A stretch of 64,000 bases of DNA from Basidiobolus meristosporus CBS 931.73 (taxonomy: Eukaryota; Fungi; Basidiobolomycota): positions 124,001-188,000 of the forward strand of contig MCFE01000002.1 in assembly GCA_002104905.1 (NCBI GenBank), in the 5' to 3' direction. Under the pieces are notes generated by a model that searched no databases, had not been told where the DNA came from, and saw only the letters and a list, made by a program, of their open reading frames with translations. Below, in pieces: positions 1 through 64,000 of this stretch. Numbering within the stretch: the stretch's first letter is position 1; each line of letters opens with the position of its first letter. The position numbers and the translations under genes are program-made.

Positions 1-270
1 TCGATCACAAGCAAGGCTTTTGATCCCGGTGTATGTTGGAAGTGCACCAGATTATCCGATTCACATCATGAAGTTGAAACCAAATACTTTCACCGTTGAC
101 TGATTCCACGTCGCAAGTTTTCAGGAGAACCTCTAAAAAGTATCACGCCAAGTCTGGGAGAGGCCTTTACGCTGTTGGATGTATGGTACCCTAGCAACTT
201 CATGTCAATGAGCTATCTGATTACTTCCCTTCTTTCAGTACCTAAGCTTCAAGAAAAAAGGTGCAATTAG
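1..270 (+). CDS. Probable 3' exons of an unknown gene entering from the left edge
   Basis: Two GTATGT/GTATGG...CAG introns can be removed to give an open frame RSQARLLIPVRTSKKYHAKSGRGLYAVGLPKLQEKRCN*, stop at 268-270. No family recognised. Confidence 0.3.
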
Positions 271-729
271 CAATGCGCGTGATTAATTGCTTCGCTTATT
301 TATGAAGCCTGGCCTCGTGTTTACTCTATTAGCTTCGATCTTTCCACCCTTCCAACATCCGTATAGTTCTGAAGAATATTCATAATATATGTAAGCGTTG
401 CTCCAAAGCCCCAAATTGGGAACGTGCCTTTGTAAAGCTGTCGAATACTTGTATTTTGTTTGCTGAGCATAAATATTCATGCCCGTTAACTTGACTGTTC
501 ACTTCGAAGCTCCTCTCACTTCCCATATGCTTTTGGCCTGTATTTTCCTCGGCCCTGTCTCACGTATGGAGTGATTTTATTTGTAGTTTTTACACATATA
601 TACCTAAATTCTTCACTTTGTGGTCAAATCCACGATACCTTATCAATCGGGCAACTGAACATTGTGGAGTGTATTACCAGCCGGTCCGACATCATTCAGT
701 GCTCAGTACTTACTCAAGTGTCAACAAGC

Positions 730-1080
730 TAAATGCATCGTTACATAAATTGCCATCTCAAAACCACCATAAACTTCGAAGTATATTAACTGATCAGCAT
801 CAACTTTTGCCCCCCATGGAATATAATATCAATGCTCCCTGGCAAAAATAGGGGCCAGGAAGATTATATAAATGAAATACAATAGACTTCACGTGAATGC
901 CTAGAGGCACTATATAGTCTTGGAAGTGATTTGAGAAAAATTGGTAGAAATGGTGCGTTTGACTTGTTTGTTGATTGCGTAAGAATAGATATTCTGGTAT
1001 AACTTGGTACAGATGCCTATTGGAAAGTGTTGCAGAGCATCTTACAAAGATGTTTGCAGAATGCGGAGTCTTTGGGGTAA
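730..1080 (+). pseudogene. Degraded coding fragment of unknown family
   Basis: Protein-like reading ...LRSILTDQHQLLPP/WNIISMLPGKNRGQEDYINEIQ*TSRECLEALYSLGSDLRKIG...DILV*LGTDAYWKVLQSILQRCLQ needs one frameshift in a C-run and has two stops consistent with CAG/CAA>TAG/TAA. Confidence 0.25.
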
Positions 1081-1395
1081 CTTTGGACATACTCAATCAT
1101 TTTAACTTTCATTACACAAAAGGATTGATGATGTATGATATGATTTTCTAGTCTGTATCATATCTAGTATAAAATGCTATACCGCTTATTTGTAAAAGTC
1201 GGGCCGTCTCGAAGTTCATCACTCGAGATCTCGATATATACAAGCAAAAGCGGGCTTGCCAATGTTGGAGTAGGAAAACAGCAGTGAATCAAATTAAAAT
1301 CCCAGTGGCAATCCCTGATGAATACCATACGAAAAACAACAATGTTGACTCTAAAAAAGCAGTGTTAGGGATTTCATTAGAGTATGGTACAATAA

Positions 1396-1752
1396 TGTTG
1401 TGGGACTTTTGGAGATACTGGAGGTAATTAGGTGAATAACATTTAGGTGTAAATACAAAATGTACAACAGCTTTCATTTAACAATTTATTGAATGCAAAA
1501 TTGGTAGCTGTACTTTTACAAGGCTTTGGGACAAAAAAATGTAGAATTTATTTTGATGAAGGTTTCTAGAACATGTGTGCAAAGTCTGGGGTCTTCTGGA
1601 CAACTTTACAAGTTTTGATATTCTGGGTACCTTGCATTTTGGTGAAAATATTCCAAGCAAATCCCAACAAAACATTTGGGCAGCTCAAATAGACTGGGAT
1701 CCAGAAGTCCAAGTTGATGCAATTATTGGGTGTAAGTACAACATTTACAACA
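1396..1752 (-). mobile_element. Solo Ty1/copia LTR
   Basis: TGTTG...CAACA termini. The reverse complement aligns by eye with the LTRs at 16020-16369 and 55685-56032 (shared core TTGTTGGGATTT..GAATATTTTCACC). Flanks AATAA/AATAG form a near-perfect 5-bp TSD. Confidence 0.75.
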
Positions 1753-2713
1753 AATAGGACATAGATCTCAATATGCTCTCTCTATATGCGAAATGGGTTT
1801 CCCCAAATTATCAGCAATCCAAACGTGTTAAGAGGAGTGAAATACTATCAATAAGCCATGCGCAAAAGGTGGTAATGCCAACAACAGAGGGATGACACTC
1901 AAGTTGGAAATCCCCACTAGGGAAGTAGAGGCACTGTCAGAACCAGAAGAAATATCCAACTTCTGCTTTTCTATGCGGTCTCACCATTACACTACACCCA
2001 TCACACTGGCCGATTTGTAGCGATCTGTTGGTTGTAATTAAACAGATGTGTATCAATGCCTTCTTCTGGCATGGATCTCCTCTCCATAACACCAATGTCC
2101 CCCAACAAGAATATCGGTATTCTGTGCATCCCGTGTTGGATGGTGGATGCTCCCTGGAAACGACCTCCGGATTTTTCAGGATCTCAGTGTTGTTTAATGC
2201 TGTGGTCAATAAGAGACTATATATGTACATTGCACATCGCTCCTCCTAAGGATTCTTGTACAGACCAGCTACCCGATACTGCTGAAACTAATCGAATGCG
2301 CCTAAAAGGATGTTTCATTTACATGATTCAAGTGCTGGTGACGCAAATAAGTGATTACTCACATTCAAAATAAGTGGTAGTGTGATTCTTTTAACGAAAA
2401 TAGAAACCTAAGGATTTATCCGCTCTCACACTTAGTAGTGCCACATATGGAACGGAGAACGGGTCAAATATAGGATCTCATGAAGTACAGAAGTTCTTGC
2501 CAGATTTGATTTGTGCTTCGCTCAAGTCTACATCACACAGGATCTGAATCAGTCTCCTCCGTCCCAATATTACATCAGAGAGTGAAACAAGTATTGGAAT
2601 CGGCATCTGAAGTCGCACATCATTTTATTACAAAAATGGACAAGTTGGGAAAACTGAATTAGGGATAAACGTATTGGCGTTCGGAATCAAGTACAGCCAT
2701 CAATAGAGGAATT

Positions 2714-4383
2714 TCACCATGACTGTGTCACGGTGGGTTTCATTTGGAAAGGCGCTACAACATGCTCCGAGGCTTTTTGTCGGCGATTTTCCGACTTGAA
2801 GAAGAGGCCTAGAAAACAAACTGCACTGACCAAGACGGCTGAGAAAATTAAGGAATTCCGCATGTGGTACGGCGGATTAGACTCGGGGCCACCGCGAAGC
2901 GCGTCCATGATAAACATCGTAATAAAGCCAAAAAACTGGGCGACCATCCACAAGATCCCGCTGCTGGTTCCCTCGGCCACCGGATACGTAGTCTCAACAC
3001 CTAGCTCAAGACATACCGGCAATCCCGCAAATGCCAGAAACCCGATAATGCCGAAGTTCACACAAATCCCTACATAATCGTTTTCCCTGACTATCAATAT
3101 CAAAGGTTAGCCCATAAGCGCTCTCGTCAATGGCTGCCAAACCATTCCAAATCCATACCAGAAAAGATGAGCGCGATTAAGCTTAATGGGATCAAGACCA
3201 TCAACACCCTGAGCACTCGTAGGAATTGCTTCGTCCTATCAAGGTATACTCCACAGATACCTACGGACTGTGGTCAACAGATGTCCTCCAGGCATGCACG
3301 ACAACAAATAATCTTACCTCCGCCTACCAATCCGACAACAATCAGGACGACGCCAAAGATACTGCCATCATCATCCGAATATCCGTACGGATTAATGAAC
3401 TCGGACAACAAAGTGACAATATCATTGAATATCCCGACAATAACTCCAAAAACCAGAGCCAGGATCCAAAAGTAACGATGCTTGAAGCAGACCTTGAGAC
3501 CGGGAATGAAGGGGTCGGAAGGCTCGGAAGCGGTTACTGACGGTGGTGTAGCTGGTCTTTTAGGTATTATGAGGGCTGGCAAGGCTGCAACCGTTGAAAA
3601 GATGGCCGCTGCGAGAAGCTACAATAATCGAGTCAGCATGTGCGATGCACCTGTTACGAATCAATCGAACATACAGCATTCGGAAATTGACCAGGTGTGG
3701 CGCACACCGAAGTTGCCAACACCATGCCAACGGCGGCACCCAGTGGATTTGCTAGTTTAAAGAGTTAGGCGAGCCTCGATGTTGAAATACTTCGTCAGCA
3801 TACCCAAAGATGCAACGGTATTGGCCATTGCGCGTTGGTTATCCGGGAACCATACTGCCGCCATTTTTGTTGGAGCATTTAGGACGAATGTTTGAGCTGC
3901 CCCGGCTGTTACCTGTGTTAACAATGTGTCAGATCCACGGCTATCTGTCTGCACAGCCTCGAACTGAATTACCTGGCCTAAAATAGCTAGAGCCAACCGG
4001 GCGCCATTATTCTCCTCATTGATAAAGGTTCCAAAATATCTTATCCAAGCTCCTATTATTTGAAGTCCAGCCCCCACAAGTAAAGCAGGCTTTAAGCCTT
4101 TGGAGTCGAGCACCCAGCTGCTCAATAGAGAGAATATTACAAACATTATCATGTACAAGCTACTTAGTAAATTAATGATGGTCATGGATATATTATAGTA
4201 ATTGCGAGCTTGCAGAGACACTGAGGAGAAGGTTACCCAGATAACCGAGGCAGCAATGTTAAGTAAGAAAACCGCAAGTACTACCAGATATCTTATTTTG
4301 TAAACTTTAAATTGAGGTATCGAGTTGGCCGGAGAGACGTGCTCTTCGATTGAAGACTTATCAACATGTTCCGACTCATACAT
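2714..4383 (-). CDS. MFS transporter, SLC49/FLVCR/DIRC2-like, multi-exon
   Basis: Hydrophobic exons joined by short GT-AG introns (e.g. 3913-3972). Family-type motifs FKVYKIRYLVV, AQTFVLNAPTKMAAVWFP, SLANPLGAAVG and LELGVETTYPVAEGTSSG. ATG at 4383, TGA at 2714. Confidence 0.9.
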
Positions 4384-5320
4384 AATGTAAGGAATAATGA
4401 GTTACAATGCTGGGCTTTCGGAAGGAAGCGATGAGCGCATTATTTATAGCCAGAGAATCTCCCAGGTTGTGAAAGTGTGATTTCCCTTATAAATCCCTGA
4501 TGAAACATCGGTGGAACACGATTATGTGGTAATTTTACATCAGCCTTGCACAGAGTATATACATCAAATATATGGGACCTATTATAACCCACAGTAGGAT
4601 TAATAACTAGCCTTTCGACCCGATTCACCTGAGTTGTTAGAACGAGTAACGTTAATCAGGATTTACATTGTTCAATGCAGCAAATGCGCTTGGAGGGACA
4701 CCCTTTGGGCATGTCTTACTAAACATATCTAGGGTCAATCTGACAAACAATCATGTGAGTCCAAAAACCGAGAGAGAGTTCTCCCATTGCGTGACCATAA
4801 TACAGCAGTCCAGTTGGAAATAGCGTTCACTGGCTGTTAGTCGATGGTCGGGTTGACCAAGGTACATATATAACTATATTCCGGACTGAAGTTATAGAGT
4901 ATACAGCCTAGCTTCCGTACAATATTGCTACATTGATCCCTCTAGAGCCACACTCACTGTTGATGGTTACAACATCCGAAATCCATTCCAAGTCAACACT
5001 GACTAGTTTCCACTCATAATAGTTGTCATCAGGAATTGGAACTTGAATTCTAGAACGGGCTTCTTTGATCATTGGATGTCACGAATGGGTTGCATCAAGC
5101 AAATTACCATATTAATAAACTATTGCTATTTAATGGATGAAATTGAACTGATTTCTTAAAGATACAGATGCGCGATGGACAAGAGACGACTCTTGGGCAT
5201 ATCTTTGAGTTAAGCTTGCCTTAATGGCTATGGTTTGCGCTGGAGGGAGTACCAGGCTTTTCACAAACAATATAAGCGATATATGCATGCGATATTGGTA
5301 GGAATGACCGTATCTAGCGA

Positions 5321-6725
5321 TTACATATTGGTCATCGGAAGAAACTCCTCCTCTTCAGTTTCTAGGCCCTTGGTTTTCTGTCTCATTCTTTCTATTGAGT
5401 ACTTGCACTTCCAAAAAGTCAATATCCTCAGCATCACGAACGTCCTCAAGGAAACCGGAAGCTCTCTTACCTCATCATACGGAAGCTTGAGTAATGTAAA
5501 TATATTTCTAGGCGGGGCTCGCTTCCAGGGATTATCTCGATCAACAAAATAGCTATCACGATTGATCCACTCCCAAGTAGTCATATCCAGGAAATCTTGG
5601 AATAAAAGGAAGCCAGGGTGGTTAGCTCAGAACTGCCAAAATACAACGGTGTCAAGTGATTACATAATTTGGTGTGAAAAGCAACCAGTTGTGTTAGACT
5701 CCCGAAAGTTACCCAGGCAAGAATGAGCACAAGGAAGCTGACACCGACATATCGATAGACATTCTCTCTTTCAACACCCCACGATACGACTTGATAGCAC
5801 AGATTAATGCTCAGGCCAGCTCAACAACGGTCAATGATTGTACTAACCTATCTCGCTGAACTCGATATTTCTAGCAATAGCAAGATACGCTACGTAAATA
5901 CTTAGGCAGACGTAACAAAGCATGGCAAAAAACGAAATGGAAATAAGGTAGCAGAACGGTCTAATAACACATAAAAGTTACATTTTTCGAGCAACAAGAA
6001 AATGGACTCGCGAAAATAATACCGGTAATTTGCTCTTCCGATGCACGTATTGAGCCAGCGACAATGATGATCCTGTCCCGACACACATTTATTACAGGAT
6101 TTGCAATGTCTAGTGGATAGATCTCTAGAAACATACGAGTTTTCAAGGTGTGAGTGGCTTCAAGACAAACCCAAGCAAGCAATGAAATCGGCTTACACTA
6201 CTACTTGACAGACATTGCAGCGGCCATCGTACGGATCAACAACGGAAATGCCAAGCTGCATAATGTATTCCAAATCCCGAGGCTGGTGTGCCTTTGCAAC
6301 ATTAGGATCCATCGTGTCCACCAGGGACGTGTGAAGGCTAAGCGACAGTATGATAAAACCTACTATATAAAAAAGGTAGAATGTGGAGTTAAGGAATCAT
6401 CGGCTGTCTTTCGAAAAAAGGCAATGAAGATATACATATATCAAGAAGTGGTAAAGGATATGAAGAAAAATCCTGTTCTCCAACTACCGGTGAATTGAGC
6501 CAGAAAATTAAAGCCCAAACAAAGGATGAACATAGCTAGCCATTGAATTGTAAGAAGATAGTCCAACGGTAGACTTAGCCCATGGCGTCGGTACCAGGCA
6601 TTTCCTGGTTTACCTCGACCATTGCTAATAAAACAAACAGTGCTCGTGCGCTTTACGGGGAAAGTATTATCACCAGGATCACTTTCTATGGCCTCAACAA
6701 CGGTATCAAACTCAGAAGACGGCAT
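5321..6725 (-). CDS. DHHC palmitoyltransferase, ZDHHC1/11-like, multi-exon
   Basis: Cys-rich domain [33 protein letters not shown]-terminal RRHGLSLPL motif, TM segments and a C-terminal TTWE (TTxE) motif. Exact exon borders not all resolved. Confidence 0.88.
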
Positions 6726-7824
6726 ATTTTCAGGTTAATGCGAGATGTGTTTGGACATGTATACTGTTGTTGTAGCTTGAAAACACTCCTTTAGACTATT
6801 TAACTAATTATTGTTGCGACTTTAATATTGATAAAATAACTATTTCAGGAGCTTAATTTTAATCAATCAATGTATAGGCCAGCATTCTGATGAATACTAC
6901 ATGATAATAGCCAAAGCAACACATCACGTGGTCAGCAATACGGTTACTTATTCATCTAGTAAAACCCACTAGGAACCGAATGCGATTTGTCCGCAATGCT
7001 CTGCGACCTGAGTAGCACAACCTGTTGAGCTGGAACCTTGTGTCCAAGATCTCTCGCGATAATGAGAGTCATAAATCATAACAGTCATTAGTAATTCATA
7101 TGGTGATTGAATAGGACAGATAACCTCAGTGGACTCGACACAATCATGCCAACTGTATATGGATGTCAAACAAGCCATCGTTCAGATAATACTGAGCTGT
7201 CATGCCCAGTGTCTTGCAATATGAAAAAGGAGATTCACAAGCACACAAATGTTTGCGTTGTGATCACCTGGTATGCAATCGCCTGAAGTCACGCTGCAGA
7301 TATGTATCTCTACCATTCGCGTTATATTGCATGAATGTCATCCAAATTATAGTGTATTTCACAAGCAGTACAGTTAAACTCTATTGGCATCTAGCTATAC
7401 CTAATAGTAGCATTCAAAAGCTACTTTATATGCGCCACCTTTTATATCTTTTTGAGCTAATTGATGGGAAACATGCACTAAAAATAAGAATCCTGTCGTT
7501 GGATGCCGCACTCCCCTATGTGATCAAGTCTCCTTGGGCACTTACTCCTCCTGACCTCCCCCTCGACTCCTCACTGCCCCTCTGTCTTTGGTTTTATTAA
7601 AATCTGCTTCTCTTTCCCTTCTTGACCAATTTTACTCAGCTTGCCTCTTCATTCTCCTTCGATTTCTATTGTAAGTGTAGTCCTACAGTCGTATCTATTT
7701 GTGCTGTCTTGAGCCTGCGTACGTGAAGTGTTTAGCGTGAAGCTTGTGGCCAGAATTCAAGTTGCTCAGAGTAGTTTGCTTCGGCGGAAATAGCAACCAT
7801 ATACACCGTGACCGCAACCGTGAA

Positions 7825-9320
7825 ATGGGGTTTTTATTTTCTTCCCTAAAAGGTGGCAACACTCACGCTGTATCCAGCCCCAACACATGTAATACGGAAA
7901 ACATCCCGGACTTCTACATCAATTTCGAGAGTACGTATTCCAAAGAGTATCTGGCGCTAGCTACGCTGAATACCCGTTGCGTTGTGAAAATACGTCTAAT
8001 CCCCCTCATTCTTACAGATCCAACACCATCTCCAGAGGAAGCCCAAGCCTATGAAGCAGTATCAACCATGCTTCGACCTACTTCCTCTATCATTGATTCT
8101 CTTCGACAATACAAAGGGTGTGCTGAAGAAATCCGACAGGTACATATAGAATGAGGAGCGATATCTACTGCGAGTGGAGAAATTCTGCGATATACTGACT
8201 TCGCTCCTCTCCAGGCCATATCCAACCCAAATCCAGAAACGGAGCAAGCGGCTTGGCGAGAATTGACCCCAGCTGTAGCTCATCTTAAGGAATTCTATGA
8301 ATTTGCGGCGACTTTGGGTATGTGTCGAGTGAACGCCGTTCCGTATAGATACAAGTACTTACTAGCTCGTTAGAGGAGGCGATCCCCAAACTGCTCCAAC
8401 CGCTCTGTCAAGGCAATGCCAACCAAAATATTGACAAATTCCACGCATTGGCAAAGGTTTTTGCCGATATACTTGATTTTGTATTTGCATTTGATGAATT
8501 GAAGGTACCCAACCCTGCCTCCACTTTGCATCCGAGCCAATATAGTAACATCATCCTGACGAGATAGATGGCGAATCCAGCCATCCAAAATGATTTTTCA
8601 TACTATCGCCGCTCTTTAAGCCGTCTCAAAATGGCCAATTCAGTAAGTTTGCTCGGCTGGTATCAAGTGGGACTTCATCGCATGCTGATTGCATATCACA
8701 GGCGCAGGCAAGCGAATCCATTGTCCAGGACGAGCTTGCGAACAGAATATCCTTGTTTTACGCCTATCATACACCGATGCTCAAGACTGTCATCGACTCT
8801 GTTACCGAGTTCGTAAATAAGGTCGGTGCCTCTCAAAGCTACCACCGTGTGAATACTTCCTAACACGAGCCCCATCGATAGCAAAGCGAAGGTCCAAACG
8901 TCGCCGATTGCCTATCCACCATCACCCTTGCGTGCCTCAATGTGGTTACTAAGCAAGAGTATGTTTCTCTGTAAGCTAATGAACCCTTCATTACGCTAAA
9001 TTCCATTTTAGGGTGAAGACATCGAAGCTGAACGGTTTCTGTCAGAGAGTCATGGTTGCATGTACTGTATTGTACGACCATATCAAACCCAGTGGTGTAT
9101 ATAATAAGAGCTCGACCATCAATGTAAGGTGAATGGATGCGGTGTTCGTGACAACTGCCTCCCTAATTCGCATTTTATCCAGGTCCGCAATGTGATCAAG
9201 ACAGTTCAGACCCAGGGGACAGATTGCAAGGACACTTTAATCTGTGCACTGCGCTTCAATAGCAAACATTTGAATGACGAGGACACCCCCAAGCAAATCA
9301 AGGCCTTACTCAACGAATAG
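7825..9320 (+). CDS. CYRI: CYRI/FAM49 (CYFIP-related Rac1 interactor, DUF1394), multi-exon
   Basis: MGFLFSS myristoylation-type start and exons reading [58 protein letters not shown] and LRFNSKHLNDEDTPKQIKALL*. Confidence 0.88.
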
Positions 9321-9339
9321 AGAGCATTCTGATGCAGCA

Positions 9340-9750
9340 AACATTGCAATGGTGTATGCAAGAAACTTGTTTAGTGTTGAAACATCTTGGCATTTTAATA
9401 CTATGCTTGATACTTTTCCATGATATTCCCTGGTTCGGTGGCAATTGTTGGCCATGGTATTTTTAAATTGATGCCTGTCATTTGGCTGTTAATTTCTTAA
9501 CAGGCAGACATCCTGGAGATGGTGCACCATCAATTTGTATTGTCTACTTATTGCAAACTGGATTAATCTATTTGTTCACTTTTTTAATGCCATACTGTCT
9601 CCACCTGCTCTGATGCAGTTCTTATAAGGAGTAGTCAAAGACCTCATTGAGTACACCCATCATTGTTCGAATCTTTTGGGTTGTCTTTGTCAAGCATATT
9701 TATGAATATACTGTTGCATCCATCAAGACCGGTTTTTTGATTCCGTACTC
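9340..9750 (-). mobile_element. Degraded Tc1/mariner (IS630-like DDE) transposase remnant
   Basis: Minus-strand reading with many stops includes IQIDGAPSPGC...KIPWPTIATEPGNIME, resembling the QQDxAPxH...WPxxSPDLNPIE motif. The stretch is locally CpG-poor. Confidence 0.4.
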
Positions 9751-10196
9751 AGTTCACGATGATACCTCTGCATATTCATATTGCTACCCTGGGACTTGCT
9801 CATTGACATCACTCGACCAAATTGAGCATGATTTCCTTCGCAATCAATTCAGTCCTCATTTAATCCAAGTGTACACGATCATGAGCAAGACGCGTTCCGC
9901 ATCACGCTCATCGCGTTGCGGTGATCGAATCATCGCATTTCGCGTTAAATATGGTTCTTATTCTATACCCCCAATGATTAAATATCCACTGGGGAAGTAT
10001 TATTTACCATTGTAAAGGGTGGGAATCCTGATTGGCCAACACAGTGACCGTGTTCATATCAACTATCATATGACAACCTTGGGTGATTGGATAACGCCTG
10101 ATGGGCACTCAGTGATGATTATTTTAATGGCGCTTTCAGACGCTGGGTATCGATATTTTGTTTGTTTTCCCCTCGCTTAACTTCATCAAGGAAAAG

Positions 10197-11751
<1,555 letters not shown>

Positions 11752-12095
11752 ATTTTTTAGAGACATTTAATAATTAGTAATAGCATATGTAAAGTGCTTT
11801 CGTAGTTCCAACAACTATCCTAATTTCCGGATATTTTCAACTTGGTAATCTCTGAGGTGGGCAGTGTTCTCGGATTAATTTCAGATCATTATGCATTAAG
11901 CTCAATGGTAGAGGCACTGGCGTTCGTGTATCAAAAGCGCCTATCAGCATAAACAACCTAGACATTCGTCTGCACTGGTAACCAGAACTAGTACCAAAAC
12001 ATGAAGGCAACTTGTAAAATTAAAGTTACAAATTAGAGCGTATTTATTATACACACTGGCAGTTATTTCAAAGTCACATTGAACAATCAGATATC

Positions 12096-12331
12096 CTAAG
12101 AGCGAGATCTGAACAGATTAGGTGCTTGTGCTGAGCGAACGCGGCGAAGACTAGGGTCAGTAGACAGCTTCCAGCTCATAAATCCAAGGCTGCCTGCAAA
12201 CATTGAGAACACATTAGTCTGGTGCTTCTTGAGAAGCTGGTTAAAGTAGCCTTACCAAAAACTCCAGCCCCAGCAATAGCAACTAGAACAACGAGCTCTA
12301 CTGGTTTCTTGGCGGTACGGATGGCAGACAT
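12096..12331 (-). CDS. 57-aa single-TM NDUFA4/MLRQ/B12D-like mitochondrial protein, two exons
   Basis: Exon 12331-12256, a 62-nt intron (GTAAGG...CTAAT...TGCAG, 12255-12194) and exon 12193-12096 give MSAIRTAKKPVELVVLVAIAGAGVFGSLGFMSWKLSTDPSLRRVRSAQAPNLFRSRS*. The P-x-E-hydrophobic helix followed by DPxxR fits the family pattern. Confidence 0.72.
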
Positions 12332-13276
12332 GTTTAATGATCGAGTCCCTCTGCCGGCTTTTTTATACCCAAGTGCTCCATAATGAGCTAGGTTAGATGT
12401 GTTTAAGGGGTACCTTTAATTAATGTGTCACCTGACCGAAGATACATTCTTCAGACTAGCACCAACCTGAATGGGTTTCTCCGCTGTCATTGGCTCCGAA
12501 TTGTACTGCACACGATATAAGGATATAGACCAGCGGGATTGAGCCTATGCTGTAAGTGAATGTGGCTTAGGAGATTGATGTTGGTGGCATAATATCAAAG
12601 GAATCTCAAACAATCCTGTCACGTTTGAGGAGACTTCAGCCATCCCGTCCAAATTTGAAGCCTATCTAATGGAAGATTGGTAAATTGATCACCATTTTGC
12701 TCACATCATGTTTCATCTCCCAGGGAAACAAAAGGTCATATGAGGAGGAGATGGGAGTATACACAGAACTCGAGTTGCTGGATCATTGTTGTCATACCTA
12801 TACAGGCTTCGCTAAGCAGTAGCCAGCGTGACCTGGTTTCAAAGAATACCCATGGCGCCCCGCATAGTTTTGAGTGCATCCAGAATGCATTGTTTGGCAG
12901 CATATCATGAATGCAACTAGTGGCGCTGGGTTGCGCCGACATGACTTCCAACATAATAGCAGTGTACTGGGTTTCAAACAACGGTTCCCAACCCTTCGAC
13001 TAGTGATAAACGGGGAGCCGGATCATGTTGCAACTTGGGAAAGCCATTGGAAATTGTGTTTATTATGAGGTTACGATAAACCAGATGCGCGTATAAGCCA
13101 TTCACCAGTAAATTAGCTTTTCTGGAGTGTGGTGGCCAATTGAGAACCCAATAACCCAACCCACGAGACCGTTGTCTTCTAAAGATTCGCTCTACATGTC
13201 TTGCTCGCATAAAACAAAGTTTCTAGAGTGGTGGAATAAGTATCCTAGCTTTCATTCTCTTCAAGGGGTATGGAAC

Positions 13277-14202
13277 TTACTTGACCAAGAGCGCCTCCAC
13301 CGCCTCTTCGTCGAACCGATCTCCAAGCTCCTCGGTAACTCTGATGAGGTTGGCGATGAGCTCGCCGTTCTTGTATGCTAATATTGCTGGAAGTGCAATG
13401 GGGTCAAAGTCCGGATCTGCTTCGACCGAAGGGATCTTGAGGAATTTGGCGTGTACATATCTGGTAGCTATCCGATCAAGGCAATCATTCATACGTTTGC
13501 ACTCTAGATACCGCTGTTTGGATGCTCGTAAATCACGTTCTGTTTGACGTGTGTGGATGCGTACGAATAAGACTTACATGGTCGTAAAGGTGAATGACAA
13601 CTGGAATATTGGTGGTTTCAGAGTCGATGGCTTCGATATATTGGTCAGAATTGATTCTTTGAACCGTGCCAAAACGAGGTTTGGAGCTATGCAGCCGAAC
13701 TGATTAGCAAGTTTCTTCGACGACGCTTGAGATGTTGGATGCGGAGTGTCTGCAACGTACCTTCTTGAGTGGATCTGACGGATGCGTGATTCACGGTATT
13801 GCTGAAAGAATTCGTCATCCGAGTCTATGTCAGATTCTTCTTGATTGTTTTGCTCTGGTGCTTGTGAGGAGGCCCAGTTGAGTTTCTTCATAAATTCAAC
13901 CATCTTTCGTTCCTCTTTCTCCCCTTCCAGTCTTTTGTGTTGCCGATAATCCGCCATCACACCCTTGGGTCCCGTTTGGGGGCCGTTATGCATTGCCTGC
14001 ATCAGCTTACCAGGGGCATCATCCTATAGACGTCATCAATACAGAACGGGTTAGCGAAGGAGCTCACTTTTCCACCCACAGAAATGCATACTTCTGCTTG
14101 GTTGAATTCCGACTCGCTAATATCGCTATCGTCAGTACGTACAGGCTCTGGATCATCTTGGATGCCGCTATCGAAAACAATACGATCTAACCCTTCAGCC
14201 AT
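13277..14202 (-). CDS. Phosducin-like protein 1 (PhLP1), multi-exon; last exon unresolved
   Basis: Hallmark TGPKGVMADY motif, acidic DSDDEFFQQYRESRI, and thioredoxin-like half VVIHLYD...CKRMNDCLDRIATRYVHAKFLKI...IALPAILAYKNGELIANLIRV. A GTAAGT donor at ~13280 suggests one more short exon. Confidence 0.9.
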
Positions 14203-15367
14203 TATGTGTGTTCAACCTTGGGAAGTATTATGCTATCTGGGCTATGTAGTAATGGCTTTGGTGGGGGTGGGGGGTGTTATGAAAGTACAATGACGATTTT
14301 CGATGAAAGTGCTGGGCAGTCTCCCATTTTCTGTGGCACCTATAGAAATCAACCATGATCGGTGTGAAATTGCTGCGATACAAGATCTCTATAGTGTCCC
14401 TATTGGCTTCATCTGTTAGAGAATGGGATTTTCAAATTCAGATTACTGATTATTGGACCAACACTTGGTCACGCCTCTTCACTTAATTCAAGATGCACGC
14501 TCTGGTCCACAATCGAGATTACTGAACTGGTGTTGCCACACTATTTGGCTCTCTATTTGGAGAACTAGCACTATGTTGTTCAGTAGGATTGCTGTTTTAA
14601 AGCCCCTGTACTTCATAACTCTAACATACATTTATATTCACTTATTTTATACTTGATAAATGTGCTACCATCTCCACTGGGCAGTTTTTAATAAAGTTGA
14701 TATGTTAATGCATAAAAAGGTGATGGCATCATATCTACATTTTGTATACTTTGGCATTTAATACTGCACACTGATATTCCACCTACTGTGATTTGTAAGT
14801 AACTCAGAGAAGTGACAACCAAGCAACACTAAAACACTTTGTAGAAAACAGGCCAGATCACTATTACTGTAGGTTGTGTTGCAATGTTACAAAAATGCAA
14901 TTGGCATGCAGATTGCCTACATGTTACCTCTAACAAAGCATGTTATGAGAGCAAAAAGTAATTCTTTGAGTATCAAAAGGGTGAACAAGTAGCATTTAAT
15001 GAGCATTTCACCTTTACAAGTACATATACTACTCAAGTTAGTCACTTTGATCACTATATAAAGCTAGTTCCTAAGATATTGAGAGTTTTAATTTTAGAGA
15101 AATTTGGAATCAGCTGATATTATAATGGTATTCTGCAGACTTCTCTTAATTTTATCTTAGGAGTAACAAGAGGATGTAAAGCTTTGTGCCTCAATGTGTA
15201 GCTAGCTATAGACCTACATTGCCTTTTAGGTACTATATGGTACTACATGGCATCCATGGCTTGATGTGGTACTATTTTTTGGAATACATTTAGTATTATT
15301 GACTGCAAATTTTTTAATATAGTTAATTGCAAACATCACAAACAACTAGTAAAGAAGGACTTCTTTA

Positions 15368-15560
15368 TGTTGTAAGCTTTGTAATTAAACCTAAATAGTT
15401 ACTAAATGTAGTCATTTATATCATCACCTCTAAATTGTAGAGAATTCTGACCAAATTCCTTTTTAGAATTTACCTGAAATATTTTCACTAAAACATCAGG
15501 TACCCAGTTCACCAGATTTCTGAAAAGTGGTCCCAAGAGACCCATGCTTCATATACAGTG
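15368..15560 (+). repeat. Partial, diverged copia-family LTR
   Basis: Starts TGTTGTAA and aligns loosely with the first ~190 nt of the LTR at 16020. Confidence 0.5.
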
Positions 15561-16019
15561 TTGTGCATCAACATTTAAGACCTAGCCAATTTTACTCTGT
15601 TAAGACATCTAGTACCCCGACTGATTTTCCTTAACTCAAATATAACTAATCCCAGTTATGGTTTATTTTATCCCATCTCAGAATCCATCTTGAGCTTCAC
15701 ACCTGATCAATTCTCATGTGGTCATTACATCATCAACTGATCTGCCAAGCCTTTTCAAGTGGTTAGTCATCTGAGATCTATCCAAGCACTTGACAGTTGC
15801 CAAGACATCAGCTGATTGATTATGCAATTTCCATTTATCTTATGCACCTATCAGCACCCAAGTTGATGTCAATTACTCCAGTCTCTTGGTGCTAACTAAC
15901 TCCACCTGATCAGGGAAGTATAAAAAAGTTTACTGAACCTTTTGACATTGTATATGTCTCAACAAAATTACAATTGTTTCTCAGCAAGATTAAGAATTCA
16001 ACAATTCTGTTCAAGCTTC

Positions 16020-16369
16020 TGTTGTAAAAACTTGTAAATCCACCTAAATATTCACCTCACTTGGTCACTCAGATCATTACCTACAGATCTCAGAGAATAC
16101 TGACCAAACTCCTTGTTGGGATTTACTTAGAATATTTTCACCATAATATTAGGTACTCAGAACATGAAAATTCTGAAAGTTGTCCAAACAGTCCCAAACT
16201 TTGCACACATACTCTTGTGACTTTCCTACATATACTCTATGTACTTGTCATAACAAGACTATGTAAAAGTATAAATACTACTTTTGCAATCAATAGGTCA
16301 TTGAGTAGAACCACATAATTTACTTGTTCTTCCAATAACTTCCAATATCTCCAAGCCTCTTACAACAGG
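16020..16369 (+). repeat. Copia 5' LTR (350 bp)
   Basis: TGTTG...CAACA termini immediately followed by the PBS. Confidence 0.88.
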
Positions 16370-16385
16370 TTAGGAGTCCCAGGCT
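16370..16385 (+). promoter_or_regulatory. Copia primer-binding site, first copy (internal tRNA-iMet type)
   Basis: GGTTAGGAGTCCCAGG resembles GGTTATGGGCCCAG, the complement of the tRNA-iMet anticodon region used by copia-type elements. Confidence 0.7.
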
Positions 16386-16756
16386 GTCACTCTCTGCAAG
16401 ATCTACTACTACTATTACCAGAATTTTTGCCTCTACTGAAAAGTTGCATGGATCAAATACCAAGTGTAGAAGGTGAAGATGAAGATGTTGCTACCAGAAC
16501 AAGGCCTTTGGGATATTGTCATGGGAGAAGAATGTCCTCCTAACAATGTGGGAGAGGAATACTTAAAGTATCAGAAGAATGAACAAAGTGCCTTTAACTG
16601 CACTTGCCTTAATGTTAAGGACAAGTTGCTAATTCAATGCTGAACAGAAAAAATGGCAAAGAATGCATGGAAGACATCAGGAGACACATACGAGTCATGT
16701 TCAAGTGCTCAGAAAATGTATCTTAAAAGAGAATTCTTTCCTAGACTCTTACAACA

Positions 16757-16772
16757 GGTTATGAGCTCCAGC
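16757..16772 (+). promoter_or_regulatory. Copia primer-binding site, second copy
   Basis: GGTTATGAGCTCCAGC follows a repeat of the LTR tip CTCTTACAACA. Confidence 0.75.
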
Positions 16773-17893
16773 TGTCACTCTCTACAATATCTACTAATGC
16801 TATTACTATAACTTTTCCCTCCACTGAAAAGTTGGATGGATCCAACTACCAACTGTGGAAGGTGAAGATCAAGATGCTGCTACCAGAAAGAGGCCTTTGG
16901 GATAGTGTCATGGGAGAGAAATTCCCTCCTAAAAGTGTGGGAGAGGAAGCCTTAAAGTACCAGAATAAAGAACAAAGTGCCTTTAACTGCAATTGCCTTC
17001 ATATCAAAGACAAATCACTAATTCAATGGTCAAGAGCAAAACTGCAAAGAATGCCTGGAAGGCATTGGAAGACACCTACCAGTCATGCTCAGCTGCTGAA
17101 AAAATGTATCTGAGACAAAAATTACTTACTACAAAGATGCTGCCAGCCAAAGAAATGAAAAATCTAATCAAAAGTACTACCCTGCTTGTGCATGCAATGG
17201 AATCTATGCACATACTAGCTGCTGATGAGGATGTGATAGTTACCATCCTGAATAGCCTGACAGACAAGTCTTGGGGTTTCCTATTGGCTCTAGATTCCAG
17301 AACTGAAGATTTGACCTTGAATTAAGCACATAGAAGGCTGCTGGATGAAGAATTAAGAAAGTCAAGTGCCAATAAGAAAGAAGAAGAAAACCCTCTAATA
17401 AGCAATGCTAACCAACAAAGGAGGTATCCAAGACCCTTTAAAGGCAAAAGCAATCTGTTGTGCAACTACTGCAAAAGGAAAGGACACAAATCAAATTAGT
17501 GCCTCAAAAAGAGAGATAGCCAGCTGAAAAAGCCTGAATATGTAAATGCTGCAGCAACTAATGATAGAATATTCATATCTGCACCAAATATGACCAAAAA
17601 CAAGGATTTTTAGACATAGCATATTGACTCTAGAGCATCCCAACACTTCACACACAAAGAGTACTATTTACCCAATACCAAGAAATTCTAATCAAGAAGG
17701 TTTCATGGGTGATGACAGAACACTTGATGCAGTTAGAGAAGATATTATCCAAGTAAACCTTAGAAGTAGTGAAGAAAGCTACACACCTACCTTCAAAGAG
17801 GTACTCTATGTTCTAGAAATAGCCAAGAACCTACTATCTGTAAGCTGTTGTAAGAGTCTTAGAGATATCAGAAGTGATTGGGAGAACAAGTTG

Positions 17894-19739
17894 CCCTATG
17901 AAAAATAACTTGATCCCTCAGGTAGATCCAATCCAGATCAGCCATCATAATCCCATCAGGAGACTGTAATAGTACCAGCAGCTTGGAGTTAATTACCCTC
18001 TACATGATTTTATGACAGGATCATAACAGCAATTGGCCAATTTTATAGCCAAATATAGTAAAAACATTACAGTACTTAGGTAGTGTTTTGCTGGGGGTGA
18101 TATGGCATTGTTGTAGTCTTGGTGCACTCTACAACTATTTGAGTGGATCTAACCAGCTAGTATGACCAATTACCTTATATGGCAAAAAACTTGATGGTGT
18201 TTTGACAGCCTCATTGCAAGCCTCTAATGGAGTTATTATGGCATTGAAGTGGCCTACAGCTAGATCTGTATAATGCTACTGTACTAATTTACCAAATGGT
18301 ATTTCCTTTGTCTACCTCCCCTTATGCAATTCATATATTCCACCATAGAATCACCCCTTTTTATTTGCTTACCCACTACTACCTTGGGTAATCCACATAT
18401 AGTTCAAATTAAGATAAACTATGATCTCCTGTTTACTAACCTCTACATATGTGCACACCTGCCACACTTTGCATACTTCTATCACCTCAACTTTATGGCT
18501 TTTTAGTGTGATACTTGCAGAGTAGCCATATACCTTGTATTGCTAGCAACATATACGTCTTGAAAACATATGCTTGGTTGCCACTACTTCTGCCATGAAT
18601 ACCACCTGATTATCCACAAAGAATATTGTAGTATTTAGCCAATATATTCCTTATCCCTGCTGGATTCTAGTCCCCCTTGCAGGTATGCTTTGGCTCTTGT
18701 TTATGTGAATTCCATATTGAATGGTGTGGAAATTGGCTTGTGACCAAGAGAAACCCAGCACACTTTGGCAGAGTTTGCTTAATAAAAATTATTTGCTTGT
18801 TGTACCCTAACCAACTTTACATTACTTAACTGATTACCCACACATTGGGGCTACTTAGCTTTGTAATTCCATAGGCATAGGTGTCTCCATGTGCACATCT
18901 GTCCGCATAATTTTCCAACTCTTCCTGGCTGTTCTCCACATGCCAATTCATCACATACATGACAGACTTGAAGGTGATATTCTTGATGAGATTGGGATAT
19001 GGTAGTAGTTGCAACTTTATTTATCTTCATATCTCCCCACACATCCACTCTATAGAAAACTCCCAAAAGGTGGAGCAAGGCTCAATATTCTCCACACCAA
19101 GCAAGATGGAGTAGGGAATGGATACAGTAGTGGCAGAGATCTATGCATTCAGCTGCATGTTTGTAGTATAGCCACTTAAATCCCATCACAAACTCCATGC
19201 ACAAAAGCTGTAGATGTGTCAAGTTGGCATTAGTGATCCACTTCTGGATAAATATTCCTACAATTCCCACATATGACTCCCAATGCATCCAGTGAACTCT
19301 TGGAAGAAATGGCATCAGAAGGCCACTTGAATAAGTACATATCCAGCTCATCCAGTACTTGCACCTGTATAGTTTCATATGCATACAAATGTTGATTGGA
19401 GCCTGTGAGAAGTACTTAAGGTAGCAGATACTCTGTACTATCTTGCCAATTCTTTAAATTTTGCCAGTACCTTGAAGGGCTCATTCAGCTTGATATGCCT
19501 AACTTACAATATGGCCGTCAATATAGGTATATTGTTGAATAGCAAATGCATTGCTCCCAGTGGAAAGCTTTTGCTCCAACAGATACCCTTTATATTCCAT
19601 ATCTCTGGTTTCAGATTAATTCCATACTTTAGCCAATGGCTTATAGCTTGCCAGCTTTGCTGTAATTGCATGCTGACTTCTGTATGTTCTCTTTGCAGGA
19701 AAATGATGTTTGTAGTGTTAGTATTTGGGTAATAATAGT
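17894..19739 (-). mobile_element. CACTA/EnSpm family: transposase-side end plus C-terminal Tnp2 transposase remnant
   Basis: TIR CCCTATGAAAAATAA then the subterminal CCCTCAGGTAGATCC block. Minus-strand NANLTHLQLL...CHYCIHSLLHLAWCGEY...PYPNLIKNI resembles the fungal Tnp2 transposase C-terminus. Confidence 0.8.
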
Positions 19740-21532
19740 CCCTAGGAAAAGTTATTGTAATGATCCCATCAAAAGGCCATCACAAAGTTAAAGTCCTGTG
19801 ATTAAGAGGTACTGATCCTGTTAAGACACTGTCCAGAGACCTTTGAAAAATAATTTCACCCCAGATTTCACAAAAAACTTAGTCAAAATTTTTCATCACA
19901 ATGATGTATAAGTGGCTTTTGATCAGTTCCCTGCCAATTTGCTCACTTTCTGATCCTAGACACTCTATCACCTCCTACATTTGTGTGCATTGATTGGCTA
20001 TTGCCTCCTTTTCACACTCCTTACTTCCTAATTCAACCATTTCTCTTACTTTTCATGCGTACAAATTGATTTATTTCCATTGTATTGACATAGTTAAGTC
20101 CCTATACCCTGCATTAACATTAAGCCCAATCTACACTCAACAGGTAACTCCATTAAAATGCACAACTTAATAAGTATTTCTGCTATAATGCTCCAGTTCC
20201 ACAACTTTGGTGGGAGCCCAACAGCTTTATGCCACTGTTCATTCATTGGTGCCCACGCATCCTGGTCTTCAGCCAGCAATGCAAGGTCTAGCACCTCATC
20301 TGCCAGTCTTTGCAATATATCCTTGCAATATTCAAGTGCATTTTCTTGAGCACTGCTCTTGAAGAAGTGCAGCAACCTCTTGGTGTGCCTATTGATTTTC
20401 CAAAGTTCCACTGAAGGCATTGTGATAGTCTTTTGAGCTCTTGATGTTGCAGCCTTCTCTGTCAGTGGGATCTCCACTCTGTCAACAATGGTGGATGTGG
20501 AGGCTGTGGTAGACAAATTGCATTTTTCTGCAAACTAAATTACCTTTCTGAAGTGTAGCTCAACTGGCTGTGCTTCCAACTCTTATGAAAACAGATGTTT
20601 TATTGTTGGTAATTCTTCTTGGCTATGATGGGATTCAGTCTGTTCCTGGCTTGTGGTGTTAATTGGCATGAACTGCAGTTTCTTTTGCATACCTCCCTGT
20701 CTCAGGCTTGGGTAGACATTTTTCCCTTTACCTTTTCTTTTATCACTGCCAAGTCTTTCAGTGATGCTTTGTCTGAGTGCTTCTTGTAATCAACTTCATT
20801 TTCTCCTTGCTAAATTCTGCTCTGATGCATCTGTTTTGGCCTGCTTGTCCCTTGCTGGCACTCTTCTGGGAACCTGATGTTTCTTTTTTGCTTGTTTTGA
20901 GCTCTCAACTGTAGTTGTGATGGGCACCTGCAAAAGCCACTGGTTTCATCACTGTCAGGTTCTTCACTGCTACTTTGACTAAGTGCTTCTTGAGTGGTAC
21001 TAAGCTTTTTCCTTGATAAATGTTGCACTGGTGCATCTGTGTCAGCCTGCTTGTCCCTAATTGGGACTCTTCCAGCTACCTGACATCTCTTTGATGCTTG
21101 TCTGGAGCTTTTGGCCCCGCTTGTAACAGGCTGTTGAGGATGCTGCTAGTTTTTAGCCATGACACCCTTGTTCTTCTGCCTTTGACAGTTTCTGCTATTC
21201 TTATACTACTTTCTTAGCATACCAATGCTGGCCCAAAATGTGCTTGCCAGTTTGAATCCAGGATACTGCTCATGGAACAAGTCAAGTGCATTCTGCTTGG
21301 CCTTGAGTTCTGGATTATCCCATAGTGTGCCAGCCCTAAGGTGACATAGCTTTTTTTTGATTTAAACTATATGTGAAATACCCAAGGTAGTAGAGGGTAA
21401 GCAAATAAAGAAGGGTGATTCTACAGTGCAATATATTAATTGCACAAGGGGAGGTAGAAAAAGGAAGTACTATTTGGTAAATTGGTATGGTAGCATTATA
21501 CAAAACCAACTGTAGGCCACCATACTGCCAAT
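19740..21532 (-). mobile_element. Internally deleted CACTA copy: ORF2-side TIR, ORF2 3' part, then transposase-side subterminal sequence
   Basis: Begins CCCTAGGAAAAGTTATTGTAATGATCCC (ORF2-side end). ORF2 remnant HFFKSSAQENALEYCKDILQRLADEVLDLA matches the copies at 33-35 kb and 60-62 kb. Confidence 0.75.
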
Positions 21533-21688
21533 AGACTTGTTCCATTGGATAGTGCCACATAGTGCCAGATCTATCTGGCACTATTGGGCACTATAATTTC
21601 TACCATCATGCCAGTGGTAGGATATAGTTACTGGTAGTTTTACTCATTCTTACTAATATTGCTCAGAGTTGTGCTTTCCTTGCTTTAT

Positions 21689-22572
21689 TTACTCTTCATA
21701 ATGCTCTAGGCACATTACTCTTAGTGGATGTCTTCTTGTATGAATATACTGTGCATTGGTAAGTATCTTAACTATTTTACCTATTTGGCTGTTTTCTCCT
21801 ATATATGACTTTCCTCTGTATTTACCTGCCAATATGCTGAATCTCTTCAGATATCCAAATGTATGCTCTACCCTCACTCTAAAATGATTGAATATTTCAC
21901 TCTAGAGCTTCTGCTTCCTGCTAAGCACACCATTCCTTGGCTTCCTATAAGCTGTAATACATCCTAATCTCTGACAATCCTCTCCTATATAAGCTAAGTC
22001 TGCCATACATTTCTCCCCTCTACTGAATACTGGATGATTCTCTACCCAGAGTGCTTTGTCATGCCTACTTTGTGTGAATGGCCCACTAAACCAGATGATG
22101 TTACCCTCAATGTCAGACAGTGCTTGAAACTTCACACAGTGTACCTTGTACTTGCCAGAATAAAAGTGCCTCTGCACTCTAGAAGGTCTGTTAGTCCTGA
22201 CTGGGAAGGTATCCAAAATACTCCTCATATGCAACCAGCTGCTGAACACTCTGGGATATGGAAGTCTATTGAAGCTACTGAACCTAGTACTCCAAACTTG
22301 CTCCAAGTCATTCATACACTCTGCAAGGTTGTTCTCCATTGCTGTCAGCTGGGAATGAAAGCTTCTAGGACTTTTGTTGCCATGTATAGTGGGATGAAAC
22401 CTTGTAGGGCAATGGTTCTTGTAATAGCAGAGAAGCTTAACAAGGGATCTCCTTGAGTAGATTGGGGTAGATGGACTACAGTTCTTGGTATAGATCTCCT
22501 CTAGTGTGTCAAAAGGAAATCCAGTGGTAGTGATGTGATTGATGAAAAAGACCATTCAGATGTGTAAGTCAT
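21689..22572 (-). pseudogene. DDE_Tnp_4-type transposase, inactivated
   Basis: Closely similar to the ORF at 58756-59640, with TAC>TAG at 21902-21904 and a 1-nt deletion near the start. Confidence 0.88.
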
Positions 22573-23018
22573 ATTAAAATTGGTAAGGATTAGGCTGAGA
22601 TGATTTGATTTGGTGTGATCAGCGTTATTTATCTGATTTCCCATGCATTATAATCAAATCTCCATCAATTGCCATGTATGGCATCATTATGTTGCAAAAA
22701 TTATCCTCAAAAAATGACTGGGTATTTTTATTGATGTTTTACTCACAGGTCTATAATCAAATAGGAAATCTGCAATTGATGTGATTGGATCCGTGTCAAT
22801 GCAATCCATGATGCATCATGCATAATATATGGAAAATTCAACAATCACATTAGTTTTCATATATATTTCATATAAGACCAGGTTGATGCCAATACACCAC
22901 TGTATAAGTATCCAAATCCCTCACTATAATCACTATACCAAGTCTCAACTCATCTTTAGTTCAACCCAGACAAAACCCATCCCCCAGCTCACAAGCATGG
23001 TCAGGACCAGAACAGGCA

Positions 23019-23619
23019 ATGTCAGATCCATTTGAGTTCTTGCCAAATGATTTCAGTATGGCCTTAGTGTCTATGATGAGCATTCATACAGATATTTGGG
23101 CACTACTCATTAATCAAGCCAAACCAGATACCTTGGAGAGTCAACAGAGCTAGAAGAACCTGAGTAGAAAGCTGTGGCAGGAGTTCTACATCAAGATGCC
23201 AGCATATGTATGTAAAAAGATATATAACAAGACAAGTATTGAAATCAAGAATGAGCTGAGAGTGAGGGGATTTGATAAGAAAGCCACGTGGGAACAATTT
23301 TGTGCACAATCTGCTCAGTACGGGCTGGATGCGTCCATTTGTGCCTCAACTATGGGAACCAAAGAGATTTAGAATGAGTTTTTGCCTCAAATGACTAATG
23401 TATTACATGATATATTAGTAGAGCTAAGTGGCTTCCAAGAGCAATATACACAGGACTCATCCAGGCAACAGTTGCAAAGTATTAGACAGAGGGTAAGTGA
23501 ATACCTTGAGGAATCAGAAGGTGAGCTTCAAGAGCCAGAATACGGACCACAAGCAACATTGTCTAAATTGCACCAGGATGCCTTGCTGGATTTCTTACCA
23601 TCCCTAGCAACTTCAGCGT
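23019..23619 (+). pseudogene. PHIS accessory gene, 5' part, cut by the LTR insertion
   Basis: MSDPFEFLPNDF...RKLWQEFYIKMP and ELRVRGFDKKATWEQFCAQ...EYLEESEGEL match the reverse complement of 57700-58303. Confidence 0.65.
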
Positions 23620-24423
23620 TGTGGTGGTGTAGAGGTACTCCTGGGAGAAGCTACACAACTCAAGGTGTGTGAGGTGTCTGATGGGTGCAATAACCTCTGT
23701 GTCTAAACTGCTGGTGTCTTTGTCAATATGTCACTATGGTAAAAGCTCCTGCTTCTTTAGCTCCCTAGGTGCTCCAAGTGTCTCCAAAGGCCTCTGTGTG
23801 TCTTGTGCACTACCCTGAAAAGCTCCTTGATGGCAGGTCTTAGATGTACTGTTGAAGGCAGGTGCAGTGATCAACTGCTAATCAATAAGGTAGAAGTGTT
23901 ACTGATAGAAGGGATGATTTATTGATGAGGGATTGCTTTCCCTTAAATACTTTTCCTGATTGCCAAGTGATTACTAATGACAAGGTTCTAGAAGATTCTA
24001 GGTATCAGTGGAATTCTTGATGACATCACTATGAGCTAAAAATATGCTAAGAATGTCCTGGAAGGTTCTAAAAGGCACAGCACTCTCAACCAATCAGGAA
24101 TCAGTAGTCTGAAACCTGTGCAACATAGAAATACCATATATGGTATTGAAATGGTAGGGATGGTAACACAGACCTAGGTCATGTGTCACGGGTACTGACG
24201 CGGGTACTTGCCTTATATAGATACATCTACTGATCACAAAGCTAAATAACATCTGGGATAACTAATGCTAATAACTAATCAGGGTAAACATCATATGGGG
24301 ATAATACTGATAATATGGGCAAAAGAAGAATGGGATAATACTGATAAGATAAAATATGGATAAGTATATCATAATGACTATATGAATAAACTTGTCTGTG
24401 GGAGGTATGTTTACCCTACCACA
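23620..24423 (-). repeat. LTR 1 of the array (804 bp)
   Basis: TGTGGT...ACCACA inverted termini. On the minus strand it is preceded by the PPT AAGTGGGGGGTGGA (24424-24437). Confidence 0.93.
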
Positions 24424-24501
24424 TCCACCCCCCACTTGAGCTAAAAAGTTTCAGGGAACTTTTTAGCTAACCACTGTAAGTTTGGAGAACAAAGTGCTCT
24501 C

Positions 24502-26358
24502 TCAGTCTTCCTCAATGAAGCCACCTGTCCTTTCTTGAGATAGAAATCTACATGATGTCATTGATCGGATATTGTTTGAGTCCACACCACAGAAGGTTGC
24601 TGTTAGTCCTGGGCTCTCTGAGTATATAGTATACCATGCTGAACCATCTGGGTAGTTCACTGCAGTTGCTCTTGCTTTTACTTCCCATGGTCTTCCAAGA
24701 AGTAATTCAAAGTTAGCCTTTGCACAAATGAATACTGGGATCTCATGGGGTATTCCTTCAATGATGAGAGGGAAGCTGTGAATAATTCCTAAAAGCTTTG
24801 ATTGCCCTGAGTTGGCATCCTTCATGCTCCAATTGATATTGGTGTCTATGGGCAATAGGTCTTTGCATGGTAGTGGTTTCCAAGCCTCCAAAGGCATCAC
24901 ACATATCTCAGATCCACTGTCTATATGACATAGGATTTCTTGATTATGCACAGTTCCTGTAGTTGTTGCAGTTGCCACTGAGTAGTAGTGTTTCTGGCTT
25001 TGATGCAGCTTACTGATATCTTGGCTTCCTTGAACTGTCCTGACCTGGCTGCCTTGAGTTGCTTCAATTGGATGCTTTCTTATTCTGATATGCTCATCCA
25101 GAGTCTTTCTTACAGATGGTGATACACTGAGTAGCTCTCCAACCTTGATTGATATGTTGCTTCCTAGTATATGACTTGTCAGAGCCTCTGGGGTACCATT
25201 TTGCTTGACTTTAGGCTGCATGTGGTAGTTGTTGGTCTTGGCAGACTCTTGTAGAATTAATGGGGGTGATGCTTTCTTCTCAATCACAACTTCTGGCTCA
25301 CATCTTGGTACTTTTGTTGCTGGGCCTAGATTAGCCATTTTTTCAGGATGGTGTCTCTTTGAAGCATAAATTGAAGCTATATGATCTTGGGCCTCTCTGG
25401 GGTCCTCATAGTCAAAGTTCAGAACTTCAGCTGGATCAAAGTAGTCAGGATCTTCTTCTTCATGGAGGTGAACCTTTCTTGTATGAGAGGTGACTTGCTT
25501 GTAGTGAACTCTCATTCCTCCTTGTCCAAATGCTGTGGATAATTTGTCACCATGCTTACTGACTATGTATCCCTGAGGACTATATAGGACATCACCTGTG
25601 GATAGTAATGACTGAAGCTCTTGGCAATTTCTTTTGGAATGGTTGGCAGAGTCACACCACATGCATGTATATTTGACTTCTTTCTCTACTGGCTTCTGAC
25701 CATATGCTTTGCTGGCAAGTAGCAAAGAGAGTTTCTCTAGTTGCTGTGTCAGCTCCTGAATTTGAGTGCTTTGATTGCTGGGATTAAGTATGTCTTGGCT
25801 ATCTTGGTTTTGTTCTGGGCTTGAAAGAAGCTTTCTGATTGGTGAGGTTTCTTCAGGGGCAAGTAGAATCTGCTTGGCTAACTGAAATGCAGGCAGTGAA
25901 CTCATAGCTTTCACAGTAGGATTGTTTTCAATCCTTCTCACCAGGCCTTCTGGTAGTGCTCTGAGCAGATAGGCAGATAAAGTCAGATCAGTGATAATGC
26001 CTTGGGCTTTCAGTGACTCTCCAATTTGCTCAAGGCCACTCAAGTATTCTTTCAATGGTAGCAGCTTAAACTTGCTATAAGCAAAGTTCTCCAAGTCTTT
26101 AAGTGTGTAGTCAACTTGTCTCTCTCCATATTCATCAATCAAGTAGCTCTTCAAGAGGGTCCAATTTGTCAGCAGATCATTTCTTTCATATAAAGAGAGC
26201 ATGATCTCATCAGTGCTGTAGGGGGGCATCTCTTCAGCCATAATGGCCTCAGGTATTTTGTGGGCTCTGCAGAAAAGCTCCCACCTCTTGATGAAAGCTT
26301 TAACTTTGGTTCCATCAAAGAAAGGAGTTCCTTGCATTCCTGGTAAAGGTAGATCCAT
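24502..26358 (-). CDS. Uninterrupted 618-aa Ty3/gypsy-type Gag-aspartic protease polyprotein
   Basis: FDGTKVKAFIKRWE capsid start, CMWCDSANHSKRNC (CX2CX4HX4C) knuckle, ELLSVSP motif, protease CHIDSGSEICVM and ELLLGRPW. The stop lies about 65 bp before the PPT. Confidence 0.92.
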   Translation of the reverse strand: MDLPLPGMQGTPFFDGTKVKAFIKRWELFCRAHKIPEAIMAEEMPPYSTDEIMLSLYERNDLLTNWTLLKSYLIDEYGERQVDYTLKDLENFAYSKFKLLPLKEYLSGLEQIGESLKAQGIITDLTLSAYLLRALPEGLVRRIENNPTVKAMSSLPAFQLAKQILLAPEETSPIRKLLSSPEQNQDSQDILNPSNQSTQIQELTQQLEKLSLLLASKAYGQKPVEKEVKYTCMWCDSANHSKRNCQELQSLLSTGDVLYSPQGYIVSKHGDKLSTAFGQGGMRVHYKQVTSHTRKVHLHEEEDPDYFDPAEVLNFDYEDPREAQDHIASIYASKRHHPEKMANLGPATKVPRCEPEVVIEKKASPPLILQESAKTNNYHMQPKVKQNGTPEALTSHILGSNISIKVGELLSVSPSVRKTLDEHIRIRKHPIEATQGSQVRTVQGSQDISKLHQSQKHYYSVATATTTGTVHNQEILCHIDSGSEICVMPLEAWKPLPCKDLLPIDTNINWSMKDANSGQSKLLGIIHSFPLIIEGIPHEIPVFICAKANFELLLGRPWEVKARATAVNYPDGSAWYTIYSESPGLTATFCGVDSNNIRSMTSCRFLSQERTGGFIEED

Positions 26359-26410
26359 GGTCTTGATAATTTGTTCTTTCTTAAGTCTTCTAGGGGCAGT
26401 TCAGTCAAAC

Positions 26411-26428
26411 CCCCCACGTTGGGTGCCA
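26411..26428 (-). promoter_or_regulatory. Primer-binding site, tRNA-Lys(CUU) type
   Basis: TGGCACCCAACGTGGGGG versus the canonical Lys1,2 PBS TGGCGCCCAACGTGGGGC, located 4 nt after the LTR end. The second unit has a more decayed copy at ~29225-29243. Confidence 0.85.
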
Positions 26429-26432
26429 AATA

Positions 26433-27237
26433 TGTGGTGGTGTAGAGGTACTCCTGGGAGAAGCTACACAACTCAAGGTGTGTGAGGTGTCTGATGGGTG
26501 CAATAACCTCTGTGTCTAAACTGCTGGTGTCTTTGTCAATATGTCACTATGGTAAAAGCTCCTGCTTCTTTAGCTTCCTAGGTGCTCCAAGTGTCTCCAA
26601 AGGCCTCTGTGTGTCTTGTGCACTACCCTGAAAAGCTCCTTGATGGCAGGTCTTAGATGTACTGTTGAAGGCAGGTGCAGTGATCAACTGCTAATCAATA
26701 AGGTAGAAGTGTTACTGATAGAAGGGATGATTTATTGATGAGGGATTGCTTTCCCTTAAATACTTTTCCTGATTGCCAAGTGATTACTAATGACAAGGTT
26801 CTAGAAGATTCTAGGTATCAGTGGAATTCTTGATGACATCACTATGAGCTAAAAATATGCCTAAGAATGCCCTGGAAGGTTCTAAAAGGCACAGCACTCT
26901 CAACCAATCAGGAATCAGTAGTCTGAAACCTGTGCAACATAGAAATACCATATATGGTATTGAAATGGTAGGGATGGTAACACAGACCTAGGTCATGTGT
27001 CACGGGTACTGACGCGGGTACTTGCCTTATATAGATACATCTACTGATCACAAAGCTGAATAACATCTGGGATAACTAATGCTAATAACTAATCAGGGTA
27101 AACATCATATGGGGATAATACTGATAATATGGGCAAAAGAAGAATGGGATAATACTGATAAGATAAAATATGGATAAGTATATCATAATGACTATATGAA
27201 TAAACTTGTCTGTGGGAGGTATGTTTACCCTACCACA
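26433..27237 (-). repeat. Shared central LTR 2 (805 bp)
   Basis: Has a PPT on one side and a PBS on the other, so it acts as the 3' LTR of one unit and the 5' LTR of the next. Confidence 0.93.
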
Positions 27238-27314
27238 TCCACCCCCCACTTGAGCTAAAAGTTTCAGGGAACTTTTTAGCTAACCACTGTAAGTTTGGAG
27301 AACAAAGTGCTCTC

Positions 27315-29172
27315 TCAGTCTTCCTCAATGAAGCCACCTGTCCTTTCTTGAGATAGAAATCTACATGATGTCATTGATCGGATATTGTTTGAGTCCACAC
27401 CACAGAAGGTTGCTGTTAGTCCTGGGCTCTCTGAGTATATAGTATACCATGCTGAACCATCTGGGTAGTTCACTGCAGTTGCTCTTGCTTTTACTTCCCA
27501 TGGTCTTCCAAGAAGTAATTCAAAGTTAGCCTTTGCACAAATGAATACTGGGATCTCATGGGGTATTCCTTCAATGATGAGAGGGAAGCTGTGAATAGTT
27601 CCTAAAAGCTTTGATTGCCCTGAGTTGGCATCCTTCATGCTCCAATTGATATTGGTGTCTATGGGCAATAGGTCTTTGCATGGTAGTTGTTTCCAAGCCT
27701 CCAAAGGCATCACACATATCTCAGATCCACTGTCTATATGACATAGGATTTCTTGATTATGCACAGTTCCTGTAGTTGTTGCAGTTGCCACTGAGTAGTA
27801 GTGTTTCTGGCTTTGATGCAGCTTACTGATATCTTGGCTTCCTTGAACTGTCCTGACCTGGTTGCCTTGAGTTGCTTCAATTGGATGCTTTCTTATTCTG
27901 ATATGCTCATCCAGAGTCTTTCTTACAGATGGTGATACACTGAGTAGCTCTCCAACCTTGATTGATATGTTGCTTCCTAGTATATGACTTGTCAGAGCCT
28001 CTGGGGTACCATTTTGCTTGACTCTAGGCTCCATGTGGTAGTTGTTGGCCTTGGCAGACTCTTGTAAAATTGATGGGGGTGATGCTTTCTTCTCAATCAC
28101 AACTTCTGGCTCACATCTTGGTACTTTTGTTGCTGGGCCTGGATTAGCCATTTTTTCAGGATGGTGTCTCTTTGAAGCATAAATTGAAGCTATATGATCT
28201 TGGGCCTCTCTGGGGTCCTCATAGTCAAAGTTCAGAACTTCAGCTGGATCAAAGTAGTCAGGATCTTCTTCTTCATGGAGGTGAACCTTTCTTGTATGAG
28301 AGGTGACTTGCTTGTAGTGAACTCTCATTCCTCCTTGTCCAAATGCTGTGGATAATTTGTCACCATGCTTACTGACTATGTATCCCTGAGGACTATATAG
28401 GACATCACCTGTGGATAGTAATGACTGAAGCTCTTGGCAATTTCTCTTGGAATGGTTGGCAGAGTCACACCACATGCATGTATATTTGACTTCTTTCTCT
28501 ACTGGCTTCTGACCATATGCTTTGCTGGCAAGTAGCAAAGAGAGTTTCTCTAAGTTGCTGTGTCAGCTCCTGAATTTGAGTGCTTTGATTGCTGGGATTA
28601 AGTATGTCTTGGCTATCTTAGTTTTGTTCTGGGCTTGAAAGAAGCTTTCTGATTGGTGAGGTTTCTTCAGGGGCAAGTAGAATCTGCTTAGCTAACTGAA
28701 ATGCAGGCAGTGAACTCATAGCTTTCACAGTAGGATTGTTTTCAATCCTTCTCACCAGGCCTTCTGGTAGTGCTCTGAGCAGATAGGCAGATAAAGTCAG
28801 ACCAGTGATAATGCCTTGGGCTTTCAGTGACTCTCCAATTTGCTCAAGGCCACTCAAGTATTCTTTCATTGGTAGCAGCTTAAACTTGCTATAAGCAAAG
28901 TTCTCCAAGTCTTGAAGTGTGTAATCAACTTGTCTCTCTCCATATTCATCAATCAAGTAGCTCTTCAAGAGGGTCCAATTTGTCAGCAGGTCATTTCTTT
29001 CACTATAATGAGAGCATGATCTCATCAGTGCTGTAGGGGGGCATCTCTTCAGCCATAATGGCCTCAGGTATTTTGTGGGCTCTGCAGAAAAGCTCCCACC
29101 TCCTGATGAAAGCTTTGACTTTAGTTCCATCAAAGAAAGGGGTTCCTTGCATTCCTGGTAAAGGTAGATCCA
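27315..29172 (-). pseudogene. Second Gag-protease copy, inactivated
   Basis: Nearly identical to unit 1 but with indels near 29000 and 28551 and CAA>TAA at ~28618. Confidence 0.9.
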
Positions 29173-29247
29173 TGGTCTTGATAATTTGTTCTTTCTTAAG
29201 TCTTCTAGGGGCAGTTCAGTCAAACCCCCCATGTTGGATGCCAAATA

Positions 29248-30051
29248 TGTGGTGGTGTAGAGGTACTCCTGGGAGAAGCTATACAACTCAAGGTGTGTGA
29301 GGTGTCTGATGGGTGCAATAACCTCTGTGTCTAAACTGCTGGTGTCTTTGTCAATATGTCACTATGGTAAAAGCTCCTGCTTCTCTAGCTTCCTAGGTGC
29401 TCCAAGTGTCTCCAAAGGCCTCTGTGTGTCTTGTGCACTACCCTGAAAAGCTCCTTGATGGCAGGTCTGAGATGTACTGTTGAAGGCAGGTGCAGTGATC
29501 AACTGCTAATCAATAAGGTAGAAGTGTTACTGACAGAAGGGATGATTTATTGATAAGGGATTGCTTTTCCTTAAATACTTTTCCTGATTGCCAAGTGATC
29601 ACTAATGACAAAGTTCTGGAAGTTTCTAGGTATCAGTGGAATTCTTGATGACATCACTCTGAGCTAAAAATATGCCAAGAATGTCCTGGAAGGTTCTAAA
29701 AGGCACAGCACTCTCAACCAATCAGGAATCAGTAGTCTGAAACCTGTGCAACATAGAAATACCATTTATGGTATTGAAATGGTAGGGATGGTAACACAGA
29801 CCTAGGTCATGTGTCACGGGTACTGACGCAGGTACTTGCCTTATATAGATACATCTACTGATCACAAAGCTGAATAACATCTGGGATAACTAATGCTAAT
29901 AACTAATCAGGGTAAACATCATATGGGGATAATACTGATAATATGGGCAAAAGAAGAATGTGATAATACTGATAAGACAAAATATGGATAAGTATATCAT
30001 AATGACTATATGAATAAACTTGTCTGTGGGAGGTATGTTTACCCTACCACA
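29248..30051 (-). repeat. LTR 3 of the array (804 bp)
   Basis: Same termini and sequence as LTRs 1 and 2, with a few more substitutions. Confidence 0.93.
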
Positions 30052-30282
30052 GCGCGGGTACTTGCCTAATATAGAACCACTTACCAATAGTAATCTTACA
30101 TACAGTGAGGGATAACTTATGCAATAAGCTAAGAAGGTGTGATAGTCAACCGGCTTATGGGATAGTACTGATCAGGTAAGACAAATGGGATAAAACTAAA
30201 ATCAATGTAGTAGAGATATAGGGAAGTAGAAAATATGGGAATGAGCACATCTGTCAGTGGGTGTCACTGTGACCCCACTACA
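30052..30282 (-). repeat. Fragment of a related but distinct LTR
   Basis: Starts GCGCGGGTACTTGCCTAATATAGA, similar to GACGCGGGTACTTGCCTTATATAGA in the array LTR, and ends ACCCCACTACA (TG start on the minus strand). Confidence 0.6.
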
Positions 30283-30673
30283 ATGGTAGCATTATACAGA
30301 ACCAGCAGTAGGCCATCATACTGCCAATATAATGCCATTAGAATCTTGCTGTGAGGTCATCATAATACCATCCAGTTTCTTGCCATATAAGGCAATTGGA
30401 TGTCCTGGCAAACTGGATCCACTTAAAATAATTATAGAGCCCTAAAAGACCGCAAAAATACCATGCAAATATCATCACAGCACCAATAAAATATTGATAA
30501 GTTTTATCCCTTTATTTGGTTGTAAATTAGCAAAACACCTTCATGATCCTGTCATAAGATTGTTATGAGGGTCACTAATTCCAAGCTACTGGTATTATGA
30601 TGGTCTCTAAACAGGATCTTGATGGCGGTTCCGGATTGGATCCACCTGCTGGACCAAACTATTACTCATAGGG
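30283..30673. mobile_element. CACTA transposase-side end (subterminal block plus TIR)
   Basis: Reverse complement reads CCCTATGAGTAATAGTTTGGTCCAGCAGGTGGATCC, matching the ends at 17894, 45607 and 55274. Confidence 0.8.
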
Positions 30674-33600
30674 CTTATCTCATTGTGTGTTGGGATTTTG
30701 CTGGGCTCTTGCAGGGTACTGTTGTTAGGGGAGATGGGCTCATAATCCATCAGCAAGCCTTCCTCTTCAGAGCTATTAATCAGCATGCCATATTTGGAAG
30801 GTGAGCCTAAAGGTGTCACAAACTCACCTGACACAGTTTGTCCAAGGTGACAAGTACAGCTAGGTGCCATTATAGAAGTATCAGATGGCCAGTAAGAAAT
30901 TGTTAGTACTGTAGTTACCAATGAATAGTCAAATATTACTTGTGTGGCAAAACACTGGCCATGATCCTTGTGCTACTTGCTACATTGTCTACATGCTGCG
31001 TGGCTGAGAAGTTTTCTACAATAGCCACACGGTCTTTCTTCTCTTCTCTTATGAGGCTGAATCAAAGTAGTCTTCTCCATGAGGCAACAGTTTAACACCC
31101 AACAACACAACACTCCCTATGAAAAATCTCAAGCTTGGAATTCATCTGATTCTCAGCTGATATTCTGCTGGTATGCTAATGGTATTTTGCTGATATTTGG
31201 CTGGTGTTTTTGGCTCAAAATCTCAGATGCAATTTTTGATGGAAGTAATGGGCAGCTAATTACCAAATACAGTATGGATGCAAGTTGGCCTAGTCTCCTC
31301 CTGAAGAACTTGTTTGCTTGCACTCACATTGGTTAACAACAGAGATATTGGAAGTTGTCAATTTTGAGAAACTTGGAATTCAGCAGATACTATGATGACA
31401 TTTTGCTGGTCCTTTCTTAATTTTTTTTCTTAGGTACAATTATGTCACATTTTTGTCAATACTCATGAATTAAAGACAGTTTTGTCTTTGAGGCATTGCA
31501 CCTACATGAATGTAAAATTCAGTGATGACCTGCCATAGAAAGAATTATAAATGAGGTTATGGCACTACATACACATGGATATGTACACTATTTCACTTTG
31601 GTTTCACTCACTTCCATATTTATGGTGCCAAAAAATAAAGCAAAGTTGTCTGGTTCTCAACCAAACCCCATAGTTGACAGTAGCAGAAGAACAGCTAGAC
31701 AGTAGCTTGCTATGACATTCAGTATAACAACCAGGGCTACATCCAAAAAAGGCTGTGTTAACAGCTCACCCACTGAAGGTAGTAATGCAGACCCCTCAGG
31801 CCCTCAGTCAAGCAGGCAAATGAGAGTCTCTGTGGAGCTGCAAGCTGTCCATAATGCTCAGGCAGATGAAATGTAATATGTGCAGTACCTTTGGTTGAAG
31901 ACCAGCAAGTGGCTGTCATAACATCACCCGCATCTGTACTAATAAGTATGTTGTCAACTCACACAAAAGCATTTATGATGCAATTACATATAGTGGCAGA
32001 TAACATTGATGCAATGGCCCAGAGAGACCAGAAAATAGCTCAGAAGCAGGATGAGCAGATATCACATACAGAGCTATCAATATCCCAGGTAGAGAACAAA
32101 GTATGTTTACTGCAAAGATGGAATTCAAATAGTTCAATGTTACAGCCAAGAATTGAGCTGTTTCCCAATGTAAAACCAGAGGAGCACCATACAGTCTTTT
32201 AGGCACAACAACAGTGCTCAAAGATTAAACCTACAGAAAAACCTACTGCAACATGGGATGGGGAAACTGTGGTGTGTATGCCCAAGCCTAAAAGTCAAGA
32301 GACATTGAAAATGTATGAAGTTGCTAGGTGCAATGATGAAGCAAGGGCTAATATTTAAGAGATTGTCAGAGGTCTAGCATGGGATCATCTAAAGGCCAGC
32401 ATACCATGGGTCCATCAGGACTCAAGGCCACACTGATTGCGCTTGACCTGGTAAATGAGCATTATCCTGGACTCAAGTAGGCAAATAGAGTTTAAGCCAG
32501 CATGGGTATGCTACAAAAGCATTGCAAGAGTAGATGAATATTTCAAAGGTGGAAGTGCAAGGGTGCCATGGCTAAAAGCTTGTGGCTTCCTCAAGAGCTT
32601 GTCAAAAGCCAGGCTAAAGCTCCAAACAAGTGGCAAAGAAACAATAGGTAGCCAGAAGAGTGCTAGTAAGGGACAGAGAAGCAGTAACAGATTCATCAGT
32701 GTAGCATTTATCAAGGAGAAAACAGAGTTCAATACTAGAAGCACTTGGTCATTGTAGCAGCAAAGGACTTGACAGTGATAAAAGCCAGCAGATTTCACAG
32801 GAGCCCATCTTAAGCAGGGCTGATAGTTCCAAGTAAGCAGCAAACAAGTGTCAGGTTGCAGGGAGAGTGCCAGCTGTCAATAAGCAGGCAATTGCAGATC
32901 CACAAGTGCAGCATTCATCAGGCAGAAGACAGCGTACAACACAACAAGCATTCAGTCAAAGCAGCAGTGAACAACCTGGCAGTGATAAAGGTAAAGGTAA
33001 AGAGAAAGAGGTCTAAACAAGTCAGAGACAAGGAAGCATGAGAAAGAAGCTGCAGCTCTCACCAACAAATGCTGTCAGCCTATAAGAGGTGGAGTCCCAT
33101 CATTGCTAAGAAGAATTACCAACAAGACAGCTGCTGTTTTCTCAGGAGTTGAAAGTGCAGCTGGTTGAGCTACTCTCCAGGGATATAGGTGAGCATGCAG
33201 AGAAAAGCAGTTTGTCTACTACTGCCCCCATGTCCCCCATTGTAGACAGAGTGGAGATCCCAGTGAAAGACAAAGCAACATCATCAAGAACTCAAAAGAC
33301 TATCACAATGCCTACAGGGGAATTTGGAACATCAAGAGATTGCAGCACTTCTTCAAGAGCAGTGCTCAAGAAAATGCACTTGAATATTACATAGAGCTAT
33401 TGCAAGGAGTGGCAGATGAGGTGCTAGACCTTGCAGTGCTGGCTGAAGACCAGGACATATGGGAACCAGTGAAAAAAATGTGCCATCAAGCCAGAGTGTT
33501 CCCACCAGAGTCATGGAAAAAGGGTGTTACAGTAGAAATACTGCTTGTATGGTGAATTTTGATGGAGTAACTTGTTGAGTGTGGGGTTAGACATAATGTT

Positions 33601-33999
33601 AGTGCTTGGTATAGGAACCTGCTTAGGTCAATACAATTGGCAATTGAGTTACAACAAAAGTTTCTATGGAAACAAATCAATACATATGAGTGAAAAGTAC
33701 AAGAATTGGTTGACTCAGGAAGCAAGGAGTGTGAAAAAGAGGCAATAGCCAGTCAATGTACACAAATGCTGGAGGCAATTGAGTGTCTGGGATCCAAAAG
33801 TGAGAGAATTAGCAGAGAACCAATCAAAAGTTGCTTATGTATTGTTTTAATGATAACTTGGGACCAGGTTTTTTGTGAAATCTGGGATGCAATTGTTCTT
33901 CAACAGTCTTTGTACAGTGTCCAGACAGGATCAATAGTCATAGGACTATAAATTTGTGATGGCCTTGTGATGGGATCATCACAATTATTTTTCATAGGG
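30674..33999. mobile_element. CACTA fragment: transposase N-terminus (minus), divergent ORF2 (plus), ORF2-side TIR
   Basis: Same head-to-head junction as at 53 kb and 62.7 kb. Ends ...TTATTTTTCATAGGG. Confidence 0.75.
31115..31435. mobile_element. Possible ~320-bp MITE with CACTA-type TIRs
   Basis: Insertion absent from the other CACTA copies. Ends CCCTATGAAAAA and TTTTTCTTAGGT. No clean TSD. Confidence 0.4.
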
Positions 34000-34086
34000 A
34001 ATCATCAAGAGCCTGGAATTGCAAGATAGACCTTTACTTGGAATCTATGAGTTTCCTAAGGAGCACTGCTGATAATAGTATATATT

Positions 34087-34115
34087 AGACTTGTTCCGTT
34101 GGATAGTGCCACATT
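34087..34115. repeat. Isolated PHIS terminal fragment
   Basis: ATT|AGACTTGTTCCGTTGGATAGTGCCACA matches the transposase-side end of the PHIS family. Confidence 0.7.
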
Positions 34116-35137
34116 GAGCCATGAGGGAAAATGTCTACTTAGGCCTGAGACAGGAAAGCTTACCAAAAAACTGCAGTCCTTGCCAATTAACACTGTGAGC
34201 CTGGAACAGACTGAATATCATCATTTGCCAAGAAAATTACCAACAAGAAAGCAGCTGCTTTCACAAGAGTTGGAAGTGCAGGCAGCTAAGCTACAATCCA
34301 GCAAGGTAGACAAGCTTGCAGAGAAAGGCAATCTGTCTACCGCAGTCTCTGTGTCCTCAATTGTTGACAGAGTGGGGACCCCAATGACAGACAAGGCTAC
34401 AATTTCAAGAACTCAAAAGCCTATCACATCACCTTTGGCAGAATTTTGGAACATTAATAGGCATACCAAGAGGTTGCAGCACTTCTTCAAGAGCAGTGCT
34501 CAAGAAAAAGAACTCAAATATTACAAGTATATATTGCAAAAACCAGCAGGTGAGGTGCTTGACCTTCCAGTACCGGCTGAACATCAGGATGTGTGGGAAT
34601 CAGTGAATGAACAATGGCACAAAGCCGGTGGGTTTCTGCCAGAGCTATAGAAGTAGAGCATTACCGCAGAAATTCATATGAGTAATGGATTTTACTGGAG
34701 TTTCTTGTTGATTGTTGTGTTAGGCTTAGTGTTAGTATAGGTTAGAGGGACTTGTAAAGGACAATACAATTGGAAATTGAGTAACAACTCAAGTTTCAAT
34801 GGAAATAGATCAATTTAAACTCATAAAAAGTAAGAGAAAGGTTGAGTCAGGAAGTAAGGAGTGTGAAAAGTGGCAGTTGCCTATCAATATACACAAACAT
34901 AGGAGGTGGGTGAGTGTCAGGGATCAGAGAGTGAGCAAATTGACATCAAACCAATGAAAAGTCACTAGTATATTGTTGAGATCAAAAATTTTGACTAAAT
35001 ATTTTGTTAAATTTGGGGCGCAATTATTTTTCAATGACCTCTGGATAGTGTCCTGGTGGGATCAGTACTTCATAGTTGCAGGACTTCAAATTTGTGACAG
35101 TCTTTTGATGGGATCATTGCAATAATTTTTTGTAGGG
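34116..35137 (+). mobile_element. CACTA ORF2 3' part plus ORF2-side TIR, additional copy
   Basis: Repeats 33000-33999 with divergence and ends ATAATTTTTTGTAGGG. Confidence 0.75.
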
Positions 35138-36945
35138 TAACTGAGTCAGGGGAGTATGTAATGCCTTTAGTCTCACCTCAGCCTTCTAAATATGGCATGC
35201 AAACTGATAGCTTTGACAAAGTATGCTCAATGATGGATTGTGAGTCAATCTCTTTTAACAACAGTACAAAGCATGAGCCTGGACAAGTCCCAATATACAA
35301 TAGGACAACACCCATTGAAACAAATACCAAGTATACTTTACGGAGCCAAGTGAGCCCAGTAATGCATCTATTGGTGAACACTGTAATGATATGGCTAGAG
35401 AAGTGGCACCTTTCAACTGATATCAGTAATGGGTGCATTGAGGATTTACTACTACTTCTTGCCAAAATTGTTCCAGGATGCAACTTACCATATATGTGGT
35501 ACAAGTGGACAACTGTCATATGGCTGGCAGCATATGACCCAGAGACTGTCCTGATTCCAGCATGTGTTAACAGTTGCATGGCATTTGATCCAAAAATGCC
35601 AACATTGCAATGTGTCCAAGTTGTCAGGAATCAAGCATCATTGAGGGAAAGTATTGTGTACACTCCAGATATATTCTGGTAATACCCTGTCTAAAGAAGC
35701 TGATGCAGTCAAACAAATATTGTGAAGCAATAAAGTACTGCCTTCTGTATCAATCAAGCACAATCATGTCAGATATAAATTGTGGCAAACATTATAAACA
35801 GCCAAGAACAAATCTGATGGTAGACTCACTGGCATCTGAGCCTTAATCACTCTCCAACCTGGATAGCCACCTGTATCCATTGCTGAATGGATTTTGTTTG
35901 CTTTACAGCAGGATAACAGTAAATAGCCGTCATGTTAAAAGTGCATATTATTATGTGTGTTGGAGATATCCCAGCTGTCAGCAAGTTAGCTGGCTCCTCT
36001 AGGCACATTGAATGGTTTTGCTTTCAAATATTTGAGATCTAGGGGATATACTCATGAGCTTACACACTTTATTATTATCCAAATGCCAACAGTAAGAACA
36101 TTGTCTTTCCACAGAGTGAATGTACAAAAAACAGCATGCAATTGCAGCAAAGTTGGCAAGCTATTAGCCATTAGCCCAAGTATGGAATCAATTGGAAACC
36201 ACAGATACATAAGAAAGAGGGTATCTGTTGGAGCAAAATCTCTCCACTGGGAATAATGCATTGGCTTCGCAACAATATCCCTATACTGATGACCAAGTTA
36301 TACATGGAACATTTCAAGCTAAATAAGCTTTCCAGATACCAGAGAAATTTGAAAGATTTGGCAAGATAACACATAGTATATGCTGTGCTAAGTATTGATC
36401 ATGGGCTTCAATTAATATCCATACACATATGCAACAATAAAATGCAAAGACTGCATGAACTAGATATGTAGTTATTTGACAGGCATTCTGAAGCCATTCC
36501 TACCAAGAGTACATTTGAAGCATTGGGAGTCTTATGTGGATATTGTAGCAATATTTATCCATTAGTGGATCACCAATGCCAACTTGACTCATCTACATCT
36601 GTTGTTTGATGAGTTTGTATTGGGATTTGAGCGGCTATACTACAAACATAAGGCTAAACACGTAGATATCTGCCGCTATTCTATCCACTCTCTACTCCAT
36701 CTTGCACAGTGTGTGGAGAATATTGGGCCTTGCTTCACCATTTGGGAGCTTTCTATGGAGCAGATGTGTGGGGACATAGGAAGGCAAGTCAAGTCACAGG
36801 TACTACCATATCCCAATATCATCAGGAATATTACCTCCAAGTCCATCATGTGTGTGATGAGTTGGCACAGAAAGGACAGCCAGGAAGAGTTGGAAAATAC
36901 TGCAGACAGATGTGCACATTAAGACCCCTATACCTTTGGCATTAA
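35138..36945 (+). pseudogene. CACTA Tnp2 transposase, degenerate and internally deleted
   Basis: ETVLIPACVNSCMAF...CPSC and FDEFVLGFERLYY...SIHSLLHLAQCVENIGPCFTIWELSMEQMCGDIGRQVKSQVLPYPNI. Confidence 0.8.
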
Positions 36946-38216
36946 AAGGCCAAGTAGGTCCAATTTGTGGGTAACCAGTTAAGTAATGCAAAGTTGAGTT
37001 GGGTGCAACAAGCAACTGGTCTTAGCAGGACATCTTTACATAGGCACCAATGTACTTGAGAACAGACTACAGTATTACATGGCAATATGCCAGGGGTCAG
37101 CTTACCATGTACCAGGTCATGTGACATCAACTATCATATAGGGCACTCAACTATTTGAATTCCAATGGGAACCTTCCATTAATATTCCGTTGAGTATGTT
37201 GACCTGAAGCTTTCAAGAAGCTGGTCCCTACAAACACCTGGCATATTTTGTTCTAATCAGATTTAGCTGCTTGTTGCATCCAGCCCATCTTTGTATTACC
37301 TATCTGATTACTCATACATCTGTGCTACATAGCTTCTTAATGCCAAGGCATAAGTATCTTCATGGGTACATCTATACTCAATATTCTCCTACTATTCCTG
37401 GCTGTACTCTTTGGGATAACTCATCACATATATGATGGACCTGAAGGTACTATTCTTGATGAGATTGGGATATGGTGGTGTTTGCAACTTGCCTTATCTT
37501 CTTATTTCCTCACATATCTGCTCCATAAGAAACTCCCTAAAGGTGAAGCAAGGCTCAATACTCTCTATGCTGCAACTTGATAAGTGATTTGGATATAATG
37601 AAGTTATCAAGAAATATTGATTAAAGTTGAACTGTTATGCATTCATAAGAAGAGCCAGTTTTTATACCTTTGTAGAAGTAAGACAGCTGTAACACTAAAT
37701 AAGGAGGGTTTCTTAACATTCAGCAGCATTCTTTAACAGTTTCAGGGTTAGTACAGATTGTTTGGTAAAAAGTGTTAATTTGATCTTGACTGTAGGGGAG
37801 TAATCATAGGATCATAGATCTGAAGAAGCTTGCAAATTTGGGGCTATAAATTGGTCCTACAGTGACCAAGACTAGTCTAGGACTGATAAGTAAGCTTTTA
37901 GCCGCTAAATGATACCAAATAGTCCAGTATTTTGACACTCTGCACACCAAGCAAGATGTACTAGAGAGTGAATGCGGTAGTGGCAGAGATCTAAGCATTG
38001 AGCTTGATGCTTGCAATAGCCGCCCAAATTCCAGCAAACACTCTTTACAAAAGCTATAGATGCATCAAGTCGGCATTACTAATCTGTATCTGGAAAAATA
38101 CTCCTACAATGCTGGCAAATGATTCCTAATGCCTCCAATGTACTCCATTTATAAGTTGCTTTAGAAGGACACTCTAATAAGTACTTATCCAGTTCATCTA
38201 GTTCTTACATTGGTAT

Positions 38217-38234
38217 TATATATATATATATATA
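38217..38234. repeat. (TA)9 microsatellite
   Basis: Directly visible. Confidence 0.9.
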
Positions 38235-39161
38235 TGAATACTGATTGGAGCTTGCAAGATATAAACTTGGAAGCAAAAACTGTCTGATATTTTGCCAACT
38301 ACTTCAGGTATCTCTGGTTTCTGAGAGGGCTCACTTTGCTTGGAAAGCCACATGCGCAACTTGGTCATAGTACACAGATACTGTTAAAGAGCTGGTGCAT
38401 TACTCTCAGTGGCTATTTATGCCCCATAACATTCTCTCTACCATAGGTATCTCTTGCTTTGAATTAGTTTTGCTTACTGGGTGGTGACTAATAGCTTGCC
38501 AGCTTTGCTGTAGTTGCATGCAGACATATGTACAGTCAATCAGGGGAAAGATAATATGCTTGGTATAGGTATTTAGATAATGCTAATATGTGTGTGTTAT
38601 GCAGTAGATCCCCAGGATCTCACACATTTGACAGCTATACCATCCATGATGCCCAGAAGAGCTAGCTATCTTACTGATGACTGGGGTATCTCCAATGCAG
38701 ATAGTAATACACACTTTGATAGTAGAGACATATAGTTGTTATGATCTGCCGCTTGAATGTTTAAGTTAGATCAGTTTTTAGTCAAATCAATTAGTATATG
38801 TTTAGGTTATCAGTATATCAGTATTATCTATGAAATCAGTAGCATTAGTCAGCAAATGAATCAGCAGATCCTTATCAGACAGAAATAGATATACTAAGTA
38901 GGATCTTATTAGGTGATGATGATGCAATCAAATGAGTCATCAGCCACAACCTACGTTAGGAAATACAATTAGTCAGCAATTGATCTAGCAAAATGTATAT
39001 AAGGAGCTGCTGGAACCTCAATAAAAATCAGTTCAAGTTTTAGTGAATACAATACTAGCTAAACTCCCTATTCCTCTACAACTCTTATACCAGACTTGTA
39101 ACATTGGTAGCAGCAATAACCAGAAACCTCCCTCCTGAAGAAAGAAGAAACCACCCTCAAG

Positions 39162-40292
39162 ATGTCGGACAATCAAGAATGGAAGAATGCCATGCAGCAA
39201 ATCCTGGCCCAACAGCAACAGCTACTCCAGATCCTCAGCCAACAGCAACAAGGAATGACTACCATGGCTCAGAGCCAGCAAAGCCCTGTCAAGAGCAACT
39301 TTAGTGTGAAGGTCAACCAGTACCATGGCAGAGTCAATGAAAACCTGGGAACTTGGCTCTTTCAGATTGAAGAAGCTTTTAAAGCTAAAGGAATTGCTCC
39401 AGAGAGCAAGTTGCGTTATGCAGCTTCTTACCTGGCAGATGCAGCTTTACAGTGGTACCACAACAAGATCAGGTCCGCCACCATGATGGGATGCTCTACA
39501 ATCTCTACCTGGGATGAGTTTGTGTCGGAAATTCAGGATGCTTTTGAACCTCCACACCAGCAGACACTACTAAGAAGGAAGTTAAAGACACTCAGACAGA
39601 AAGGAATGGTGCAAGAATACATCTATGAGTACAGATGTCTACTTGGACAAATTGAAAGAATGGACCCCTTGGATCAAGTTGAATACTTTATTGATGGGTT
39701 GAAAGAAAGAACTTGCAAGGAAGTCAATTACCAAAGACCTCAGACTATTGAAGAAGCCATCAAGATTGCCATTGACTATGACTCAGCTATGTTTGGAGTT
39801 GGGAAGCCTACAGTGACTAATCAGAAAGGCTATAATCATTATGAAAGAAGACAATCAGAAGCAGTACCAATGGAAATAGACGCTATGCAGAAGAATCCCT
39901 CCTCAGAAGAATGCAAGAAGAGAGGACTTTACTCCAATTGCCACCAGCAGGGACATATTGCAAAGTACTGCCCTCAGAGTAGAAATGGACACCAGCCAAC
40001 AAGAACCTTCAACCATATTGAGTCCCATGAACACAGTAATGTGGAAGATGAGCTTGAAGAAGACTTGGAACTCACCTTCCATATGACAGAAGAGTACTTG
40101 TCCCAAATGACTTCAAACTCAGGGAAGTTACTGTACTTGAATGGAGTAATCAATGGAGTACCTGCCAAGATCATGATTGACTCAGGAGCATCGCCTGAGT
40201 ACATGTCAGAGCAATTTGCTTTGAAAGGTGGAATAACTTGGAACCTACCAAATCAACTTCAGTTTCTACAGCTGATGGGAACTCCCACATAA
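39162..40292 (+). CDS. Gypsy gag plus start of protease
   Basis: [15 protein letters not shown] capsid, PMEID motif, decayed knuckle [14 protein letters not shown], protease IDSGA. A 1-nt deletion relative to copy 2 (GINLEP) breaks the frame at ~40238. Confidence 0.88.
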
Positions 40293-43200
40293 TCAACCGT
40301 ATTACCCAGCCAATAAGAATGAAGATCAATGACTATGAAGAAGACCTACAGACTTATATATTTGGGAACTGCAAGTTTGACCTTGTACTTGGAAAAACCT
40401 GGCTATTTTGTCGTAATCCATCTATCAACTGGAGAACCCATGCTACTCAGATCCAAAAATACAACAAGACCTATGAGCTATTACCCGCCAGGCTGGATTT
40501 CAACTTGGTCAATTCCAGTGTGTGTGAGACAAGTGAGCTTAGCAAGACCCAGTTCTGTAGAGCACTTAGAAAAGGTACCAAGATGTTCCACATGGTGGTA
40601 TTACAGGAGGATTCCTCTACCCCAGCACCCCAGCAGGTCCAGACTCTCTTGAAGAAATATTCAGACGTGTTTCCAGATGAGCTTGTAAGTCTACCACCAG
40701 TCAGAGACGTGGATCATGCCATTGACACAGGAGATAGCCCTCCAGTGAGCAAGACACCTTACAGAATGAGTCCATTGGAATTGGAGGAAATGAAGAGACA
40801 AATTGATCAGCTATTGGAGCAAGGATACATCAGGCCCAGCAAGTCACCTTGGGGAGCACCAGTGCTTTTTGTGAAAAAGAAGGATGGAACACTCAGGATG
40901 TGCATTGACTACAGAGTCCTGAACTCAGTTACCATCAAGAATAAGTACCCCATACCTTGGATTGATGAGCTTTTAGACCAACTTAATGGAGCCACTATTT
41001 TCAGCAAGATTGACCTCATGTCAGGATACAACCAGATTAGGTTGAAACCAGAAGATATCCCTAAGACAGCATTCAGGACCAGATATGGACATTACAAGTA
41101 CTTAGTCATGAGTTTTGGCCTCACCAATGCCCCTGCAACATTCATGACGCTGATACAGACTGTCTTTCAGGAGTACTTAGACAAGTTTGTGATAATCTAC
41201 CTGGATGACATATTGATATACAGCAAGACAGAAGAGGATCACGTAGTGCACATTAAAAAGGTCTTGAAGAAACTAAGAGAGAACAAGCTATATAGCAAGC
41301 TAGCCAAGTGTGAATTCTTCAAGGAGCATGTTGAATACCTGGGACACATAGTGACTAGCACAGGAGTAACTTTAGACCCTAAGAAGGTTGAAGTGATCAA
41401 GAATCTGAAGCAGCCCCATAGCATATCAGAGCTCAGATCATTCCTTGGAATGGTTTCCTATTATTAGAGATTTATCAAGTCTTCCAGATGCTCAAGAATG
41501 AACTTGCTAAGCTGCCAAGCTTAAGAATACCTGACTTCAGAAAAGAGTATACTCTGTGCACAGATGCTTCACATTATGCAATTGGTGGAGTGTTGAGCCA
41601 AAAACACAAGGGAAAGGACTACCCCATTGCCTTTGAATCCAAGAAACTGAACTCAGCAGAACAAAACTATCCAGTGCATGAGAAGGAGATGCTTGCTATA
41701 ATACACTGTTTGAAGACAAGGAGATGCTATATTGAAGGAGTCAAATGCACTGTCAAGACTGATCATGCCAATTATCGGAGATTTGTCAAGTCTTTTGCAA
41801 GTATTTCAGCCCCTTTAACTGATATCCTCAAGAAAGACAATACCTACAAGTGGGACATAGCTTGTGAGACTGCCTTCCAGACGCTCAAGAATGAACTTGC
41901 TAAGCTGCCAAGCCCAAGAATACCAGACTTCAGAAAAGAGTTCACTCTGTGCACAGATGCTTCAGATTATGCAATTGGTGGAGTACTGAGCCAAGAACAC
42001 AAGGGAAAGGACTACCCTGTTGCCTTTGAATCCAAGAAACTGAACTCAGCAGAACAAAACTATCCAGTCCATGAGAAGGAGATGCTTGCTATAATACACT
42101 GTTTCAAGACATGGAGATGCTATATTGAAGGAGTCAAATGCACTGTGAAGACTGATCATGCCTCCCTCAAGTATATATTTACTCAGAAGGTACTCTCTAG
42201 AAGAATGACAAGATGGAGTGAATACATTCAGCAATTTGACCTGGAGATTGTCTACTGTCCTGGAAAAAACAATATGGTAGCTGATGCCTTATCAAGATTA
42301 GATCAAGTTGCACAACTCAACTTGGTGCATGAATCAGATTGGCCTAGCCTATTACTAAAGTATTTGGAGGACCAAGCCATTCCTAATGAGGTGGATGAAG
42401 ATATCAAGAAGATAATCCGTGATGAAGCCAGCAAATTTGTTGTACAGAATGAAACACTCTACCGAATTGTTGATGGAAGCCCTATTGCCTATTGTCCTTA
42501 TGTTGCTTGCCTGGATTTAATACATAAGCTACACAATGGATATGGACATCTTGGGATTAAAGGAACCTATAGCCTTGTGAAAGCCAGAGCATGGTGGCCC
42601 AGAATGAGACAAGACATTGAGAAGCTAGTAAAAACACGCCCAAACTGCCAAATCAATCAAGGCCAGCCACAAAGAATTGCCAAGCTCTTCCCTTTGGAGC
42701 CTGTAAGACCATTTGAGAGATGGGGAATTGACTTTGTTGGAAGACTACCAACTACCAGGAAATGCAACCGCTGGATCCTAGTAGCTATTGACCATGCCAC
42801 TAAATGGCCAGTTGCCAAAGCTGTACCAATAGCCAGTGAACAAGAAGTTGCAAGTTTCATCTACCATGAGATCCTGATGAAGTTTGGATGCCCTGTGGAG
42901 ATCTTATCCAATAGAGGTGCAAACTTTATGGCAAAGACATTAGAAGCTTACCTGGAAATGCAGCAGATCAGACACTTGAAAACCTCGGCATATCACCCCA
43001 GAACTAATGGAGTCACTGAGCGGTTTAGTGGATTATTTGGAAAAATACTGACCAAGTATGCAAATGGAGTTGTCAGTAGATGGGTTGAGTATATAGACCA
43101 AGCACTCTTTGCATGCAGAGTCAGAGTACACAACACCACCCAGCAATTGCCATTTTACTTAGTTTATGGATGTGAACCAAGAATTCCAGGAGATCTCACA

Positions 43201-43605
43201 CAACCAAAGCTTACAGACACCTTAGAAGATGAACTCAGTCAGCCAAGTAGACACCAGCAACTGGAACAAAGACATCAAGAGGCACAGACCAAAGTATCTC
43301 AATGTGCAGAAATGATGAAGCAGAGATTTGATAAGACTATAGCACCAGAAGCATTGACAGTTGGGAACTTTGTATTGCTAAGAAACAACACTTGGAAGAA
43401 GTTTGAGCCACAATGGACAGGACCATTCAAGATCATCAGAGAATGTCCATTTGCAACTTACCAACTGGTGGACAAACAAGGTAATATCCGGGAAGACTTA
43501 GTGCATAGGGACAGACTCAAGCATGCAAGACTTGCTGATAATACTGAACCATCAAGATATTGGTATCACAAGAAAAGAGATTCAGGAGAACCCTCTCAAC
43601 TTTAG
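40238..43605 (+). pseudogene. Gypsy pol (PR C-terminus, RT, duplicated RNase H, integrase)
   Basis: [32 protein letters not shown]...YPVHEKEMLAI present twice, HHCC region, WGIDFVG, YHPRTNGVTER and GPF motifs. Stop at ~41465. No chromodomain. Confidence 0.92.
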
Positions 43606-44892
43606 TAGGGGAGAATGTTATGATCTGCCGCTTGAATGTTTAAGTTAGATCAGTTTTTAGTCAAATCAATTAGTATATGTTTAGGTTATCAGTATATCAG
43701 TATTATCTATAAAATCAGTAGCATTAGTCAGCAAATGAATCAGCAGATCCTTATCAGACAGAAATAGATATATTAGGTAGGATCTTATTAGGTGATGATG
43801 ATGCAATCAAATGAGTCATCAGCCACAACCTACATTAGGAAATACAATTAGTCAGCAATTGATCTGGCAAAATGTATATAAGGAGCTGCTGGAACCTCAA
43901 TAAAAATCAGTTCAAGTTTTAGTGAATACAATACTAGCTAAACTCCCTATTCCTCTACAACTCTTATACCAAGACTTGTAACATAGTAGTATCCTGCTGA
44001 AAAGCATGCAATACTAATTCAGCAATAGATGCAGGTAGCTATCCAGGTGGGATGGTGATTTAAGTTCATATACCAGCATGACTTCCATCAAATTTCAGCT
44101 TGGATACTGTTAGATTAGTGGCGGATTTAGGATGCTGAGAATCAGTAGTCAGCAGGATTTTAGTCTCTGGCCCATATGCTGCCAGCTGCATGATGGTTTT
44201 CCATTTGCTCCAACATGATAAGCTGCATCCCAGAGTCATTTTGGCTAGGTGTAGCAGTAAATGCTCAAAGCCCCCCTTACAAATATTGGTGAAGTACACT
44301 ACTTCTCTAGCCTTAACATCAAATTATACCCCAGCCAATATATTACTGGGCTCACTTAGATCAATGGTGTATCCTTGAATTTTTGACACTGGGATTGTCT
44401 TGTCTGAAATTGGGATCTTGCTGGTCCATGCAGGATACTGTACCCAGTTAGGCACCCAATCCATCAGTGGGCCTGCTTCTTCAGAGCTATTACTCTGCAG
44501 GCCATATTGAAAAGGCTGCAGTGAACTAAAAGGTGTCTCAAACTCACTCAAACTGGTTTGCGCAAGGTGACAAGTATGGCAGGGTGCTGTTTTGGAAGTA
44601 TCAGTAGCTGGCAAGATAAGGTTGGCACAGCAGTGACTGTTGTATGGGCAAACATGACTTGTGTGGCAAACACTGTCCAATATCCTTGTAGTACTTCCTA
44701 TGATGTAAGCTTGCTTCATGGCTAAGAGATTTGTCACAATAGTCCACAGTTGCATTCCCCTCTTTTATAGTATTGAACAAAGGTGGTCTTGTCCATTGGG
44801 TAAACAGCTCAACACTTCGCAACATAATGCTATTATATCATTCTTTTATCAATACTTGCATGATTGTGAGTCGGTCATGTGTTTGGAACATT

Positions 44893-45606
44893 AGAACTGT
44901 TCTGTAGGACAGTGCCAGATAGTGCCAGCCTGTTTATTGTGCCAGATTGATATGGCATACTATAGCACTTTCTGGAACCACAGGTTCTACCATGATGCCA
45001 GAGGTAGGATATAGTCATTGCAAGTTTTACTCAATTGTGCTTATGTTGCTCTGAATAGTGCTTTTCTTACTTTGTTTACTCTATATATTGCTCCAAACAC
45101 ATTTCTTTCAGTGGATGCTTTCTTGTGTGAATATAAAGTGCATTATAAGCTTTTCCCATGGGATAGTGCCACATAGTTCCAGCCTATTATGAGTTTCCAA
45201 TTAATCTGGCTTTCTGTGACACTATCTGGCATCATATTTTCTACCATGCAGTTAGTGGTAGGAAAGAGTTACTAGTAGCTTACTCAGTTGTACTTGTGTG
45301 GCTCATGATAGTGCCTTTCATGCTATGCTTACTCCTCATAGTGCTCAAGATACATTCCTCCTGGTGGCTATATTCTTCTATGAATACACTACACATTAAT
45401 AGTTATTTTACCTATTTTACAAATTCAGTTGTTTTCTCCTTTATACAACTTTCCGCTGTATCTACCTGCCAATATGCTGAGTCTGTTTAGATATTAAAAT
45501 GTATGCACTACTCTCACTTTGAAATGATTGAATATCTCATTGTAGAGCTTCTGCTTCCTGCTAAGCACACCATTCCTTGGCTTCCTCTAAGCTGTAATAT
45601 ATCACA
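44893..45606 (-). mobile_element. Two consecutive PHIS transposase-side end fragments
   Basis: ATT|AGAACTGTTCTGTAGG end plus the transposase C-terminus, then a second more diverged end with GVLSRKQKL sequence. Cut by a CACTA TIR at 45607. Confidence 0.75.
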
Positions 45607-48601
45607 CCCTACAAAGAAATCTTGTCCTGCAGGTGGATCCAATCCAGATCAGCTGTCAAGATCCTGTCAGGAGACCACTATAATACCAGCAGCTTAGTGT
45701 TAATTACCATCTACACAATTTGTGGCAGGATCATAATGGGATTTTGCTATTTCAACAGCCAAATAAAGTTGATTAATATACAAGTGTTGATACAGTGTTT
45801 TGACAAGAGTGGCATGGCACTGTTACAGTCTTGGTGTGCTTTATTACTCTATCAGTACATCCAGTTTTCTTATATGGCATTAACTTGACAGTGTATTGAC
45901 GGCCTCTTTGTGAGCCTCTGATGGCATTATCACAGCAGTATTGCAGCCTACAGCTAGTTCTGTAAAATGCTACCATACCAATTTACCAGATAGTATTTCC
46001 TTTTTTAGCCTCACCTTGTGCAATTGATATATTCTACTGCTGAATAATCCTTCTTTATTACTTACCCACTACTACCTAGGGTATTCCACTTGTAGTCAAA
46101 TAAAAAATACTCTGGCCTCCTGCTTACTAACCTCTATAAACATGCACACCTGCCACAATTGACATACTACTATCACCTCAACTCTGCAGCTCTTTAGTGT
46201 GATACTTGCAAAGTGGCAATATGGTACTGCTGGCAACATATACATCTTGCTAACATATGCTGGATTGCTGCAACTTCTGCCATGAATACCTCCTGTATAT
46301 CCCTGAAGATCTTTTTGGTATTCAGCCACTATATTCCTTCTCCCTGCTGGACTCTAGTCCCACTTATAGGTTTGTTTTGGCTCTTGTTTGTGTAAATTTG
46401 GTATTGACTGGTACAGAAATTGGCTTTTGACCAAGAGAAATATGGCATATCTTGGTGGAGTTTTCCTAATAAAAACTAGCTGCTTGTTGCACCCAACCCA
46501 ACTTTGCATTACTTGACTGATTACCCACTCATTAGGGCTGCTAGGCTTCTTAGTTCTGTAGGCATAAGTGTCTCCATGTCCACATCTGTTGTCAGTATTT
46601 TCCAACTCTTCCTGGCTGTCCTCCATGTACCAACTCATCACAGCCATCACTGACTTGAAGGTAATATTTGTGATGAGATTGCAATATGGTAGTACCTGCA
46701 ACTTGACTTGTCTTCCTATTTCCCCACGCATCCACTCAACTGGAAACTCCCAAAAGGTGAAGCAAGGCTCACTAATCTCCACACACCAAGCAAGATGGAG
46801 AAGGGAATGGATACAGTAGAGGCAGAGATATGTGCATTTATCTTTATTTTTGTAGTATAGCTGCTCAAATCCCACCACAAACTCTTTGCACAAAAGCTGT
46901 AGATGCGTGAAGTTGGCATTGGCAATTTGCTTCTAGATAAATATTCCTACAATATCCACATATGACACCCAATGCTTCCAATATTTTCTTGGTAGACATG
47001 GCTTTAGAAGGCCACTTGAATAAATACATATCCTGCTCATCCATTCCTTGAATTTCTATTGCTGCAAATGCATATTTATGCTGATTGGTGCCTATGAGAA
47101 GTACTCAGGGTAGCAAACTCTATGTCATACTTTGCCAATTTTGTCAAAATTCTCCAGAAACTCAAAGGGTGCATTTGGTTTGAAATGCCCATGTACAACT
47201 TGGTCGTCAGTATATGGATATTGTTGAAAAGCAAGTACATTGCTCCCAGTGGAAAGCTTTTGCACTAAGAAATACCCATTATCTCAAGCATATCTGGTTT
47301 CCAATTGATTCCATATTCTGGCCAATGGCATAAAGCTAGCCAACTTTGCTGCAAATGCATGCTGACTTCTGTATGTTCTCTTTGTGGAAAGATGATATTC
47401 TTAGTCTTGGTGTTTGGCTAATAATATTGTGTGTGAGTTATGGAATAAATCCTCTGGATCTCACACATTTGACAGCAATACCATCAATTGTGACTAGAAA
47501 AGCCAGTTATCTTGCTGATGGCTGGGTATCTCCAATGCAGATAATAATATGTGCTTTTACATTACAATTACTCACTGTTATCCCACTGCAAAGCACACAA
47601 AATTTGTCCAGCAATGGGTACAGGTAGCTATCCAGGTTAGACAGTGATCTATGTCCATATGACAGTGAGACTACCAAGAAGATATTACTCTGATACTGTA
47701 AGATAGGAGGTAGATTCAGACTGATTAGAATCAGTGACCAGCAGGATTTGCTGGTAGAGGACCTGTTTAATGAGAATCCATCAATTGCCAAGGCAAAGGC
47801 ATGGTCATGTATATCTTAAAAGTAGCAATTGCTTTTTAGCTCTTTGTATCATTGGCCATCAAATATATCTGATACATTTGCGCTAGATTTATAGTAAGTG
47901 TGGTACTCTATAGCTTCACAGTACCTGTTGGACTGCATATGCTTCTTCATATGATGTATTACCAGAATATATCCAGAGAAGTAGTTGTAAGTCCTCAAGG
48001 TCCCCATTACTGATATTAGTGAAAAGTGCCACTTCTCTGGCCACAACCTCACATCATTCACTAGTAGATGAACTACTGGGCTCACTTGACTCATAAGGTA
48101 TCTTTAGCACTTTTTCCACAGGAGCTGTCTCATTGCATAATGGAACTTTGCCAGGCTCATGTGCAACACTGTTGTTGGGGAAGATAGGCTGACAATCCAT
48201 CAGTGAGCCTGCTTCTTCAAAACTATCACTCTAAATACCATATTCATAAGGCTGGGGTGAGCCTAAAGGCATCACAAACTCTCCTGACTCAGTTTGTGCA
48301 AGGTGACCAGTACAGCCAGATGCCGTTATAGAAGTATCCAGTGGTTGGCAAGACATTGCTGGTACATCAGTGACTGATGAATGGCCAACTACAACTTGTG
48401 TGGTAAAGCACTGACCATGATCCTTGTAATGCTTCCTGTGCTGTCTGTGTGCATCATAGCTGAAAGTCTTGCTACAATAGGCATATGGTCTTTTTTCTCT
48501 TCTCTCACATCATTGAATCAAAGCGGTCTTTTCCATGGGGCAAACAGTGTGGTACTCAACAATGTAATGCTATTACATCACTTTTTGGTCAATACTCATG
48601 T
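45607..48601 (-). mobile_element. CACTA transposase-side end and the most complete Tnp2 pseudogene
   Basis: TIR CCCTACAAAGAAAT then CCTGCAGGTGGATCC. LAIDGFSLNR...CWSLILISLNLPP...IGDTQPSAR is a Tnp2/Transposase_21-type core. Confidence 0.85.
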
Positions 48602-51600
48602 TGTTACAAGTCTTGGTATAAGAGTTGTAGAGGAATAGGGTGTTTAGCTAGTATTGTATTCACTAAAACTTGAACTGATCTTTGTTGAGATTTCAGCAGC
48701 TCCTTATATACATTTTGCCAGATCAATTGCTGACTAATTGTATTTCCTAATGTAGGCTGTGGCTGATGACTTGTTTGATTGCATCATCATCACCCAACAA
48801 GATGCTACCTAATATATCTATTTCTGTCTGATAAGGATCTGCTGAATCATTTGCTGGCTAATTCTACTGATTTGACCAGTAATACTGATATACTGATAAC
48901 CTAAACATATAATTAATTGATTTGACTAAAAACTGATCTAACTTAAACATTCAAGCAGCAGATCACAATATTCTCACCTGCTAAAGTTGAGAGGGTTCTC
49001 CTGAATCTCTTTTCTAGTAATACCAATATCTTGATGGTTCAGTATTATCAGCAAGTCTTGCAAGCTTGAGTCTGTCCCTATGCACTAAGTCTTCCCAGAT
49101 ATTGCCTTGTTTGTCCACTAGTTGGTAAGTTGCAAATGGACATTCTGTGATGATCATGAATGGTCCTGTCCATCATGGCTCAAACTTCTACCAAGTGTTG
49201 TTTCATAGCAATATAAAGTTCCTAGCTGTCAATGCTTCTGGTGCTATAGTCTTATCAAATCTCTGCTTCATCTTTTCTACACTTGGAGATACTTTGGTCT
49301 GTGCCTCTTGACACCTTTGTTCCAGTTGCTGGTGTCTACTTGGTTGACTGAGTTCATCTTTTAAGGTGTCTGTAAGCTTTGGTTGTGTGAGATCTCCTGG
49401 AATCCTTGGTTCACATCCATACACTAAGTGAGATGGCAATTGCTGGGTGGTGTTGTGTACTCTGACTCTGCATGCAAAGAGTACTTGGTCTATATACTCA
49501 TCCCATCTACTAACAACTCCATTTGCATACTTGGTTAGCATTTTTCCAAATAATCCATCAAACCATTCAGTGACTCCATTAGTTCTGGGGTGATATGCCA
49601 AGGTTTTCAAGTGTTTGACCTGCTGCATATCCTGGTAGGCTTCCAATGTCTTTGCCATAAAGTTTGTGCCTCTATTGGATAGAATCTCTACAGGGCATCC
49701 AAACTTCTTAAGGATCTCATGGTAGATGAACTTGAAACTTCTTGTTCACTGGCTATAGGTACAGCCTTAGCCACTGGCCATTTAGTGGTACGGTCAATTG
49801 CTACTAGGATTCAATGGTTGCATTTCCTGATAGTTGGCAGTCTTCCAATATAGTCAATTCCCCATCTTTCAAATGGTCTTACAGGCTCCAAGGGAAAGAA
49901 CTCAGCAATTCTCTGTGGTTGGCCTTGGTTGATTTGGCAATTTGAGCATGTTTTCACTAGCTTCTCAATGTCATGTTTCATTCTGGGCCACCATGCTCTG
50001 GCTTTCACAAGGCTATAGGTTTCTTCAATTCCAAGATGTCCATATCCATTGTGTAGCTTATGAATTTGATCCAGGCAAGAAACATAAGGGCAATAGGCAA
50101 CAGAGCTTCCATTCATCATTTGGAAGAGTGTTTCATCCTGTACTACAAATTTGCTGGCTTCATCCTGAATTATCTTCTTGATATCTTCATCCACCCCATT
50201 AGGAATGGCTTGGTCCTCCAAGTACTTTGGCAATAGGCTAGGCCAATCTGATTCATGCACTAAGTTGAGTTGTGCAACTTGATCTAATCTTTATAAGGTG
50301 TCAGCAACCTTGTTGTTTTTTCCAGGGCAGTAGGCAATCTCTAAGTCAAATTGCTGAATGTATTCACCCCATCTTGTCATTCTTCTAGAGTGTATCTTCT
50401 GAGTAAATATATACTTGAGGGAGGCATGATCAGTCTTGACAGTGCATTTGACTCCTTCAATATAGCATCTCCTTGTCTTCAAACAGTGTATTATAGCAAG
50501 CATCTCCTTCTCATGCACTGGATAGTTTTGTTCTGCTGAGTTCAGTTTCTTGGATTCAAAGGCAATGGGGTAGTCCTTTCCCTTGTGTTTTTGGCTCAAC
50601 ACTCCACCAATTGCATAATGTGAAGCATCTGTGCACAGAGTATACTCTTTTCTGAAGTCAGGTATTCTTAAGCTTGGCAGCTTAGCAAGTTCATTCTTGA
50701 GCATCTGGAAGACTTGATAAATCTCTAATAATAGGAAACCATTCCAAGGAATGATCTGAGCTCTGATATGCTATGGGGCTGCTTCAGATTCTTGATCACT
50801 TCAACCTTCTTAGGGTCTAAAGTTACTCATGTGCTAGTCACTATGTGTCCCAGATATTCAATGTGTTCCTTGAAGAATTTACACTTGGGTAGCTTGCCAT
50901 AAAGCTTGTTCTGTCTTAGCTTCTTCAAGACCTTTCAATATGCACCAAGTGATCCTCTTCTGTCTTGCTATATAACATTATATCATCTAAGTAGATTATG
51001 ACAAACTTGTCTAAGTACTCCTGGAAGACAGTCTGCATCAGGGTCATGAATGTTGCAGGGGCATTGGTGAGGCCAAAACTCATGACTAGGTACTTGTAAT
51101 GTCCATATTTGGTCCTGAATGCTGTCTCAGGGATGTCTTCTGGCTTTACCCTAATTTGGCTGTATCCTGACATGAGGTCAATCTTGCTGAAAATAGTGAC
51201 TCCATTGAGTTGGTCCAAGAGCTCATCAATTCAAGGTATGGGGTACTTTTTCTTCACAGTAACTGAGTTGAGGGCTATGTAGTCAATGCACATTCTAAGT
51301 GTTCCATCCTTCTTCTCCACAAAAAGTACCAGTGCTCCCCAAGGTGACTTGCTGGGTCTGATATATCCTTGCTCCAGTAACTGATCTATTTGTCTCTTCA
51401 TCTCTTTGTACTCTAATGGACTCATTCTGTATGGTGTCTTACTCACTGGAGGGCTATCTCCTGTTTCAATGGCATGATCCACATCTCTGACTGGTGGTGG
51501 ACTTACAAGCTCTTCTGGAAATACTTCTAAATACTCCTTTAAAAGAGTCTGGACCTTCTGGGGTACTGGAGTAGGGGAATCCTCCTGTAATACTGCCATG

Positions 51601-52482
51601 AGGAAAATCTGGGCGCCTTTTCTTAGTGCTCTACAGAACTGTGTCTTGCTAAGTTCACTTGTTTCACATACACTGGAATTGACCAGGCTAAAATTCAGTC
51701 TGGCAGGTAATAGCTCATAGGTCTTGTTGTCCTTCTGGATCTGAGTAGCATTGGTTCTCTGGTTGATTGATGGATTACAAGAAAATAGCCAGGTTTTCCC
51801 AAGTACAAGGTCAAACTTGCAGTTCCCAAATATATAGGCCTGTAGATCTTCTTCATAGTCATTGTTCTTCATCCTTACTGTCTGAGTTATACAGTTGATT
51901 ATATGAGAGTTCCCATCAGCTGTTGATACTGAAGTTGATTTGGTGGGCTCCAAGTTGATTCCAGCTTTCAAAGCAAATTGCGCTGATATATATTCATGCA
52001 ATGCTCCTGAGTCAATTATGATCTTGGCAGGTACTCCATTGATTACTCCATTCAAGTATAATAGCTTTCCTGAGTTTGAGGTCATATAGGATAGGTACTC
52101 TTCTGTCATATGGAAGGTGAGTTCTGAGTCTTCTTCAAGTTCATCCTCCACATTACTATGCTCCATGGCCTCAATATGGTTAAAGGTTTTTGATGGCTGG
52201 TGTCCATTTCTTCTCTGAGGGCAGTACTTTGCAATATGTCCCTGCTGGTGGCAACTGAAGCAAAGTCCATTCTCCTTACATTCTTCTGAGCTAGGATTCT
52301 TCTGCATAGCATCTATTTCCATTGGCACTGCTTCTGATTGTCTTCTTTAATAGTGATTGTAGTCTCTCTGATTAGTCATTGTGGGCTTCCCAACTCCAAA
52401 CATAGCTGAATCAGAGTCAATGACAATCTTAATGGCTTCTTCAATAGTCTGAGGTCTTTGATAATTCACCTCCTTACAAGTA
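48602..52482 (-). mobile_element. 5'-truncated Ty3/gypsy copy of the same family as 38737-43983
   Basis: 3' LTR at 48602-48970 and PPT, then degenerate IN, RH, RT, PR and gag end. Fused within gag ([10 protein letters not shown]) to CACTA transposase sequence. Confidence 0.92.
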
Positions 52483-55274
52483 CAGGGAATGACTGGAATA
52501 TATCTGGAGTGTGAACAATGTTTTCCCTCAATGGTGGTGGATTTCTGACAATTAGGACATGTTGCATTGGTAGCATTTTTGGATGTAAATGCCATGCAAC
52601 TGTTAACACATGCTGGAATCAGGACAATATATGTGTCATATGTTGCCAACTGCAGAAAAGTTGTCTGCTTGTACTATGTACATGGTAGGTTGCATCCCAG
52701 AATGATTTTGGCAAGAAGTAGTTATAAGTCCTCAAGCTTCCATTACTGATGTTAGTGGAAATGCACCACTTCTCTAGCCACAACAATACATCATTCACCA
52801 GTAGATGGAATACTTGGCTTCATAGAGTATTCTTTGCACTTGTTTCAATGGGTGTTGTCTCAATGCATATTGGAATTTGACCAGGCTCATATGTGGTACC
52901 ATTGTCAGTGGAGATAGGCTCACAATTCATCAGTGAACCTTCCTTGTCAGAGCTATCACTCTGCATGCCATATTCAGAAGGTGGAGGTGATCCTAAAGGC
53001 ATCACAAACTCACTTGACTCAGTTGGCGTAACATGACAAAGATGGCCAGGTGCCAATATAGAAGTATCAACTGGCCGGCAAGATAATGTTGGTACAGCAA
53101 TGACCAATGAATGGTCAAATATAACTTGTGTGGCAAAACACCGGCCGTGATCCTTGTAATACTTCCTAGGCTGTTGGTTTGCTCCATGGCTGAGCAGCTT
53201 GCTACAATAGCTACCTGGTCTTTTTCTCTTCCCACATGGCATTGATTCATAGTAGACTTGTCCATGGGGTAAACAGTGCTGAACTTCCACAATGTAAAGC
53301 TATTGTATCACTTTTTGGTCAATATTCATGTGAATATGAGACAGTCTTGTATTTGAGACATTGCGCCTACATAAATGTAAGATTCAATGATGACCAGCCT
53401 TAGTAAGCATTATAAATGTAGTTGTGGCACCATATACACATGTATATGTAACACTATTTCCTCTTTGGTTTGACTCACTACTATATATATGCCACCAAAA
53501 AATAAAGCAAAGTTGTTTGGTTCCCAACCAAACCCCACTGCTGATGGTAACAGAAGAATGGTTGGACAACAGCTTGTATTGACATACATTGCAACAAGCA
53601 GGGCTACATCCAAAAAAGGCCATGTTGACAGTTGCCCACTGAAGGTAATAGTGCAAACTCCTCTGGCCCTCAGTCAAATAGGCAATTGAGAACCTCTGCA
53701 AAGCTACAAGCTGACCATTATGCTCAAGCAAATGTGAATATAGCAAATGCAGTACCCTCAGTTGAAGACCAGTAAGTGTCCGTCATAATATCACCACTAC
53801 CCATATTAGCAAGAATGTTGTCAGCTCATACTAAATCATTGATGAAGCAATTAGGTGCAGTGGCTGATAGGATAGATGCAAAGACCCAGAGAAATCAGGA
53901 AATAGTCCAGAAACAGGATGAGCAGATAATACATGTAGAGCAATCAGTATCCCAGGTAGAGAAAGCAGTATCTTTGCTGCAAAGAAGGAACTTAAATAGC
54001 TGAATGTCACAGCCAAGAATTGAGCCATTGCCCAATGTAACAGCAGAGGAACTCAGTACAGGCTTTGAAGCACAACAAGAGTGCCCAAAGATAAAGCCCA
54101 CAGAAGAACCTATCACTGCATGGGAGGGACACAATGTGGTGTTAATACCAAAGCCTAAAAAACAAAAGACATTGAAGATCTGTGAAGCCACTGAGTTCAA
54201 TAATGAAGAGTGGGCAAATATTCAAGAGGCCATCTGGACATTGTAGGAATAATTATCCAGAAAGTTTGTCACCAATGTCAGCTTAACACACCTACAGCTT
54301 TTGTGCCAAGAGTCTGTGATGGGATATGAGCAGCTATACTACAAAAATAAAGCTGAACACATAGATCTCTGCTGCTTCTGTATCCATTCTCTACTCCATC
54401 TTGCTTGTAGTGTTGGGTATATTGGACCTTGCTTCACCTTTTGGGTGTTTCCAATGAAATAGATGTGTGGGGAGATAGGAAAACAAGTCAAGTTGCATAT
54501 ACTACCATTTCCCAATCTCATCAAGAATATTATCCTCAAGTCCATCATATATGTGATGAATTGCACATGGAGGACAGCTAGGAAGAGTTGGAAAATACTG
54601 AAGACAGATCTGCATAAGAAGACACCTATGCCTATGGCATTTAGAAGCTAAGCAGCCCCAATGCATGGGTAATCAGTTAAGTAATGTAAAGTTGGGTGGG
54701 GTGCAATAAGCAACTAATTGTTATTACAAAAGCTCTAGGTATGCCAGACTTCTCTTGGTCACAAGCCAGTTTCTACACCATTCAATACAGAACTCACTCA
54801 AACAATAGCCAGAATGCATCTATTTGGGGACTAGAATCCGGCAGGGAGAAGGAATATATTGGCTGAATATCAATAAGTTTTTTGCACATATTTGGGAGGT
54901 ATTCATGGCACAAGTGGTGGCAACCAAGCGTATGTTTGCAAGATGTATATGCTACCAGCTATACAAGGTCAAGTTTTTTAGTTATGTAACACATTTGGAT
55001 ATACTAGCCAGTTAGATCCACTCAAATAGCTATAAAGTGCACTAAGACCACAACAATGCCATGCCACCACTTGACAAAACACTGTACAAACACTGCTGTA
55101 TTTTATAAACTTACTTTGACTATAAAATTAGCAAAATGCTGTTGTGATCCCATCACTAGATTGTATAGATGGTCATTAATTCCAATCTGCTAGTATTATA
55201 GCAGTCTCCTGATAGCATCTTGACAGCTGATCCTGATTGGATCCACCCATGGGACCATATTATCTTTCATTGGG
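52483..55274. mobile_element. Composite CACTA remnant: transposase N-terminus (minus), ORF2 start (plus), transposase C-terminus (plus), transposase-side TIR
   Basis: Collinear with other copies in pieces. Reverse complement of the end reads CCCAATGAAAGATAATATGGTCCCATGGGTGGATCC. Confidence 0.78.
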
Positions 55275-56032
55275 AATTGCAAAGGAGCAACTTCATGGAA
55301 TTCATGAAAGCAACCAACTGTAGCACTTTTACCACAGAGGCAGAGTATATGGCAGCCTGTGAAGCTACAAAAGAAGTAATGTGGTTAAGCAAGCTTTTAT
55401 AAAGATTTAGGCTTATATCAAAAAGTGCCAATTACTTTATTTCAAGATATTCAAGGATGTATACAATTAGATAGAAATCCCGCTTTTCATGCTAGAACTA
55501 AGCACATTGACATTACACATCACTTCATACATAAAGCTGTAGAGAGTAACTTAGCTAACTTAGCTTACTGTCCTACAGATGAAATGATTGTAGTCATATT
55601 CACCAAACCATAAGCTAGTGACAAGTTCAAATATCTGAAGTCAAGATTAGGACTAGTCAGTGTGAGCATTTAGTTTAGCAGGGATGTTGTAAAGATTTTT
55701 AAATCCACCTGAATATTTGCCTAACTTAGTCACTTAGATCATTACCTCCAAATCTTAGTGAATACTGATCAAAATCCTTGTTGGGATTTACTTAGATTAT
55801 TTTCACCAAAATATCAGATATCCCAAACATGAAAATTCTCAAAGTTGTTCAAACAGCCCCAAACTTTGCAAACATGTTCTTGGGACCTTTCTAAACCTAC
55901 TATATGCGCTTGTTATGCCAAGCCCATGTAAAAGTATAAATATTATTTTTGCATTTAATAAATCATTAAGTAAAAACCAATAATCTGCTTGTTCTCCCAG
56001 TCACTTTTAATATATCCCATACTCTTTCAACA
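55275..56032 (+). mobile_element. 3' end of a Ty1/copia element (RNase H, PPT, 3' LTR 55685-56032)
   Basis: GATSWNS*KQPTVALFTTEAEYMA and ARTKHIDITHHFI...YCPTDEM...FTKP motifs, followed by a TGTTG...CAACA LTR. Confidence 0.9.
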
Positions 56033-56594
56033 TCTACTATAGTCTGTGGCTCATCAATATGAACTGAATAGGCATAGGCTAAGTGTGTACCCTCACTGAT
56101 GCAGTAATCTGGGACAATCTTGATACTGGAATGATCACTTCAGGGATATTTGTTGGCTCTGATTCAGGCTGAACCACACTAGTAGAATTCTCCGGATTTA
56201 AAAAGTTTGTATTGTTTTGCTCTGCCTCAATCCTGGCTATTGGCGGACTTGATATCAGATTTTAATCCTCACCTAATGTCATTTTTGTGAAAATTTTCAA
56301 TATTTATCAAGCAACAAATCCCTAACTTGCTCAGCTTCTTTTGTTTGGTATTGTAGAGTCTGCATTCTTACTCTTATTGCAGTAGCCCAACAATAGACTT
56401 GTTCCATTGTACCATGCCAGGGTGCGCAGCGTGATCCGCGGTTGTAAAAAACAATTGGGCGCAATATTATAGCTACCAGAAGGCAGGATTGTTCTTGGAC
56501 AATTTTGCGCTATGCAGGACAATCTTGCACACTATGGCACAATCTGACACAATGAGGTTGGTGTGGATGATCACACCAACTCGTAATGTTTGCA

Positions 56595-56897
56595 TCATGT
56601 GTGCAATTGGATACCACTATTATGGCAGGTAAAATCCGGTATTTGGATATGTTTCTTTAATGTAAATGGAAATAAACGTGTATCACACTATAAACTACAG
56701 AGATACTTACCATTTTGGTTACCCTCACTCCAATTGGACAGTATCTCAGTGGTTAATTGGTCCAAAAGTATCCTGAAGCTGGCAGCCCCCAATTGGCTCA
56801 TTGACTACTGAAAAAGCTACCTGATTTGCCATCAAATATCCCATTTTGACCATTGAGCAAGTAAATCCCTGATCCTAGTAATTGGACAAGGTGTCAT
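56595..56897 (-). pseudogene. Possible small third gene of the PHIS element
   Basis: TATA-like TATAAATA upstream, ATG at 56897, a 187-nt exon ending at a GTAAGT donor, and codon-wise conservation with the copy at ~63.5-63.7 kb. Contains in-frame TGA/TAG codons. Confidence 0.35.
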
Positions 56898-57135
56898 AGC
56901 TAGCACGCAAGCAATTGTGTAGGTGCAAAACAGATCCAATAGCTGCACTGGTATTACAGATGACGTATATATATGCAAGGTGTTTATTTATAGGGGTTCT
57001 GTCTCAAACATGAGACAACCTTGATATTACTTATATGAAAAATTTAATGATCACTGATTTGTGAAGGCTCAATTTGGATTGCAAAAAAAGGGTTGTTGGG
57101 ATCATTACAAATGTGAGCAATTCAAAGCAATTGCA

Positions 57136-58303
57136 TCATCTTCTCCTGGGTTTTTTTCTCACAGGGATTACTACTGAAGCATTTGGTAGTGACTCACTTT
57201 GCACACCTATGCTACTTCCTGGCTGACTATCATCTTGGCTACTTGTGTATTTGTAGTCAGTATTTTGACTCCTAGTTGATGAGTGCAATGCTGCAGCTTG
57301 GCTGCGCTGAATTGCTCCAACTGAACCAACTGAGCCGGCCTGTAGTGCCATGTGCTGACGCATTCTTTTACTTGCCAAGGGCTCCAGTGGTTGAGCACTT
57401 CATGCTGGTCATCATCAGTCAGTTCACCAGAAGTAACTTGCTGATGGCCAGGCAAAACAGCACGCGCAGTGCGCCTTGACGCGTTGAGATGGCCCTTGGC
57501 TGAGTTCAATGTGATGCTGCATGTTGACACAACTTGGTCCGCTCCAATGTACTTGTGTCTACATGAGCAGTTTGGCAAGTTCTGGTAGTTCTGCTCTGAA
57601 AGCGCACACGTTGACCTGATGCACGTTGACTTGATGCGTGTTGACTCAATGCGGGGCGTTCTGGTAAAGGGTGTTGGCGTGGTCTGGACTGACATGCAGC
57701 AGTGCGCTCTGGTTGCAAGAGAAGGTAGGGAATCCAGCAAGGCATGCTGGCGCGATCTGGATGATGTTGCTTGCGGTCTGTATTCTTCCTCCTGAAGCTC
57801 ACCATTGGATTCCTCAAGGTATTCACTTACACTCTGTCTGATACTTTGGAGCTGTTGCCTGGATGAGTCCTGTGTATATTGCTCTCAGAAGCCACTTAGC
57901 TCTACTATTATATCACGTAGTACATTAGTCATTTGAGGTAAAAACTCATTTGAAATCTCTTTGGTTCCCAAAGTTGAGGCACAAACAGACGCATCCAGCC
58001 CGTACTGTGCAAATTGCACGCAAAATTGTTCCTGCATGGCTTCTTTGTCAAATCCCCTCACTCTCAGCTCATTTTTGATTTCAATACTTGTCTTGTTATA
58101 TATCTTTTACATACATTGGCTGGCATCTTGATGTAGAACTCATGCCACAGCTTTCTACTCAAATTCTTCCATCTTTGTTGACTCTCTAAGGTATCTAGTT
58201 CTGCTAGATTAATCAGTAGTGCCCAAATATCTGTATGAAGGCTCATCATAGACACTTGGGCCATACTAAAGTTATTTGTCAAGAACTTGAACTAATCTAA
58301 CAT
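57136..58303 (-). pseudogene. PHIS accessory gene, divergent from the transposase, degenerate
   Basis: Conserved with 23019-23619. The segment ELRVRGFDK-A-EQFC-QFAQY loosely resembles a Myb/SANT/trihelix helix 2-3. Low-complexity C-terminus ends in basic RKKPRRR. Confidence 0.6.
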
Positions 58304-58755
58304 TGACTTTTCCGGTTCGGACCATGCTTGTGAGCTGGGGGATGGGTTTTGTCTGGGTTGTACTAAAGATGAGTTGAGGCTTGGTATAGGGACCATAGCA
58401 ACGGATTTGGATACTTAAACAACAGTATATTGGCATTAACCTGGTCTTATATTAAATATATATGAAAACTAATGTGATTGTTGAATTTTCCATATATTAT
58501 GCATCATGCATCTTGGATTGTGTTGATGCGGATCAGATCAAATCAATCGCAGATTTCCTATTTGATTATAGACCTATGATTAAAGCATCACTAAAAGTAC
58601 CAAGGCATTGTTTGCGGATGATTTTTGCGACATAATGATGGGATACATGGCAATTGATGGAGATTTAACCATAATGTATTAAAAATCAGATAAATAACGC
58701 AGATTGTGCCAAATCAAATCAAACCGCCTCAATACAATCATCCATCAATTTTAAT

Positions 58756-59640
58756 ATGACTTACTCATCTGAATGGCCTTTTCTCATCAATCCCATCACT
58801 ACCACTGGATTTCCTTTTGACACACTAGAGGAGATCTATTCCAAGTACTGTGGACCATCAACCCCAATCTACTCAAGGAGATCCCTTGTTAAGCTTCTCT
58901 GCTATTACAAGAACTATTGCCCTACAAGGTTTCATCCCACCATTCATGGCAACAAAAGTCCTAGAAGCTTTCATTTGCAGCTGACAGCAATGGAGAACCA
59001 CCTTGTAGAGGGTATGAATGACTTAGAGCAAGCTTGGAATACTTGGTCCAGAAGCTCCAATAGACTTCCATATCCCAGAGTGTTCAGCAACAGGTTGCAT
59101 ATCAAGAGTATTTTGGATACCTTCCCAGTGAGGATTAACAGACCTTCTAGAGGGCAGAGGCACTTTTATTCTGGCAAGTACAAGGCACACTGTGTGAAGT
59201 TTCAAGCACTGTCTGACATTGAGGGTAACATCATCTGGTTTAGTGGGCCATTTGCTGGAAGTAGGCATGACAAAGCACTCTGGGTAGAGAATCATCCTGA
59301 ATTCAGTAGAGGGGAGAAATGTATGGCAGACTTAGCCTATATAGGAGAGGATTGTCAGAGATTAGGATGTATCACAGCTTATAGGAAGCCAAGGAATGGT
59401 GTGCTTAGCAGGAAGCAGAAGCTCTACAATGAGATATTTAATCATTTCAGAGTAAGGGTAGAGCACACATTTGGATATCTGAAGAGATTCAGCATATTGG
59501 CAGGTAAATACAGAGGAAAGTCATATATAGGAGAAAACAGCAGAATAGGTAAAATAGTTAAGATACTTATTAATGCACAGTATATTCATACAAGAAGACA
59601 TCCACTGAGAGAAATATGTCTGGAGCATTATGAAGAGTAA
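58756..59640 (+). CDS. Uninterrupted 294-aa DDE_Tnp_4 (IS5/PIF/Harbinger-like) transposase
   Basis: ILDTFPV (D1), YSGKYKAHCVKFQ, GPFAGSRHD, MADLAY (D2) and RVRVEHTFGYLKRFSIL (E). Confidence 0.92.
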   Translation: MTYSSEWPFLINPITTTGFPFDTLEEIYSKYCGPSTPIYSRRSLVKLLCYYKNYCPTRFHPTIHGNKSPRSFHLQLTAMENHLVEGMNDLEQAWNTWSRSSNRLPYPRVFSNRLHIKSILDTFPVRINRPSRGQRHFYSGKYKAHCVKFQALSDIEGNIIWFSGPFAGSRHDKALWVENHPEFSRGEKCMADLAYIGEDCQRLGCITAYRKPRNGVLSRKQKLYNEIFNHFRVRVEHTFGYLKRFSILAGKYRGKSYIGENSRIGKIVKILINAQYIHTRRHPLREICLEHYEE

Positions 59641-60352
59641 ATAAAGCAAGGAAAGCACTATTCTGAGCAACATAAGTAAGATTGAGTAAAATTACCAGTA
59701 ACTGTATCATACCACTGGCATCATGGTAGATATTATAGTGCCAGATAGTGCTGTAGAGTGCCAGATCAGTCTGGCACCATAAACAGGCTGGCACTATGTG
59801 GCACTATCCGACAGAACAGGTCTAATGTGCATTTTACACTTTTTGGCTCAAATTTTGACAGATTTCCAGGCAGTCTCTTTGCATATGCTGTACACCCAAA
59901 TATCCTTATATGTTCTGCACTTGATCTGTATCCATACCATTTTTCAAATGGAGTAGAGTCACAAAGTACTATGTTTATAACTCCTATTCTTAAGGTATAT
60001 AGCTGTGGCAACTGATTCCACCCAAAAATCATAGAATAGTTTTTCATCAGGCATCATTGATTATGACACATCAATTATTGATCTGTTTGCACATTCTGGT
60101 TAATACATTTTGCTGTGGGGAGTATGGTACAGTAGTCTCTGGCTTTATCCAATGAACTTGCAGAAGTGGATGAAGAGCATTGAGGTGTGTTGTCCACCAT
60201 TGTCAGAGTGTATTTTTGTGATTTTTTCACCAGCTTCTCTCTCCACCATTGCATTAAACTCCATGGACTTAGACAGAGTTTCTTTCTTTCTCTCCATGAA
60301 GTAGACCTACTTATATTTAGTATAATTATCAATAAAGTGATGAAATACTTAG

Positions 60353-63215
60353 CCCTATGAGAAATTATAGTAATGATCCCTTCAAAGGGTTGTCACAAAG
60401 CTAAAGTCCCATGACTAGGAGGTACTGATACTGTCAGGACACTGTCCAGAGACTGTTGAAAAATAACTAAACCCCAGATTTTACAAAAAACTTGGTCAAA
60501 ATTTTTCATCACAACAATGTATAAGTAACATTTGATTGGTTCTCTGCCAATTTGGTCACTTTCTGATCCTGGACACTCTATCACCTCCTACACTTGTGTG
60601 CATTGATTGGCTATTGCCTCTTTTTCACACTTCTTACTTCCCAACTGAACCATTTCTCTTACTTCTCATGCATTCAAATTGATTTATTACCACTGAAACT
60701 TCAGTTGTACCATAATTTCCAACTGTATTGATCTATGCAAGTCCCTATACCCTACACTAACATTAAGCCCAACCCCACTCTCAGCAACTAACTTCACTAA
60801 AATCCACCACTTGATAAGTATCTCTGCTGCAACACTCTGGTCCCACAACTTTAGCAGGAACCCAATGTCTTTATTCCACTGTTCATTCACTGGTTCCCAC
60901 ACATCCTGGTCTTCAGCTGGCACTGCAAGGTCAAGCACCTCATCTGCCAGTCTTTGCAATAAATCCTTGCAATATTCAAATGTATTTTCTTGGGTACTGC
61001 TTGTGAAGAAGTGCTTCAACCTCTAGGTGTACCTATTAATGTTCCAAAAATCCCCTGAAGGCATTGTTATAGTCTTTCAAGCTCTTGATGTTGTAGCCTT
61101 GTCTGTTAGCGGGATCTCCACTCTGTCAACAATGAAGGATGTGGAGGTTGTGGTAAACAAATTGCCTTTTTCTGCAAGCTCATCCACCTTGCTGGAGTGT
61201 AGCTCAACTGGCTGAGCTTCCAACTCTTGTGAAAACAGCTATTTTCTTGTTGGTAATTCTTCTTGGCTGTGATGGGATTCAGTCTGTTCCTGGCTTGCGG
61301 CATTAATTGACAAGAGCTGCAGTGTTTTCTGCATGCCTTGCTGACTCAGGCTTGGGTAGACATTTTTCCCTTTACCTTTTCCTTTATCACTGCCAGGTCT
61401 TTCACTGCTACTTTGTTTGCAAGCTTCTTGTAATGAACTACATTTTCTCCTTGATAAATTCTGCTCTGACGCATCTGTTTTAGCCTGCTTTTCCCTTGCA
61501 ACACTCTTCTGGCAACCTGAAGTTTCTTTTCTGCTTGTTTCAAGCTCTCAACTGTAGCTGTATTGGGCTCCTGTAAAAGTTGCTGGTTTTTGTCACTGCT
61601 AGGTCCTTCACTGCTACTTTTACTAAGTGCTTCTTGAGTAGGACTACACTTTTTCCTTGATAAATGTTGTGCTGGTGCATCCATGTCTGCCTGCTTGTCC
61701 CTAATTGGCATTCTTTCAGCTACCTGATATCTCTTTGATGCTTGTCTGGAGCTTTTGTCCCTGCTTGTAATGGGCTCTTGAGGAAGCCACTGGTCTTTAG
61801 CCATCGAGCCCTTGTTCTTCTGCCATTGATAGTTTCTGTTACTCTTATGATACTTTTTTAGCATACCAGCACTGGCGCAAAGTCTATTTGTCTGTTTGAA
61901 TCCAGGATAATGCTGATGGAATAAGTCAAGTGTATTCTGCTTGGCCATGAGTTCCTGATAGTCCCATAGTATGCCAGCCTTAAGGTGATGGCATGCTAGA
62001 CTTCTGTTGACCTCTTGGCTATTTGCCCACCCTTCATTATTGAACTCAGTGGCTTCACAGATCTTCAATGTCTTTTGATTTTTAGGCTTTGGTATAAACA
62101 CCACATTGTGTCCCTCCCATGCAGTGATAGGTTCTTCTGTGGGCTTATATTTTGGCACTGTTGTTGTGCTTCAAAGACCGTACTGAGTTCCTCTGCTGCT
62201 ACATTGGGCAGTGGCTCAATTCTTGGCTGTGACATTGAGCTATTTGAGTTCCTTCCTTGCAGCAAAGGTACTGCTTTCTCTACCTGGGATACTGATTGCT
62301 CTACATGTATTATCTGCTCATCCTGTTTCTGGACTATTTCCTGATTTCTCTGGCACATTGCATCTATCCTATCAGCCACTGCACCTAATTGCTTCATTGA
62401 TGCTTTGGTATGAGCTGACAACATACTTGCTAATATAGGTGGTGGTGATATTATGACAGACACTTGCTGGTCTTCAACTGAGCATACTGAGTTTGCTGCA
62501 TTCTCATCTGCCTGGCATAACAGTCAGCTTGTGGCTCTACAGAGGTTCTCAATTGCCTACTTGACTGAGAGCCTGAGGAGTCTGCATTATTACATTCAGT
62601 GGTAAACTGTCAACATGTCCTTTTTTGGATGTAGCCCTGCTTGTTGCACTGAATGTCAAAGCAAGCTGTTGTTAAACCATTCTTCTGTTGCCATCCGTGG
62701 TGGGGTTTGGTTGAGAACCAGACAACTTTGCTCTATTTTCTGGCAGCATGTATATGGAAGTAAGTCCACCAAAGGGGAAATAGTGTAATACATATGTGTG
62801 TATGTGGTGCCACAACTTTATTTATAATGCTTACTATGGCAGGTCATCATTGAATCTTATATTCATGAGGTGCAATGCCTCAAATACAAGACTGTCTTAA
62901 GTTCACATGAGTATGGACCAAAAAGTGATATAATAGTATTATGTTGTTGAAGGCCAAACTGTTTGCCCTATGGACAAGACTACTTTGATGCAATGCTGCA
63001 AGAGAAGAGAAAAAAGACCATGTGACTATTGTAGCAAGCTGCTCAACCATGAAGCATGCAGACAGCATAGGAAGTATTACAAGCATCATGGCCAGTGTTT
63101 TGCCACACAAGTCATATTTGACCATTCATAGGTCACTACTATAACAACATTATCTTGCCATCCAGTTGATACTTCTATATTGGCACCTGGCTGTCTTTGT
63201 CACCTTGCATAAACA
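60353..63215. mobile_element. CACTA fragment: ORF2-side TIR, near-complete ORF2 (minus), divergent transposase N-terminus (plus)
   Basis: Starts CCCTATGAGAAATTATAGTAATGATCCC. Best-preserved ORF2 at about 60360-62750. Confidence 0.8.
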
Positions 63216-64000
63216 AGACTTGTTCCATCATACCATGCCAGGGTGCACGGAGCAATCTGTGGCCTCTAAGAACAATTGGGTGCAATATTATAGCTACCAG
63301 TAAGCAGGATTGCTCTTGGACAATTTTGCACCATGTGGGATGATCTTGCACACTATGGCACGATCTGACACAATGAGGTTGGCATGGATGATTGTGCCAG
63401 CTTGTGATGTTTGCATCATGTGCGCAATTGAATACTGCTATTATGGTAGGTAAAATCTGGTATTTGGATGTGTTTCTTTGATGTGTATGGAAATAAATGC
63501 ATATCACACTATAAGCTACAGAGATACTTACCATTTGGTTACCACCACTCCAATTGGATGGTATCTCAGCGGTTAATCAGTCCAAAAGTATCCTGAAGCT
63601 GTCAGCCCCCAATTGGCTCTTTAACCAATACACAAGCTACCTGCTTTGTCATCAAATATCCCATTTTGCCCATTGAGCAAGTAAATCCATGATGCTAGTG
63701 ATTGGACAAGATGTCATAGCTAGCAAGCAACAATTGAACAGGTGCAAAATAGATCAAATGTCTGCACTAGTGTAATAGATGGTGTATATGTACGCAGGGT
63801 GTTTGTTTATAGAGGTTCTGTCTGAAATGTGAGACAATCTTGATCCAGCTTATATCAAAAACTTGGTGATCCCTGATTTGTGGTGGCTCAAGTTGGATTG
63901 CAAAAAAAATGTATTGTTTGGATCATGACAAACAATAGCAATTCAGAGCAATTGCATCATCTTCTCCTAGGTTTTCTCTCACAGGGATTACTACTGAATC
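63216..64000. mobile_element. PHIS element, further copy, accessory-side end, running off the window
   Basis: AGACTTGTTCCATC terminus, collinear with 56395-57180. Confidence 0.88.

Follow-up and report, generated by a model that had tools for sequence, protein, structure and literature searches.

A pol-less Gag-protease LTR element in a shared-LTR tandem array of Basidiobolus meristosporus

The DNA of Basidiobolus meristosporus analysed here (a single stretch of 64 kb, referred to as the window) carries on its minus strand two head-to-tail copies of an LTR element in which a retropepsin is the sole Pol domain, with RT, RNase H and integrase all absent. We favor, with a probability of roughly 0.55, the interpretation that this is a non-autonomous, pol-less derivative of a Ty3/gypsy element belonging to a fungal "DUF4100" Gag-PR lineage, mobilised in trans, and that the array was assembled from recombining family members. 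It is a helper-dependent defective element of a known kind and a tidy example of it, not a new kind of system.

Layout of the array and its cis signals

Read along the minus strand from 30051 to 23620, the region consists of an LTR (804 nt), an internal region (2010 nt), a second LTR (805 nt), a second internal region (2009 nt) and a third LTR (804 nt), the internal LTR being shared by both units. The LTRs start at 30051, 27237 and 24423 and end at 29248, 26433 and 23620. These three LTRs and two bodies repeat with a period of 2814 nt (2813-2815), equal to one LTR plus one body; a single LTR-INT-LTR unit measures about 3.62 kb. Identity between the units is 98-99%, far above chance, and the LTRs, which all have TGTGG...CCACA ends (TG...CA with short inverted termini), are 97.8-99.5% identical in pairwise comparisons. 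As the edges of the array coincide with LTR termini, its order is the one expected of LTR-int-LTR-int-LTR rather than of an arbitrary duplication.

24424-26432, minus strand: INT_2, 2009 nt, internal region with the intact ORF (unit 2)
27238-29247, minus strand: INT_1, 2010 nt, dead Gag-PR copy (unit 1)
29248-30051, minus strand: LTR_A, 804 nt, the 5'-most LTR and the most divergent, with 16 changes unique to it
26433-27237, minus strand: LTR_B, 805 nt, the middle LTR, common to both units
23620-24423, minus strand: LTR_C, 804 nt, the 3'-most LTR, with 4 differences from LTR_B
26412-26428, minus strand: PBS TGGCACCCAACGTGGGG, unit 2, 4 nt past the LTR end
29227-29243, minus strand: PBS of unit 1, with 2 mismatches
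24424-24437, minus strand: PPT AAGTGGGGGGTGGA, unit 2, adjoining LTR_C
27238-27251, minus strand: PPT AAGTGGGGGGTGGA, unit 1, adjoining LTR_B
27027-27033, minus strand: TATATAA in LTR_B
26731-26736, minus strand: AATAAA in LTR_B
27004-27016, minus strand: CpG-retaining block in LTR_B, just past the TATA box
30053-30282, minus strand: 5' flank, initial 225 nt of a related but diverged LTR (64% identical), cut exactly at the start of LTR_A
21578-23611, minus strand: 3' flank, a Harbinger/PIF-like transposon copy (DDE_Tnp_4) outside the element, 89.6% identical to 57712-59751

The two-copy array with a shared LTR, already proposed in a preliminary description of this DNA, is real. Assemblers are notoriously prone to error at tandem repeats of 2.8 kb, and a single LTR-int-LTR element might conceivably have been mis-assembled as a tandem. 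Artefactual copies are normally identical, however, whereas these differ at 44 positions, including three indels, in a structured pattern; nor would collapsed alleles be expected to lie head to tail with exact sharing of an LTR. An assembly artefact is very improbable.

The PBS was found twice in the window against 0.1 occurrences expected by chance, the unit 1 copy with its two mismatches. Extended by one base, it agrees at 16 of 18 positions with the published PBS complementary to mammalian tRNA-Lys1,2. By its sequence the PBS is of the Lys(CUU) type, in line with the preliminary assignment. No tRNA-Lys gene was detected in the 64-kb window (ARAGORN returned no matches), and searches with TRF (period limit 500) and Rfam gave no matches either. 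The view that all cis signals are intact holds for unit 2 alone.

A unit contains 5 CpG dinucleotides where about 124 would be expected. They fall in the PBS, in the block just past the TATA box and, in one instance, in the ORF. The block past the TATA box has also been kept by the neighboring diverged LTR, and retention of CpG there and at the PBS argues for constraint on these putative cis sites. In the surrounding repeat graveyard the CpG observed/expected ratio is about 0.05; the unit 2 locus lies in heavily CpG-depleted and probably methylated repeat DNA.

A Gag-retropepsin ORF without the rest of Pol

The internal region of unit 2 contains an uninterrupted ORF of 618 aa.

24502-26358, minus strand: intact Gag-PR ORF, 618 aa, with ATG in the context ACCATGG and a TGA stop
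25849-26358, minus strand: capsid-like all-helical domain, residues 1-170
25624-25665, minus strand: CCHC zinc knuckle, C232-X2-C-X4-H-X4-C245, conserved among relatives
24559-24975, minus strand: retropepsin domain, residues ~462-600, with an LLLGRPW motif
24913-24921, minus strand: active-site D480-S-G, within the retropepsin domain

The assignment of Gag domains and of the retropepsin is supported by motifs, distant homology and predicted folds. The CCHC knuckle and the DSG motif are kept across 42 relatives, D480 and G482 being nearly invariant, although the alignment of these sequences has no conserved block of 7-10 columns. The modelled retropepsin fold matches those of DDI1 RVP and HIV-1 PR (E 1e-7; TM 0.77 on target), while the N-terminal model (pLDDT 89) found its best matches among the dArc1, PNMA2, Arc, Ty3 and copia capsids, with weak E-values (0.02 at best). 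The ORF also carries a DUF4100-like stretch; Pfam searches with the whole ORF and its halves returned only DUF4100 (4e-5, below the curated cut-off) and Asp_protease, both sub-threshold. A search of the PDB by ORF sequence produced nothing relevant.

In unit 1 the corresponding ORF is split into two parts (28618-29286 and 27315-28538) by three lesions: an extra G at 29003, a CAA to TAA change at 28620 (codon 185) and an extra T at 28553. The uninterrupted frame noted in the preliminary description is a property of one of the two copies only. That one of two such young copies should have kept its ORF intact is expected by chance (P 0.17-0.65), and this feature carries little weight. The same applies to the seemingly clean end of the ORF: any out-of-frame deletion junction would give a stop within a few codons, and here homology to relatives extends to about residue 600, with the stop following at 619.

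The absence of the remaining Pol domains, claimed from the outset, was confirmed by geometry and homology. Non-coding sequence in the internal region amounts to 74 nt upstream of the ATG and 78 nt downstream of the stop, about 150 nt in all, which leaves no room for RT, RNase H or integrase. When these domains from full-length relatives were compared with the window by tblastn, they matched only two other gypsy elements. The latter were considered as helper or parent and rejected, their Gag/PR having no similarity to the ORF at E<1. A 38-codon open frame ending 10 nt before the PPT was likewise considered as a relic of the pol C-terminus and found not to be significant.

Over all 618 aa the ORF is colinear with the Gag-PR part of three full polyproteins from metagenomes (P0011, P0014 and P0026), in all of which PR is followed by RT, RNase H and integrase. 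The PR-RT-RH-IN order in these proteins places the lineage in Ty3/gypsy, the element itself being no autonomous member of it. Together with Smittium culicis OMJ18467.1 and OMJ17852.1 and Furculomyces PVU87237.1 (Harpellales), the three polyproteins are the nearest relatives, at 24-30% identity; a Basidiobolus ranarum fragment is 40% identical. Protein searches revealed no orthologue exceeding 30% identity over the ORF. A word-index protein search gave no matches, a blank that is uninformative since HMMER relatives of suitable length share no 5-mers with the ORF. With this one protein as query, no related loci were found in metagenome, viral or prokaryotic genome contigs, and the exact pattern of LTR end and PBS had no match in metagenomes. 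Solo LTRs, further copies and elements related in Gag, LTR or PBS were looked for in the rest of the 64-kb window, and none was found.

Origin of the array and the question of selection

Divergence between the units is not uniform. It falls from about 2.4% to 0.9% at a point some 390 nt into the internal region: the leading 1190 nt contain 29 differences, the 1626 nt that follow contain 15 (Fisher 0.002; permutation 0.03). Changes unique to LTR_A, LTR_B and LTR_C number 16, 2 and 2, respectively (chi-square p 6e-5), and LTR_B agrees with LTR_C at every LTR_A-specific site. No TSD of 4-6 bp was found around the array: the flanks read ...CCGCGC and ACGCTG... (CGCGC versus ACGCT), agreeing at 3 of 4 positions at best. 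A missing TSD could also reflect a deletion or insertion that affected one of the flanks afterwards. The 5' flank was examined as a continuation of the Harbinger-like repeat on the 3' side, as in a simple nested insertion, and the similarity did not rise above that of shuffled controls. Taken together, the lack of a TSD, flanks derived from different repeats and the change point in divergence point to recombination between two family members rather than a single tandem insertion. The partner in this exchange may have been the autonomous parent instead of another pol-less copy.

The strongest competing explanation, to which we give about one chance in three, is that of a dead derivative that arose once. 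On this view one autonomous insertion lost part of its interior at this site, after which unequal exchange produced the second copy in place; the pol-less form would never have transposed, and the ORF would be open merely because the DNA is young. Several observations fit this. The PR-to-PPT junction is identical in both units, as in-place duplication predicts; the window holds no further copy, no collection searched yielded a close relative, and chance alone accounts for the intact ORF. A simple in-place duplication, on the other hand, predicts uniform divergence and a hybrid middle LTR, whereas the data reveal a change point, a middle LTR identical to LTR_C at all sites that distinguish LTR_A, mismatched flanks and no TSD. 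These discrepancies imply at least one exchange with another member, possibly the autonomous parent.

According to the interpretation that we prefer, that of a trans-mobilised derivative, some 3 kb of internal sequence, beginning at the PR-RT linker and stopping shortly before the PPT, would have been deleted, leaving LTRs, PBS, PPT and one ORF in which a full Gag (capsid-like domain and CCHC knuckle) is fused to a retropepsin with its catalytic motif intact. Transcription would start after the U3 TATA box and end after the AATAAA of the LTR. The Gag-PR product would assemble and process itself; reverse transcription, primed by tRNA-Lys, and integration could occur only in trans, the enzymes being provided by an autonomous relative with a Gag-Pol that would co-assemble with the element's own Gag. 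The array would have formed when LTRs or bodies of two or more family members underwent homologous recombination, LTR_A and the first ~390 nt of INT_1 deriving from one that differs by about 2.4% from the remainder of the array. Unit 1 is now dead; unit 2 is structurally competent.

Differences between the two gag copies comprise 6 synonymous and 3 non-synonymous changes in codons 1-102 (the divergent stretch) and 3 and 10, respectively, thereafter; overall pN/pS is 0.40 (22 sites). The synonymous excess, of 9 sites only, suggests past coding constraint in more than one lineage. Such constraint, together with a full-length Gag in an intact frame, could be taken to mean that the host has retained a Gag(-PR) as an inhibitor of an autonomous relative, comparable to Ty1 p22 or Fv1. 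We regard this reading, one of two in the preliminary description beside that of a parasite supplying its own capsid, as very improbable. The complete set of LTR, PBS and PPT signals is still there, the signal of selection is limited to a stretch apparently imported from another element copy, and no orthologue above 30% identity over the ORF turned up, the B. ranarum fragment being only 40% identical; moreover, the CpG-depleted graveyard around the site and the sister copy, decaying freely under its three disabling lesions, argue against host retention.

A bolder proposal, which we hold to be rather doubtful, is that early-diverging fungi harbor a transposing family of Gag-plus-protease-only LTR elements, a "TR-GAG-PR" class keeping its own capsid and protease under selection, borrowing RT, RNase H and integrase from an autonomous Ty3/gypsy element of the DUF4100 lineage and competing with this helper for packaging. 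Should copies sharing this junction prove to be dispersed, the TR-GAG idea, developed for plants and Copia, would apply to fungi and Ty3/gypsy as well and would gain a working protease, and the pair would offer a tractable means of asking how a defective element that supplies capsid competes with its helper or dampens it. As it stands, the locus is a well-preserved product of internal deletion and LTR-mediated tandem formation, both of them ordinary processes. It will serve mainly for the annotation of Basidiobolus-type genomes, in which Pfam barely recognises this Gag-PR lineage.

Comparison with known systems

Gag, or Gag plus protease, is expressed without RT or IN by the restriction factors Ty1 p22 and Fv1 and by the domesticated Gag-PR genes PEG10 and RTL1. 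All of these are truncated or immobilised host genes under selection at the level of the host, whereas the Basidiobolus Gag-PR is full-length, enclosed in a complete set of cis signals and embedded in decaying repeat DNA. LARD and TRIM elements have no coding capacity between their LTRs, unlike the present element with its intact 618-aa ORF. Ty3/gypsy polyproteins of Harpellales and the three metagenomic ones share the Gag-CCHC-DUF4100-PR layout but, in contrast to the Basidiobolus ORF, continue into RT, RNase H and integrase.

The comparison with plant TR-GAG elements, made in the preliminary description, proved apt. These have a single GAG ORF, LTRs, PBS and PPT within less than 4 kb and are presumed to be trans-mobilised (Chaparro et al. 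2015, PMC4350172); the Basidiobolus unit is likewise below 4 kb, with LTRs, PBS, PPT and a single Gag-bearing ORF. By definition their ORF has no similarity to AP, INT, RT or RNase H and at least two dispersed copies with TSDs exist; they are Copia-related, angiosperm, multi-copy families with TSDs (PMC4350172). The Basidiobolus element, seen at one locus, differs in being fungal and Ty3/gypsy-related and in carrying a complete retropepsin (DSG). The suggestion that its form is new among fungi was overstated, since LTR elements with incomplete pol are the reported majority class in fungi (PMC3248453), shared-LTR arrays are common (PMC11899658, PMC13570524) and the C-terminus of TR-GAG1 shows faint protease-like remnants (PMC4350172).

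Tandem LTR-retrotransposon arrays with shared LTRs are known from rice and other plants (PMC11899658) and from sugar beet (PMC13570524). Three LTRs with two bodies are the commonest form of such plant arrays, which are more frequent in gypsy; most retain a TSD and are explained by a single insertion or by events within one element, and a TSD-less minority is ascribed to ectopic recombination (PMC11899658, PMC13570524). The Basidiobolus array has the same three-LTR/two-body structure but is TSD-less and a mosaic of two diverged members. Finally, among several parasite-helper pairs of LTR retrotransposons, BARE2 lacks Gag and borrows that of BARE1 (as summarised in PMC4350172 and PMC3248453). 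There, too, a defective element has retained its cis signals along with some of the coding sequence and relies on an autonomous relative; the Basidiobolus element differs in that Gag and PR are its own, and what it would take from a helper is RT, RNase H and integrase.

Anatomy of the tandem array

Direct-repeat analysis, which gave a period of 2813-2815 nt from 23620 to about 30051, together with part boundaries set by anchoring on the LTR termini, confirmed the tandem array of LTR elements at 23620-30051. Two head-to-tail copies share the middle LTR (unit 1, LTR_A and INT_1; unit 2, LTR_B and INT_2), with all parts on the minus strand.

Parts of the array
30051-29248, minus: LTR_A, 804 nt
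29247-27238, minus: INT_1, 2010 nt
27237-26433, minus: LTR_B, 805 nt
26432-24424, minus: INT_2, 2009 nt
24423-23620, minus: LTR_C, 804 nt

The LTRs begin with TGTGG and end with CCACA. The PBS, TGGCACCCAACGTGGGG, starts 4 nt past the LTR, and the purine tract AAGTGGGGGGTGGA lies immediately 5′ of each downstream LTR. TGGCACCCAACGTGGGG occurs twice in the window (0.1 expected); the unit 1 PBS copy carries two transitions relative to it. Extended by one base, the PBS agrees at 16 of 18 positions with the published PBS complementary to tRNA-Lys1,2, so that the original assignment to Lys holds as a type, judged against the published site. No tRNA gene was found within the window.

The INT_2 ORF (24502-26358, minus) is intact over 618 codons, starts in a good ATG context and has a leader devoid of upstream ATGs. 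Since only 74 nt 5′ of the ATG and 78 nt 3′ of the stop flank it, INT_2 codes for nothing besides Gag-PR. Unit 1 is dead: a CAA to TAA change at 28620 turns codon 185 into a stop, and single extra bases stand at 29003 (G) and 28553 (T). Over the ORF, the two units differ by 9 synonymous and 13 non-synonymous changes (pN/pS = 0.40; synonymous excess p = 0.034, binomial test). The preliminary description had pointed to the uninterrupted frame and its "clean" end. Simulated ORFs of the same length survived 3-12 neutral events uninterrupted with a probability of 0.65-0.17; thus, the open frame is no evidence of selection. As to the end, homology to full-length relatives stops about 15-30 codons 5′ of the stop, near residue 600, and the model shows no structure in the tail (pLDDT <50 at residues 605-615). 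Such an end is the expected outcome a few codons beyond an out-of-frame deletion junction and is no evidence of selection either.

Domains of the ORF and absence of pol

Both Pfam matches of the ORF fell under the cut-off (DUF4100, 4e-5; Asp_protease, 0.05). HMMER, run all-against-all over 1.8 billion representative proteins, returned 641 relatives, the best ones 24-30% identical. The top named relatives came from Smittium culicis, S. simulii and Furculomyces boomerangus, others from Neolecta, Dimargaris and metagenome or Logan contigs. Three metagenomic polyproteins, P0011 (1656 aa), P0014 (1703 aa) and P0026 (1934 aa), carry Gag-PR-RT-RNase H-integrase in a single ORF and in Ty3/gypsy order; the entire array ORF is colinear with their first 580-650 residues. 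Alignment of 42 relatives showed that the CX2CX4HX4C knuckle (array ORF residues 232-245), a glycine-rich block C-terminal to it and the protease motifs L-x-D-x-G-S-E (D480-S-G in the array ORF) and ILGRPW are kept. In the AlphaFold model (mean pLDDT 77; confident regions 1-170, 230-290 and 460-600), the C-terminal domain has a fold that matches the retropepsins DDI1 and HIV-1 protease (E 1e-7, TM 0.77 on target). The N-terminal 185 residues, modelled separately (pLDDT 89), found their best fold matches in the dArc1, PNMA2, Arc, Ty3 and copia capsids, with weak E (0.02 and worse) and TM of 0.46-0.57. These conserved motifs and fold matches upheld the reading as Gag plus protease, firmly identifying NC and PR and giving moderate support to a predicted CA at the N-terminus. 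A 95-aa protein of Basidiobolus ranarum, 40% identical to Gag residues 19-106, indicates that this Gag lineage occurs in the genus. The array's own element family was not found among protein representatives or in metagenome, viral and prokaryotic contig collections.

The reported lack of any trace of RT, RNase H or integrase was borne out by the geometry of INT_2 and by queries with these parts of the relatives, which gave no match within the array or adjoining it and matched only two other gypsy elements of the window (at 40508-43521, plus, and 49038-51953, minus).

Ty3/gypsy elements
39162-43605, plus: Gag of Retrotrans_gag/Ty3_capsid type, RT, RNase H, integrase; three ORFs, two RNase H-like stretches
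49038-51953, minus: Gag of Retrotrans_gag/Ty3_capsid type, RT, RNase H, integrase

Neither qualifies as parent or plausible helper, their Gag/PR showing no similarity to the array ORF (E<1). Separately, 3′ of the protease (24447-24563, minus), a second frame is open for 38 codons and ends 10 nt before the PPT. It is not statistically notable, though a remnant of the lost pol C-terminus could account for it. A further family of repeats in the window, about 1.1 kb long and unclassified (19740-20855, 32882-33999, 34125-35137 and 60353-61499; copies 75-84% identical), takes in the D6/D7 direct repeats; its ORF (34099-34650) had no Pfam match.

Origin and mutational history

Unique changes number 16 in LTR_A, 2 in LTR_B and 2 in LTR_C (chi-square p = 6e-5). 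Of the differences between the units, 29 fall within the 1190 nt that open the alignment (the LTR and about 386 nt of body) and 15 within the other 1626 (Fisher 0.002; best change point, permutation 0.03). ORF differences inside the divergent stretch are 6 synonymous and 3 non-synonymous; past it they are 3 and 10, near neutral expectation. No target-site duplication (TSD) was found at the array's two flanks. The 5′ flank (30053-30282, minus) consists of a diverged LTR of which only the initial 225 nt remain; 64% identical to array-LTR positions 1-225, it is severed exactly at LTR_A. A PPT-like GTAGTGGGG precedes it, and no related coding sequence lies upstream. A dispersed repeat of about 0.4 kb adjoins this truncated LTR (30286-30675, with copies at 17893-18279, 45624-45976 and 54969-55274; 68-71% identical). 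On its 3′ side the array is bordered by a Harbinger/PIF-like copy that shares 89.6% identity with a second one, upstream of which the sequence is unrelated to the array's 5′ flank.

Harbinger/PIF-like DNA transposons
21578-23611, minus: DDE_Tnp_4 ORF 21902-22555; abuts the array 3′ end
57712-59751, plus: DDE_Tnp_4 ORF 58756-59640

Arrays of this shared-LTR type are common, mostly with three LTRs; a minority lack a TSD and have been put down to ectopic recombination (PMC11899658, PMC13570524). Had the array arisen from a single tandem insertion or a simple sister-chromatid exchange, divergence should be uniform, the middle LTR a hybrid and a TSD present; none of the three was seen. The array is most simply explained by one or more ectopic exchanges between two family members about 2.4% apart that had diverged under gag coding constraint. 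On this explanation the LTR-gag module is multi-copy. The exchange partner could have been the autonomous parent rather than a second pol-less copy.

The 2.8-kb unit retains 5 CpGs, as against about 124 expected. Three lie 11-23 nt past the LTR TATATAA box, inside a GTACCCGCG block also kept by the diverged neighbouring LTR; one, missing from the dead unit, is in the PBS and one in the ORF.

Remaining CpGs
27004-27016, 24190-24202 and 29818-29828, minus: array LTRs
26417-26418, minus: PBS
24566-24567, minus: ORF
30054-30056, minus: neighbouring LTR

This distribution suggests that the surviving CpGs mark functionally constrained promoter and primer sites. Being common to both units, the depletion predates the duplication; presumably the lineage has long been exposed to CpG-directed mutation, probably 5mC deamination. 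Across the window, CpG O/E drops in a sharp cliff from 0.6-0.9 in the genic 1-14 kb to 0.01-0.12 in the repeat-rich 16-64 kb, where TpG and CpA are elevated, a pattern that looks like repeat-targeted cytosine methylation plus deamination. One further ORF lies some 3 kb away from where this compartment begins. Being 82% identical to a partial B. ranarum protein and about 49% to Entomophthora, Massospora and Neoconidiobolus proteins, it assigns the window to a Basidiobolus-like fungus.

10843-11751, plus: Pre-SET/SET ORF, 302 aa, SUV39/Clr4-like H3K9 methyltransferase

Proposed life cycle and known systems

What the analysis established for the element is its anatomy, its domains and its absence of pol; the steps from transcription to integration we infer as follows. 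A transcript would run from U3 (TATA, LTR 205-211) to the poly(A) signal (AATAAA, LTR 502-507) and be translated into Gag and PR at 1:1, as with the single-ORF relatives. Particles would assemble and then undergo PR processing. Reverse transcription primed by tRNA-Lys and subsequent integration would depend on the RT, RNase H and integrase of a close autonomous relative able to co-assemble its Gag-Pol with the array Gag.

Published surveys of fungal genomes describe incomplete pol in most LTR elements and frequent parasite-helper pairs (PMC3248453). No named fungal Gag-PR-only family was found in the literature searched. TR-GAGs are defined as plant, Copia-related elements without aspartic protease and with at least two dispersed copies, a definition that leaves out the array element. 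In its mode of action, however, the element may work like a TR-GAG or a BARE2-type parasite.
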